42,476 nucleotides of DNA. It comes from Escherichia phage forsur. The notes beneath the pieces were generated by a model. It did not search any database. It was not told where the DNA came from and was given only the letters and a program-made list of their open reading frames with translations. The DNA is taken from sequence record MN850617.1, one strand, 5' to 3'. How positions within the stretch are numbered: the first letter of the stretch is position 1; each line of letters begins with the position of its first letter. The translations under genes were made by a program, and so were the position numbers. Positions 1 to 42,476 of the stretch are shown here, piece by piece.

Positions 1-1
1 C

Positions 2-487
2 CGTATCATCTCCATGCTGTTGGAGAAGTTCCCGCAGGTTCACGTAGTGTGTGCCGAGGGCAACCACGATATGGCCAGCTCAATCTGGATGCGAGAGCTG
101 CTGCATGTACTGTACGCCGACGAGCCGCGTGTCACTGTTGACCGCAGCCCTGACCCGTACTACTGCTATGAGCATGGCGAGACGGCACTGTTCTTCCACC
201 ATGGTCACAAGCGTAAGGCTGAGCAACTGGAGACTGTGCTGGTTGCGAAGTTCCGCGAAGTGTATGGCCGAACCAAACATGCGTATGCACACGTTGGCCA
301 CCTGCATCACAAGAAGGTGCTGGAGTCTGCCGTCATGATTGTCGAGCAGCACCAGACGCTGGCAGCGAAAGATGCCTATGCTTCTCGTGGTGGTTGGCTG
401 AGCGAGCGCAGCGCGAGCGTGATTACTTACCACGCCCGGTACGGTGAGGTCGCACGATTCACCATTAGCCCGGAGATGTTGGAGTGA
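2..487 (+). CDS. C-terminal part of a calcineurin-like metallophosphoesterase. The gene is split by the window boundary; the N-terminal part is at 41839..42476
   Basis: The frame is open from position 2. GNHD, FHHGH and GHLHH metal-ligand motifs are present. It joins in frame with the ORF running off the right edge (..VAIRAQ-R-RIISMLLEKF..). Confidence 0.8.
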   Translation, partial: RIISMLLEKFPQVHVVCAEGNHDMASSIWMRELLHVLYADEPRVTVDRSPDPYYCYEHGETALFFHHGHKRKAEQLETVLVAKFREVYGRTKHAYAHVGHLHHKKVLESAVMIVEQHQTLAAKDAYASRGGWLSERSASVITYHARYGEVARFTISPEMLE

Positions 488-708
488 GTAGAACCCTGTA
501 CCAAGAAGATGTGGTGCAGCTCAAAGATGACGGCCTCTCGATAGACTGGGAGGCCAACACGCAGGTCGAGCTGTACAAAGATGGCACCGTCTGTATCTCG
601 CAGGAAGGGGAGCAGGTGTGGGTGCCGTGGGCATATGTCAAAGATATTATCTTCGCTCTTGAGGAAGCACACGATGCACATGAAAGACACCGTAGTAGTA
701 GACCTTGA
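484..708 (+). CDS. hypothetical protein (74 aa)
   Basis: ORF-track ORF. GTG start overlaps the upstream stop, with GGAG adjacent. No recognisable motif. Confidence 0.45.
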   Translation: MSRTLYQEDVVQLKDDGLSIDWEANTQVELYKDGTVCISQEGEQVWVPWAYVKDIIFALEEAHDAHERHRSSRP

Positions 709-1177
709 CGGCACACTGGCTGATGGCCGTTGGCGTCTGCACCTGCTGCCTCCACCGGAGCGTCGGCACCTTGATGAAGCGTGGGCCGAGTTCAACTTGG
801 CTGGCGCTGACGACCCAGCGTTTCAGGACACGATTGATATTGTGAACGCACTGGCCCTCACGTATCGCATTATCATCCTGACCGGACGCGGAGCCGTGGC
901 CCGTGAAGTAACCGAGCAGTGGCTCGATGACAATGGTGTGGTGTACGACAAGCTCATCATGCGTGAGATTGGCGACTGCCGCAAAGACACTGAGATGAAG
1001 CGTGCAGCGCTGGAAGACATTGGCATTGAGAATATTGTCTGTGCCTTTGATGACCTGCCGCACATCGTGGACTTCATGCGAAGCCTAGGCATTACCGTGT
1101 ATGAAGTTACCCGGTACGAGGACAACCATGAGTACGTCCACGCCAATGCGAAATACGATGGAGATAAAGATGCCTAA
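674..1177 (+). CDS. HAD-superfamily phosphatase (nucleotidase / polynucleotide-phosphatase-like)
   Basis: Start trimmed to ATG 674 (GAGGAA 7 nt upstream). VVVDLDGTL DxDxT nucleophile motif, then ILTGR and FDD motifs typical of the HAD fold. Confidence 0.7.
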   Translation: MHMKDTVVVDLDGTLADGRWRLHLLPPPERRHLDEAWAEFNLAGADDPAFQDTIDIVNALALTYRIIILTGRGAVAREVTEQWLDDNGVVYDKLIMREIGDCRKDTEMKRAALEDIGIENIVCAFDDLPHIVDFMRSLGITVYEVTRYEDNHEYVHANAKYDGDKDA

Positions 1178-1706
1178 ACGTGGTGACAAGTTCTGTCTGG
1201 ATATCAACCGTGAATACCACAACGCTCGGCTCAATGAGCTGCGCGATAACGGTGTCATCCTAACCTACGACGAGCCTTACGATGTACCGAATGACAGTCG
1301 TGATTACTACACCTGCGTGTACAACGGCAAGACTGAGGTGCTGGTGCTGGAACCATATGAGGTGCAGGAAGTGCAGACGGCATTCATCCCGGTAGAGCCG
1401 GAGGCCGGGCCGGGCGGTATGAAGTATGACGGCGGCAAGCCACGCATGGCCCTGCTGCTCGACGGCTGCCCGAATGCACTGGAGGCTGTGGCCAGCGTGC
1501 TGACCTTCGGCGCTCAGAAGTATGCAGCTCACTCATGGCAGACTGTGCCGGAAGGTGAGGAACGTTACAAGTCAGCGCTGCTCCGGCACCTGACTGCGGT
1601 GGGTAAGGGCGAAGAACTCGACCCGGAATCTGGCCTGCACCATCTGGCGCACGCCGCTTGCAACGCACTGTTCATTCTCGAACTGGCATTAAGGAAAACT
1701 AAATGA
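1170..1706 (+). CDS. MazG-like / dATP-dGTP diphosphohydrolase-type nucleotide pyrophosphohydrolase (178 aa)
   Basis: Start trimmed to ATG 1170 (GGAG 6 nt upstream). C-terminal pattern KYDGGKPRMALL..FGAQKY..RYKSALLRHL..ESGLHHLAHAACNALFILE matches that family as I recall it. Confidence 0.55.
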   Translation: MPKRGDKFCLDINREYHNARLNELRDNGVILTYDEPYDVPNDSRDYYTCVYNGKTEVLVLEPYEVQEVQTAFIPVEPEAGPGGMKYDGGKPRMALLLDGCPNALEAVASVLTFGAQKYAAHSWQTVPEGEERYKSALLRHLTAVGKGEELDPESGLHHLAHAACNALFILELALRKTK

Positions 1707-1882
1707 GTGCTTTACTTTATGTGATTGCTATGGCATGGTTCGTATACTTCACGCTGGGTTGCCTGAACGCCTGCAAGTCATACAACCTGAGCCACTACCC
1801 GCAACGCGCCGGGTCTGCTGGCTTCATCGTATGGCTGCTGGTAGCTGTGCTGCCAACGTGGTTCATTTGTTACTTAGCATAG
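1703..1882 (+). CDS. small membrane protein (59 aa, two hydrophobic segments)
   Basis: Below the ORF-track cutoff. ATG overlaps the upstream stop (ATGA), with AAGGA upstream. It fills an otherwise empty gap. Confidence 0.5.
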   Translation: MSALLYVIAMAWFVYFTLGCLNACKSYNLSHYPQRAGSAGFIVWLLVAVLPTWFICYLA

Positions 1883-1890
1883 GAGATACG

Positions 1891-2124
1891 ATGAGCAGAT
1901 ACCAACGAGCCATTGAGGATACCGTGGTCGAGAAAGGTGTGTGCGGGGAGTGCCACGGCTGTGGCACATTCACCAGCATGACCATTCGACACGAGCTTGT
2001 CCAAACTGAATGTGAAGCCTGTGGTGGCACAGGCGTGACTGACCCGGCACTGCAACGTTCAGTGCTGCGGGAACAAGGTATGCGCTGCCAAGTGCAGCCG
2101 GGCTATGACCAACCAACGGAGTAA
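1891..2124 (+). CDS. DnaJ-type zinc-finger protein (77 aa)
   Basis: AGGAG 5 nt upstream of ATG 1891. Two CxxCxGxG motifs (CGECHGCG, CEACGGTG). Confidence 0.65.
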   Translation: MSRYQRAIEDTVVEKGVCGECHGCGTFTSMTIRHELVQTECEACGGTGVTDPALQRSVLREQGMRCQVQPGYDQPTE

Positions 2125-4559
2125 TGATGGACTTACTTGCTGAGCAGATTCGACTGGAAGAAGAAGCGCGAGCCAGACACCGCGAGGGCTGGCTGGATAA
2201 TATCAGAGAGGCGTTGGCCGCTGGCCGGGCTGGTTCAGTACCATTGCTCCAGCGTATGATGGTTGAGGCGTATCCTCAAGTTGAAGCTGCGATGCAAGAA
2301 CTCCTGAATGAAACTGCCCGTGGCTATGGTGCGCAGTACCGGACATACATGCGGGAGCTGGGGCCGCGAGCTTGTGCCTCACTCGCGTTGAGCATGGCTG
2401 TGTCCGGTGCCGCTGCTGAGCAAGCAGTGCTTAACTTGCTCAAGGACATGGGCAAGGCTCTCATGGCTGAGGTGGTGTACCTTCGGGCCAAGGCTGCCGG
2501 GCCTGTGCAGGCTGCGTACATGGCCAAGGTTAAGACTGACGTTAAGCGCTCTCGTTCCAAGTCAGCTAACCATGTGTATAACAAGGCGAAAGCGTCGGCG
2601 TCTAACGTTGGCGTTGAGCTGGATATCCTGCCACAGCGTGCGCTCATCACCATTGGTAAGATGATGATGAAGTGCATCGAGCCTACTGGTCTGCTGGTCA
2701 CTATGCGTGTCGGCGGCAACCACCGTCAGCGCGGCACCGCGCACTTCGCACTGCATGAAGATGTGCTGGCAACGATGAAAGATTGGATGGACTTGCCACG
2801 GGCAGACGGCCTGTGCTGTCCTCCAATGATTATCCCGCCAGCGCAGATTGCACGCGATGGTCGTAGTGGTATGTGGCACTCGCCGGGGCAGGCTGCCATG
2901 TACCGGGCAATCAGCCGCATGAACCACCGTGGCTACCGTGCGCTGGGTGTTGACCCACTGCCCATCATAGAGCCGTGTATGATGCTCAGCAGCGTTCCGT
3001 ACCGAGTTAACCCAATGGTATTGGAGTTCCTGAGAACGAACCGTACAGGCGTTATGGGGCTGCCTGTGCCGCCTCGTGAGCCTAAGCTCCCGTTCACCAT
3101 CCCGGCTGGTGTCAGCTTCGCTCAGTACATTAGCAAGTTCCCACCAGAAATGCAGCAGCAGATGGAGTCGGAAGCCCACGAGTACAAGGTGAAGACCCGT
3201 CTGTATTACAACGAGCTGCGCAAGTTCACGTCACAAATGCTGGCGCTGAACGGTGCAGTCAAAGAGGCCGAGCGCTATGCGCCATACGATAGGGTATATC
3301 TCCCGACTTACGCCGATACGCGGGGCCGAATTTATTATTCTTCGACCCTTAACCCTCAGTCCATCGACGCGGTGCGAGCGCTGCTCGAACTTGCTGAACC
3401 AGTGGCTCTCGGAGACGAGGGGCTGTTCTGGCTCAAGGTACATGTTGCGAATTGTTTTGGATACGACGCCACCGACTTCGACGACCGGGCGGCGTGGACG
3501 GACAAAACACTCCCCCGACTACGTGAGGCGTGCCGTCTTCCAGAGGCATTTGATTCGTTCTGGTCAGAAGCCGATAGCCCTATCTCAGCGTGGGCTGCTG
3601 CTGTTGAACTCATTCGAGCTATCGACTCAGGAAGTCCTGAGACTTATCCCTGCCGAGTGGTTACGCAGTGGGACGCTACATGTTCAGGACTCCAGCACCT
3701 CAGTGCGATGCTACGCGATGAGGTTGGAGGTGCTGCTGTCAATCTTGTCGATAGCGTGGGAAGAAAAGCAGACATATATCTTAAGACGGCAGCAGCGGCG
3801 ATGCAGGCTCTTGAAGAAAGTGAAGCGGCTGCGCCGACGACAATGGGTTCGTGGCTTGTTTCCATCGGCATTGTTCGGGCTATGGCCAAGAAGCCAGTGA
3901 TGACCTACGTGTACGGGGCAACCCGGCACGGCATGGTTGACTACTACTGCCTGTATCTGCGTGAGAACCGGGTCAAGCTGCCGGAGGGTAAGAGCCTGCT
4001 GGAGTGTGCTCAGTTCATTGCTGAGTTTATGTGGGCTGCTATCCCCCGCGTCGTGCCGAAAGCTGCCGAGCTGATGGCATGGTTGCAGGCTATCGCAGTA
4101 GAGGCTGCGAGCATGGGTGAGTACGTGGAGTTCACTGCGCCGTCCGGTCTTCGTGTGGTCAATCTGTATCAGGCCAGCAAAGAGATTGCGCTGAACAACA
4201 TCAACCTCATGGGTATCCACGGCATCAAGCTGCGCGAGTATCTGGATAAGCCAGATGGTCGCAAGTGTGCCGCTGCGATTGCTCCGAATTTTGTACACGC
4301 CATGGATGCCAGTCACATGATGAAGGTTCTGTGGGAGATGTGGAATAACGGGGTATACATGGTATCCATCCACGACTCGTTCGGTGTAGCGGCAGCCCAT
4401 GCTGGGTTACTGCACAAGGTCATCCGTGAAAAGTTTGTGCAGATGTATGAGGAATGTGACCCTATTCAGCAACTTGCGTCAGCATATAACCGTGAAGCTC
4501 CAGCTCGCGGTAATCTGGACATCCAGCTTGTGAAGAAATCAAGCAAGTTCTTCTGCTGA
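2124..4559 (+). CDS. T7-like single-subunit DNA-dependent RNA polymerase (811 aa)
   Basis: KKPVMTYVYGATRHG (motif B-like) and SIHDSFG (motif C catalytic Asp). Size and position (just before the structural genes) fit phiKMV-type phages. Confidence 0.95.
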   Translation: MMDLLAEQIRLEEEARARHREGWLDNIREALAAGRAGSVPLLQRMMVEAYPQVEAAMQELLNETARGYGAQYRTYMRELGPRACASLALSMAVSGAAAEQAVLNLLKDMGKALMAEVVYLRAKAAGPVQAAYMAKVKTDVKRSRSKSANHVYNKAKASASNVGVELDILPQRALITIGKMMMKCIEPTGLLVTMRVGGNHRQRGTAHFALHEDVLATMKDWMDLPRADGLCCPPMIIPPAQIARDGRSGMWHSPGQAAMYRAISRMNHRGYRALGVDPLPIIEPCMMLSSVPYRVNPMVLEFLRTNRTGVMGLPVPPREPKLPFTIPAGVSFAQYISKFPPEMQQQMESEAHEYKVKTRLYYNELRKFTSQMLALNGAVKEAERYAPYDRVYLPTYADTRGRIYYSSTLNPQSIDAVRALLELAEPVALGDEGLFWLKVHVANCFGYDATDFDDRAAWTDKTLPRLREACRLPEAFDSFWSEADSPISAWAAAVELIRAIDSGSPETYPCRVVTQWDATCSGLQHLSAMLRDEVGGAAVNLVDSVGRKADIYLKTAAAAMQALEESEAAAPTTMGSWLVSIGIVRAMAKKPVMTYVYGATRHGMVDYYCLYLRENRVKLPEGKSLLECAQFIAEFMWAAIPRVVPKAAELMAWLQAIAVEAASMGEYVEFTAPSGLRVVNLYQASKEIALNNINLMGIHGIKLREYLDKPDGRKCAAAIAPNFVHAMDASHMMKVLWEMWNNGVYMVSIHDSFGVAAAHAGLLHKVIREKFVQMYEECDPIQQLASAYNREAPARGNLDIQLVKKSSKFFC

Positions 4560-4584
4560 ATAAAGCATTGTATTCCTTGCTTAT

Positions 4585-4607
4585 TTATGAAAGTGACTAT
4601 AGTGATA
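4585..4607 (+). promoter_or_regulatory. phage-RNAP promoter candidate P1 (TTATGAAAGTGACTATA|GTGATA)
   Basis: 23-nt motif with T7/SP6-like architecture (AT-rich -17..-13, CTATA at -5..-1, G at +1 = 4602). It lies in the gap after the RNAP gene at the head of the late operon. A perfect inverted copy is at 26463..26485 and near copies at 4852 and 33177. Confidence 0.6.
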
Positions 4608-4666
4608 GAATCACGCTACCGGTAGCCCCGTCAGTGGCGGGGGTGCTGCCACTCAGAGAGGATTGT

Positions 4667-4852
4667 ATGGGTAAAGAATCTCCATTAGATAGAGTAACAT
4701 TCACTAAAGCTCAGATAGCTCTACTGGAAAAGCACTTCGGTACATGGGTACAGGTAGGCAGAACAGTAACACCTGACACTAACCTACCACTGATTAACAG
4801 AGAAGCTGGTAAGCAGGATGTACTGGACTTCATCCGTGAAAGAGTGATTTGA
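4667..4852 (+). CDS. hypothetical protein (61 aa)
   Basis: Start trimmed to ATG 4667 (GAGAGG upstream). The track's TTG start at 4568 lies upstream of the predicted transcription start. Confidence 0.55.
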   Translation: MGKESPLDRVTFTKAQIALLEKHFGTWVQVGRTVTPDTNLPLINREAGKQDVLDFIRERVI

Positions 4853-4874
4853 AATGAAAGTGACTATTATGGGA
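4852..4874 (+). promoter_or_regulatory. weaker phage-promoter-like copy P2 (AAATGAAAGTGACTATT|ATGGGA)
   Basis: 14-nt identity (ATGAAAGTGACTAT) to P1, but -1/+1 diverge. It overlaps the start of the GNAT gene. Confidence 0.3.
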
Positions 4875-5273
4875 AATACAACGCACACGACTATGCCTCT
4901 TGACATTCGGCGTGCGGTGGCCGAGGGCATACAAGCCGAGCGGCCATGGTCAGACCTATCTCCCGATGTGATAGTCGAACGCATGTACGAGGCCACTGCC
5001 GCTGGTTGCGTTGACGTTTACATTACTGCCGACGACGATGGCCTCATGGCTGTTGCTCACATCGGCAGGTTATTCGATATTCATGTGGGCGAGATGGTGG
5101 TCATTATGGCCTCATACGTCTGGCCCCAGTACAGAAACCGTGGAGTGATGCGTGCCATCCTCCGTGTACTCAAAGACGTGGCCCGTTCCGAGGGTGTACG
5201 TTGGTGCGGTTACTCCCACATGGTGCGGCCTTACGTTCAGGAGTACCGCTTCATAGATTTGGAGAAACCGTAA
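4854..5273 (+). CDS. GNAT-family N-acetyltransferase (139 aa; alternative start 4869)
   Basis: VWPQYRNRGVMRAILRVL matches GNAT motif A (R-x-x-G-x-G/A acetyl-CoA loop), preceded by a beta-strand-rich segment. Confidence 0.7.
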   Translation: MKVTIMGNTTHTTMPLDIRRAVAEGIQAERPWSDLSPDVIVERMYEATAAGCVDVYITADDDGLMAVAHIGRLFDIHVGEMVVIMASYVWPQYRNRGVMRAILRVLKDVARSEGVRWCGYSHMVRPYVQEYRFIDLEKP

Positions 5274-5533
5274 TGGGTAGCGTAGGTAAAGTTTTCAAGG
5301 GGATTGGCTCGGTCTTTGGACTAGGTAGCCAGAAACCCCAGTACACGATTAAGACTGACCCGAATCAGGTCAAGGCTGAAACCTTGAATGCAAACTTGCA
5401 GGCTGATTTGGCGAACGATAACACCCCGACGATTCAGGCAGGTGGTCAGGTTACTTCGGCCTCCGACACTTTATCGAGCCGACGCCGCCGCACCGGAACG
5501 GGTGTAGCAAGCAACCTCGGCATCGGGAGTTAA
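5273..5533 (+). CDS. hypothetical small protein upstream of portal (86 aa), possibly virion-associated
   Basis: Start trimmed to ATG 5273 (GGAGAAACCGTAATG, overlapping the upstream stop). Gly/Ser-rich with a basic C-terminus. Confidence 0.55.
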   Translation: MGSVGKVFKGIGSVFGLGSQKPQYTIKTDPNQVKAETLNANLQADLANDNTPTIQAGGQVTSASDTLSSRRRRTGTGVASNLGIGS

Positions 5534-5536
5534 CGA

Positions 5537-7102
5537 ATGGCATACGACGCGCAGAACGTCAGCTATGAATCGCTCTGGCAAAAGTACCGGGACAGTAACG
5601 TAGTCACCAAGGCTCGTGAGTACAGTCGTTACACGTTGGCCAAGCTGGTCAGTGAATACGACCGCGCCGAGGTAGACGACATGAACCGCCAGCAGATTAC
5701 TCGTGACTACCAATCTGTCGGCGCTCTGCTCGTTAACAACCTCGTCGCTCGACTGGGTGAGTTCCTGTTCCCGGCATCAGCCCGGTTCGTAAAGCTGAAA
5801 CTCGATAAGGTGTCTGACCAACAGCGGCAGCAAATGTCCAAGGTCAATCAGGCACTCATCACTATTGAAAAGGGCATCGTAGACAAAGCCAAAGAGAACG
5901 GCGGCTACGCTGACCTGTTAATGACCATTGCCCAACAAGCAGTCACTGGTAACGCCGCGCTGTACCGCGATATGGAAACTGGAACGTACCGAGTGTACGG
6001 GCTGGAATCCTTCGTGGTGCAGCGCGACGGTCGTGGCGTTGTTACGGACGCCGTGGTCAAAGAACGCATCCAGTGGGATTCCCTCGACAAAGCGTTTCAG
6101 GACATGCTGAACGCCAAGGGCTTCCGCTGTGGTGGTAACAAACGTGTGTGGCTGTACACTCGCGTCCTCCGGGTTAGGAAGGACAGTGGGCTGTATGGCT
6201 ATGAAGTAACGCAGCAGGTGGGCAACTACCAAGGCTGTGTCTACACCCCCGGTAAAGATTACTACCCTGAAAAAGTCTGCCCTTGGATTTTCCCAGTGTG
6301 GTCTTTGAAGTCTGGCGAGCATTATGGTCGCGGGATTGTCGAAGACCACGCTGGGGATTTCGCACGTCTGTCGATGCTGTCTGAGCACTCTGCTCTGTAC
6401 ATGCAAGAGGCGCTGCGTGTCCTGTGGATGCTGACTGGTTCTGGCGGCAACGTCGATGACATTGAATCCGCGCAGACTGGGCAGGTCGTACCTCTCCAGA
6501 ATGGCACCACGCTGTCTGGTCTTGAGGTCGGGGATTACCAGAAAGTTCAACAGGCCCGTGACGAAATTAACCAGATTGTGCAGCGACTCGCGCAGGCGTT
6601 CATGTACACTGGTGAGTTCCGTGACTCGGAGCGTACCACCGCAACCGAAGTGCAGCAGGTAGCAACCAGCGCCGAACGTGGGCTGGGTGGCCCGTACTCA
6701 ATGCAGGCAAAGACCCTCCAGATTCCTCTGGCATACGTCTTGCTCGCAGAGATTGACGAGTCCTCCGTACCTGACATTGTGGGCGATATCCTGACGCTTC
6801 AAGTTGAAGCTGGTCTGGATGCCCTCGGTCGCAGCATCGAAGCTGAGACGCTGATTCGTGCGCTCTCTGATTCGCAGGCAGCAATGGTTGCTGTCCAAAA
6901 CATTAACGGCGTTGCCAACGTCATTGACCCTCAGAAGGTCATTGAGGTTATCTTCGCTTCCAACGGCGTCGCGCTTGATGACTATCGTAAGTCAGCGCAA
7001 GACCTCGCAAATGAAGGTCAGCAAATCGACAGAGCAGCAGCCGCTGCCGCAGGCGTACAGCCGGGCGCAGTCGATGTAGCGCCGAACGTCGCTCAGATTT
7101 AA
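5537..7102 (+). CDS. head-tail connector (portal) protein, T7 gp8-like (521 aa)
   Basis: Segments align by eye with T7 gp8 as I recall it (SFVVQRDGRG.. vs SYVVQRDAFG..; GEHYGRGIVEDHAGDF vs GESYGRSYIEEYLGDL; ERTTATEVQQVA..LQIPLAYVLL vs ERVTAEEIRYVA..LQLPLVRVLL). Confidence 0.93.
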   Translation: MAYDAQNVSYESLWQKYRDSNVVTKAREYSRYTLAKLVSEYDRAEVDDMNRQQITRDYQSVGALLVNNLVARLGEFLFPASARFVKLKLDKVSDQQRQQMSKVNQALITIEKGIVDKAKENGGYADLLMTIAQQAVTGNAALYRDMETGTYRVYGLESFVVQRDGRGVVTDAVVKERIQWDSLDKAFQDMLNAKGFRCGGNKRVWLYTRVLRVRKDSGLYGYEVTQQVGNYQGCVYTPGKDYYPEKVCPWIFPVWSLKSGEHYGRGIVEDHAGDFARLSMLSEHSALYMQEALRVLWMLTGSGGNVDDIESAQTGQVVPLQNGTTLSGLEVGDYQKVQQARDEINQIVQRLAQAFMYTGEFRDSERTTATEVQQVATSAERGLGGPYSMQAKTLQIPLAYVLLAEIDESSVPDIVGDILTLQVEAGLDALGRSIEAETLIRALSDSQAAMVAVQNINGVANVIDPQKVIEVIFASNGVALDDYRKSAQDLANEGQQIDRAAAAAAGVQPGAVDVAPNVAQI

Positions 7103-7114
7103 TTTGGAGATTAC

Positions 7115-8347
7115 ATGTCTGGTGAATACCAACCTACTGCCGCACCCGCTCCCCAAAACGTACCCGCTGGCCCGACCTATTCTCCCTCTGGTCACGGCGG
7201 TAATGATTATGGTGGAAGCCCACAGGTGGTACAGAACCCAGCGCTCGGACGCTTAGGCACGCCGATTGAACTGCCGCGAGGTGGTGCAACTCCGCAGCCG
7301 CAACAGCCGTTCGGTCAACAGCCGGGCCTGATTCCAAATCAGGAGTACAACCCGTATGCCCAACCGCAGCAGGGAAACCCAAGCCCTTACGCACCCGTAC
7401 CTCAGCAGAACCCGTATGGTGCTCCGCAACCGCAAAGCCCGTTTGCGGCACCACCTATTCCGATTAATGGGTATCCGCAACAGGGCTACACGCCTCCGGG
7501 CCAAGCGGCTCCGGCACAGCAGCCGGGCTTAGCACCGAACAACCCTGCGTATGGCTTCAACCCGTATGGGCAGCAGCCTCAGCAGCAGCAGCCGCAACAG
7601 CAGGCACCTCAGCAGCCGCAGCAGCCTTTCCAGCAGTTGCAGCCGCAGCCGGGCCAGCCGCCTCAGCAGTTCCAGAATCCGAACCTAACGGCAGAGAATC
7701 TGGCAAAGCAGGAAGGTGGACTGACCGCTGACCAAGTGGCTCAGATTTTCCCGGATGAAACCAGTCGTGCTGTGTTCCAAGGTATGGACACCATCGCCCG
7801 TGGCCAGAACATCGACCTGCTTGCAGCGTTCGGTTCTGCATACGAGCGTCGTGACCCTACTCTGGTGAATGAGCGCTATCTGGCGCAGTTCGACCCACAG
7901 ACTGTATCCATCCTCAAAGGTCAATTCGGCGCACTGGTTGCCGCTGGTCAGCAGCGCGATGCTGCAATCGAACAGCAGGTTTACCAGATGGCTGGTGGCC
8001 AAGAGCGTTGGGGTCTGGCAGTGCAGGCATTCAATACCGCTGCCGACAAAGGCACGATTGATGCTGTAGTAGCGGCTGTGAACTCCGGCGACCCTAATCA
8101 GGTACGTCTGGCAGTGAACACCATTCTCCAGTTTGCTGGTTCCCAAGGGAATATGATTCAGCGTTCTGGACAAAGTTTGACGCCTAATGGTGGCGGTCAA
8201 GCACCTCGTGACGTTATGACTAACGAGGCATTCCGTCAGCATCTTGGCTGGCTTGAGCAGGCGCATCCTGTTGGTTCCCCGGAATACAACAAGCATTACG
8301 CCGTACTGGTAGAGCAGCGCCGTCAGGCCAAAGCTCAAGGTTACTAA
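7115..8347 (+). CDS. scaffolding protein with a long N-terminal P/Q/N/Y-rich low-complexity region (410 aa)
   Basis: Lies between the portal and major capsid genes, as T7 gp9 does. The C-terminal half is helical and Ala/Gln-rich. Confidence 0.7.
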   Translation: MSGEYQPTAAPAPQNVPAGPTYSPSGHGGNDYGGSPQVVQNPALGRLGTPIELPRGGATPQPQQPFGQQPGLIPNQEYNPYAQPQQGNPSPYAPVPQQNPYGAPQPQSPFAAPPIPINGYPQQGYTPPGQAAPAQQPGLAPNNPAYGFNPYGQQPQQQQPQQQAPQQPQQPFQQLQPQPGQPPQQFQNPNLTAENLAKQEGGLTADQVAQIFPDETSRAVFQGMDTIARGQNIDLLAAFGSAYERRDPTLVNERYLAQFDPQTVSILKGQFGALVAAGQQRDAAIEQQVYQMAGGQERWGLAVQAFNTAADKGTIDAVVAAVNSGDPNQVRLAVNTILQFAGSQGNMIQRSGQSLTPNGGGQAPRDVMTNEAFRQHLGWLEQAHPVGSPEYNKHYAVLVEQRRQAKAQGY

Positions 8348-8368
8348 TTTCTTTCGTAAGGATTTCCC

Positions 8369-9361
8369 ATGGCCGACAACTACTATCAGCCGAATCAGTT
8401 CCGTCCACACTGGGGTGGTGCGAACTCTGATAACGACATTCACCTTGAGGTGTATGACCGTGATGTGCAGACCCAGTTCATCTACAACTCCATCTTCCGC
8501 AGCGGCCTGACCAACTTCAAGTCTGTTGCGAACCAGTCCAACACTTGGCGTGGCGACCGTCTCGGCTCCGTGTCTGTGAAGGGCCGTAAGTCTGGTCAGT
8601 CTCTGGACAACCAGCCAGTTCGCTCTGAGAAGCTGATTGTCACTGTGGATACCGTGTCTTACATCCGTATCCCGATTGACTATCAGGACGACTGGACTGC
8701 GCCGGACTTCCGTGCTGAGCTGACCCGTAACATGGGTACTGCACAGGCGAAAGCGTTCGACCAAGCGCACGTCATCCAGCTCCAGAAGTCTGCTGACTTC
8801 GTTCCTCCGACCTCTCTGGCAGGCGCGTTCAACTCCGGTATCAAGGAGAAAGTAACGCTGACTGGCACCGTGGCTTCTGAGGAAGACGATGCAAGCGCAC
8901 TGGTGCATGGTCACAAGAAAGTCATTGAGGCGTTCATTCGCCGCGACGCCGACCTTGGCCGTCTGGTAACGCTGATTGACCCGGCGTGGTTCAGCATCCT
9001 GCTGGAGCACAAGAAACTGATGAACGTTGAGTTCACTGGTGGTCGTGGTGTGAACGACTTCGCTATGCGTCGTGTTGCTTACGTGAACGGTATCCGTATC
9101 ATCGAGAGCAACGCATTCCCGCAGGCAGCAATCACCAACCACATCCTCGGTGCCGACTTCAACGTCACCGCCGAAGAAATCAAGCGTAAGATGATTATCT
9201 TCGACCCGTCTCTGGCTCTGGTCACTGTCGAAGCCCAACCGCTATTCAACCGCGTGTGGGATGACGAACGTGAACTGACCAACGTTCTGGACAGCTTCCA
9301 CATGTACACCGTGGGTCAGCGTCGTCCTGACGTGGTAGGCGTGGTTACTACCGAAGCCTAA
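8369..9361 (+). CDS. major capsid protein, T7 gp10-like (330 aa)
   Basis: Position and size fit. Block similarity to T7 gp10A as recalled (EKLIVTVDTVSY..DYQDDW vs EKVITIDGLL..DIEDAM; C-terminal YTVGQRRPDVVGVV vs YAMGHGGLRPEAAGAVV). Confidence 0.9.
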   Translation: MADNYYQPNQFRPHWGGANSDNDIHLEVYDRDVQTQFIYNSIFRSGLTNFKSVANQSNTWRGDRLGSVSVKGRKSGQSLDNQPVRSEKLIVTVDTVSYIRIPIDYQDDWTAPDFRAELTRNMGTAQAKAFDQAHVIQLQKSADFVPPTSLAGAFNSGIKEKVTLTGTVASEEDDASALVHGHKKVIEAFIRRDADLGRLVTLIDPAWFSILLEHKKLMNVEFTGGRGVNDFAMRRVAYVNGIRIIESNAFPQAAITNHILGADFNVTAEEIKRKMIIFDPSLALVTVEAQPLFNRVWDDERELTNVLDSFHMYTVGQRRPDVVGVVTTEA

Positions 9362-9371
9362 TGGTAAACTC

Positions 9372-9400
9372 GAAGCCCTTCATTGAGGGGCTTCTATGAT
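9372..9400 (+). terminator. stem-loop terminator candidate after the capsid gene (T7 T-phi analogue by position)
   Basis: GAAGCCC-TTCATTGA-GGGGCTTC hairpin (9372..9394) followed by TATGAT, immediately after the capsid stop. Confidence 0.5.
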
Positions 9401-9427
9401 TATCGTTACTCACCCAAAGGAGGGTGC

Positions 9428-9616
9428 ATGAAAGTCATTGTTGCTGATAACGCTGGTGTTTCCTACCACATACCTGAGAGTCACATCTTCTGCTACTACG
9501 CAGATGCCACTGACCCTACGAAGACCACCGTTGTCCACGCAGCGAACGGCACGCAAATCTACAAGAGCACCTTCGACGGTACGCCTGCGGATTTGGATGC
9601 CATACTTACCAGTTAA
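9428..9616 (+). CDS. hypothetical protein (62 aa)
   Basis: Start trimmed to ATG 9428 (AAGGAGGG upstream). Confidence 0.5.
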   Translation: MKVIVADNAGVSYHIPESHIFCYYADATDPTKTTVVHAANGTQIYKSTFDGTPADLDAILTS

Positions 9617-9628
9617 TGGAGACATGCT

Positions 9629-10177
9629 GTGACTCTACTCGAAGCAGTTAACATTGTTCTTCGGGCATTGTCTGAGCACACCGTATCATCCACAGAGATT
9701 CGTAACCCGTCCGTCACGCTTGCCCTTGACAAGATTAACGTGGCGACGGAGGAAGTTCTCACTGATGGCTGGTGGTTCAACAATATCCGAATCACCATTC
9801 CACGCGAGTCGGATGGTCGAGTCAAATATCCCGCAGACGCACTGAGCTTCATCCCCGATGGGTTTGAGTGTATTGTGCGAGGCGGGTATCTTTACAACGC
9901 GCAATCCCAAACCTTTGTTTTTACTGAGGATGTTCCGGGATTGGTTACTTATGATTTGGGGTGGGATGACCTACCGAGTCCTGTTCAACGACTCATTGCA
10001 TATCAAGCAGCTATCTCAGCTTACGCCGACGACATTGGGGATAACCCTCCGGCCAGCGTGACAGGCGGCTATGCCATGGCGTTGCAGCAGTGCCAGTCAA
10101 TCCATACCCGTCAACGTCGATTCAATGCACGCCAGCGTCAGAGCTGGTGGCGATATGAGAGTGCTCGGAGAGGATAA
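9629..10177 (+). CDS. tail tubular protein A, T7 gp11-like (182 aa)
   Basis: GTG start with GGAG 8 nt upstream. The N-terminus aligns with T7 gp11 as recalled (AVNIVLRALSE..LDKINVATEEVLTDGWWFN vs AVNDILASIGE..LNKINRQIQSRGWTFN). Confidence 0.88.
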   Translation: MTLLEAVNIVLRALSEHTVSSTEIRNPSVTLALDKINVATEEVLTDGWWFNNIRITIPRESDGRVKYPADALSFIPDGFECIVRGGYLYNAQSQTFVFTEDVPGLVTYDLGWDDLPSPVQRLIAYQAAISAYADDIGDNPPASVTGGYAMALQQCQSIHTRQRRFNARQRQSWWRYESARRG

Positions 10178-12621
10178 TGCCAGTATACCAAGGCGCTTAT
10201 AAATCCATCCTCGGCGGCGTGAGCCAGCAGGTCTATACTGACCGCCAGCTATCGCAGGTTGAGGAACAGGTCAATATGACCTCTGACACCGTGCGTGGCC
10301 TGCGTAAACGCCCCGGCACCCGCGACACTAAACTGGTGGACTCCACCAACGCCAGTGTCTGGAGCCTTGGTAACTTTGGCCACCTGCGCTTTTACACAAC
10401 CAACCTCGGATGGGGTGTCACTACCTTCGTGGTCAATACGCTGACCGGGTACGTCACCTCATTCGTTGAGACTGAGACTGTCCAATTCATGGGGCAGTCC
10501 AACTACCTGATTACCTCCAACCCTGACGACATTGTATTCACGACCGTGGGCAACACGATGTATGTGGCCAACTGTTCTAAGCTGCCTGTTTTGCTTGAGA
10601 ACGAAACGCGAATGAATCCGGGTCGCCGGGGTTACTTTTTCGTTTTGGCTGGTGCCTATGGCAAGCAGTACACTGTTCGCATCGAGACGAGCGGCGGCGC
10701 ATACAGTGCCACGTACACTACACCGGATGGTACAGACCCCGGTGACTCTACACAAGCCACACCAGAGTACATCATTGGTCAGTTGAAGACTCAGCTCGAT
10801 ACTGCCATCGGAGGCGCTACCGGGCTTGAGGTTGTGCAGACGGACGGGGCGTACATGTACCTCCAGACGACTGCCGCTTACACTGACCTGAACGTGTCCA
10901 CGAACACTGGCTCAACGTATGCCATCGCATCAAACACTCACAGGGTTGACCTGACCACCAAGCTCCCGGCACGCCTGCCGACTCAGGCTGGTGGCTTCAT
11001 CATGACCGTGGGTGATGACAGCTTTGCGCAATACTTCCAGTGGGATTACGCCAACTCGCGCTGGGTGGAGAAGGGTGCCTACGGCTCACCGACCGGGATT
11101 AACCCCAGTGGTATGCCGCTGGTATTCAACACGACCAGCACGCTCAATCAGCACTCGTTCGCTCAAGGCTCTTGGCCGGGGCGTACTGCTGGCGATGACA
11201 AGACCAACGCCATTCCTGCATTCACCGACGCCAATGGCGTGGGTATCACTGGGCTGGCATCGTTCCAAGGTCGCCTGATTATCTTCTCTGGCCCGTACAT
11301 CACCATGGGTTCCAGCGACAAGGATGACCGGACTAACTTCTTCCGCACCACTGTGACCCAGTTGCTGGAGAGTGACCGCATTGAGTTCACCGCGTCGAGC
11401 TTCGCTGGCGCATCGTTCCGGTATGGCATCCCGTTCAACTCTGACCTGATTCTGGCCAGTGAAGAACATCAGGCCGTCATCCCCGGACGTAACCAGATTC
11501 TGTCACCGAGCAACGCCACGGCTGTGCTCACCTCGACGTACCAGATGGACACTGGCGTAGCGCCGACCACCTCTGGCCGCAGCCTGTATTATTCGTACCC
11601 GCGTTCGAACAGCTCGTTCTCCATCAAGGAGATGCTGCCGTCCGGCTACACGGATTTGCAGTACGTGAGTCAGGACGTGACCGACCACCTGCCGACCTAT
11701 CTGGAAGGGGCTAACAGCTACATCTCTGCCAGCACCACGAACAACATCGTCGTGTTTGGCTCGACCACTGAGCGCTCGACACTGTACGTGAACGAGTACC
11801 TCTGGTCAGGGGATGAGAAGGTAATGTCCTCGTGGCATCGCTGGGAGCTGTACGGCACTATCCACGCAGCGTGGTTCGTCCGTGAGGTTCTGGTGGCGCT
11901 GGTTGAGCAGAATGGCCACATGCACATGCTCACGCTGTCTATGCGTGATTCACCAGACCCGACTGACCCAGCACGATTCCTGCCTGCGATGGACTATGCG
12001 CAGAACATGACCGTGACCAACCCAAGCACTGATAGCTCGTACATCCAGTTCGCTGCCGATGGCGTGCAGAAAGCGCTGTGGGATATTATTCAGGCCCGGT
12101 ATCTGGCCGATGGCAACACTGACTTCATGACCACGGTTGTGCCGTCCGGCGACTACATTGGTGCCGAGGTCGGTATCAAGTCAGTGGATACCACGAACCG
12201 CCGTCTGTACCTGCAACCATCTTATGGCTCCACAACTCTGTGGGTTGGCCTGCGCTTCACAGCACTGTTCAGTCCGACGCCGCCGCGCATCTTCAATGGT
12301 GACGGCTCGTACATGGACGTGAACAAGATGGTCGTGATGTTCTACAACTTCACCCTGCGGTACACCAGCCTGTTCAATATCACGGCGACTGACCGGGGAG
12401 CATACGACGCCTACAACATTGAGTCCAGCCCGATTCGTTACACCAGTAAGGAACTCGGATTGGAATCTGCAATGCTGGCGAAACGTGCGCACCTGAAAGT
12501 TCGCATGGGCCTTGAGGTCGAATCCAGCAGCATGGTCGTTGATTCGTCTACGGCTGGCGACCTGAATATTCAGGGGCTGGGTTATTACGTCAAGTTCTAC
12601 AATCGCACTCGGAGAATTTAA
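10177..12621 (+). CDS. tail tubular protein B, T7 gp12-like (814 aa)
   Basis: Size (T7 gp12 is 794 aa), ATGA-type coupling to gp11-like gene, conserved order. Confidence 0.85.
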   Translation: MPVYQGAYKSILGGVSQQVYTDRQLSQVEEQVNMTSDTVRGLRKRPGTRDTKLVDSTNASVWSLGNFGHLRFYTTNLGWGVTTFVVNTLTGYVTSFVETETVQFMGQSNYLITSNPDDIVFTTVGNTMYVANCSKLPVLLENETRMNPGRRGYFFVLAGAYGKQYTVRIETSGGAYSATYTTPDGTDPGDSTQATPEYIIGQLKTQLDTAIGGATGLEVVQTDGAYMYLQTTAAYTDLNVSTNTGSTYAIASNTHRVDLTTKLPARLPTQAGGFIMTVGDDSFAQYFQWDYANSRWVEKGAYGSPTGINPSGMPLVFNTTSTLNQHSFAQGSWPGRTAGDDKTNAIPAFTDANGVGITGLASFQGRLIIFSGPYITMGSSDKDDRTNFFRTTVTQLLESDRIEFTASSFAGASFRYGIPFNSDLILASEEHQAVIPGRNQILSPSNATAVLTSTYQMDTGVAPTTSGRSLYYSYPRSNSSFSIKEMLPSGYTDLQYVSQDVTDHLPTYLEGANSYISASTTNNIVVFGSTTERSTLYVNEYLWSGDEKVMSSWHRWELYGTIHAAWFVREVLVALVEQNGHMHMLTLSMRDSPDPTDPARFLPAMDYAQNMTVTNPSTDSSYIQFAADGVQKALWDIIQARYLADGNTDFMTTVVPSGDYIGAEVGIKSVDTTNRRLYLQPSYGSTTLWVGLRFTALFSPTPPRIFNGDGSYMDVNKMVVMFYNFTLRYTSLFNITATDRGAYDAYNIESSPIRYTSKELGLESAMLAKRAHLKVRMGLEVESSSMVVDSSTAGDLNIQGLGYYVKFYNRTRRI

Positions 12622-12623
12622 AT

Positions 12624-13358
12624 ATGGGTTGGGCAGCTTTTGCTAAAGCTGGTGCCGACGCCACGAACTCTTTCATCACCACCTATGCTCAAGGACGAGC
12701 AGAGCGTGCGCAGATGAAAGCTGTGCAGGCAGAGAACGAACGCCTGAACAAGCAGACGTGGCAGGCAATGGGCCAGCGCATCAACACCGTCAATCTCCAG
12801 CGTGGCCTACTCCGGCAGCAAACTGGCACCGACCTGTACAACATCAACAAGGAAGCTAACCGGGCAGCAGGTGCCAGCATCAACAACGCCGCCGCCGCTG
12901 GTATTGAAGGTGCATCGGTTGACGAATCAGTCAACGATATCAGTCGTCAGAATCAGGAAAGCCAAGCGCAGACCCGGTTCAATGAGCAGATTCAGGAGAT
13001 GAATCTGGACACGAGCATTGAGGATATTGTGAACACGGCAGTCGCCGCACAGCGATACTCTCAGAAACCTGCAAGCAACAGCATGATTGTTGGCCGCGCC
13101 ATCGGCGTGTCTGCAATGCAGTTCGCTTCCAGCCTCGCGCAGACCAGCTTCGACTACATGCCTACTGAGGGTGCCAAAGGCACAGGTACTCAGGGTGGTA
13201 GCGGATTGGGCGGCCTGTCCGGGAATACTGGTGCGAGCACGGTTCAGCTCGGTACTACCAATTGGATGCAGAAAGCTGGGGAATTTGACCCGGTTCCTGC
13301 TCAGTACAGTTCTAATCGCTACACGGGCTACAGCTCCGGTAGCTTGTTTGGGGGCTAA
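12624..13358 (+). CDS. internal virion protein A (244 aa)
   Basis: First of three genes between tail tubular B and the tail fiber, as in T7 gp14-16 / phiKMV gp35-37. Gln/Ala/Gly-rich. Confidence 0.65.
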   Translation: MGWAAFAKAGADATNSFITTYAQGRAERAQMKAVQAENERLNKQTWQAMGQRINTVNLQRGLLRQQTGTDLYNINKEANRAAGASINNAAAAGIEGASVDESVNDISRQNQESQAQTRFNEQIQEMNLDTSIEDIVNTAVAAQRYSQKPASNSMIVGRAIGVSAMQFASSLAQTSFDYMPTEGAKGTGTQGGSGLGGLSGNTGASTVQLGTTNWMQKAGEFDPVPAQYSSNRYTGYSSGSLFGG

Positions 13359-13360
13359 TC

Positions 13361-16057
13361 ATGCCAATTATGCGTGACCAGCGTGGCGCAAATCTCAACG
13401 CTGCGCAACAGGGCGTACCGAATGTGCAGCAGGCTCAGACTCCGTTTAGTCTCGCAGGCCGCGATACTCGCATCGACACGTTCCCTACTGAGTCCATCCA
13501 GCGCGTACTCAACATGGCCAGTCAGTTGGCTGGCCGTGTCACTGAGCGTGCTAACGAGGAAGAATATCTCAAAGGTGCCAACGCCGCCGCGAGCGGTAAG
13601 GCTGTTGAGGATTTGGATTCGAACTGGCTGACTGCACAGTTCCAGAAAGCTGGTTATAACGACCAATTCAAGCGTATGCAGATGGCTGGCGTAGCCTCTG
13701 AAATCTCGGCCAACATGACCGAGTACGCTAAAATGTCTCCGCAAGACTTCCTGAAAGTCATTGATGAGAAGACTACCGGGCTGTTCGACAATACCGATGG
13801 TATGACCCTTCGCGGTCGCCAGTCGCTGCTGGAGAACCAGCTCACGTTCAGCAACACCCTGATTCGCACGCAGGCTGCGCAGCACGGTAAGTATCTGGTT
13901 GAGCAGCGTGCAGCAATGTACAACTCTCAGGGTAACACTCTGGTTACTCTGGCGGCTCAGGCCAAAGCATCCGGCGACGGCGGTGCGTATGCAAACGCCA
14001 CGGCTGCTACCATGGCTTGGGCTAAGTCCATTCTGGCCGATGACAAGCTGCCGCTGGAAACCCGGCGCACGCAGGTCACGTCCATGATGGGCCTGATGCT
14101 TTCGCAGGATTTGCGTACCCCGGTCGAGACGGCGGTTAACTCCGGCCTGTTCAACGACCTGCCTGCTGAGGACTTGGCCAAGCTGCAAGGTCAGATTCGT
14201 GAATCCAAATCTCGTACCGAGGTTCAGGATAACATGGGTCTGCTGGAGGCAAAGGGTCAGCTTGATGCTCGTCAGGCTGTGTTTGGTGACGTTACGCCGG
14301 GCCAGTACGGTCAGGTGCTCCAGCAGTTGGTGGACAACAAGCTCATCACTGCTTCCGGGTACAGCTCTGCTATCGAGTCCTTCTACAAGGATTACGCCAA
14401 GCAAGCCAAGGCCAGCCAGCTCGGTCAGGCATATGCCACCGGGAACCAGACGTACATGCTCCAGCAGGGCGCGAGTGAGCAGGATGGTGCTGACGCATTC
14501 ATCAAAGCTCGCATGAAGCAGCCGGGCGCTACGGCCAGTTCTGTGGCATTCGACCTGCTGCAAGTTGGCGCACAGACTGGCTTCCCATCTGCGTACAAAT
14601 CCGCAGCCAAACTGATTGAGCCATCCCTGTCGAACTTCGGCACCGTGGATGAGATGAACCCGGATGCTGCCCGTACTGTCACTGGTCTGATTGACCGTGT
14701 GACTGTGGCAGAAAATCAGGGTGACAAGACCGCATGGACTAAACTCCTGTCCGGTCTGTCTGAGGAAAACCAAGAGAAGATGGTGTACATGCGCGAGCAG
14801 ATTAAAGCTGGCCGCACCATCGACCAAGCTGGTCAGGGTTACATCAAGCAGCAGCAGGACTACGCTGGCTTGACCCCTGCTCAGAAATCCCAAATCTTAA
14901 CACAGCGTCAATCTGACGTGAACAGTGTAGTCAACTCACTTGAGTCCCAAGGCTTCTTATCTCGCACTTGGCAGGGCTTAGCTGGTCTGTTCTCAGACAC
15001 TCAGCAGAACCTGTTCCAAGCTCGCGTCGCATCTGGTGACATTACTGCTGCTCAGGAAATGTCGGAGGTGTCTGCCGCGTACCGCGAAGAACTGCAAGCC
15101 GTGGTGCTCAAGAACCCGAACATCACGAAAGACGGTATGGAAGCGCTTGCGTCTGCGAAGCTGGCCAACCGCGTGCTGCGCGTCGGGGAGACTACGTTCA
15201 GTCCCGGCTCTGTGCTTATCGCTCCGAGAAACCAAACTGTTCAGTCTATGCTTGGCCTGCCTGCTGACGTGGCACCTGACCGTATCGGTCGCGCCATCGC
15301 CTCACTTGACCAGAGCAAGGCACCAGAAGGTTTCGAATCGTCGTACTCGTTTATGCCCGATGGCTCACTGAACGTTCAGTTCTTCAACAAGACGGGTGAC
15401 GTTTCCCCGAACAGCTACCGGATTACGCCGCAGGCTATTCAGGAACGTATCCGTGAAGACGACCGTGCAGCCGCCACCGCAAATAACGAAGTCTACGGTG
15501 ATGGGAAACTCTTTGTCGATAAGTCCAGCAACATCGGGATTCGTGTCAATGGCGTGAATACTGCCGGGGTTGATGAGCAGCGTATGCTCTATGCCCGTGG
15601 TAAGCTGATTGAGTTCGAAGGTATCCGCAACACCACGTATCGTGACAGCACTGGCGTCCAGACCAACGGCATCGGTATCTCTGACCGCAGCCCGTACTTC
15701 TCTGAGGGTCAGGCTTCTGGTATGCGCGGTGGTACTGAATGGTCGCCTCGTACAATTCACGACACGTTCGTCAATCACACCAACATGGTAGCCCGGCAGA
15801 TGCCCGGTACTGCGGCAGCGCTGGGGTGGAGTCGTGACAACGACGCCCAGTTCCAGTTCATGATGCAGATTGGTTATCAGGCTGGCGCAAGCTGGTATCG
15901 CAACGAGGGTGCGTACAGCAAGCTGGCTGATGCTATCCGTGTTGGCGACCGTGACAAGGCTGTTCAGGCTCTGGCTGCGACTCCGGCTTACAAGCTGTCG
16001 CAGGATGAGCGCAAGCAGTATTACGTCCAAACTCTACTCGCAGGTATGCAGGAATGA
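13361..16057 (+). CDS. internal virion protein B with a C-terminal GH24-type lysozyme domain (898 aa; phiKMV gp36-like)
   Basis: The C-terminal EGIRNTTYRDSTGVQTNGIG carries the E-x8-D-x5-T lysozyme catalytic triad. Same position as the phiKMV gp36 class. Confidence 0.85.
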   Translation: MPIMRDQRGANLNAAQQGVPNVQQAQTPFSLAGRDTRIDTFPTESIQRVLNMASQLAGRVTERANEEEYLKGANAAASGKAVEDLDSNWLTAQFQKAGYNDQFKRMQMAGVASEISANMTEYAKMSPQDFLKVIDEKTTGLFDNTDGMTLRGRQSLLENQLTFSNTLIRTQAAQHGKYLVEQRAAMYNSQGNTLVTLAAQAKASGDGGAYANATAATMAWAKSILADDKLPLETRRTQVTSMMGLMLSQDLRTPVETAVNSGLFNDLPAEDLAKLQGQIRESKSRTEVQDNMGLLEAKGQLDARQAVFGDVTPGQYGQVLQQLVDNKLITASGYSSAIESFYKDYAKQAKASQLGQAYATGNQTYMLQQGASEQDGADAFIKARMKQPGATASSVAFDLLQVGAQTGFPSAYKSAAKLIEPSLSNFGTVDEMNPDAARTVTGLIDRVTVAENQGDKTAWTKLLSGLSEENQEKMVYMREQIKAGRTIDQAGQGYIKQQQDYAGLTPAQKSQILTQRQSDVNSVVNSLESQGFLSRTWQGLAGLFSDTQQNLFQARVASGDITAAQEMSEVSAAYREELQAVVLKNPNITKDGMEALASAKLANRVLRVGETTFSPGSVLIAPRNQTVQSMLGLPADVAPDRIGRAIASLDQSKAPEGFESSYSFMPDGSLNVQFFNKTGDVSPNSYRITPQAIQERIREDDRAAATANNEVYGDGKLFVDKSSNIGIRVNGVNTAGVDEQRMLYARGKLIEFEGIRNTTYRDSTGVQTNGIGISDRSPYFSEGQASGMRGGTEWSPRTIHDTFVNHTNMVARQMPGTAAALGWSRDNDAQFQFMMQIGYQAGASWYRNEGAYSKLADAIRVGDRDKAVQALAATPAYKLSQDERKQYYVQTLLAGMQE

Positions 16058-19000
16058 TTACACAAGAATCGCTCGACAAGTTCATGGCTCCCAAGCAGGG
16101 GGCCAACGCCCCTACGCTGGTGATTCCAGCTCCCGTAAAAGCTGAGACGCTCAGCACTCCACTGCAAGACGCCACTCGTCAGGGTGCCGTTGAGCAGTTT
16201 GATAAGATGCAGGAACTGGAAGCGACACCAATCGCCACGGCTTTGAGCGCTTCTGTGAAGAACTGGGATACCACTCAGCTCTTTGATGCGGCACTCAACA
16301 AGCCTGTGTTTCAGGCTGACCCGAACTTCCACCCGAACGAGGCATTGCAGAATGTCCAGTTCCCGGTGACTGAGGATGACCGCACATTCCTGTTCAAGTC
16401 CAAATCAATGGACGAGTTCAACTGGCGTACACAGCAGCTCCAAGAGATGCGCGAACGTACCCAGTTGGCTCACACTGCGCCAGTGATGAACGCAGTGCTG
16501 CAATTCGCTGACCCGCTGTACCTCGCCACTGACCTGCTCTCGATGGGAGCAGGCACTGCCCTGAAACTTGGTCGCCTCGGAACCGCCGCTGTCGGTGCAG
16601 CTTCAACTGCTGCCACTATGACAGCGGTGGGTAACGAAGCACGCCCAGTGTCTCAGAACGAGATTATCTTTGCGGCTGCCCTGCACGGGGCGGCCACCAC
16701 TGCATTCTATCGCCCCGCCGCTGCGCCAGCCCGTCGCCTTGATGAGCTGTCGCCGGAGGAATTTGCGGCAGAGATGCAGCGCCGTAACGGTATTGACCCG
16801 AACAACCCTCCGCAGTTCGACCCGAACAATGCCATGTCTCCGCTGGCAATGTCACTGGGCTTCGGGCGTCGCGGTGCCATGGAGACTGACGAGGTTCCTG
16901 AATCCATCCGGGCTGCGGCTCAGCGTGGACTCGACCTCGCTCGCCGTGGTGAGCAGACCAACCCTAAGCGTCCATTCCTTGAGTGGTCACTGTTCAAGTC
17001 GTTCAGTCAGCATTCTGACGAAGCCAGTGCTCTGGCCGGGCGTCTGCTGGATGACCCGCTGAATCCGAACATGACCTCTGCTGCTGCAATCCAGCGCGAG
17101 ACTCAGGCTCGCTTCGGTGTGCTGCTGAACCAGTATGAAGACACCCTGCGTAACGCCCTGACCACTGATGGCTGGAGTAACCTCCGGCGCTTCCGTGACC
17201 CGGTAGGCTATCGCCGGGCGCAGCAGGAGTTCGAGGCTGCTGTTCGTCTTGAGCTGGACAAGCGCATGATTGACAACAACTTCCGTGGCGCTAACCCGAA
17301 TGTGGCCGCTGCCGCCGACCGACTGGGCGAATACTCTCGCGCCGTGGGCCGGGAGCTGGAACGCAAGGGGATGGTTGAGCCGGGCTTCGTGGAGAAGAAC
17401 CCGTACTACTACCCTCGCCGGATGAACGTGACCAAGATTGAGCAGGCTGAGCAGTTGCTCGGTAAGAAGCCATTCATGAAGCAGATGACGACTGCTGTGC
17501 AGCGCGGCATCGGTACTGACCGACCGACTGCCAACGTCATTGCCCATGCCATGGTAGAGCGTGCTCGCCGTAAGGGTTACGGTATTGACAACTCCGGTAT
17601 GATTATCAACAAGGAGGGCCGCGATGAGCTGCTCGAAATCATTGAGAACTCGAAAGGACTCGACGAGGCTGCCAAGGCCCGTGCTTCCGCACTCCTTCGT
17701 GAATCTGGCTCGGACGCTGGCCGACCGTCGATGCTCAAGAGTCGTATCAACATCGACATGATGCACCAGCTCGGCCCTAACTTGCAGGTGCGTGACCTAT
17801 TCGACGACAGCATCACCAGCATGATGGATGCGTACAACCGCCGCATTACCGGGCGACTGGCTCTGCATGAAGCTGGACTGGGTACTGACGCCGAACGCGC
17901 TGCTGCTCGTGAGGCTCTGGCCAAATCCATCAAGGATGGTACGGCTCGTCGTCAGGCGCTGGAGCAGTATGACAACATCATGGCTTATTATCAGGGTGCT
18001 CCGGTCGGTGAGGAAATGCCGCAGTTCATGCGCCAGCTCTCAGCACTGACTCAGGCTACTGGTCTGGCTGCATCCGGTCTGTGGCAGTTGGTGGAATACG
18101 GCACGATGATGCAACGTTTTGGGGCGGTCAATACATTTCGCGCCATGATGCGCACAATCCCGGAAGCACGCGCATTATTTAAGCAGATGAGAGTGACTAC
18201 TAAGGAAGGTCGTCAGTTGGCCTTGGATGCTGAGGAAGCTCTGACTGCTGCGGTGGCGAGCGATATTCGTATGCGTCCAATCATGCAGCACTATGACGAC
18301 ATGTTCTCTGCTGACAAGTCACCGTGGGTTATGCGTCTTGAGCACGCCCGTGACGCCACGATGTTCATCAACATGCAGAAATACATCCACTTCCACCAGA
18401 CTCGAACCAACGCAGCTCTCGTGATGCAGACGCTGCGCAAGGCAGCAGAAGGTGATGCCAAGGCTATTGCCGCGATGAAAACCTATGGTGCCAATGATGC
18501 GCTGCTGGCTGATATCCGTAAGCAGGTTGCCAAGTCCGGCACCAAGCCGGATGCGTGGGATGAGGGTGTGTTCAACCGTACCCGCATCGTCATGATTAAC
18601 GCCATGGATGACGCTATTGTTCGCGCCCGTGTGGGCGAGCTGCCTGCATTCGCAGAGTTCAGTACCCTCGGTAAGTTCCTGTTTACGTTCCGTCGATTCG
18701 TCGCGGCTACGCACAACAAGACTCTGGTTGGTACTTGGAATCGTGAGGGTGCCCGTGGCATGGCTACGCTCATGGCGTACCAGTATCCGCTGGCGATGAT
18801 GGCCACCGCTGCCAACAACGTGATTTCCGGTAAAGCATTCTCTGACCCGGAAACCATGGCACCTAACAAGCTGGCTAGTCAAGCGCTGAATTACCTTGGT
18901 GCTATCGGCTTTGCCTCTGAGTTCACTGGTGTCCTGACTGGTCAGCAGCGTAGCTTCGGTGCGCCGGGGCTGCTGTTCCTTGACCGCGCTTATGGTGTGG

Positions 19001-19161
19001 CGGGTGCAGCTACCAGCGCTGCTGGCGGCGTGCTGACTGGCGATACCGAGCAGGCAGTGTCCGGCGCTCGTAAAGCGGCAGGTAACATCATCCAAGCTAT
19101 CCCACTCATCTCAATCGTGCCGGGCGTCCGAGCACTCAACGAAGCAGTTAAGGGTGAATAA
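16054..19161 (+). CDS. internal virion (core/ejection) protein C, T7 gp16 analogue (1035 aa)
   Basis: Largest gene of the internal-protein trio. ATGA overlap with the upstream gene. Hydrophobic Ala/Gly-rich segments. Confidence 0.78.
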   Translation: MITQESLDKFMAPKQGANAPTLVIPAPVKAETLSTPLQDATRQGAVEQFDKMQELEATPIATALSASVKNWDTTQLFDAALNKPVFQADPNFHPNEALQNVQFPVTEDDRTFLFKSKSMDEFNWRTQQLQEMRERTQLAHTAPVMNAVLQFADPLYLATDLLSMGAGTALKLGRLGTAAVGAASTAATMTAVGNEARPVSQNEIIFAAALHGAATTAFYRPAAAPARRLDELSPEEFAAEMQRRNGIDPNNPPQFDPNNAMSPLAMSLGFGRRGAMETDEVPESIRAAAQRGLDLARRGEQTNPKRPFLEWSLFKSFSQHSDEASALAGRLLDDPLNPNMTSAAAIQRETQARFGVLLNQYEDTLRNALTTDGWSNLRRFRDPVGYRRAQQEFEAAVRLELDKRMIDNNFRGANPNVAAAADRLGEYSRAVGRELERKGMVEPGFVEKNPYYYPRRMNVTKIEQAEQLLGKKPFMKQMTTAVQRGIGTDRPTANVIAHAMVERARRKGYGIDNSGMIINKEGRDELLEIIENSKGLDEAAKARASALLRESGSDAGRPSMLKSRINIDMMHQLGPNLQVRDLFDDSITSMMDAYNRRITGRLALHEAGLGTDAERAAAREALAKSIKDGTARRQALEQYDNIMAYYQGAPVGEEMPQFMRQLSALTQATGLAASGLWQLVEYGTMMQRFGAVNTFRAMMRTIPEARALFKQMRVTTKEGRQLALDAEEALTAAVASDIRMRPIMQHYDDMFSADKSPWVMRLEHARDATMFINMQKYIHFHQTRTNAALVMQTLRKAAEGDAKAIAAMKTYGANDALLADIRKQVAKSGTKPDAWDEGVFNRTRIVMINAMDDAIVRARVGELPAFAEFSTLGKFLFTFRRFVAATHNKTLVGTWNREGARGMATLMAYQYPLAMMATAANNVISGKAFSDPETMAPNKLASQALNYLGAIGFASEFTGVLTGQQRSFGAPGLLFLDRAYGVAGAATSAAGGVLTGDTEQAVSGARKAAGNIIQAIPLISIVPGVRALNEAVKGE

Positions 19162-21533
19162 TGGCGAACAGCTATAACACTTACGTGGCGAACGGTTCGC
19201 AGACCGCGTTCCTCGTTACGTTTGAGCAGCGCGTGTTCACACAGATTCAGGTGTACCTCAACTCCGAACTCCAAACGAGCGGGTACACCTACAACTCTGT
19301 GACCAAACAGATTGTCTTTGACACCGCCCCGCTCGCCGGGGTGATTGTCCGTTTGCAACGCTACACCTCTGAGACTCTGCTGAACAAGTTCGGACAGGAC
19401 GCTGCCTTTACGGGCAGCAACCTCGACGAGAACTTCGAGCAGATTCTGTTCAAGGCTGAGGAAACTCAGGAAGCATGGCTCGCGCCGCTTGACCGCGCCG
19501 TCCGTGTCCCGAACTCCGAAGTCTCCATCAACGCATTACCGAACGTCGCTGGCCGCCGCAACAAGGCACTGGGCTTTGACAGCAATGGCCAGCCGTTCAT
19601 GATTCCTCTGGTTGATATCCCTGACTCCGCGCTGGCGATTGCTCTGGCAATGGCTGACGGCGGTAAGTGGATTGGTACACTGGGCGGCGGTACGTTCCTC
19701 GACCGTCAGGATACCGTGTGCCTGTCAGAGTTCACCAACAACACCGGGTATGCCTCTGTCGCCGCTGCGGTACAAGCGTGCTTCGATTATGCCAAGGCTA
19801 ACCACAAGACTGTGGATGCCCGTGGTTGGGTCGGTACTGTCAACTCTACTGTCCTGATGGACGGTATTGAGGTTGTCGGCGGCACTTGGAACGGTACGGC
19901 TGATATCCGGCTGCTGGATTCCACATTCCGCGACTTCAAAGCCTCCACTGTCCGTGTCTGTTACTGGGGTGGTAAGGTTCGCATCTCTGATTATGAGTTC
20001 ACTGGTGCGCCGTCGAACTCCAAAGTAGCGAGCATCCTGTTCCAAGGTAACATCGCCGGGGGCAGCTACGTTATTGAGAACGGTATCCACCGCAATGGCA
20101 AGTTCGGTATTCTCCAGCAGGGTACTGGTGAGGCTATCGACAACGGCGTTATCCGCAACATCGCTATGATGAATATGCTGGGTGACGGCATCGAGATGAA
20201 CGTAATCAACAAGCACTATGATGGTGGCCTGCTGATTGAGAACATCTACCTCGAAGACCTCGACGGTACGACCGCTCCTATCCCTCTGTCCAACTGGGGC
20301 ATCGGTATCGGTATCGCTGGTCAAGGCCCGTTCGGTTGGGATGCTGCTGAAACGCAGTACGCCAAGAACGTGGTTGTCCGTAACGTCCATGCTCCGCGTG
20401 GTGTGCGTCAGGTTGTCCACTTCGAAGTTACCCGCGACAGCGTGTGCGAGAACGTGTTCTGTAACCCTGACCTCGCTGTGTCAACTGGTACTGGCCTGAC
20501 GGCGGCAGGTGTAATCACCTACGGCTGCAAGCGAATGACCATTGACGGCGTGGCTGGTGAGCCAATCAACACTGGCGCAACCTCTCCTAACGCGATTCGT
20601 CTCGTTATGTTGGAGTGGGGTGCGAACCAAGCAGGTGCAGGCGGTACGCCGGGCGCGGCATGTCCTTCGTTTGACATGACTGTGCGCAACGTGCAGACCC
20701 GTACCGGACGCTTCTATGCTGGCGTTGGCTCTGATGACGTGAACAACAACACGTACCATCTGGAAAACATCCACTGCCATACGATGAGTCTGTTCGGCGT
20801 GGCAACGCTGCTGAATATGACCAACGTGACCGGGGTAGTGTTCGATGCTGTAGGCGATGACTCCAGCGGCGGTACTTCATCCAACGGCCTATACCCGCGT
20901 AAGAAGACTGTTCTCAACATGGTGAACGTGAACTTCTACGGCGATGGCATGACTGAGGGTGCGCTGTACAGTAAGGCTCGCTATTCGGATATCAGTACGC
21001 TGAACTCCAACGTGCGTGCTATCCCGTACACCAACATCCAAGGTAACGTAGGCGTCATCCTGTCTCCGGTCAACCGCATGTACACGCTGCCGAATAACCT
21101 TGCAACCCTGACTGGTGGGGAGTTCCCGACTGGTAAAGAGTTCTGTGAGGGGACGGTGCTGTTTAAGACTGACGGCTCTGGTGGCAACTTCATCGTGACT
21201 GGCTTCGGCGCGTACATCCCGGATGACGGGAACAACTTCAAGGTGCGTGCTGCTGCCGCTGGCCAGACGTATCTTGAGCAGAACCTGACTCCGGCTGGTA
21301 CTCAGGCTTCCACCTCGTGGCTGTACCATAAGCCTATCTCGGCTGGTACTCGTCTACAGGTGCCGGGCGCTGGCGCTGGTGGTGCGCCCTTGACGGTTAC
21401 GGTGGTTCGTGCGCCTTATCAGGTGGACAATAACATCGGGAACCCGGTACGCATCGACATTACCCCGGCGCTCGTGACGGCTATCCCTGCTGGGACTCAG
21501 CTCGCCGCGACGTACCCGGTCACTTATATCTAA
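19161..21533 (+). CDS. tail fiber/tailspike: T7 gp17-like N-terminal adaptor plus a probable right-handed beta-helix (depolymerase-like) body (790 aa)
   Basis: The N-terminal ~150 aa align with T7 gp17 as recalled (NGSQTAFLVTFE.., VRLQRYTSETLL..NLDENFEQILFKAEE). The central region has repetitive G/N-x-x-I/V rungs (VIENGIHRNGKFGILQQG..IRNIAMMNMLGDGIEMNVI). Confidence 0.82.
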   Translation: MANSYNTYVANGSQTAFLVTFEQRVFTQIQVYLNSELQTSGYTYNSVTKQIVFDTAPLAGVIVRLQRYTSETLLNKFGQDAAFTGSNLDENFEQILFKAEETQEAWLAPLDRAVRVPNSEVSINALPNVAGRRNKALGFDSNGQPFMIPLVDIPDSALAIALAMADGGKWIGTLGGGTFLDRQDTVCLSEFTNNTGYASVAAAVQACFDYAKANHKTVDARGWVGTVNSTVLMDGIEVVGGTWNGTADIRLLDSTFRDFKASTVRVCYWGGKVRISDYEFTGAPSNSKVASILFQGNIAGGSYVIENGIHRNGKFGILQQGTGEAIDNGVIRNIAMMNMLGDGIEMNVINKHYDGGLLIENIYLEDLDGTTAPIPLSNWGIGIGIAGQGPFGWDAAETQYAKNVVVRNVHAPRGVRQVVHFEVTRDSVCENVFCNPDLAVSTGTGLTAAGVITYGCKRMTIDGVAGEPINTGATSPNAIRLVMLEWGANQAGAGGTPGAACPSFDMTVRNVQTRTGRFYAGVGSDDVNNNTYHLENIHCHTMSLFGVATLLNMTNVTGVVFDAVGDDSSGGTSSNGLYPRKKTVLNMVNVNFYGDGMTEGALYSKARYSDISTLNSNVRAIPYTNIQGNVGVILSPVNRMYTLPNNLATLTGGEFPTGKEFCEGTVLFKTDGSGGNFIVTGFGAYIPDDGNNFKVRAAAAGQTYLEQNLTPAGTQASTSWLYHKPISAGTRLQVPGAGAGGAPLTVTVVRAPYQVDNNIGNPVRIDITPALVTAIPAGTQLAATYPVTYI

Positions 21534-21542
21534 GGAGAAACC

Positions 21543-21848
21543 ATGGCATCCGTGAACAAGCAGCTCGACGGGCTGCACCGGATGCTGGTGGAGTATCTGT
21601 CCGACCGCTTGGCCGACGCACGTAGGAAAGATGAGAACGGTAATATCATCGAACCTATGGCGGCGGCTGAGCTGTCCGTGCTTCGCCAGTTCCTGAAAGA
21701 CAACGGCATTCAGGCTGATAAAGACCACGCTGACGACCTGCTCGCGCTGCAAGAACAGCTCAACAACGAGAAGACCGAGGCTGGCCGCAAGGATATCATG
21801 ACTGCTGCCATCAACTCAATCGCAGAAGATAGCGGGATGATGCACTAA
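21543..21848 (+). CDS. terminase small subunit (DNA maturase A-like, 101 aa)
   Basis: Small helical protein immediately upstream of, and coupled to, the large terminase, as T7 gp18 is. Confidence 0.68.
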   Translation: MASVNKQLDGLHRMLVEYLSDRLADARRKDENGNIIEPMAAAELSVLRQFLKDNGIQADKDHADDLLALQEQLNNEKTEAGRKDIMTAAINSIAEDSGMMH

Positions 21849-23608
21849 TGGATTTACAACGCCGCATGGTGATGGCAGGAATCGTTCGCGCTCACTACGA
21901 GAACAACTTCCCGCTGTTCCTGCACGACTACTTCGCATGGCTGGGCTTTGACCTCACTGAAATGCAGCTCGACATTGGCCGCTACATGGCCGACCGGACG
22001 CTCAAGAACAAGTGCGTCATGGCGCAGCGTGGTGAGGCTAAGTCCACCATCGGCATTGCTCGCGCTCTGTACGAATTTGTGCAGATGCCGAACGCTACTG
22101 TCCTGCTCGTATCCGGTTCCGACGACTATGCTGGTACGCTGTCGCACGCTATCGTGTCGGCTATCATGCAATGGGACAGGTTGGAATGGTTACGCCCGGA
22201 GACTCGCGCTGGCGCACGTACATCGTACACCGATGGCTTCGACGTGCATCACGCATTCCGTATCCCTGACAAACAACCCTCTGTAAAAGCGGTCGGTATC
22301 TTCGGCCAGTTACAGGGGAACCACGTATCGCTGTTGATTGCCGATGACGTGGAGACTACCAGTAACGGTAGCTCTCCTGCCAACCGCGCCCGTATCAACA
22401 CCCTGACCAAAGAGTTCGCGGCTATCGCCAACGATGGTGCAGAGATTCTGTACCTCGGCACGCCACAGACTCAGGACTCCATCTACAACACGCTCCCGCA
22501 GCGTGGCTTCGACGTTCGCATCTGGCCCGGTCGTTTCCCAACGGTTGAGGAAGAAGAACGCTATGGCGGTTGTCTGGCCCCATGGATTAAGCAGAAGATG
22601 GAGGGCCACCCGGAACTTCGCACAGGCTACGGTATCCTTGGAAACCGTGGTGCGCAGACCGACCCGCAACGCTACTCCGAAGAAAAGCAGTTGCAGAACG
22701 AACGAGACTACCAGCAGGCAGGCTTCCAGTTGCAGTTCATGCTGGACACTTCTCTGTCGGATGCTCTCAAACAGACCTTGCATCTCAAGGACTTAATCTT
22801 CTTCCACGGCTCGCCTATCTCCGCGCCGGAAGTCTTGCATTGGTCGAATCACCCACGGCACGCCGCCGAGCTGCCACTGGATTTCCCACTCGCTCGTGCG
22901 CAGCTATTCTTGGCTGCTGATTTCTCGGACACTTATGTACCATTCGAAAATGCCTCGGCGTTTCTTGACCCTGCTGGTGGTGGGTCGGATGAATCAGTTA
23001 TCATCGTCACCGCTTCTATCGGCCCGTTTATCCACGTCCTTGGTATGCACGTCTACCACGGCGGCCAGACGGAGGAAAACATCCAGACGGCGGTGGCGTG
23101 GCTAGGTGAGCTGGGCTGCAAACGTCTCGTCATTGAGGACAACATGGGCCACGGCACCGTGACCAACATGTACCGAGGTGAGATTAAGCGGCAGAAGCTG
23201 ACCATGGGCTGCGAGGGTGTATACTCGTCCGGCCAGAAAGAGGTGCGTATCATCAACCGCCTCGGCCCAATCATGCAGCGCCACCGTGTGGTTATCCACT
23301 GGAGCGTTGTTGAAGAAGACCTGCGGTTATGCCGGGGTATGGCCAACGGTGGCCGTGAGTACAGCCTGTTCTGGCAGCTCCAGAACCTGACTCAAGACCG
23401 TCAATCCATCCCGCATGATGACCGAATTGAAACCTTAGCCGCTGCCGTGTACCTCCACGCCGAGGTGTTGCAGCAAGACGAAAACGAAGAAGCGGAGCGC
23501 CGTGCAGTCGCTGTGGCCAAAGAGTTCATCGCTAACCCTATGGGGTATGATGACCCGAAATGGCGCAGCCACAAGCCTGTACGCGGTACGCGACGGAGAA
23601 TTAGATAA
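21848..23608 (+). CDS. terminase large subunit (DNA maturase B, T7 gp19-like, 586 aa)
   Basis: Same length as T7 gp19. Walker A-like QRGEAKST and Walker B-like LLIADDVE, followed by a C-terminal nuclease-type region. Confidence 0.92.
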   Translation: MDLQRRMVMAGIVRAHYENNFPLFLHDYFAWLGFDLTEMQLDIGRYMADRTLKNKCVMAQRGEAKSTIGIARALYEFVQMPNATVLLVSGSDDYAGTLSHAIVSAIMQWDRLEWLRPETRAGARTSYTDGFDVHHAFRIPDKQPSVKAVGIFGQLQGNHVSLLIADDVETTSNGSSPANRARINTLTKEFAAIANDGAEILYLGTPQTQDSIYNTLPQRGFDVRIWPGRFPTVEEEERYGGCLAPWIKQKMEGHPELRTGYGILGNRGAQTDPQRYSEEKQLQNERDYQQAGFQLQFMLDTSLSDALKQTLHLKDLIFFHGSPISAPEVLHWSNHPRHAAELPLDFPLARAQLFLAADFSDTYVPFENASAFLDPAGGGSDESVIIVTASIGPFIHVLGMHVYHGGQTEENIQTAVAWLGELGCKRLVIEDNMGHGTVTNMYRGEIKRQKLTMGCEGVYSSGQKEVRIINRLGPIMQRHRVVIHWSVVEEDLRLCRGMANGGREYSLFWQLQNLTQDRQSIPHDDRIETLAAAVYLHAEVLQQDENEEAERRAVAVAKEFIANPMGYDDPKWRSHKPVRGTRRRIR

Positions 23609-24288
23609 TGTCCATCATCACCATCACTGATGCTCAGCGGTATGAGCTTGGTTATCGCTGCGGTATCGCAGCTAACGAGACTCAGCGCTTCATCAATGAC
23701 ACCCGTGCAGTGACGGCAGCTCAGGCTGCTGACATTGAAACGGCTATCACCAATCTGGTGGCGGCACTTGAGGCTGCTGGCTATGCTGGTACGCCGGAAG
23801 GTTCCGCTCTGCTGGCTGACGGCGCTACTGTATCTGTGGTCAACTCCGCAGGCAACGACGCGCACAATGCCACAGCCAACGTTACTGGCACCACGCTGGA
23901 TAATGTACAGCTCGTCCTGTCTACCGCAGCACTGGTAGACCACACTGACGCAACTGAGATTCGTCGCTTCGACGGCTCTATCCTTGGCATCACCACCGCT
24001 ACGGCCCGTGTAGCTGATGGTCTGCTGAGCAACGTGCGGCTCCCGGCCAACGCTGATGCAGTGGTTAACGGTACGGCTTATTCCGTCCGTAACTCTGCTG
24101 GCGCTGATGGCCACAACGCCACCGCTGTCGTGGCAAGCAACGGTGCTCTCTCCGGCTTCAACCTCGCCGCTACTGTGGCTATGGTGGATAACGGTGATGC
24201 ACTGGCAATCCCGGTCACTGGCACGTACACCAACACCGTGACCTTCGCTGTTTCCGCTGGTGCAATCACTGGCATTACCCTCTCTTAA
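23608..24288 (+). CDS. hypothetical protein with an internal ~80-aa tandem duplication (226 aa)
   Basis: ATGA-type coupling to terminase. Two repeats share VxNSAGxDxHNATAxV..(V/M)VD. Ala/Thr/Gly/Asn-rich like fiber or decoration proteins. Confidence 0.6.
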   Translation: MSIITITDAQRYELGYRCGIAANETQRFINDTRAVTAAQAADIETAITNLVAALEAAGYAGTPEGSALLADGATVSVVNSAGNDAHNATANVTGTTLDNVQLVLSTAALVDHTDATEIRRFDGSILGITTATARVADGLLSNVRLPANADAVVNGTAYSVRNSAGADGHNATAVVASNGALSGFNLAATVAMVDNGDALAIPVTGTYTNTVTFAVSAGAITGITLS

Positions 24289-24299
24289 TAGGAGTCTTT

Positions 24300-24485
24300 A
24301 TGGCACTTGTAGATTCTACCGCAGCCGAACGTGCAGAGTTCGTGGCAGCCTGTAATATGGCGGCTAAGTACCTGAACGTGTGGACTGAGGACTACTTCTT
24401 CGATACCACCAACACCACTCTGGTGGCGGCGTATCAGGCGTATGTCACTCGTGTGTCCAACGCGCTCACTGCGCTGACCAACTAA
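24300..24485 (+). CDS. hypothetical protein (61 aa)
   Basis: AGGAG upstream. No hydrophobic segment. Confidence 0.5.
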   Translation: MALVDSTAAERAEFVAACNMAAKYLNVWTEDYFFDTTNTTLVAAYQAYVTRVSNALTALTN

Positions 24486-24494
24486 GGGGTCAAT

Positions 24495-24983
24495 ATGAAA
24501 CTGTCTCGGCTTATGGCCGGGGCAGTCCTGTCACTGTCCTTGACTTTGACGGGCTGCTCCGCAACAAGCGCACTGTCTGCTGTAACCTCGGCTGTCTCTC
24601 CCAATAAGCCGGAACTAACGGCACAGGTTGGCGCAGAGAACACGAAACAGGGCATCGGCTTGACTGCGAAACAGTCCGACGAAACGAAGGTCGGTGACGT
24701 ATCTGGTAACGCGCAAGTGGATACCGCTAAACAGGGTAGTGATTCGACGACTGTGAAGGACGTCACAGGAGGCTCTGTAAACGCTTCTAAGCAGGGTTCG
24801 CAGATTACCAATGGAAACGTGCAGGCTAAGACTATCGTGGTCTCTCAGAGCGACCCACGCAGTCTCCTGTGGGCATTTGGCATGGGCCTTACTTGTATCT
24901 TAGGTCTGGTGATGTGGTTTGTACCATCTCCGTGGAAGAAGAAGGTGAAAGATGACGGAAGCAAAGAAGGAGCCAGCTCCTAA
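24495..24983 (+). CDS. outer-membrane lipoprotein with a C-terminal transmembrane anchor: unimolecular spanin (u-spanin) candidate (162 aa)
   Basis: Signal peptide plus lipobox LTG|C (residues 18-21) and a C-terminal TMD LLWAFGMGLTCILGLVMWFV followed by KKK. Adjacent to the endolysin. Confidence 0.6.
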   Translation: MKLSRLMAGAVLSLSLTLTGCSATSALSAVTSAVSPNKPELTAQVGAENTKQGIGLTAKQSDETKVGDVSGNAQVDTAKQGSDSTTVKDVTGGSVNASKQGSQITNGNVQAKTIVVSQSDPRSLLWAFGMGLTCILGLVMWFVPSPWKKKVKDDGSKEGASS

Positions 24984-25335
24984 CATCCACTCGCGTATGG
25001 GCGCTGTGGAGGCTCGTATGCAATCCGTAGAAACACGCCTCGACAAACACGAGATTCAAATCGCCAACCTTGAGAAAGGTGACGCTGCTATGCTGGCCAA
25101 GCTATCGGAGAACGACTCCCGGTGGCTGGAGATTCAGCAGCAGCTCCGTGTCGTCGAGCAAATTCAGGACATTCAAAAGACTATGAGCCACATCGGTAAG
25201 CTGTTCTCTTACGCGGCTCACGCCGTCAAGTGGTGTCTCCTGACCGCTTCACTCGTTAGCGGTATCTATCTTGCGGTCAAGGCTGGCGACCTAACGGCGC
25301 TCCAGTCCTTTATCACAACGATTATGGGGATGTAA
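24952..25335 (+). CDS. membrane protein, holin candidate (127 aa; N-terminal coiled coil, single C-terminal TMD)
   Basis: GAAGGTGAAAG upstream of ATG 24952. TMD VKWCLLTASLVSGIYLAV. Lies immediately upstream of the endolysin and coupled to it (ATGTAATG). Confidence 0.45.
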   Translation: MTEAKKEPAPNIHSRMGAVEARMQSVETRLDKHEIQIANLEKGDAAMLAKLSENDSRWLEIQQQLRVVEQIQDIQKTMSHIGKLFSYAAHAVKWCLLTASLVSGIYLAVKAGDLTALQSFITTIMGM

Positions 25336-25871
25336 TGACTAACTTTGAAATCTGTATGAAGTTCACCGGGCTGGCCGAGGGTGGATACACCAAGCTGCCC
25401 GGTGACACTGGAGGGGAAACCAACCATGGAATTAGTGACGCTCGTGATGGGAAGCTGGATGGCAGAGCTTGTGGTGTCCCTACTGGGCTTGGCGGCACTG
25501 TGTGCGTGCCTATCAAAGACCTCACCAAAGAGCAAGCCGAGGCAATCTATCGCCGGGACTACTACAGCCCCATCAGAGGTGACGAGCTTCACCCTGCGAT
25601 TGCATGTGCCGTGTTTGATTACGGCGTCAACTCCGGCATCTCCCGTGCTGCTAAAGCTCTACAGCGGGTATGCGGCGTTGCACAGGACGGGGACATTGGT
25701 ACTGTCACCTTGGAAGCAGCACAACGTCTGGAACCTCACGCCGCAGCAGCAGCCATCTGTGACCTTCGTATTGCGTTCCTAAAGGCTTCTAAAGCCCCGA
25801 CAGTCGTTCGGTATAGGGATGCCTTGGTTGCTCGTGCAAAACGCTGTAGCGCTTACTGTGCGACGCTGTAG
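25335..25871 (+). CDS. endolysin, GH108-type muramidase with a PG_binding_3-like C-terminal domain (178 aa)
   Basis: N-terminal GLAEGGYTKLPGDTGGETNHGIS (the EGGY..D.GG.T..GI signature) and a later QDGDIGTVTLEAA motif. No signal or SAR segment. Confidence 0.85.
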   Translation: MTNFEICMKFTGLAEGGYTKLPGDTGGETNHGISDARDGKLDGRACGVPTGLGGTVCVPIKDLTKEQAEAIYRRDYYSPIRGDELHPAIACAVFDYGVNSGISRAAKALQRVCGVAQDGDIGTVTLEAAQRLEPHAAAAAICDLRIAFLKASKAPTVVRYRDALVARAKRCSAYCATL

Positions 25872-25900
25872 GGGCATCTGAAAGCTGACACATTGAACAG

Positions 25901-25930
25901 GCCGTGGGTGCAATACCCCGGCTTGAAAAT
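25901..25930 (+). terminator. stem-loop after the last late gene (weak terminator candidate)
   Basis: GCCGtGGG-TGCAATA-CCCCGGC (25901..25922) followed by TTGAAAATTG. Confidence 0.35.
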
Positions 25931-25939
25931 TGAACGTTT

Positions 25940-26455
25940 ATGCGTGGGCCTCCCTCGACCCGAATGACCGCGCGTACCCCCATGACGTGTGCGCGGATTA
26001 GCCTCGCGACGTGCGCGATATTGCTCGCGTGCGCTGCGCGGCGCGTCAAGAGGATTGCCTGCGTGCGGTATAGCTCGTGCGTGTCGCGTTTCATCGTCTG
26101 CCGTGTGGCGTGCTGTGCGCTGTCCTGCTGGCTGTGCTGTGCGGTGCTGTCCTATGGGGACGCTCTGCGCTGGCTGTGCTGTGCTGCGTGCTGCGCTCGG
26201 TCGGGCGGGTATCTGTCTCTTTTGCCGTGGTACGCTCTGCGCCGTGGTGGTGCTGTGTGGTGGTGGTGCTGCCGTGGTGCTGTCCTGTCTGCTGGTCTAC
26301 TGTCTGCGCCGCCAGCTCTGCGCGTCATGCTCTGCTACCTGCTGCTACTGTCCTACTGCGTTCACTGGCTGCCGCCTGTCATCCTGTCGGATTCCATCCG
26401 TTGCCGTTCCGCGCTCGCTTGTTTCGGCTGCGCCGCGCTCGCTCTGCGTATCTAG
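25940..26455. repeat. GC-rich, A-depleted (+ strand) low-complexity tract with short degenerate direct repeats; probable location of the collapsed terminal repeat / concatemer junction
   Basis: By hand count there are about 15 A in 26101..26450, with A-free runs of 53, 50 and 66 nt. Recurring GCTGTGCTGTGC, GGTGCTGTCCTG, GCCGTGGT and CGCTCTGCGC units. Confidence 0.7.
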
Positions 26456-26462
26456 CGATACA

Positions 26463-26485
26463 TATCACTATAGTCACTTTCATAA
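26463..26485 (-). promoter_or_regulatory. phage-RNAP promoter candidate P3, inverted (leftward) perfect copy of P1
   Basis: The reverse complement of 26463..26485 equals TTATGAAAGTGACTATAGTGATA, identical to 4585..4607. Predicted +1 is the G complementary to 26468, transcribing toward 25940. Confidence 0.5.
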
Positions 26486-26622
26486 TTATCTATTGATATC
26501 AGTAACTTATAACCTATCTGATAACGGTATCTATCCTATGCAATAACCTATTCAATCAAATATTTATTCCTAATGATTACAGTAACTTATCCACTATTTG
26601 AGCTATTCAGTGAAAATAAATC

Positions 26623-26651
26623 TTGCAATGCTGTTTGTGATTTGCTGTAAT
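26623..26651 (+). promoter_or_regulatory. sigma70 early promoter candidate PE0
   Basis: TTGCAA (26623-26628), 17-nt spacer, extended -10 TGcTGTAAT (TGTAAT at 26646-26651). Confidence 0.55.
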
Positions 26652-26726
26652 TCTCATCGCCGGGTAGCAGAACATCGCTACACGGTGGCAAGACGGTAAC
26701 ACTGCTCTTTAACAATCTGGAGTGTA

Positions 26727-26755
26727 TTGACAAGGCAAGCTCACTATGCTGTAAT
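26727..26755 (+). promoter_or_regulatory. sigma70 early promoter PE1
   Basis: Consensus TTGACA (26727-26732), 17-nt spacer, extended -10 TGcTGTAAT (26750-26755). Confidence 0.8.
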
Positions 26756-26863
26756 GCTTCCAGTCAGCCAGACAAGCCAAACAGTCATGGATAAAGACGT
26801 TAAAACCCGCGCAGGCTAACTGGTACGGATTATTCATCTCAGAATGGGCGCTGAATAAAACGG

Positions 26864-26892
26864 TTGACAGGATGAAACGAGTATGCTGTAAT
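26864..26892 (+). promoter_or_regulatory. sigma70 early promoter PE2
   Basis: TTGACA (26864-26869), 17-nt spacer, TGcTGTAAT (26887-26892). Confidence 0.8.
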
Positions 26893-26944
26893 ACGCTCCA
26901 GATTGACAGGGCAAGCAAGCCTGACAGTCAGTAGTAAAAAGTAG

Positions 26945-26973
26945 TTGACAAGCTGAATACACTGTGTTGTAAT
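26945..26973 (+). promoter_or_regulatory. sigma70 early promoter PE3
   Basis: TTGACA (26945-26950), 17-nt spacer, TGtTGTAAT (26968-26973). Confidence 0.8.
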
Positions 26974-27451
26974 CAGCACCGAGTTGGAAGGATGCAAAAC
27001 ATCCTGCTCTGAGTGAACGCAAACTGGCCGCGTAGTGTCACGGCTCACTGGGTATCCGCCGCAGGTTGGAACTGGGTGAGGCATCGCCGAAAGGCAACGG
27101 TATCGCAACAATGCTAACGCCGTAGGGGTAGCGCCTGATGCAAGGTAACGGAGAAGCGCGATAGACGCAGCGCAGTATCAGTACAATACCAAACGTCTTA
27201 TAAGGCGCGGAGTATAGCGGGTAGGTAGTCAAACGGCTTGTTAGCTGGCAACGGTGAGCAAGATACGCGACGGACTGCTGGAAGACTCCTGAGAGTGGAT
27301 GCAGACAATATCCACAGCGCGAAATGGGCGGGGCGATTTTTCAGGGTAGTGAATCCGACAAGCCAATCAATGCCACTGAGTGCAGACTGTACGGCGCGTC
27401 ACAATGGGTTCACTATCCACCTGAAAATAGCCAACAACTGGAGAAATAACT

Positions 27452-27844
27452 ATGTACCGTATCTATGCAAGCGCATATCGTCAGAACAACGCTGAGTGTG
27501 TTAATCTGGCGCTTCATTGCAAGGCACTGCGAACGGTGCAGGATATGTTCGGAGTGATTCCGGTCACACTGACAGGCAAGTTCGACAATGCGTATGAGTT
27601 AAGCATGGTCTTTCCTGTCGATGGAATCTACGAAATCAGACAGGCTGTTAAGCTGTTCTGTAAAGCCTTTGAACAGGACTGCATCATGGTAGTGACCGAT
27701 GACAATGATGCAATCTTCATGGATTCACCATATCCGGGCAAGCCTGCTGGCAAGTTTGTCAGCAAGACAGAAGCGGAGATGGAAGCCGGGCAGTTCACTG
27801 CTTGGACTTACGATGGTGAGCAATTTTGGGTAGTGGAGGCGTAA
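27452..27844 (+). CDS. first early protein, T3 gp0.3-like SAM hydrolase/lyase candidate (130 aa)
   Basis: GGAG upstream. Block resemblance to T3 SAMase as I recall it (ASAYRQNNAECVNL.. vs VSAFRSNLCDEVNM..; FCKAFEQDCIMVV vs ACNEWEQDCVLVY). Occupies the first early gene position. Confidence 0.5.
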   Translation: MYRIYASAYRQNNAECVNLALHCKALRTVQDMFGVIPVTLTGKFDNAYELSMVFPVDGIYEIRQAVKLFCKAFEQDCIMVVTDDNDAIFMDSPYPGKPAGKFVSKTEAEMEAGQFTAWTYDGEQFWVVEA

Positions 27845-27845
27845 T

Positions 27846-27917
27846 ATGTTCACTGCACTCTGTGTGATAGCGGCGGCGTGCTGGCTGATTGACCAGCGCC
27901 TGTCTAAGCGAGCCTGA
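27846..27917 (+). CDS. micro-ORF, 23-aa hydrophobic peptide
   Basis: Strong GGAGG 6 nt upstream. MFTALCVIAAACWLIDQRLSKRA. Confidence 0.4.
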   Translation: MFTALCVIAAACWLIDQRLSKRA

Positions 27918-27918
27918 T

Positions 27919-28002
27919 ATGTGGGACTTACTGGTAGCGTTGTTCTGGTTTGTCTTTGCAGGCTTGTGGATTTACTGGTTGACTCGTCCCAAATTATGGT
28001 GA
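27919..28002 (+). CDS. micro-ORF, 27-aa hydrophobic peptide
   Basis: ATG 1 nt after the previous stop. MWDLLVALFWFVFAGLWIYWLTRPKLW (single TMD). Confidence 0.4.
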   Translation: MWDLLVALFWFVFAGLWIYWLTRPKLW

Positions 28003-28008
28003 CTGCCT

Positions 28009-28030
28009 AATGCGTCTTGCGAGGCGCATT
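28009..28030 (+). repeat. intergenic stem-loop, UUGCGA-loop family (copy 1; no GGCAAT box)
   Basis: AATGCGTC-TTGCGA-GGCGCATT, 8-bp stem. Confidence 0.7.
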
Positions 28031-28066
28031 GTGAAGTAACCAACCAACAACCCGACGAGGTGTATC

Positions 28067-28594
28067 ATGACTACTGTTAAATATACTGCATTCAAAGATG
28101 CTGCGGCGCTGGACAAAGCTATCGAAGCGACTGTCAAAAAGGCGCACTCACTCCGTAACGATATTCAGAATGTTGCGGTCGGTATTATCCTGCACGCTTA
28201 CCATCACGGCGACTACACTCGTGCTGAGTCGTTCACTCACCAACTGGGTGATGGCGTCCGTGGTAAGGCACTGGTTGACTGGTTCGTCCAGTTCGGCGGC
28301 CTGATTGTGGGTGAGCATGAAGATGGCAAGTCCGGCTTCGTTGGCTGGAAGGGTGCCGACTTCATCAAAGAGAACATCGACAAGGCGAAAGCCACGATGT
28401 GGTGGACTTGCAAGCCAGAAGCGGCCTTTGATGGCTTCGACCTGCAAGATGCGCTCGAAAAGCTGATTGCCAAAGCTGAAAAGGCAATGAACAAGGCGAA
28501 CGAGCTGCGCCACGAAGGGCGCGATGAGGATGCGAACAAGGTTGTCGTGCCTCAGAACGTGCTGGACGGCCTGCGCAAGCTGAAAGCTGCGTAA
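28067..28594 (+). CDS. hypothetical early protein (175 aa)
   Basis: GAGG upstream. Helical and Lys/Ala-rich, with no recognisable motif. Confidence 0.7.
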   Translation: MTTVKYTAFKDAAALDKAIEATVKKAHSLRNDIQNVAVGIILHAYHHGDYTRAESFTHQLGDGVRGKALVDWFVQFGGLIVGEHEDGKSGFVGWKGADFIKENIDKAKATMWWTCKPEAAFDGFDLQDALEKLIAKAEKAMNKANELRHEGRDEDANKVVVPQNVLDGLRKLKAA

Positions 28595-28607
28595 GCGGGA
28601 TTGACTC

Positions 28608-28644
28608 AAGCCATCTTGCGAGGTGGCTTTATGGCAATTCTGCC
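28608..28644 (+). repeat. intergenic stem-loop (UUGCGA loop) plus GGCAATTCTGCC box (copy 2)
   Basis: AAGCCATC-TTGCGA-GGTGGCTT. The box starts 11 nt after the loop. Confidence 0.7.
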
Positions 28645-28667
28645 CCAACAATTACGGAGTATCATCC

Positions 28668-28952
28668 ATGACCACTAAAACTGTTCTGGCCTACGTCACC
28701 AAGAAAGGCGAAGAAGTGTACGGCTATGCTGTGTCTATCGACGGCGGCCACAACTACCTGCATCACGTTCGTGAAGAAGGTGAACCGACTGACCACGATG
28801 GCATTCTGGAAACGCTGAAAGGCATCCCGCTGCCGCACGAAATCATCTGTATGCTGGCTGGCCAGACGGAAGATGACCTGCAACTGCGTCACGGCGACGA
28901 CCTGACCATTCAGGGTATCGGCAGCTTCGAAGCTGACGTAGACGACGAATAA
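28668..28952 (+). CDS. acidic early protein ending ..GSFEADVDDE (94 aa)
   Basis: Start trimmed to ATG 28668 (ACGGAG upstream). The track's start at 28623 lies inside the conserved hairpin/box element. Confidence 0.65.
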   Translation: MTTKTVLAYVTKKGEEVYGYAVSIDGGHNYLHHVREEGEPTDHDGILETLKGIPLPHEIICMLAGQTEDDLQLRHGDDLTIQGIGSFEADVDDE

Positions 28953-28963
28953 GCGTTGTCCTG

Positions 28964-29000
28964 CTGCATCCTTGCGAGGGTGCAGCGTGGCAATACTGCC
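28964..29000 (+). repeat. intergenic stem-loop (UUGCGA loop) plus GGCAATACTGCC box (copy 3)
   Basis: CTGCATCC-TTGCGA-GGGTGCAG. The box starts 11 nt after the loop. Confidence 0.7.
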
Positions 29001-29025
29001 TTATTCCAATCTGAGGATTAATCCT

Positions 29026-29106
29026 ATGTCTACACTGAAACTGGTACTGATTTCTAACATCGCTGCTGACGCTTTCGACGCTGATGACGTGGACTTCTCT
29101 GCGTGA
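29026..29106 (+). CDS. 26-aa acidic mini-ORF (MSTLKLVLISNIAADAFDADDVDFSA), resembling the C-terminal tail of the neighbouring paralogs
   Basis: TGAGGA upstream. Preceded by the same hairpin/box element as the full-length genes. Confidence 0.4.
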   Translation: MSTLKLVLISNIAADAFDADDVDFSA

Positions 29107-29112
29107 TACCTT

Positions 29113-29150
29113 ACTGCCTCGTTGCGACGGGGCAGTGCGGCAATCATGCC
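29113..29150 (+). repeat. intergenic stem-loop (UUGCGA loop) plus GGCAATCATGCC box (copy 4)
   Basis: ACTGCCTCG-TTGCGA-CGGGGCAGT. The box starts 11 nt after the loop. Confidence 0.7.
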
Positions 29151-29171
29151 CAACCTAACTGGAGATTTACC

Positions 29172-29453
29172 ATGGCTACAATCAACGTGTATTCCCTGAG
29201 CAACGGCGGTCTGGCATTCATCGCTGGTGATAAGGTAGACGAAGCGCCGTCGCTGGGCGTGACGCCGAAACCGGAGGCCAGCCGTGATGATGTTATCGCG
29301 GAAGTCAAGGGTGCGCTGGAAGACCTCGGCGGTCTGCTGTTCGTCCTGAATGGTGGCAAGCTGTCGGTTGAAAAGCTGGACGCGCTGGAACCTGTCTTTG
29401 TTGAGAGCTTCGAAGCTGACAACATCGACCTCGCTGCTTTCGCTGACGCCTAA
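29172..29453 (+). CDS. acidic early protein, paralog A (93 aa, MATINVY.. ..ESFEADNIDLAAFADA)
   Basis: Start trimmed to ATG 29172 (TGGAGA upstream). Clear paralog of 29791..30099. Confidence 0.75.
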   Translation: MATINVYSLSNGGLAFIAGDKVDEAPSLGVTPKPEASRDDVIAEVKGALEDLGGLLFVLNGGKLSVEKLDALEPVFVESFEADNIDLAAFADA

Positions 29454-29491
29454 GCATAACCCGAAACCCACAACCAAAGAGGACAATCAAC

Positions 29492-29722
29492 ATGGCTAAG
29501 TTTGAACTGGTACGCTTCATTGACCCGAACGATGGCGAAGAAACCTTCGCGCAGTTTGCTGATGACCGCTCGCTGGTCGCCATCTACAACACTGAGCGCA
29601 CGGCGCGGCGCTGGTTCAAGGAAGACGACGACATGGACAGCATCGAAGAAGCGCTGGCTATGCCGGGCTACGCTGAGGCTGTCGAGGCAGCACTGAAAGG
29701 CGAAGTCGTAGCGACTGCGTGA
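29492..29722 (+). CDS. acidic early protein (76 aa)
   Basis: AAGAGGA upstream. Confidence 0.65.
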   Translation: MAKFELVRFIDPNDGEETFAQFADDRSLVAIYNTERTARRWFKEDDDMDSIEEALAMPGYAEAVEAALKGEVVATA

Positions 29723-29729
29723 TTTCTGT

Positions 29730-29768
29730 CAGCCCATCCATAGCGGTGGGCTGTAGGGCAATCATGCC
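29730..29768 (+). repeat. intergenic stem-loop (CAUAGC loop) plus GGCAATCATGCC box (copy 5)
   Basis: CAGCCCATC-CATAGC-GGTGGGCTG. The box starts 12 nt after the loop. Confidence 0.65.
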
Positions 29769-29790
29769 ACAACAACTGAGGGTATACACC

Positions 29791-30099
29791 ATGGCAACTA
29801 TCAACGTCTACAAAACTATCACTGGCTCACTGGTATTCGTAGTGGGTGAACTGCGTGAAGATGCACCAATCGTTGGCGTGTCTCTGCGTGAAGGGGCAAC
29901 CGAGGCTGACGCCATCGCTGAGATTCGTCAGAACATTGAGAACCTCGGCGGCCTGTTCTTCCTGCTGCAAGGTGGCAGCCTGAACCTCGCTAAGTTGCAG
30001 GAGCATGAGCCTGTACTCGTGACCAGCTTCGAAGCGGAAGATGTAGACGCCAGTGACTTCGAAGCCAGCCGCGCTGACGAAGAAGAAGCAGGCGAGTAA
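29791..30099 (+). CDS. acidic early protein, paralog B (102 aa, MATINVY.. ..TSFEAEDVDASDFEASRADEEEAGE)
   Basis: Start trimmed to ATG 29791 (TGAGGG upstream). Aligns along its full length with 29172..29453. Confidence 0.75.
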   Translation: MATINVYKTITGSLVFVVGELREDAPIVGVSLREGATEADAIAEIRQNIENLGGLFFLLQGGSLNLAKLQEHEPVLVTSFEAEDVDASDFEASRADEEEAGE

Positions 30100-30212
30100 T
30101 GAGCGCCATCGAGGTGGCACTGATGTTGGGCTGTCATGCAGGTATTGGCAGCCTCGTCATCTACATCGTTGGCGCGGCACGCAAATCATACGATAGGAGA
30201 ACCAAGCTATGA
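30099..30212 (+). CDS. micro-ORF, 37-aa membrane peptide
   Basis: TAATG overlap with the upstream stop. One TMD (GIGSLVIYIVGAA) followed by a basic tail. Confidence 0.4.
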   Translation: MSAIEVALMLGCHAGIGSLVIYIVGAARKSYDRRTKL

Positions 30213-30385
30213 AGTTTGCAGTATCGCGCAGCGGTGCAAGCCATGCGGCACACAAGTTGCACTTCCTGTTCCACTCGCTGTACCTTACAGCGGCTGCGAT
30301 GGAGGGTCACTTGTTCTATAGCCTCATGGCTGGCGGCACCTTACTGTTCATGGTTGGCACGGCGGTGCTGGGCAATGAACATTAA
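30209..30385 (+). CDS. small membrane protein (58 aa)
   Basis: AGGAGA about 9 nt upstream, ATGA overlap. Below the ORF-track cutoff. Preferred over the track's 30136 and 30216 frames, which lack an RBS. Confidence 0.45.
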   Translation: MKFAVSRSGASHAAHKLHFLFHSLYLTAAAMEGHLFYSLMAGGTLLFMVGTAVLGNEH

Positions 30386-30548
30386 TCTGTTACAACGGGT
30401 CAAGGGTATGGAGCGTCGGCACTGGGAGACGGCCATCATCCTTAAGGTAAGCATAAGCGCTGGACTGGCTGCTGCTTATTTCCTGCCAACCACCGCAGCA
30501 ATAGCCGTTGGTATCAGCACCAACCTGCTATGGTTGTGGAAGTTGTAA
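30375..30548 (+). CDS. small membrane protein (57 aa)
   Basis: Internal ATG of track ORF 30216..30548. Two hydrophobic segments. The upstream part of the track ORF is Cys/Arg-rich, out-of-frame-looking sequence. Confidence 0.45.
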   Translation: MNINLLQRVKGMERRHWETAIILKVSISAGLAAAYFLPTTAAIAVGISTNLLWLWKL

Positions 30549-30562
30549 GCAGTGGATTACTC

Positions 30563-30589
30563 AAGGCTGTCCAGCGGGTAGCCTTTTTG
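30563..30589 (+). terminator. rho-independent terminator candidate within the early region
   Basis: AAGGCT-(11-nt loop)-AGCCTT followed by a TTTTT run (30584-30588). Confidence 0.5.
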
Positions 30590-30612
30590 AAATCCATTGA
30601 CGAGAGGGGAGC

Positions 30613-30951
30613 ATGGCACTACATCGAGTGAAGGTAATGCGTGGGCCTGACTTCGAAGACGGGCAAGAGATTGCTGCATTGCAGTACCGCTTGCCGTCCG
30701 GTCAGGAGGGGCTGGTCATCATTGACCAGATTGAAATCATGGGTGAGCACATGCTGATTGCTGATGCCACCGATGAGCAAATCATTGAGCGCTGCAAGGC
30801 ATACGCCGGGGGCAGACCGTTCATCATCGACCTGATGAATGACCAGCACATCAATGCTGATGGTTCGCTGCTGTTCAAGGCATGGCTTTATGCTCTCACA
30901 ACAATCTACGAAGGGGAGATGTATCTCTTTGGCGTAGACAACGAGGGTTAA
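30613..30951 (+). CDS. hypothetical early protein (112 aa)
   Basis: GAGAGGGGAG upstream. Confidence 0.7.
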   Translation: MALHRVKVMRGPDFEDGQEIAALQYRLPSGQEGLVIIDQIEIMGEHMLIADATDEQIIERCKAYAGGRPFIIDLMNDQHINADGSLLFKAWLYALTTIYEGEMYLFGVDNEG

Positions 30952-30954
30952 ATC

Positions 30955-31269
30955 ATGAAGGTAAGCAAAGGATATCTGTTCGTGCTGTTGATGCTGGCCA
31001 CCCTGTATCTCAGCACCGTGCATGTGGCACTGGCAGCCACTGTGGAGAAGGTGCATTTGGATGCGTATGACGTACCGCTGGGCGCACCTGATGGACAGGT
31101 GTACTCTGCTTGCGTCATTGACCTACGCAAAGGCGGCACTGTCAGCACACTGGCCTACGTTGGTGAGTGTGAGGATGTGCTGCCACACCTGAAAGAAAAG
31201 CTGGAGCATGATGGCGTGACCACCATCGTGACTCTCTCAATCAACGGTCATAACATCAACCTAACGTGA
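30955..31269 (+). CDS. secreted/periplasmic early protein (104 aa)
   Basis: N-terminal signal peptide MKVSKGYLFVLLMLATLYLSTVHVALA|AT. GAGGG upstream. Confidence 0.7.
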   Translation: MKVSKGYLFVLLMLATLYLSTVHVALAATVEKVHLDAYDVPLGAPDGQVYSACVIDLRKGGTVSTLAYVGECEDVLPHLKEKLEHDGVTTIVTLSINGHNINLT

Positions 31270-31277
31270 GGTTTTAT

Positions 31278-31529
31278 ATGAGCACTCAAGCTAAGATTGT
31301 AATTCTGCGCAACGACTATGGCCGTCCTACTCCGTTCGGCACCTTCTGTCCGTTCCTCGATACCATTGAGGGTAAAGAGTACGATGTACTCATCCTTGAG
31401 CCGGGCGAAGTGGACGCCGAAGGGGATGAAGTTGACAAGCGCTCGGTCAGTTTCCGCGATGAAGTGGGTGACTTAGCTGGCGCACACATTGACTACCATG
31501 AAGGTAAGTCATTCAAGTTCGTCGAGTAA
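31278..31529 (+). CDS. hypothetical acidic early protein (83 aa)
   Basis: Start trimmed to ATG 31278 (GAGG 6 nt upstream). Confidence 0.65.
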   Translation: MSTQAKIVILRNDYGRPTPFGTFCPFLDTIEGKEYDVLILEPGEVDAEGDEVDKRSVSFRDEVGDLAGAHIDYHEGKSFKFVE

Positions 31530-31535
31530 TAATCT

Positions 31536-31571
31536 ACAGCCTCTGCTTGCTGGGGCTGTGTCACTATCAAA
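31536..31571 (+). repeat. intergenic stem-loop plus GTGTCACTATCAAA box (second family, copy 1)
   Basis: ACAGCCTC-(8-nt loop)-GGGGCTGT, then a box shared with 31840..31876. Confidence 0.6.
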
Positions 31572-31587
31572 TAAACGAGAGGCAAAC

Positions 31588-31833
31588 ATGGCTAAGTATG
31601 ACGTATACAAAGACGGTGAGGGTGACTGGACTATCGTACCGGAAGGGCAGCAGATTGTAGCCCCGGTCGATGTGATTGCAATGAACGGCGCGGCGGCTGA
31701 GACACTGGCTGATGTGCAGCGCATCGCAACCACCAAGCGTGCAGGCTTCGAAGCTAACCGCACGCATGTCAAGTCGCAGGCTGTCATCAATCGCTTCGGC
31801 CCGTATGAACTGGCCGGGACTATTGAAGTGTGA
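31588..31833 (+). CDS. hypothetical early protein (81 aa)
   Basis: Start trimmed to ATG 31588 (GAGAGG upstream). Confidence 0.65.
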   Translation: MAKYDVYKDGEGDWTIVPEGQQIVAPVDVIAMNGAAAETLADVQRIATTKRAGFEANRTHVKSQAVINRFGPYELAGTIEV

Positions 31834-31839
31834 TAAGCT

Positions 31840-31876
31840 ACTGCCCCTGCGTGCCGGGGGCAGTGTCATTATCAAA
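31840..31876 (+). repeat. intergenic stem-loop plus GTGTCATTATCAAA box (second family, copy 2)
   Basis: ACTGCCCCT-(7-nt loop)-GGGGGCAGT, then the box. Confidence 0.6.
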
Positions 31877-31890
31877 CGATGGAGGTGGGT

Positions 31891-32175
31891 ATGGTACTGG
31901 CATCTGAATCAATCATTGAACACGCTGCTGATATCCGGGCGGCGGTTGAAAAGCGCGGGGTCGCAGCTACCCGTGGTCATCTCTCTGGCAACGGTGGCCT
32001 GCGTGGTCACAGCGTAGGCGGTGTGTTTCCCTGCGTTATCTTTGCTCGTGGCAATCCTAATGTGAAGCTCGACTGGTGCTTCCTCACACCAGCGGGTGAT
32101 GAGTTCGATGGCTTCATTAGTTATGAGGATGCGTATGCAGCCGCGCAGGAATGGCTGGAGAAAAGAGAGGTGTAA
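31891..32175 (+). CDS. hypothetical early protein (94 aa)
   Basis: Start set at the second ATG, 31891 (GGAGGTGGGT upstream). Confidence 0.6.
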   Translation: MVLASESIIEHAADIRAAVEKRGVAATRGHLSGNGGLRGHSVGGVFPCVIFARGNPNVKLDWCFLTPAGDEFDGFISYEDAYAAAQEWLEKREV

Positions 32176-32176
32176 C

Positions 32177-32470
32177 ATGAGCAGAAGTGCTAAGTGGGAT
32201 GCGCTGGTACAGTGGGTGAAGGATAGCTTCGGGCCACCGCCTACCCCTGACCACGATGACTCGCCGTTCCAATACGTCGAGAAGAAAACGCAGGAGCTTA
32301 AGCTGGGCGACTACGTTGTAGCATACGGTGGATACATCCAGCGCATCGGTGCCGTTGAATATGATGGCAGCCGACTGGTTGTAACCAAGCTGGGGCATGG
32401 CCCTGAACGTGAATGGCAGGCGTTTGAAGACGACGAGTTCACAATCCGCACACTGAAAGAAGGAAAGTAA
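32177..32470 (+). CDS. hypothetical early protein (97 aa)
   Basis: Start trimmed to ATG 32177 (GAGAGG upstream). Confidence 0.65.
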   Translation: MSRSAKWDALVQWVKDSFGPPPTPDHDDSPFQYVEKKTQELKLGDYVVAYGGYIQRIGAVEYDGSRLVVTKLGHGPEREWQAFEDDEFTIRTLKEGK

Positions 32471-32472
32471 TC

Positions 32473-32988
32473 ATGGCTATTGACTTTAAATTATTCAACG
32501 CCGAGCAACTTGAAACTGTCAAGTCTCTGGCTGAGTTCATCGACAACCACCCGGAGCTGAGCGAACTGGTTGAGTTCAAGGGTGGCTACCTGCCGAAGCA
32601 AAGTTACATCGGCGCGGTGCGTAAAGGTCGTGAAGGTATGCTGGATATTATTCCGCAGACCAGAACCGGGGCGCTGCTGGCACGCAACGTCAGCGTGCTG
32701 ATTGGCATGAACGTGAAGCGTGCCAGTGAGCAGGGCAATGCGGCTGAGGTTGAGACGCTGCGCCTGACAGGTACGCTCGCAGCTAAGGCCATGTCGGAAC
32801 CGGACATTGCCGAGCGCTATCATGACTGGTACATGGCGTGCGCTAATGTGCCAAGCGATATCAGTGAGACGACGCTGGGCCTGCTGTTCGTAGGTGAGTT
32901 CATCGACGCAACCATCCGTGCAGTCAGCGGTCAGGTGGGTGAATTAATTCAGGCAATGCAGCAGGCCAAGAATGCAACACGTCACTAA
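32473..32988 (+). CDS. hypothetical early protein (171 aa)
   Basis: ORF-track ORF, tightly packed with its neighbours. Confidence 0.7.
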   Translation: MAIDFKLFNAEQLETVKSLAEFIDNHPELSELVEFKGGYLPKQSYIGAVRKGREGMLDIIPQTRTGALLARNVSVLIGMNVKRASEQGNAAEVETLRLTGTLAAKAMSEPDIAERYHDWYMACANVPSDISETTLGLLFVGEFIDATIRAVSGQVGELIQAMQQAKNATRH

Positions 32989-33142
32989 GCTCACCGTAAC
33001 CAAATCACCCACCGGATTATTCTGGTGGGTAGTTGATAAGCTGCAACCAAATAAACCTTTGGCTGTGCGTGATACAAAGTGGGAAGCCGAGAGTAAACTC
33101 GAAGACCTTCAACGTATTATGCGGAATGTTATTCCAGCTTAG
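32972..33142 (+). CDS. possible small protein (56 aa)
   Basis: Below the track cutoff, with only a weak RBS. It fills the gap before P4. An internal 9-bp hairpin (33007..33030) could instead be a regulatory stem-loop. Confidence 0.35.
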   Translation: MQHVTKLTVTKSPTGLFWWVVDKLQPNKPLAVRDTKWEAESKLEDLQRIMRNVIPA

Positions 33143-33176
33143 CCATCTACTCATGCCAGTTATTATTTAGCTGGCA

Positions 33177-33199
33177 TTATGAAGGTGACTATATTGGAC
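33177..33199 (+). promoter_or_regulatory. phage-RNAP promoter candidate P4 (TTATGAAGGTGACTATA|TTGGAC)
   Basis: 16 of 17 identity to P1 over -17..-1. Intergenic, at the head of the replication module. Directly preceded by the hairpin ATGCCAG-(11 nt)-CTGGCAT (33153..33177). Confidence 0.55.
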
Positions 33200-33213
33200 A
33201 ACCCGGAGGAAAT

Positions 33214-33381
33214 ATGTTTCGTGTATTAATGTTATTCGTACTCGTCGTTATATTGTGGGGCGCGTTATGGGTAGGCGTTGCCTATTTAATTCAGCCTTAC
33301 ATTGGCGAACAGCTTACCTCTGTAATTGGTACGCTGCTTGGGCTTTGTTGTTGGCGCAGTTGGTATGTCCAAGTGCATTGA
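33214..33381 (+). CDS. small membrane protein (55 aa)
   Basis: GGAGGA 4 nt upstream. Two hydrophobic segments. Below the track cutoff. Confidence 0.55.
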   Translation: MFRVLMLFVLVVILWGALWVGVAYLIQPYIGEQLTSVIGTLLGLCCWRSWYVQVH

Positions 33382-33408
33382 CATTGGCTGGAGTAAGGGG
33401 TGGATTAA

Positions 33409-33849
33409 ATGGTAAAGCCAAAGTACAAAGTCGGGGATGAAATCGTGGGCGACGATGGCACTGGCACCCGGTCGGGTAAGCTGGGTATCATCGCATGGGT
33501 TAACCCTGACCGCCGAGCGTGGGAACGCAGCGGGGAAACTCGTTACATCGTGAGCTGGATTGGCGAGCGCTTGAATGCGCAGCCGGATATCAGCCACTAC
33601 AAATCTGACTGGCTGGAGGACAACACCAGTCTGGTCAGTACCCCGGCGCAGAAGCGCGGTCGGTTCATGTGTCTGCTTGAGGGCGGCAGCACGCCGCCGA
33701 AGATTGAACACATCACTGAACGTGAAGCGCGTGATGAAGCTGAGCGTCTGGCAGAACGCCACGGTGGTACTGTCCGTGTGCTGCAAGTTGTGGCCAGCGT
33801 GAAGATGAAGAAGAAGATTCAGTACATACCGGACTGGGATAACGAATGA
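33409..33849 (+). CDS. hypothetical protein (146 aa)
   Basis: AAGGGG upstream. Confidence 0.7.
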   Translation: MVKPKYKVGDEIVGDDGTGTRSGKLGIIAWVNPDRRAWERSGETRYIVSWIGERLNAQPDISHYKSDWLEDNTSLVSTPAQKRGRFMCLLEGGSTPPKIEHITEREARDEAERLAERHGGTVRVLQVVASVKMKKKIQYIPDWDNE

Positions 33850-34556
33850 TGAAATCAGTGAGCAACGACGAGTGGCCGGAGCTGGCGAAGCGTCTGCCTG
33901 TAGGACAAAAGCGAAGGACGTTTCACAGTTGCTCGCGGTCATTCAACAAGACCAACTTCGAGTATGGCCGTGCGCCGGATTACATCTGGTGCAAGTGCCA
34001 CCGCTGTGGGTACAGCCAGAAGCGTGACCTGACTCACGCTGTGTATGTGCCGCCAGCCGAGGTGCAGGTGAAGGTGCCGACTGATGTGGTGCCTATCACT
34101 GAGGTGATTGCCAAGCAGCCACGACTGCTGCTGCCAGTGCTGGAGCGGGAGAACCTGATGCCGCACCTGTCACTCCTGACTGCAAGCCCAACGTATGGCA
34201 GGCTGTATCTGCCGGACGACACGGGCAGCTACTGTGGTCTGGACTACACCGGGCGGCAGTTCATCCCGTGGCGCTCGCCGCATAAGCATAGCTTGGCGAT
34301 GAAGGTCAGTCCTCGTGGTGACGCGGAGACTAACTGCCTCTGGATTTATGGTGAGGTGGATGAGTATCTCCAGCAGGTGCGCGATGGTGGTAACTGTGCA
34401 TTCGTTCCGAACGTGGATGATGCAACGTTGCAGGCTCTGGTCAGTGTGACGCTGGCGTATGGGTACAACCTCGTAGTCGTCTGCCACCACCCAAGCGCCC
34501 AACGTATCCGCAGGGAGCTGCGTATTGTGGGGCGTGTGCAAATCGTAGGAGAGTGA
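33846..34556 (+). CDS. DNA primase candidate (zinc-ribbon plus TOPRIM-like; 236 aa)
   Basis: HSCS..(x20)..CKCHRCG zinc-ribbon-like ligands. WIYGEVDEY and PNVDDA resemble the TOPRIM E and DxD motifs. Directly upstream of the helicase. Confidence 0.5.
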   Translation: MMKSVSNDEWPELAKRLPVGQKRRTFHSCSRSFNKTNFEYGRAPDYIWCKCHRCGYSQKRDLTHAVYVPPAEVQVKVPTDVVPITEVIAKQPRLLLPVLERENLMPHLSLLTASPTYGRLYLPDDTGSYCGLDYTGRQFIPWRSPHKHSLAMKVSPRGDAETNCLWIYGEVDEYLQQVRDGGNCAFVPNVDDATLQALVSVTLAYGYNLVVVCHHPSAQRIRRELRIVGRVQIVGE

Positions 34557-34557
34557 T

Positions 34558-35823
34558 GTGCTTGACAAGCTGTTGTTAACGGTGATGCGCGAGCGCGGGA
34601 AGTTCAACTCCCTGCGACACGCCATCCCGGAAGATACGATGAGCCAGACCACGAGCTATATGCTCAAGGCTTACGGCTCATACTTTGATGCGTTCCCGGA
34701 CAGTGACTACATTGACATTGACACGCTGGGTACGCACGTTCGTTTAAAGACAGGCAGCACGCCTGAACAGATGGCAGCCTTTGATTCGTTGTGCTCGCAG
34801 CTTCGAGAGTACAAGCCAACGAAGGAACAGAAGGAAGGTGTGCTTGACCAGCTCGTCGAGTTGGATACCGCTGGCCGTGCTAACCTGCTAATGCAGAGGT
34901 ACGACAATGGTGAGGAACTGGATATTATCTATGAGCTGGGCCGTCTTGCTGAGGGCGCACGTCGCAGCCGGGGGCAGTCATCTGTCACTGATTACGTGGA
35001 CGATGATGTGGTTGATATTCTCAACCGGACGGATGATAATCACGGCCTCAAGTTCGGTCTGCTCTGCTTGCAAGACAGCGTTCGCGTACTTCTACCCGGC
35101 GACTCCGTTGCCATCGGTGCTCGACCTGACAGCGGAAAGACTTCCTTCATCGCGTTTAACCTTACGCGAATGGCGGCGACAGCAGCGAAGCTCTATCCGG
35201 GCAGGCCAATCCTCTGGTTCAACAACGAGGGGCAGGGCATCAACATCATCCCGCGCATCTACCAAGCGGCGCTCAACTGCACGCTCCCAGAACTGAAAGA
35301 ACTGGGAGAGGACAGGGCTAAGCTGCACGCTGCGTATGCCAAAGCGCTGGGTGCGCCAGCCAACATCATTCGTGTGAAGGATATGCACGGCGCATCGCTG
35401 GCGAAAGCTGAGCAGGTTATCGAAGCGATGAACCCATGCGTTGTGGTGTGGGATATGCTGGCGAACTTCAAGCTGTCTGTCTCCGATGCCAACAGCAACA
35501 AGGCGTCGCAGGTTGAGCAGCTATGGCAGGAGGTACGTGAGCTGGCTGTGCGCCATGACTTCGTATCAATGGCCACGGTGCAGGTATCAGCCGATGGCAA
35601 GGATGATATGTTCCCTGCGCTGGATGCACTCAAGGATTCCAAGACTGGTATCCAAGGTGCGACTGATGTTATCGTCATGCTCGGCAGCGTGGATGACCCA
35701 TCGCTGGCAGCACGGCGCGGCGTCAGCACCCCAAAGAACAAACGCCAGATTGCTGGGCGTCCATCCAACGTGCGGTCACAGGTTCACTTCTTTGCTGACC
35801 GCTGCCAATTCGAGGATATGTAA
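34558..35823 (+). CDS. DnaB-like replicative DNA helicase (421 aa)
   Basis: GTG start with AGGAG 5 nt upstream. Walker A GARPDSGKTSF, Walker B-like VVVWDML, RecA-fold C-terminal region. Confidence 0.85.
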   Translation: MLDKLLLTVMRERGKFNSLRHAIPEDTMSQTTSYMLKAYGSYFDAFPDSDYIDIDTLGTHVRLKTGSTPEQMAAFDSLCSQLREYKPTKEQKEGVLDQLVELDTAGRANLLMQRYDNGEELDIIYELGRLAEGARRSRGQSSVTDYVDDDVVDILNRTDDNHGLKFGLLCLQDSVRVLLPGDSVAIGARPDSGKTSFIAFNLTRMAATAAKLYPGRPILWFNNEGQGINIIPRIYQAALNCTLPELKELGEDRAKLHAAYAKALGAPANIIRVKDMHGASLAKAEQVIEAMNPCVVVWDMLANFKLSVSDANSNKASQVEQLWQEVRELAVRHDFVSMATVQVSADGKDDMFPALDALKDSKTGIQGATDVIVMLGSVDDPSLAARRGVSTPKNKRQIAGRPSNVRSQVHFFADRCQFEDM

Positions 35824-36176
35824 TGAGCGTGATTAAGGTAGGCGACCGAGTTCGTAACTGTGACACCAAGAGCGTACACTATGGCGCGACTGGTACTGTG
35901 GTTGATATCGACAGCAAGTGTATCAGCATCAAGCGCGACGATGGCTCTCGCGGTTCCGGTATCTATGGCTCGTGGACTGCGCGGCCTGAGTGCTGGGAGC
36001 TGCTGGTTGAGGTAGCCGAGGTGCCGGAGCCGACGACCACTGACGAGGACTGGAGCTACGCTGAGGCTGAGCGTCTGTATCAGGCAGCGTGTGATGCGAT
36101 GGCCAAGTACAATCAGTACGTTGAGCGTAAGCCAACGACCAGCTACCTGCCCGGTAGCAAGCCGAGTAAGTGGTGA
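35823..36176 (+). CDS. hypothetical protein (117 aa)
   Basis: ATGTAATG-type coupling. The N-terminal KVGDRV..GTVVDI segment is SH3/KOW-like. Confidence 0.65.
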   Translation: MSVIKVGDRVRNCDTKSVHYGATGTVVDIDSKCISIKRDDGSRGSGIYGSWTARPECWELLVEVAEVPEPTTTDEDWSYAEAERLYQAACDAMAKYNQYVERKPTTSYLPGSKPSKW

Positions 36177-36340
36177 AGGGGCGCAGCTATCGCCGTTGCT
36201 CTTGCGGCGGCTGCCTGCTGGTTGAGCAGGTCAAGGGCAAAGCCACTGGCAAACCGCTGGTGATTTACGAGTGTGAAAAGTGTGGAGCTAAGCAGTATGG
36301 AAGACAAGGTGTATCGAGCAGCACCCTTAACCCAGCGTGA
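36173..36340 (+). CDS. possible zinc-ribbon protein (55 aa)
   Basis: GTG in a GTGA overlap. CSCGGC..(x20)..CEKCG four-Cys pattern. Below the track cutoff. Overlaps the next ORF by 44 nt. Confidence 0.35.
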   Translation: MKGRSYRRCSCGGCLLVEQVKGKATGKPLVIYECEKCGAKQYGRQGVSSSTLNPA

Positions 36341-36488
36341 ACAAGACACCATCCGGGCGCAGTACCGGAAGGGTGATGCGTTCCGTGGGGAAGAAGCATT
36401 GGGTGAGCGCTACAATGTGGCACCCGAAGATATCGTGGCTGTGGTTAACTTCACCTACCGTAAGGGGAAACAGAAGCATGATAAGTAA
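36297..36488 (+). CDS. hypothetical protein (63 aa)
   Basis: Start trimmed to ATG 36297 (GGAG about 10 nt upstream). Confidence 0.5.
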   Translation: MEDKVYRAAPLTQREQDTIRAQYRKGDAFRGEEALGERYNVAPEDIVAVVNFTYRKGKQKHDK

Positions 36489-37161
36489 TGCCGAAGCTAA
36501 GCGCGTGTGGGCAGAAGACATCTGCCGTCTGCTGCAATCCGAAGAACTGAACTTCGTGGTTGCCGGGGGAGGGGCAAGGGATACCGCGTTGGGTGTTGAG
36601 CCGAAGGACTACGACATTGTGGTCTTTGGTTGGGGTGGTGATGTGAGCCGTGTGGCTGGCCGACTGGACTGGCTGGACTCCAGACTGGAGGACTATGCCA
36701 AGCAGCACGAGCTGTCGTATGAATACATGCCGAGCTATCACGATGCAGCAGAGGGTGGCGACTTCGGCTCCCGGCTGTGGGGTGTGTATAAGATTGGCCC
36801 GGTCGATGTGATTATCAGTAAGTGTGGGTGCTGGTCACAGGTACTGAACGAGTTCGACTTCAACCTGAACCAGTTCTACTTCCCGTCCAGTATCCCGCGT
36901 TACTCCGGCCAGTACAGCCGTGACCCCGGCGAGTTCATGGCGTATCCGTATGAGCCGAACCTCACTGCCGAAGATGTGCAGTGGTTCCCGGCGCTGGCCA
37001 GCCTGGTAGAAAGCTATGATGACCTGCTGACTCTCCGTGTCTGCCGACCGGATGCCAGCCTGAGTCGTGTGGCTTACATGCTGGAGAAGCACGAGAAGTA
37101 TCTGCCAGCCATTGAAGCATACGTTAATCGTATGCCCGACCACTTAGGTGGCAAAGCATAG
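36478..37161 (+). CDS. Pol-beta-superfamily nucleotidyltransferase, CCA-adding/poly(A)-polymerase head-domain-like (227 aa)
   Basis: Start trimmed to ATG 36478. VAGGGARDTALGVEPKDYDIVV matches the GGxxRDxxLGxxxxDxD signature. Confidence 0.65.
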   Translation: MISNAEAKRVWAEDICRLLQSEELNFVVAGGGARDTALGVEPKDYDIVVFGWGGDVSRVAGRLDWLDSRLEDYAKQHELSYEYMPSYHDAAEGGDFGSRLWGVYKIGPVDVIISKCGCWSQVLNEFDFNLNQFYFPSSIPRYSGQYSRDPGEFMAYPYEPNLTAEDVQWFPALASLVESYDDLLTLRVCRPDASLSRVAYMLEKHEKYLPAIEAYVNRMPDHLGGKA

Positions 37162-37171
37162 CGGGGGATTG

Positions 37172-39637
37172 ATGGCTATTCGAGCACAGATTATCGACGT
37201 TGAAACTGAGAACCATGAGTGGTATGGGGAGCTGGCATCACCTCGCTGCCCTGACAACTACGTGGTGATGCAGGGACAGCGCGACTGTGTGCTGACCAAG
37301 GATGGCTGGGAGTTCTACAAGCGTGAGGAATATCGGTACGCATCCCGTGAGGATTGGCTGGCGAACAAGAGCCTGCACCTCCACCCGGATACGAACATAC
37401 TGGTTGCACACAACGCGCCGTATGAACTGAGCTGGTGGTTCGAGCATTACGGTGACGAGTTCAAGGCATTCCTCTTACGAGGTGGCCGCGTATTCTGTAC
37501 CGCTTATGCTGAGTATCTGCTGACACACCAGCAATCCCAGTACCCATCCTTGAACGAGACAGCACCGAAGTATGGTGGTACTCACAAGGTGGATGCAGTC
37601 AAGGCAATGTGGGAGTCAGGTTATCTGACCAGCCAGATTGACGCTGAGCTGCTGAGCGAGTATCTGTCCGGGCCGTCCGGCGATATCGAGAACACGACCA
37701 AGCTGTTCGTTGGTCAGTGGGCAGAGCTGACGAAGCAGGGCATGTTGCAGATGGCACTGACCCGGTTCGAAGGTATGCTCATGTGGGCGTACATGATGCA
37801 CTCCGGTCTGCACGTTGACCGTGAGGTAGCAGAGCGTAACCGCCGTGAGTTGCAGGATTCAATCAGTGGGTTAACCGAGACACTGATGGGCTACCTGCCT
37901 GCCGACATGCCGAGTGAAGCGCGTGAGCAATTCAAGTTCACGTCTGCATATCACATGAGCGCGTTCGTGTTCGGCGGCGTGATGAAGTACAAGGCGCGGG
38001 TCGAGCGCCGGGATGCCGATGGCAATCTCATTTACGTGAAGGTGGATGCACCACTGTTCAAGCGTGGCAAGGACAAGTGGCTCAAGCATACCAGCGAGTG
38101 CGTGTGGGATGATGAGACTGGGTTGTGGTATGACCCGGTTGAGAAGGTACACCAGACTATCTACTCCAGCGGCAAGCACAAAGGCGAGCCGAAGTTTGAG
38201 AAGCTGGCGACCGATGAGGTGGACACTAAGTGGGGTGAGGTACTGTTCCGGCTGCCCGGTCTGCTGCGTGTGCAGGACAGACGGGCGCGGGAGATTGCCG
38301 ACAACCTTGAGTGGGAAGACCCGAAGCGTCCGGGTGAATATCTCCGGCGCACTGGTGACTGGGTAGGTAAGCGCAAGCTGGCTGACGGTTCTCCTGTATT
38401 CAGTACGGCGGGTGAGGTGCTGGACATTCTGGCAGCTCGTAAGATTCCCGGCGTCGTGGAGATTGCTGACCGGGCCAAGGCGCAGAAAGACCTAGGCACC
38501 TACTACCTCAGCGAGACGTTTGATGAGGATGGCAACGTGACTGGCCAGTCGGGGATGATGCAGTTCATCCAGCCGGACAGTATCGTACACCACACCATCA
38601 ACATGACCGCGACTGAGACGACACGCTTGTCGTCGCAGCGACCGAACAGCCAGAACCTGCCGCGTAAAGGTACGAGTAAAGTTAAGCAGATGTTCACCTC
38701 CCGCTTTGGCGAAGGTGGCCGCATCGTTGAGGCTGACTACTCGGCACTGGAAGTGGTGGGGTTGGCCGGGTTCAGTAAGGACAAGAACCTGATTCGTGCA
38801 TTGCTCGATGGTATCGACATGCACTGTATGCGATTGTCTGCTCAACTCAATGAGCCATACGAGGACGTGCTTAAGAAGTGCAAGGATGAGTCCCATCCTG
38901 ACCATGCACGATACAGTCAGATGCGTACTGACATCAAGCCCAAGGCGTTCTCCTATCAGTATGGTGCAACAGCGCGGGGCATTGCCTACTCGACTGGTTG
39001 CTCGGAGGAAGAAGCACAGGCGTTCATCGACAACGAGAAGGGTCTGTTCCCGGAAGTTGAAGAATGGTTCGACGCTGTAATCTTCCCCGCCGTTGAGCGT
39101 AGTGGACAGAGCAACGTGTTCAAGGAACAAGATGAGAACGGACGGTGGCAGGTGTATCGCCGTGGTCACTTCCGCTCGCCGGGTGGAACTTGTTATTCAT
39201 TCCGTCAGTACGAGAAATGGAACAAGGCGGCGCGTGCTTATCTGATGGAATACAAACCAACCCAAATGCGTAACTATCCTATTCAGGGTGAGACAGCGTT
39301 TTGGGTACAGGGAATTGGTGGGCTGCTGTTCCGCTGGCTGCTGGCCAATGACTTCTTTGGTGGGCGTGTGGTTCCCATCAACCAAGTGCATGACGCATTC
39401 TATTTCGACGTGGCACCTGACTGCCCTCACGAGTTCTTCGTTGGACTCAAGGCAATCATGGAATCCATACCGGAATACTACAACCACATCTGGCCTGAAT
39501 ATAACCTGACAGTTCCGTTTCCGGCAGAGGTAGAAGCTGGGCCAAGCATGTACGAAAAGCATCACGTAGAGACGACAGCCGAAGAAGTGCTGGAGTTCAA
39601 ACGTAACTTCCTGACGAGTAAGGGTATTAGCATATGA
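37172..39637 (+). CDS. family-A DNA polymerase with 3'-5' exonuclease domain (821 aa)
   Basis: Start trimmed to ATG 37172 (GGGGGA upstream). Exo I IIDVETEN, motif A EADYSALEVV, motif B RTDIKPKAFSYQYG, motif C NQVHDAF. Confidence 0.93.
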   Translation: MAIRAQIIDVETENHEWYGELASPRCPDNYVVMQGQRDCVLTKDGWEFYKREEYRYASREDWLANKSLHLHPDTNILVAHNAPYELSWWFEHYGDEFKAFLLRGGRVFCTAYAEYLLTHQQSQYPSLNETAPKYGGTHKVDAVKAMWESGYLTSQIDAELLSEYLSGPSGDIENTTKLFVGQWAELTKQGMLQMALTRFEGMLMWAYMMHSGLHVDREVAERNRRELQDSISGLTETLMGYLPADMPSEAREQFKFTSAYHMSAFVFGGVMKYKARVERRDADGNLIYVKVDAPLFKRGKDKWLKHTSECVWDDETGLWYDPVEKVHQTIYSSGKHKGEPKFEKLATDEVDTKWGEVLFRLPGLLRVQDRRAREIADNLEWEDPKRPGEYLRRTGDWVGKRKLADGSPVFSTAGEVLDILAARKIPGVVEIADRAKAQKDLGTYYLSETFDEDGNVTGQSGMMQFIQPDSIVHHTINMTATETTRLSSQRPNSQNLPRKGTSKVKQMFTSRFGEGGRIVEADYSALEVVGLAGFSKDKNLIRALLDGIDMHCMRLSAQLNEPYEDVLKKCKDESHPDHARYSQMRTDIKPKAFSYQYGATARGIAYSTGCSEEEAQAFIDNEKGLFPEVEEWFDAVIFPAVERSGQSNVFKEQDENGRWQVYRRGHFRSPGGTCYSFRQYEKWNKAARAYLMEYKPTQMRNYPIQGETAFWVQGIGGLLFRWLLANDFFGGRVVPINQVHDAFYFDVAPDCPHEFFVGLKAIMESIPEYYNHIWPEYNLTVPFPAEVEAGPSMYEKHHVETTAEEVLEFKRNFLTSKGISI

Positions 39638-40521
39638 CCGCATCAGTATTGAACCGCATGAACTCCATCGTCGAACAGTATGTTGACGAGGAAGAACTTG
39701 ACTTTAACGAAGCCACGTCTGGTGGTGGTAAGCTCCTGCCGGAAGGTAAGGCGCTGGCCCGTCTGGTTGGCTACGTTGAGGTGGGGCCGCACGCCACTAA
39801 GCAGGCACCGGACAAACCGCCAGTCAATAAGTTCTTCCTCCAGTTCGCACTGTGGGGCAAGGCCAAGAACGGCGAGACTTACCACGAAGTTGTCAATGGT
39901 AAGATGGTGCCGGGCAAAGTTCGCACGCAGTTCATCGCTGTGAAGAAAGACCTGAACAGTAAGTCCGGCGCTTACAAATTGTTCAAGCGCATGAACCCGG
40001 ACAAGACTGCGAAGCACTTCGCGCAGTTGCTGAACCACACGTTCATCGTTCCGATTACCCACAACGAATCTGGTGAGGGTGATAACAAGAAGGTGTATGC
40101 GAACATCGACCTTGAGAACATCATGCTCGCTGTTGACCCGGTAACTGACCAGCCGTACCCGGTGCCGGAAGTCGAAGACGAGACGCTGTTCAAGCTGTTC
40201 CTGTGGAACCGTCCGACCAAGGAAGACTGGGAATCGCTGTACATCGACGGCAAGAACGACGATGGTAAATCCAAGAACTGGATTCAGGACAAGCTGCTTG
40301 AGTCTCCTGAGTTCCCCGGCTCACCGCTCGACCTGCTGCTCAATGGTGCTGGCGCTGGCTCTGCCATCGCTGAGCTGCCGGAGCTGGGTGATGCAGGCCA
40401 GCCGGAGGAAGTGAAGGAAGTCAAGCAGGAAGTCGCTGAGCTTCCGGTGAAGGGTGAAGCCGACAGCAAGAAAGAGCCGGACGTGACTGGCGAAGCTGAC
40501 TTCGGTTTGCCTAGCCTGTAA
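39634..40521 (+). CDS. hypothetical protein with an acidic C-terminal tail; ssDNA-binding protein candidate (295 aa)
   Basis: ATGA coupling to the polymerase. The last ~70 aa are Glu/Asp/Pro-rich and end in ..EADFGLPSL. Confidence 0.6.
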   Translation: MTASVLNRMNSIVEQYVDEEELDFNEATSGGGKLLPEGKALARLVGYVEVGPHATKQAPDKPPVNKFFLQFALWGKAKNGETYHEVVNGKMVPGKVRTQFIAVKKDLNSKSGAYKLFKRMNPDKTAKHFAQLLNHTFIVPITHNESGEGDNKKVYANIDLENIMLAVDPVTDQPYPVPEVEDETLFKLFLWNRPTKEDWESLYIDGKNDDGKSKNWIQDKLLESPEFPGSPLDLLLNGAGAGSAIAELPELGDAGQPEEVKEVKQEVAELPVKGEADSKKEPDVTGEADFGLPSL

Positions 40522-40557
40522 GACTGGTGGCCACAGGGACGTGGCCGGAGGACAACG

Positions 40558-41532
40558 ATGAGTAGACTTCAACGCTTACTCCACAATGCAGAGGAACTTG
40601 ATGACCAGTTTGATGGTTACGTGTCTGGTCGTATCTTGCTGTGCGATGCTGACTCCACGGTCTACGTCGCGGCAGCAACCACGAAGAACATCGAGACAGC
40701 GAAGACACGATTCTGTTCCGGGGTACTGACCGCCAAGTTCCTCGCCAATGCTCAGTCAGTTCGTATCGAGTTGACCGCTGCGGAGTGTACGAAAGCTGGA
40801 CGGTACAAGCTGCGTGGGGCCAAGCTGTACCAAGGCAACCGAGACAAAGACCGCAAGCCCGGTCTGGTCGAACCGTTGCGTAAAGCAATTGGCCGGAACA
40901 TGTTCAACGTCCCGGATGGTGAGGACTGGTACGTCCACCTGAACTTTGAGTTCGAGGCAGACGATACCTTAATCATGGATGCGTGGACGATTGGCATTAA
41001 CGATGCAGTAATCTACAGCGCGGATAAAGACCTGCGTTGTTGGCCGGGCAGATTCCTTGACCCGTATGACAACAAGGTGCTGGAGCCGTGCGTTGGTATT
41101 GGCAGGCTGTGGTGGCATGAAACGAAAAGCGACAAGTCGCTGGTCGGCCATGGGCCTATCTTCTTTTGGGCGCAGATGTTGATGGGCGACACCGCCGACA
41201 ACATTGCTGGCGTGAAGAAGGTTGGTAAGCAGACTGCCTACGACATGCTGGTTGATTATCAAGAGATTGATGATGAATCAGTGGTTGCGGAATTGGTGCT
41301 GCGTGAGTACATGCAGCGTGACCAGAACCCGTGGCCGGAGGCAGTGGCGCTGTGGCTGTACCGCACGCCGACCTACTCATTCGCAGCCCACTTGAACACG
41401 CTGACCTTGAGCAAGGAGCTGCGTGTCTGGCTGCATAAGAAACTGGGTGAGGAATGGTATGCGGAAAGTGACTGGCGCGACTCTGTTGCAGCTTCGGAAG
41501 AATGCGATGGGTTGCAACTGCCCACTCTGTGA
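40558..41532 (+). CDS. 5'-3' exonuclease (FEN/T7 gp6-like, 324 aa)
   Basis: PIN-like acidic clusters (LCDADS, ADDTLI, SADKDL) and the H3TH motif MGDTADNIAGVKKVGKQTAYDML. Confidence 0.88.
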   Translation: MSRLQRLLHNAEELDDQFDGYVSGRILLCDADSTVYVAAATTKNIETAKTRFCSGVLTAKFLANAQSVRIELTAAECTKAGRYKLRGAKLYQGNRDKDRKPGLVEPLRKAIGRNMFNVPDGEDWYVHLNFEFEADDTLIMDAWTIGINDAVIYSADKDLRCWPGRFLDPYDNKVLEPCVGIGRLWWHETKSDKSLVGHGPIFFWAQMLMGDTADNIAGVKKVGKQTAYDMLVDYQEIDDESVVAELVLREYMQRDQNPWPEAVALWLYRTPTYSFAAHLNTLTLSKELRVWLHKKLGEEWYAESDWRDSVAASEECDGLQLPTL

Positions 41533-41839
41533 TGAGCCGATGGTTGACCTCAAGCTCATGGTGGTTGACCACGACCATGTGACTGGAGAGATTCGCGGTG
41601 TTATCTGCCGCTGGTGTAATGCTCAGCTCGGTAAGGTGGAGAACTCTGCCAACCGAGCAAAGCGCCAGCGCACAGTGGATGACTGGTTGGATAGCGCCAT
41701 CGAGTGGCGACGTAAGCAGCACACTGGTCTGATGTATCCGACACATAAGACAGAGGCTGAGAAGAAAGCGGCAGCAGCCGACAGACGTAAAAAGGCAGCA
41801 GCAGCTAAAGCGCGTGCCATAATCACTAAGGGGAAATGA
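41459..41839 (+). CDS. recombination endonuclease VII (126 aa)
   Basis: Start trimmed to ATG 41459 (GAGGA upstream). CNCPLC..VDHDHVTGEIRGVICRWCNAQLG signature. Overlaps the exonuclease gene by 74 nt. Confidence 0.85.
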   Translation: MRKVTGATLLQLRKNAMGCNCPLCDEPMVDLKLMVVDHDHVTGEIRGVICRWCNAQLGKVENSANRAKRQRTVDDWLDSAIEWRRKQHTGLMYPTHKTEAEKKAAAADRRKKAAAAKARAIITKGK

Positions 41840-42476
41840 TGACGAAGTTAAGTAACGCACAGCTCAAGGCAGATATCGCTGAGGGTCTTGGCACCACTGA
41901 GATTGCTGAGAAGCATGACATGACCACGGGTGCCATTCGATACCGGAAGCGCCAGCTTGCCAAGAGCGGCTGGAGTCCTGAGCACGACATGACCAAGGAA
42001 GTGCCGGAGCCGTATGCGGTTAAGGGTACGTCCACGCTGTATGATAAGGACGGCAACGTGGTCATGCAGTGGGTGAAGACTGCGCTCGACCGTGAGCAGG
42101 AGCTGGCCCTGCTGCAAGAGGCAGTGGATGCAATCAGCGAAACCATTACCCCGGAAGTGGCCCGGCCATTCAGCGGTGGCCCGGCACCTGCTGAGCTGCT
42201 GAACCTGTTCATCCTCACTGACTACCACCTCGGTATGCTGGCGTGGTCAGAGGAAACTGGTGATGACTGGGATATGAAGATTGCCGAAGACCTGCTGGTC
42301 AAGTGGTTCGCGGCAGCCATTGCCAGTGCGCCACCAGCACAGGTTGCTATCTTCGGACAGCTCGGTGACTTCCTACACTGGGATGGGTTAGATGCAGTGA
42401 CGCCATCGAGTGGGCATGTGCTGGATGCTGACACGCGATTCCAGAAGCTGGTGCGTGTGGCTATCCGGGCGCAGCG
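41839..42476 (+). CDS. N-terminal part of the HTH-containing calcineurin-like metallophosphoesterase (continues at 2..487; about 374 aa in total)
   Basis: AAGGGG 5 nt upstream of ATG 41839 (alternative ATG 41836). N-terminal HTH-like GLGTTEIAEKHDMTTGAIRYRKRQL, then LTDYHLG (DxH) and GQLGDFLHWD (GD) motifs. No stop before the window end. Confidence 0.8.
   Translation, partial: MTKLSNAQLKADIAEGLGTTEIAEKHDMTTGAIRYRKRQLAKSGWSPEHDMTKEVPEPYAVKGTSTLYDKDGNVVMQWVKTALDREQELALLQEAVDAISETITPEVARPFSGGPAPAELLNLFILTDYHLGMLAWSEETGDDWDMKIAEDLLVKWFAAAIASAPPAQVAIFGQLGDFLHWDGLDAVTPSSGHVLDADTRFQKLVRVAIRAQ

What the first reader, a model, noticed from the sequence alone, without database searches (positions are those of the whole stretch)
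41839..42476. Metallophosphoesterase fused to an N-terminal helix-turn-helix domain
Seen in sequence: the first ~50 aa look like an HTH (GLGTTEIAEKHDMTTGAIRYRKRQLAKSG). The remainder, continuing at 2..487, carries all five calcineurin-like phosphoesterase motifs (DxH, GD, GNHD, H, GHxH).

Inference: it may be a DNA-tethered nuclease or phosphatase (Mre11/SbcD-like end processing), or a phosphodiesterase that degrades cyclic-nucleotide immune signals.
Basis: partly seen in the sequence, partly recalled or inferred. Interest (0 to 1): 0.5.

Follow-up and report, generated by a model that had tools for sequence, protein, structure and literature searches.

The report
Phage HTH-fused metallophosphoesterase, function untested
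This is a real gene of a T7-like E. coli phage that joins a small DNA-binding domain to a two-metal phosphoesterase; it belongs to a very common, already catalogued phage family whose usual database label ("DNA repair exonuclease") has no specific support and whose function nobody has tested.

The parts
41839..42476 (+). 5' part of the HTH-MPE gene (codons 1-212 plus 2 nt of codon 213)
   Evidence: Reading frame and translation. Contiguous orthologue glasur_29.
1..487 (+). 3' part of the same gene (last base of codon 213, codons 214-374, stop TGA at 485-487)
   Evidence: Joined translation. 373/374 identity to glasur_29 with no gap across the junction. Full-length phrog_704 match.
41828..41833 (+). 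Shine-Dalgarno-like AAGGGG, 5 nt upstream of ATG 41839. The start overlaps the endo VII stop (ATGA), which implies translational coupling and no promoter of its own.
   Evidence: Sequence read directly.
41854..41973 (+). Basic three-helix HTH domain (aa 6-45; recognition helix AIRYRKRQLAKSG)
   Evidence: AF2 helices 6-14, 19-25 and 30-42. Homologs hit GerE, HTH_23, HTH_8, HTH_1 and Sigma70_r4_2 in register. Net charge is +3 here and averages +4.2 over 58 homologs.
41974..42192 (+). Family-specific connector (aa 46-118): the conserved SPEHDMT motif, a beta-hairpin (VKGTSTLYDKDGNVVMQWVK, aa 61-80) and a helix (85-99)
   Evidence: AF2 strands 59-68 and 74-83, helix 85-99. G63, S65, W78 and K80 are invariant in 58 homologs. 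No match to any Pfam model.
42217..42234 (+). MPE motif I (TDYHLG; D128 and H130 are metal ligands)
   Evidence: Invariant in alignments A2 and A4. Coordinates.
42364..42387 (+). MPE motif II (GDFLHWDG; D177 is the bridging ligand; H180 and D182 are nearly invariant)
59..70 (+). MPE motif III (GNHD; N234 is a ligand, H235 the catalytic His)
   Evidence: Invariant.
197..208 (+). MPE motif IV (HHGH; H280 invariant)
296..310 (+). MPE motif V (GHLHH; H313 and H315)
371..397 (+). Family-specific conserved loop DAYASRGGW (aa 337-345), predicted with low confidence; probably part of the substrate pocket
   Evidence: Invariant D337, A340, R342, G343, G344 and W345. pLDDT below 50 for residues 335-347.
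41540..41839 (+). Upstream neighbour: recombination endonuclease VII. Start taken from the glasur annotation; the longest ORF begins at 41423.
   Evidence: Pfam PF02945, E = 3.5e-14. phrog_423. glasur_28.
40558..41532 (+). 5'-3' (FEN-type) exonuclease, two genes upstream
   Evidence: phrog_107, E = 6.8e-59. Pfam 5_3_exonuc.
674..1177 (+). Downstream neighbour (after the small ORF 484-708): HAD-type polynucleotide 3'-phosphatase domain protein with no kinase domain
   Evidence: Pfam PF25109 HAD_PNKP, E = 2.9e-15. phrog_415. glasur_31 coordinates.

Best explanation
The gene encodes a stand-alone, phage-specific, two-module enzyme of the PHROG 704 family.

Shown:
- A basic N-terminal three-helix HTH.
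- A conserved beta-hairpin/helix connector.
- An acidic C-terminal binuclear metallophosphoesterase domain with every metal ligand (D128, H130, D177, N234, H280, H313, H315) and the catalytic His235 intact.
- The gene is translationally coupled to endonuclease VII inside the DNA-metabolism block of a Bonnellvirus genome.
- No Rad50/SbcC-type partner is encoded.

Inferred mechanism: the HTH supplies the DNA affinity that the acidic catalytic domain lacks and docks the enzyme on duplex DNA. The dimetal centre then hydrolyses DNA phosphodiester bonds (endo- or exonucleolytic) or terminal phosphates. The enzyme would serve replication, recombination or concatemer processing, or host-DNA breakdown, in the way other partner-less phage MPEs (T5 A1, mycobacteriophage A10ZJ24 gp48) are reported to damage host DNA. 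Substrate and biological role are not shown.
For: - Architecture and catalytic competence.
- The HTH is family-wide.
- Charge split: the HTH is always basic (mean +4.2) and the MPE domain always acidic (mean -6.1) in 58 homologs.
- Context in this phage: FEN exonuclease, endo VII, then the HTH-MPE, then a HAD 3'-phosphatase and a dNTP pyrophosphohydrolase-like gene.
- In other lineages the gene repeatedly sits just downstream of structure-specific nucleases of at least five unrelated folds (endo VII, NinG/Rap, VRR-NUC, HNH, PD-(D/E)XK).
- Motif II is GDxxH, which I recall being the Mre11 pattern (from memory, not tested).
- The gene is retained across whole lytic genera with compact genomes, 2,041 phage records in all, which fits a replication-linked role better than a variable accessory one.
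- Precedents for partner-less phage MPE DNases: PMC12287305 and bioRxiv 10.64898/2026.04.02.716235.
Against: - No biochemical data exist for any family member.
- The fold matches are generic: MJ0936, Rv0805, LpxH, Ap4A hydrolase, Vps29 and polymerase B-subunits score about as well as Mre11.
- There is no specific sequence relationship to any known nuclease MPE.
- The catalytic domain is acidic, and the invariant residues in its specific loops are mostly acidic or aromatic (E139, D196, D198, D337, W136, W345), which is not typical of a DNA-binding cleft.
- In many siphoviruses the gene is not in a DNA-metabolism block. It lies next to lysis or terminase genes or in moron-like islands.
- An HTH can equally serve autoregulation.
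Confidence: 0.45

Rival explanations
1. Counter-defence phosphodiesterase. The MPE domain destroys a nucleotide-derived immune signal (cyclic oligonucleotide, cNMP, or a cADPR-type or other messenger), and the fused HTH acts as an Aca-like autorepressor, as in HTH-fused anti-CRISPRs (the anti-CRISPR comparison is from my own knowledge).
For: - The catalytic domain is acidic, with aromatic and acidic invariant loop residues suited to a small polar ligand.
- The genomic position is variable and island-like in siphoviruses, for example next to a superinfection-immunity gene and Ant in a Jersey-like phage.
- No partner is needed.
Against: [quoted passage not shown] This is indirect, covers one signal only, and I could not see the primary gel.
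- In this phage the gene has no promoter of its own to autoregulate, because its start overlaps the endo VII stop.
- The gene is held as a core gene across whole genera rather than patchily.
- Known signal-degrading phage enzymes use other folds (Acb1 is a 2H phosphoesterase, Apyc1 an MBL-fold enzyme; from my own knowledge).
- The gene is not mentioned among escape loci in the defence-escaper study.
- No PADLOC relationship.
Confidence: 0.15
2. Nucleic-acid end-healing enzyme. It would act as a 2',3'-cyclic phosphodiesterase or 3'-phosphatase on damaged DNA or RNA ends, working with the neighbouring HAD 3'-phosphatase. The comparison is with the MPE module of Clostridium thermocellum Pnkp (from my own knowledge).
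For: - In Bonnellvirus-like loci a HAD PNKP-type phosphatase lies at +1 or +2 in 10 loci.
- MPEs include phosphomonoesterases and cyclic phosphodiesterases.
- The HTH would deliver the enzyme to nucleic acid.
Against: - The association with the HAD phosphatase is confined to one lineage (10 of 128 loci).
- I did not look for an RNA or DNA ligase or a kinase domain next to the gene in most contexts, and none appeared among the annotated neighbours.
- No sequence similarity to λ-phosphatase or Pnkp-type MPEs: hhalign against NinI gives probability 0.4%.
Confidence: 0.12
3. Host-takeover protein phosphatase or RNA-polymerase-associated factor. The enzyme would be a functional analogue of λ NinI (possibly a NinH+NinI-like fusion), or its sigma-region-4-like HTH would dock on host RNA polymerase rather than on DNA.
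For: - In lambdoid phages and prophages the gene occupies the nin-region slot between NinG and Q, where λ has ninH (HTH) and ninI (MPE phosphatase).
- λ NinH aligns in register with the HTH (hhalign E = 5.8e-4).
- Sigma70_r4 and r4_2 models hit 14+5 of 125 members.
- T5 A1, a putative metallophosphatase, is reported to interact with RNA polymerase.
Against: - Bona fide NinI-like phosphatases (33-35% identical to λ NinI) lie about 1 kb upstream of the HTH-MPE match in three loci (L019, L020, L057), so the two are not interchangeable. No NinH homolog occurs in any locus.
- hhalign against NinI shows no relationship.
- Motif II lacks the PPP-family GDxVDRG arginine (read from the sequence; the motif definition is from my own knowledge).
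- The NinH similarity is weak (probability 29%) and generic for HTHs.
Confidence: 0.08

Closest known systems
PHROG 704 / GenBank 'phosphoesterase' or 'DNA repair exonuclease' of phages (e.g. glasur_29 QHR67418.1; Citrobacter phage Stevie gp37)
   Same: Same family and same full-length architecture. 99.7% identity to glasur_29. End-to-end HMM match at E = 8.5e-145.
   Different: Nothing structural. The names in databases are transferred annotations (phosphoesterase, DNA repair exonuclease, Ser/Thr phosphatase, recombination endonuclease subunit) and contradict each other. I found no experimental work.
Mre11 / SbcD nucleases (including phage T4 gp47-type, phrog_100)
   Different: No specific sequence similarity. 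E. coli SbcD maps to phrog_100, not 704. No capping domain or Rad50-binding helices. No SbcC/Rad50 ATPase in the genome or in 128 related loci. This family has an N-terminal HTH instead.
Phage T5 A1 (putative metallophosphatase, phrog_1745)
   Same: A partner-less phage MPE-type protein. It is reported as necessary and sufficient for host DNA degradation and also contacts the transcription machinery. It shares an extended motif III (ExNHDxAxSxWL).
   Different: 556 aa and a different PHROG. Similarity is limited to 19 residues (hhalign probability 20%). No HTH-hairpin N-terminal module. The authors describe it as mostly confined to Demerecviridae.
Mycobacteriophage cluster A MPEs (A10ZJ24 gp48, Bxb1 gp47, D29 gp66; phrog_221)
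   Same: Small stand-alone phage MPEs. gp48 is reported to disrupt host genomic DNA and so silence defence genes. Bxb1 gp47 acts on DNA transactions as a recombination directionality factor.
   Different: About 255 aa and no HTH. hhalign shows only motif III-V similarity (probability 6.5%). Different PHROG.
λ NinI Ser/Thr phosphatase with the adjacent NinH Fis-like HTH protein
   Same: HTH and MPE functions encoded side by side in the same nin-region slot upstream of Q that the HTH-MPE occupies in lambdoid relatives. NinH is a DNA-binding and DNA-bending HTH protein (PMC7166090).
   Different: Separate genes in λ. No detectable homology of the MPE domains. NinI-like genes lie about 1 kb upstream of the HTH-MPE match in three loci, and NinH homologs are absent from all loci.
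Class III cyclic-nucleotide phosphodiesterases (Rv0805/CpdA) and MJ0936
   Different: Scores are no better than for a dozen unrelated MPE subfamilies (TM 0.31-0.37). No sequence-level relationship. These enzymes have no HTH.

Membership tests
Calcineurin-like metallophosphoesterase superfamily | Five motifs DxH / GD / GNH(D/E) / H / GHxH carrying the metal ligands | tested here: met
   All five are present. D128, H130, D177, N234, H235, H280 and H315 are invariant in 125 distant representatives.
Calcineurin-like metallophosphoesterase superfamily | Alpha/beta sandwich MPE fold | tested here: met
Calcineurin-like metallophosphoesterase superfamily | Match to Pfam PF00149 at or above the gathering score | tested here: inconclusive
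   The window protein gets no hit at E < 1. 23 of 58 close homologs and 27 of 125 distant homologs hit PF00149, with a best E of 2.7e-5.
PHROG 704 | Full-length match to the family HMM | tested here: met
   Residues 2-373 against profile 2-389/390, E = 8.5e-145.
Mre11/SbcD nuclease family | Specific sequence similarity to SbcD or Mre11 | tested here: not met
   No PDB sequence hit with either the single sequence or the profile. hhalign against E. coli SbcD aligns only 15 residues around GNHD (probability 1.8%). SbcD maps to phrog_100.
Mre11/SbcD nuclease family | Cognate SbcC/Rad50 SMC-like ATPase encoded alongside | tested here: not met
   All ORFs of 500 aa or more in the window are polymerases or structural or packaging proteins. 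No recurrent large ATPase appears near 128 family loci; the most common neighbour family is present in 21 loci.
Mre11/SbcD nuclease family | C-terminal capping domain and Rad50-binding helices | tested here: not met
   The protein ends 58 residues after motif V. The AF2 secondary structure shows only the MPE core after residue 119.
Mre11/SbcD nuclease family | Mn-dependent exo- or endonuclease activity on DNA | not testable with these tools
   Needs biochemistry.
Simple tri-helical HTH DNA-binding domains (Fis/LuxR/sigma-r4-like) | Three-helix bundle with a helix-turn-helix and a basic recognition helix | tested here: met
   AF2 helices 6-14, 19-25 and 30-42. Homologs pass the gathering score for GerE (26.5 bits against 23.5) and HTH_23 (26.6 against 24.6) in register. 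Net positive charge in all 58 homologs. DNA binding itself was not tested.
λ NinI-type PPP Ser/Thr phosphatases (phrog_246) | Sequence membership, and interchangeability in the nin-region slot | tested here: not met
   hhalign probability 0.4%. NinI maps to phrog_246. NinI-like genes lie about 1 kb upstream of the HTH-MPE match in L019, L020 and L057.
T5 A1 family (phrog_1745) | Sequence membership | tested here: not met
   hhalign aligns 19 residues at motif III only (probability 20%). Different PHROG.
Mycobacteriophage cluster A MPE (phrog_221) | Sequence membership | tested here: not met
   hhalign probability 6.5%, motifs III-V only. Different PHROG.
Known phage enzymes that degrade immune nucleotide signals (Acb1, Apyc1) | 2H-phosphoesterase or MBL fold; degradation of cyclic nucleotide signals | tested here: not met
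   The fold here is MPE, not 2H or MBL (the fold assignments of Acb1 and Apyc1 are from my own knowledge). The activity is not testable here. The only indirect data are the screen of phages carrying the family.
Anti-phage defence system components (PADLOC) | Match to a defence-system protein model | tested here: not met
   No hit for the window protein at E < 1.

The most novel reading that the evidence does not exclude
The family could be a widespread phage counter-defence or host-takeover enzyme with a built-in HTH. One version is a phosphodiesterase that destroys a nucleotide immune signal other than 3'3'-cGAMP and represses its own expression as Aca-type regulators do. Another is a sequence- or structure-targeted, Rad50-independent DNase that cripples host DNA (and so host defence gene expression) while the HTH directs it away from, or to specific sites on, phage DNA. 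Either would give a function to a gene present in about 4% of sequenced phages, including the Webervirus, Drexlerviridae and Jersey-like phages, which I understand to be used therapeutically.
Probability: 0.15. Interest if true: 0.7.

Novelty: new variant of a known kind. Interest (0 to 1): 0.35.

Why it matters
The family is one of the more common uncharacterised enzyme families in tailed phages. It occurs in 2,041 of 50,697 deposited genomes and forms 4,857 clusters at 50% identity. It is held across whole genera of E. coli, Klebsiella and Salmonella phages, some of which I understand to be used in therapy. Annotation pipelines label it "DNA repair exonuclease", a name that implies SbcD/Mre11 orthology; every test of that orthology here failed. 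Knowing whether it is a partner-less, HTH-targeted DNase, an end-healing enzyme or a signal-degrading phosphodiesterase would correct thousands of annotations. It would also show how an MPE can be directed to its substrate by a fused DNA-binding domain rather than by a Rad50-type clamp. It is not a new kind of system, and the instance in this window is an ordinary orthologue of an already deposited gene.

Tried and rejected
1. Direct Pfam and NCBIfam scans of the window protein gave no significant hit. The domains are only detectable through homologs, PHROGs and structure.
2. PDB sequence searches with the single sequence and with the profile gave nothing meaningful.
The afdb50 fold library was unavailable.
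5. The NinH+NinI "Rosetta-stone" fusion or replacement idea is rejected. The positional analogy is real (NinB..NinG..[gene]..Q). However, the NinH similarity is generic, NinI shows no homology, NinI-like genes sit near the gene in three loci, and NinH is absent from all loci.
6. Search for a conserved partner gene: neighbourhood clustering of 85 and then 138 loci found none.
7. PADLOC defence models gave no hit.
8. Searching with the N-terminal module alone (aa 1-115) returned only four short partial fragments and was uninformative.
9. An operator-like 14-bp palindrome (CAGCTTCGAAGCTG, three copies) turned out to encode the shared C-terminal SFEA(D/E) motif of three paralogous early ORFs, so it is not a binding site.
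10. Literature searches for the family, for the PHROG number, and for escape mutants or anti-defence roles found no characterisation.
Full report
**What is there**

The window is a circularly permuted, complete ~42.5-kb genome of a T7/phiKMV-like podovirus of the genus Bonnellvirus. All long ORFs are on the + strand, and they include a family A DNA polymerase and a single-subunit RNA polymerase. The flagged region is 98.4% identical in DNA to Escherichia phage glasur.

The flagged ORF starts at ATG 41839. Its start overlaps the TGA of the upstream endonuclease VII gene, and an AAGGGG ribosome-binding site lies 5 nt upstream. The ORF runs off the window end and resumes at base 1, with a stop at 485-487, for 374 codons.

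The junction is genuine. In glasur the gene is a contiguous 1125-nt CDS (glasur_29, "phosphoesterase"). The joined protein is 373/374 identical to it, with no gap at the junction. It also matches PHROG 704 over its whole length (E = 8.5e-145).

**Checking the two domains**

Three lines of evidence support it.
- AlphaFold2, run on the 99%-identical P0001 with 58 homologs (mean pLDDT 78.8), predicts three N-terminal helices at 6-14, 19-25 and 30-42.
- Homologs about 60% identical exceed Pfam gathering scores for GerE and HTH_23 at residues 10-45. In the alignment these columns are exactly the window's GLGTTEIAEKHDMTTGAIRYRKRQLAKSG segment.
- Among 125 distant representatives, HTH models hit many members: HTH_1 in 30, HTH_50 in 17, HTH_8 in 15, Sigma70_r4_2 in 14, HTH_23 in 14.

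The HTH is the least conserved segment (mean column identity 0.38-0.49, against 0.65-0.93 in the core). It is always basic.

*Connector.* Between the two domains lies a family-specific connector: the SPEHDMT motif, a beta-hairpin and a helix. It is highly conserved and matches nothing known.

Both parts of the observation are therefore confirmed. The only correction is that motifs I and II lie before the window end rather than in 2..487.

**How common is it, and is it characterised?**

The family is very large. It occurs in 2,041 of 50,697 deposited phage genomes, of which 1,946 match at least 80% of the query's length. An exhaustive search finds 4,857 clusters at 50% identity with E <= 1e-3. 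There are 53 loci in bacterial genomes, and these share phage genes and so appear to be prophages.

Carriers include Bonnellvirus, Jersey-like Salmonella phages, Dhillonvirus, Drexlerviridae (T1-like), Klebsiella Webervirus, and Vibrio, Campylobacter and Rhodobacter phages.

Database names disagree: phosphoesterase, DNA repair exonuclease, Ser/Thr phosphatase, recombination endonuclease subunit. I found no paper that characterises any member.

**Is it an SbcD/Mre11-type nuclease?**

Only at the superfamily level.
- Sequence and profile searches of the PDB find nothing.
- hhalign against E. coli SbcD aligns 15 residues around GNHD, and SbcD falls in a different PHROG.
- The protein ends 58 residues after motif V, so there is no capping or Rad50-binding region.
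- No SbcC/Rad50-like ATPase is encoded in this genome. Every ORF of 500 aa or more is a polymerase or a structural or packaging protein.
- Clustering the neighbours of 128 family loci shows no conserved partner. The commonest neighbour family occurs in 21 loci.

The structural matches are flat. Foldseek ranks the cyclic-nucleotide phosphodiesterase Rv0805, acid sphingomyelinase, the Pol delta B-subunit and Mre11 within one order of magnitude of each other. Fold alone therefore cannot choose a substrate.

**Relation to characterised phage MPEs**

λ NinI (phrog_246), Bxb1 gp47 with A10ZJ24 gp48 (phrog_221), and T5 A1 (phrog_1745) are all separate families. Profile comparison recovers only catalytic-motif similarity.

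They still matter as precedents. A10ZJ24 gp48 is reported to disrupt host genomic DNA (PMC12287305). T5 A1, a putative metallophosphatase, is reported to be necessary and sufficient for host DNA degradation without other viral factors (bioRxiv 10.64898/2026.04.02.716235). Partner-less phage MPE DNases therefore have support in the literature, although in-vitro nuclease activity of purified A1 is still untested.

**Genomic context**

In this phage the order is: DNA polymerase, an unknown 295-aa protein, FEN-type exonuclease, endonuclease VII, the HTH-MPE, a small ORF, a HAD 3'-phosphatase, a dNTP-pyrophosphohydrolase-like protein, a Q-like zinc-ribbon protein, and RNA polymerase. The gene thus sits in the DNA-metabolism block and is translationally coupled to a junction resolvase.

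Elsewhere the context differs by lineage.
- In lambdoid phages and prophages it lies between NinG/Rap and Q.
- In Tlsvirus it is a stand-alone unit before the lysis genes.
- In Dhillonvirus it lies between the lysis genes and terminase.
- In a Jersey-like phage it sits in an opposite-strand island inside the tail module, with a superinfection-immunity gene, an HNH endonuclease and Ant.

Pooled upstream neighbours from dereplicated loci fall into two groups: about 10 lysis genes, and nucleases of at least five unrelated folds.

**The λ analogy, tested and dropped**

λ has ninH (a Fis-like HTH protein, PMC7166090) immediately followed by ninI (an MPE phosphatase) in the same slot upstream of Q. 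That suggested a fusion or a replacement. The idea did not hold up.
- NinH aligns in register, but only weakly (probability 29%).
- NinI shows no relationship.
- Genuine NinI-like genes lie about 1 kb upstream of the HTH-MPE match in three loci, and no NinH homolog occurs in any locus.

**The cyclic-nucleotide hypothesis**

There is no positive evidence beyond the generic fold. SECphi18 (51% identity) and SECphi27 (42% identity) both encode full-length members. Both were among the 32 E. coli phages whose infected lysates were screened for 3'3'-cGAMP binding or degradation, and the paper reports no hit for them (PMC11722364). This evidence is indirect, covers only one signal, and I could not see the primary gel.

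**Most likely mechanism**

Shown: a basic HTH (mean net charge +4.2) joined to an acidic (mean -6.1), catalytically intact dimetal phosphoesterase. No partner is encoded. In this phage the gene is co-expressed with DNA-processing nucleases.

Inferred: the HTH provides the DNA affinity and positions the catalytic domain on DNA, where it cleaves phosphodiester bonds or removes terminal phosphates. This would happen during replication, recombination or packaging, or during host-DNA breakdown. I put this at about 0.45.

Rivals:
- a signal-degrading phosphodiesterase with an Aca-like HTH (0.15);
- an end-healing cyclic phosphodiesterase or 3'-phosphatase (0.12);
- a protein phosphatase or RNA-polymerase-docking factor (0.08).

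The remaining probability is unassigned.

Two facts weaken the leading reading: the invariant loop residues around the active site are acidic or aromatic, and the gene occupies moron-like positions in siphoviruses.

**Verdict**

This is a real, correctly read feature. The instance in this window is an ordinary orthologue of an already deposited gene. The family is catalogued but uncharacterised, and it differs from every studied MPE in having a fused HTH-hairpin module and no Rad50-type partner. I rate it a new variant of a known kind, of moderate interest (0.35).

Noticed in passing
window 1-42476 (junction 42476/1): The window is a circular permutation of a complete Bonnellvirus genome, cut in the middle of a gene. 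It is 42,476 bp, against 42,507 bp for glasur. No terminal repeat is retained at the ends.
   Followed up: yes
window 1101-1706 (+): A 201-aa protein with a dATP/dGTP diphosphohydrolase N-terminal domain (PF18909, E = 4.4e-34), the domain known from Z-genome (2-aminoadenine) phages. Related PHROGs carry conflicting labels, including "endolysin; inhibits RNA polymerase". glasur annotates it as a putative phosphodiesterase.
   Followed up: no
window 674-1177 (+): A PNKP-type HAD 3'-phosphatase domain with no kinase domain, although it is annotated "polynucleotide 5' kinase/3' phosphatase" in relatives. It lies at +1 or +2 of the HTH-MPE in 10 Bonnellvirus-like loci.
   Followed up: partly
window 1735-2124 (+): A small zinc-ribbon protein matching "anti-termination protein Q-like" (phrog_6060, E = 6e-13). 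Its stop overlaps the start of the phage RNA polymerase gene (2124-4559).
   Followed up: no
window 28623-30099 (+): Three tandem small early ORFs (109, 116 and 126 aa) are paralogs that share a C-terminal SFEA(D/E) acidic motif. The motif is encoded by a 14-bp perfect palindrome, CAGCTTCGAAGCTG. The window has 4 matches at up to 2 mismatches, against 0.18 expected by chance; the fourth is at 6832.
   Followed up: partly
window 39634-40521 (+): A 295-aa protein of unknown function (phrog_862) overlaps the end of the DNA polymerase gene. It has a long acidic C-terminal tail ending ...GEADFGLPSL, which recalls the acidic tails of T7 gp2.5-type single-strand DNA-binding proteins. This was not tested.
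   Followed up: no
window 36337-37161 (+): A nucleotidyltransferase-family protein (phrog_1614, E = 4e-42) lies directly upstream of the DNA polymerase and is conserved in Bonnellvirus-like loci.
   Followed up: no
window 19161-21533 (+): The tail-fibre or tailspike protein has a C-terminal region matching a "colanic acid degradation" family (phrog_6117, E = 2.5e-228). This suggests a capsule or colanic-acid depolymerase.
   Followed up: no
window 7033-7642 (+), inside the scaffolding gene 7115-8347: Imperfect CAGCAGCCG-type repeats encode a Gln/Pro-rich stretch within the head scaffolding protein.
   Followed up: no
L019 62-859, L057 121-858, L020 4089-4883: Lambdoid metagenomic phages carry a λ NinI-like Ser/Thr phosphatase (33-35% identity) about 1 kb upstream of the HTH-MPE match, so two different MPEs sit in one nin region. 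In L020 my crude gene calls did not recover the HTH-MPE ORF as a cluster member.
   Followed up: partly
Phage records (phiJLA23 NC_047740; Roseobacter phage RDJL Phi 1; Klebsiella phage KpV79): Some phages hold only fragments or split versions of the family: the N-terminal 87-103 aa alone in phiJLA23, 309-aa and 117-aa pieces in RDJL Phi 1, and a 153-aa piece in KpV79. These suggest occasional decay or modular separation of the N-terminal module and the MPE core.
   Followed up: no
L003 (Citrobacter phage Stevie) 664-10487: The Stevie record annotates a 22-bp repeat recurring in intergenic regions around the early genes, including just upstream of the block that holds its HTH-MPE gene (gp37). 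These could be promoters or operators. I did not test any link to the HTH.
   Followed up: no
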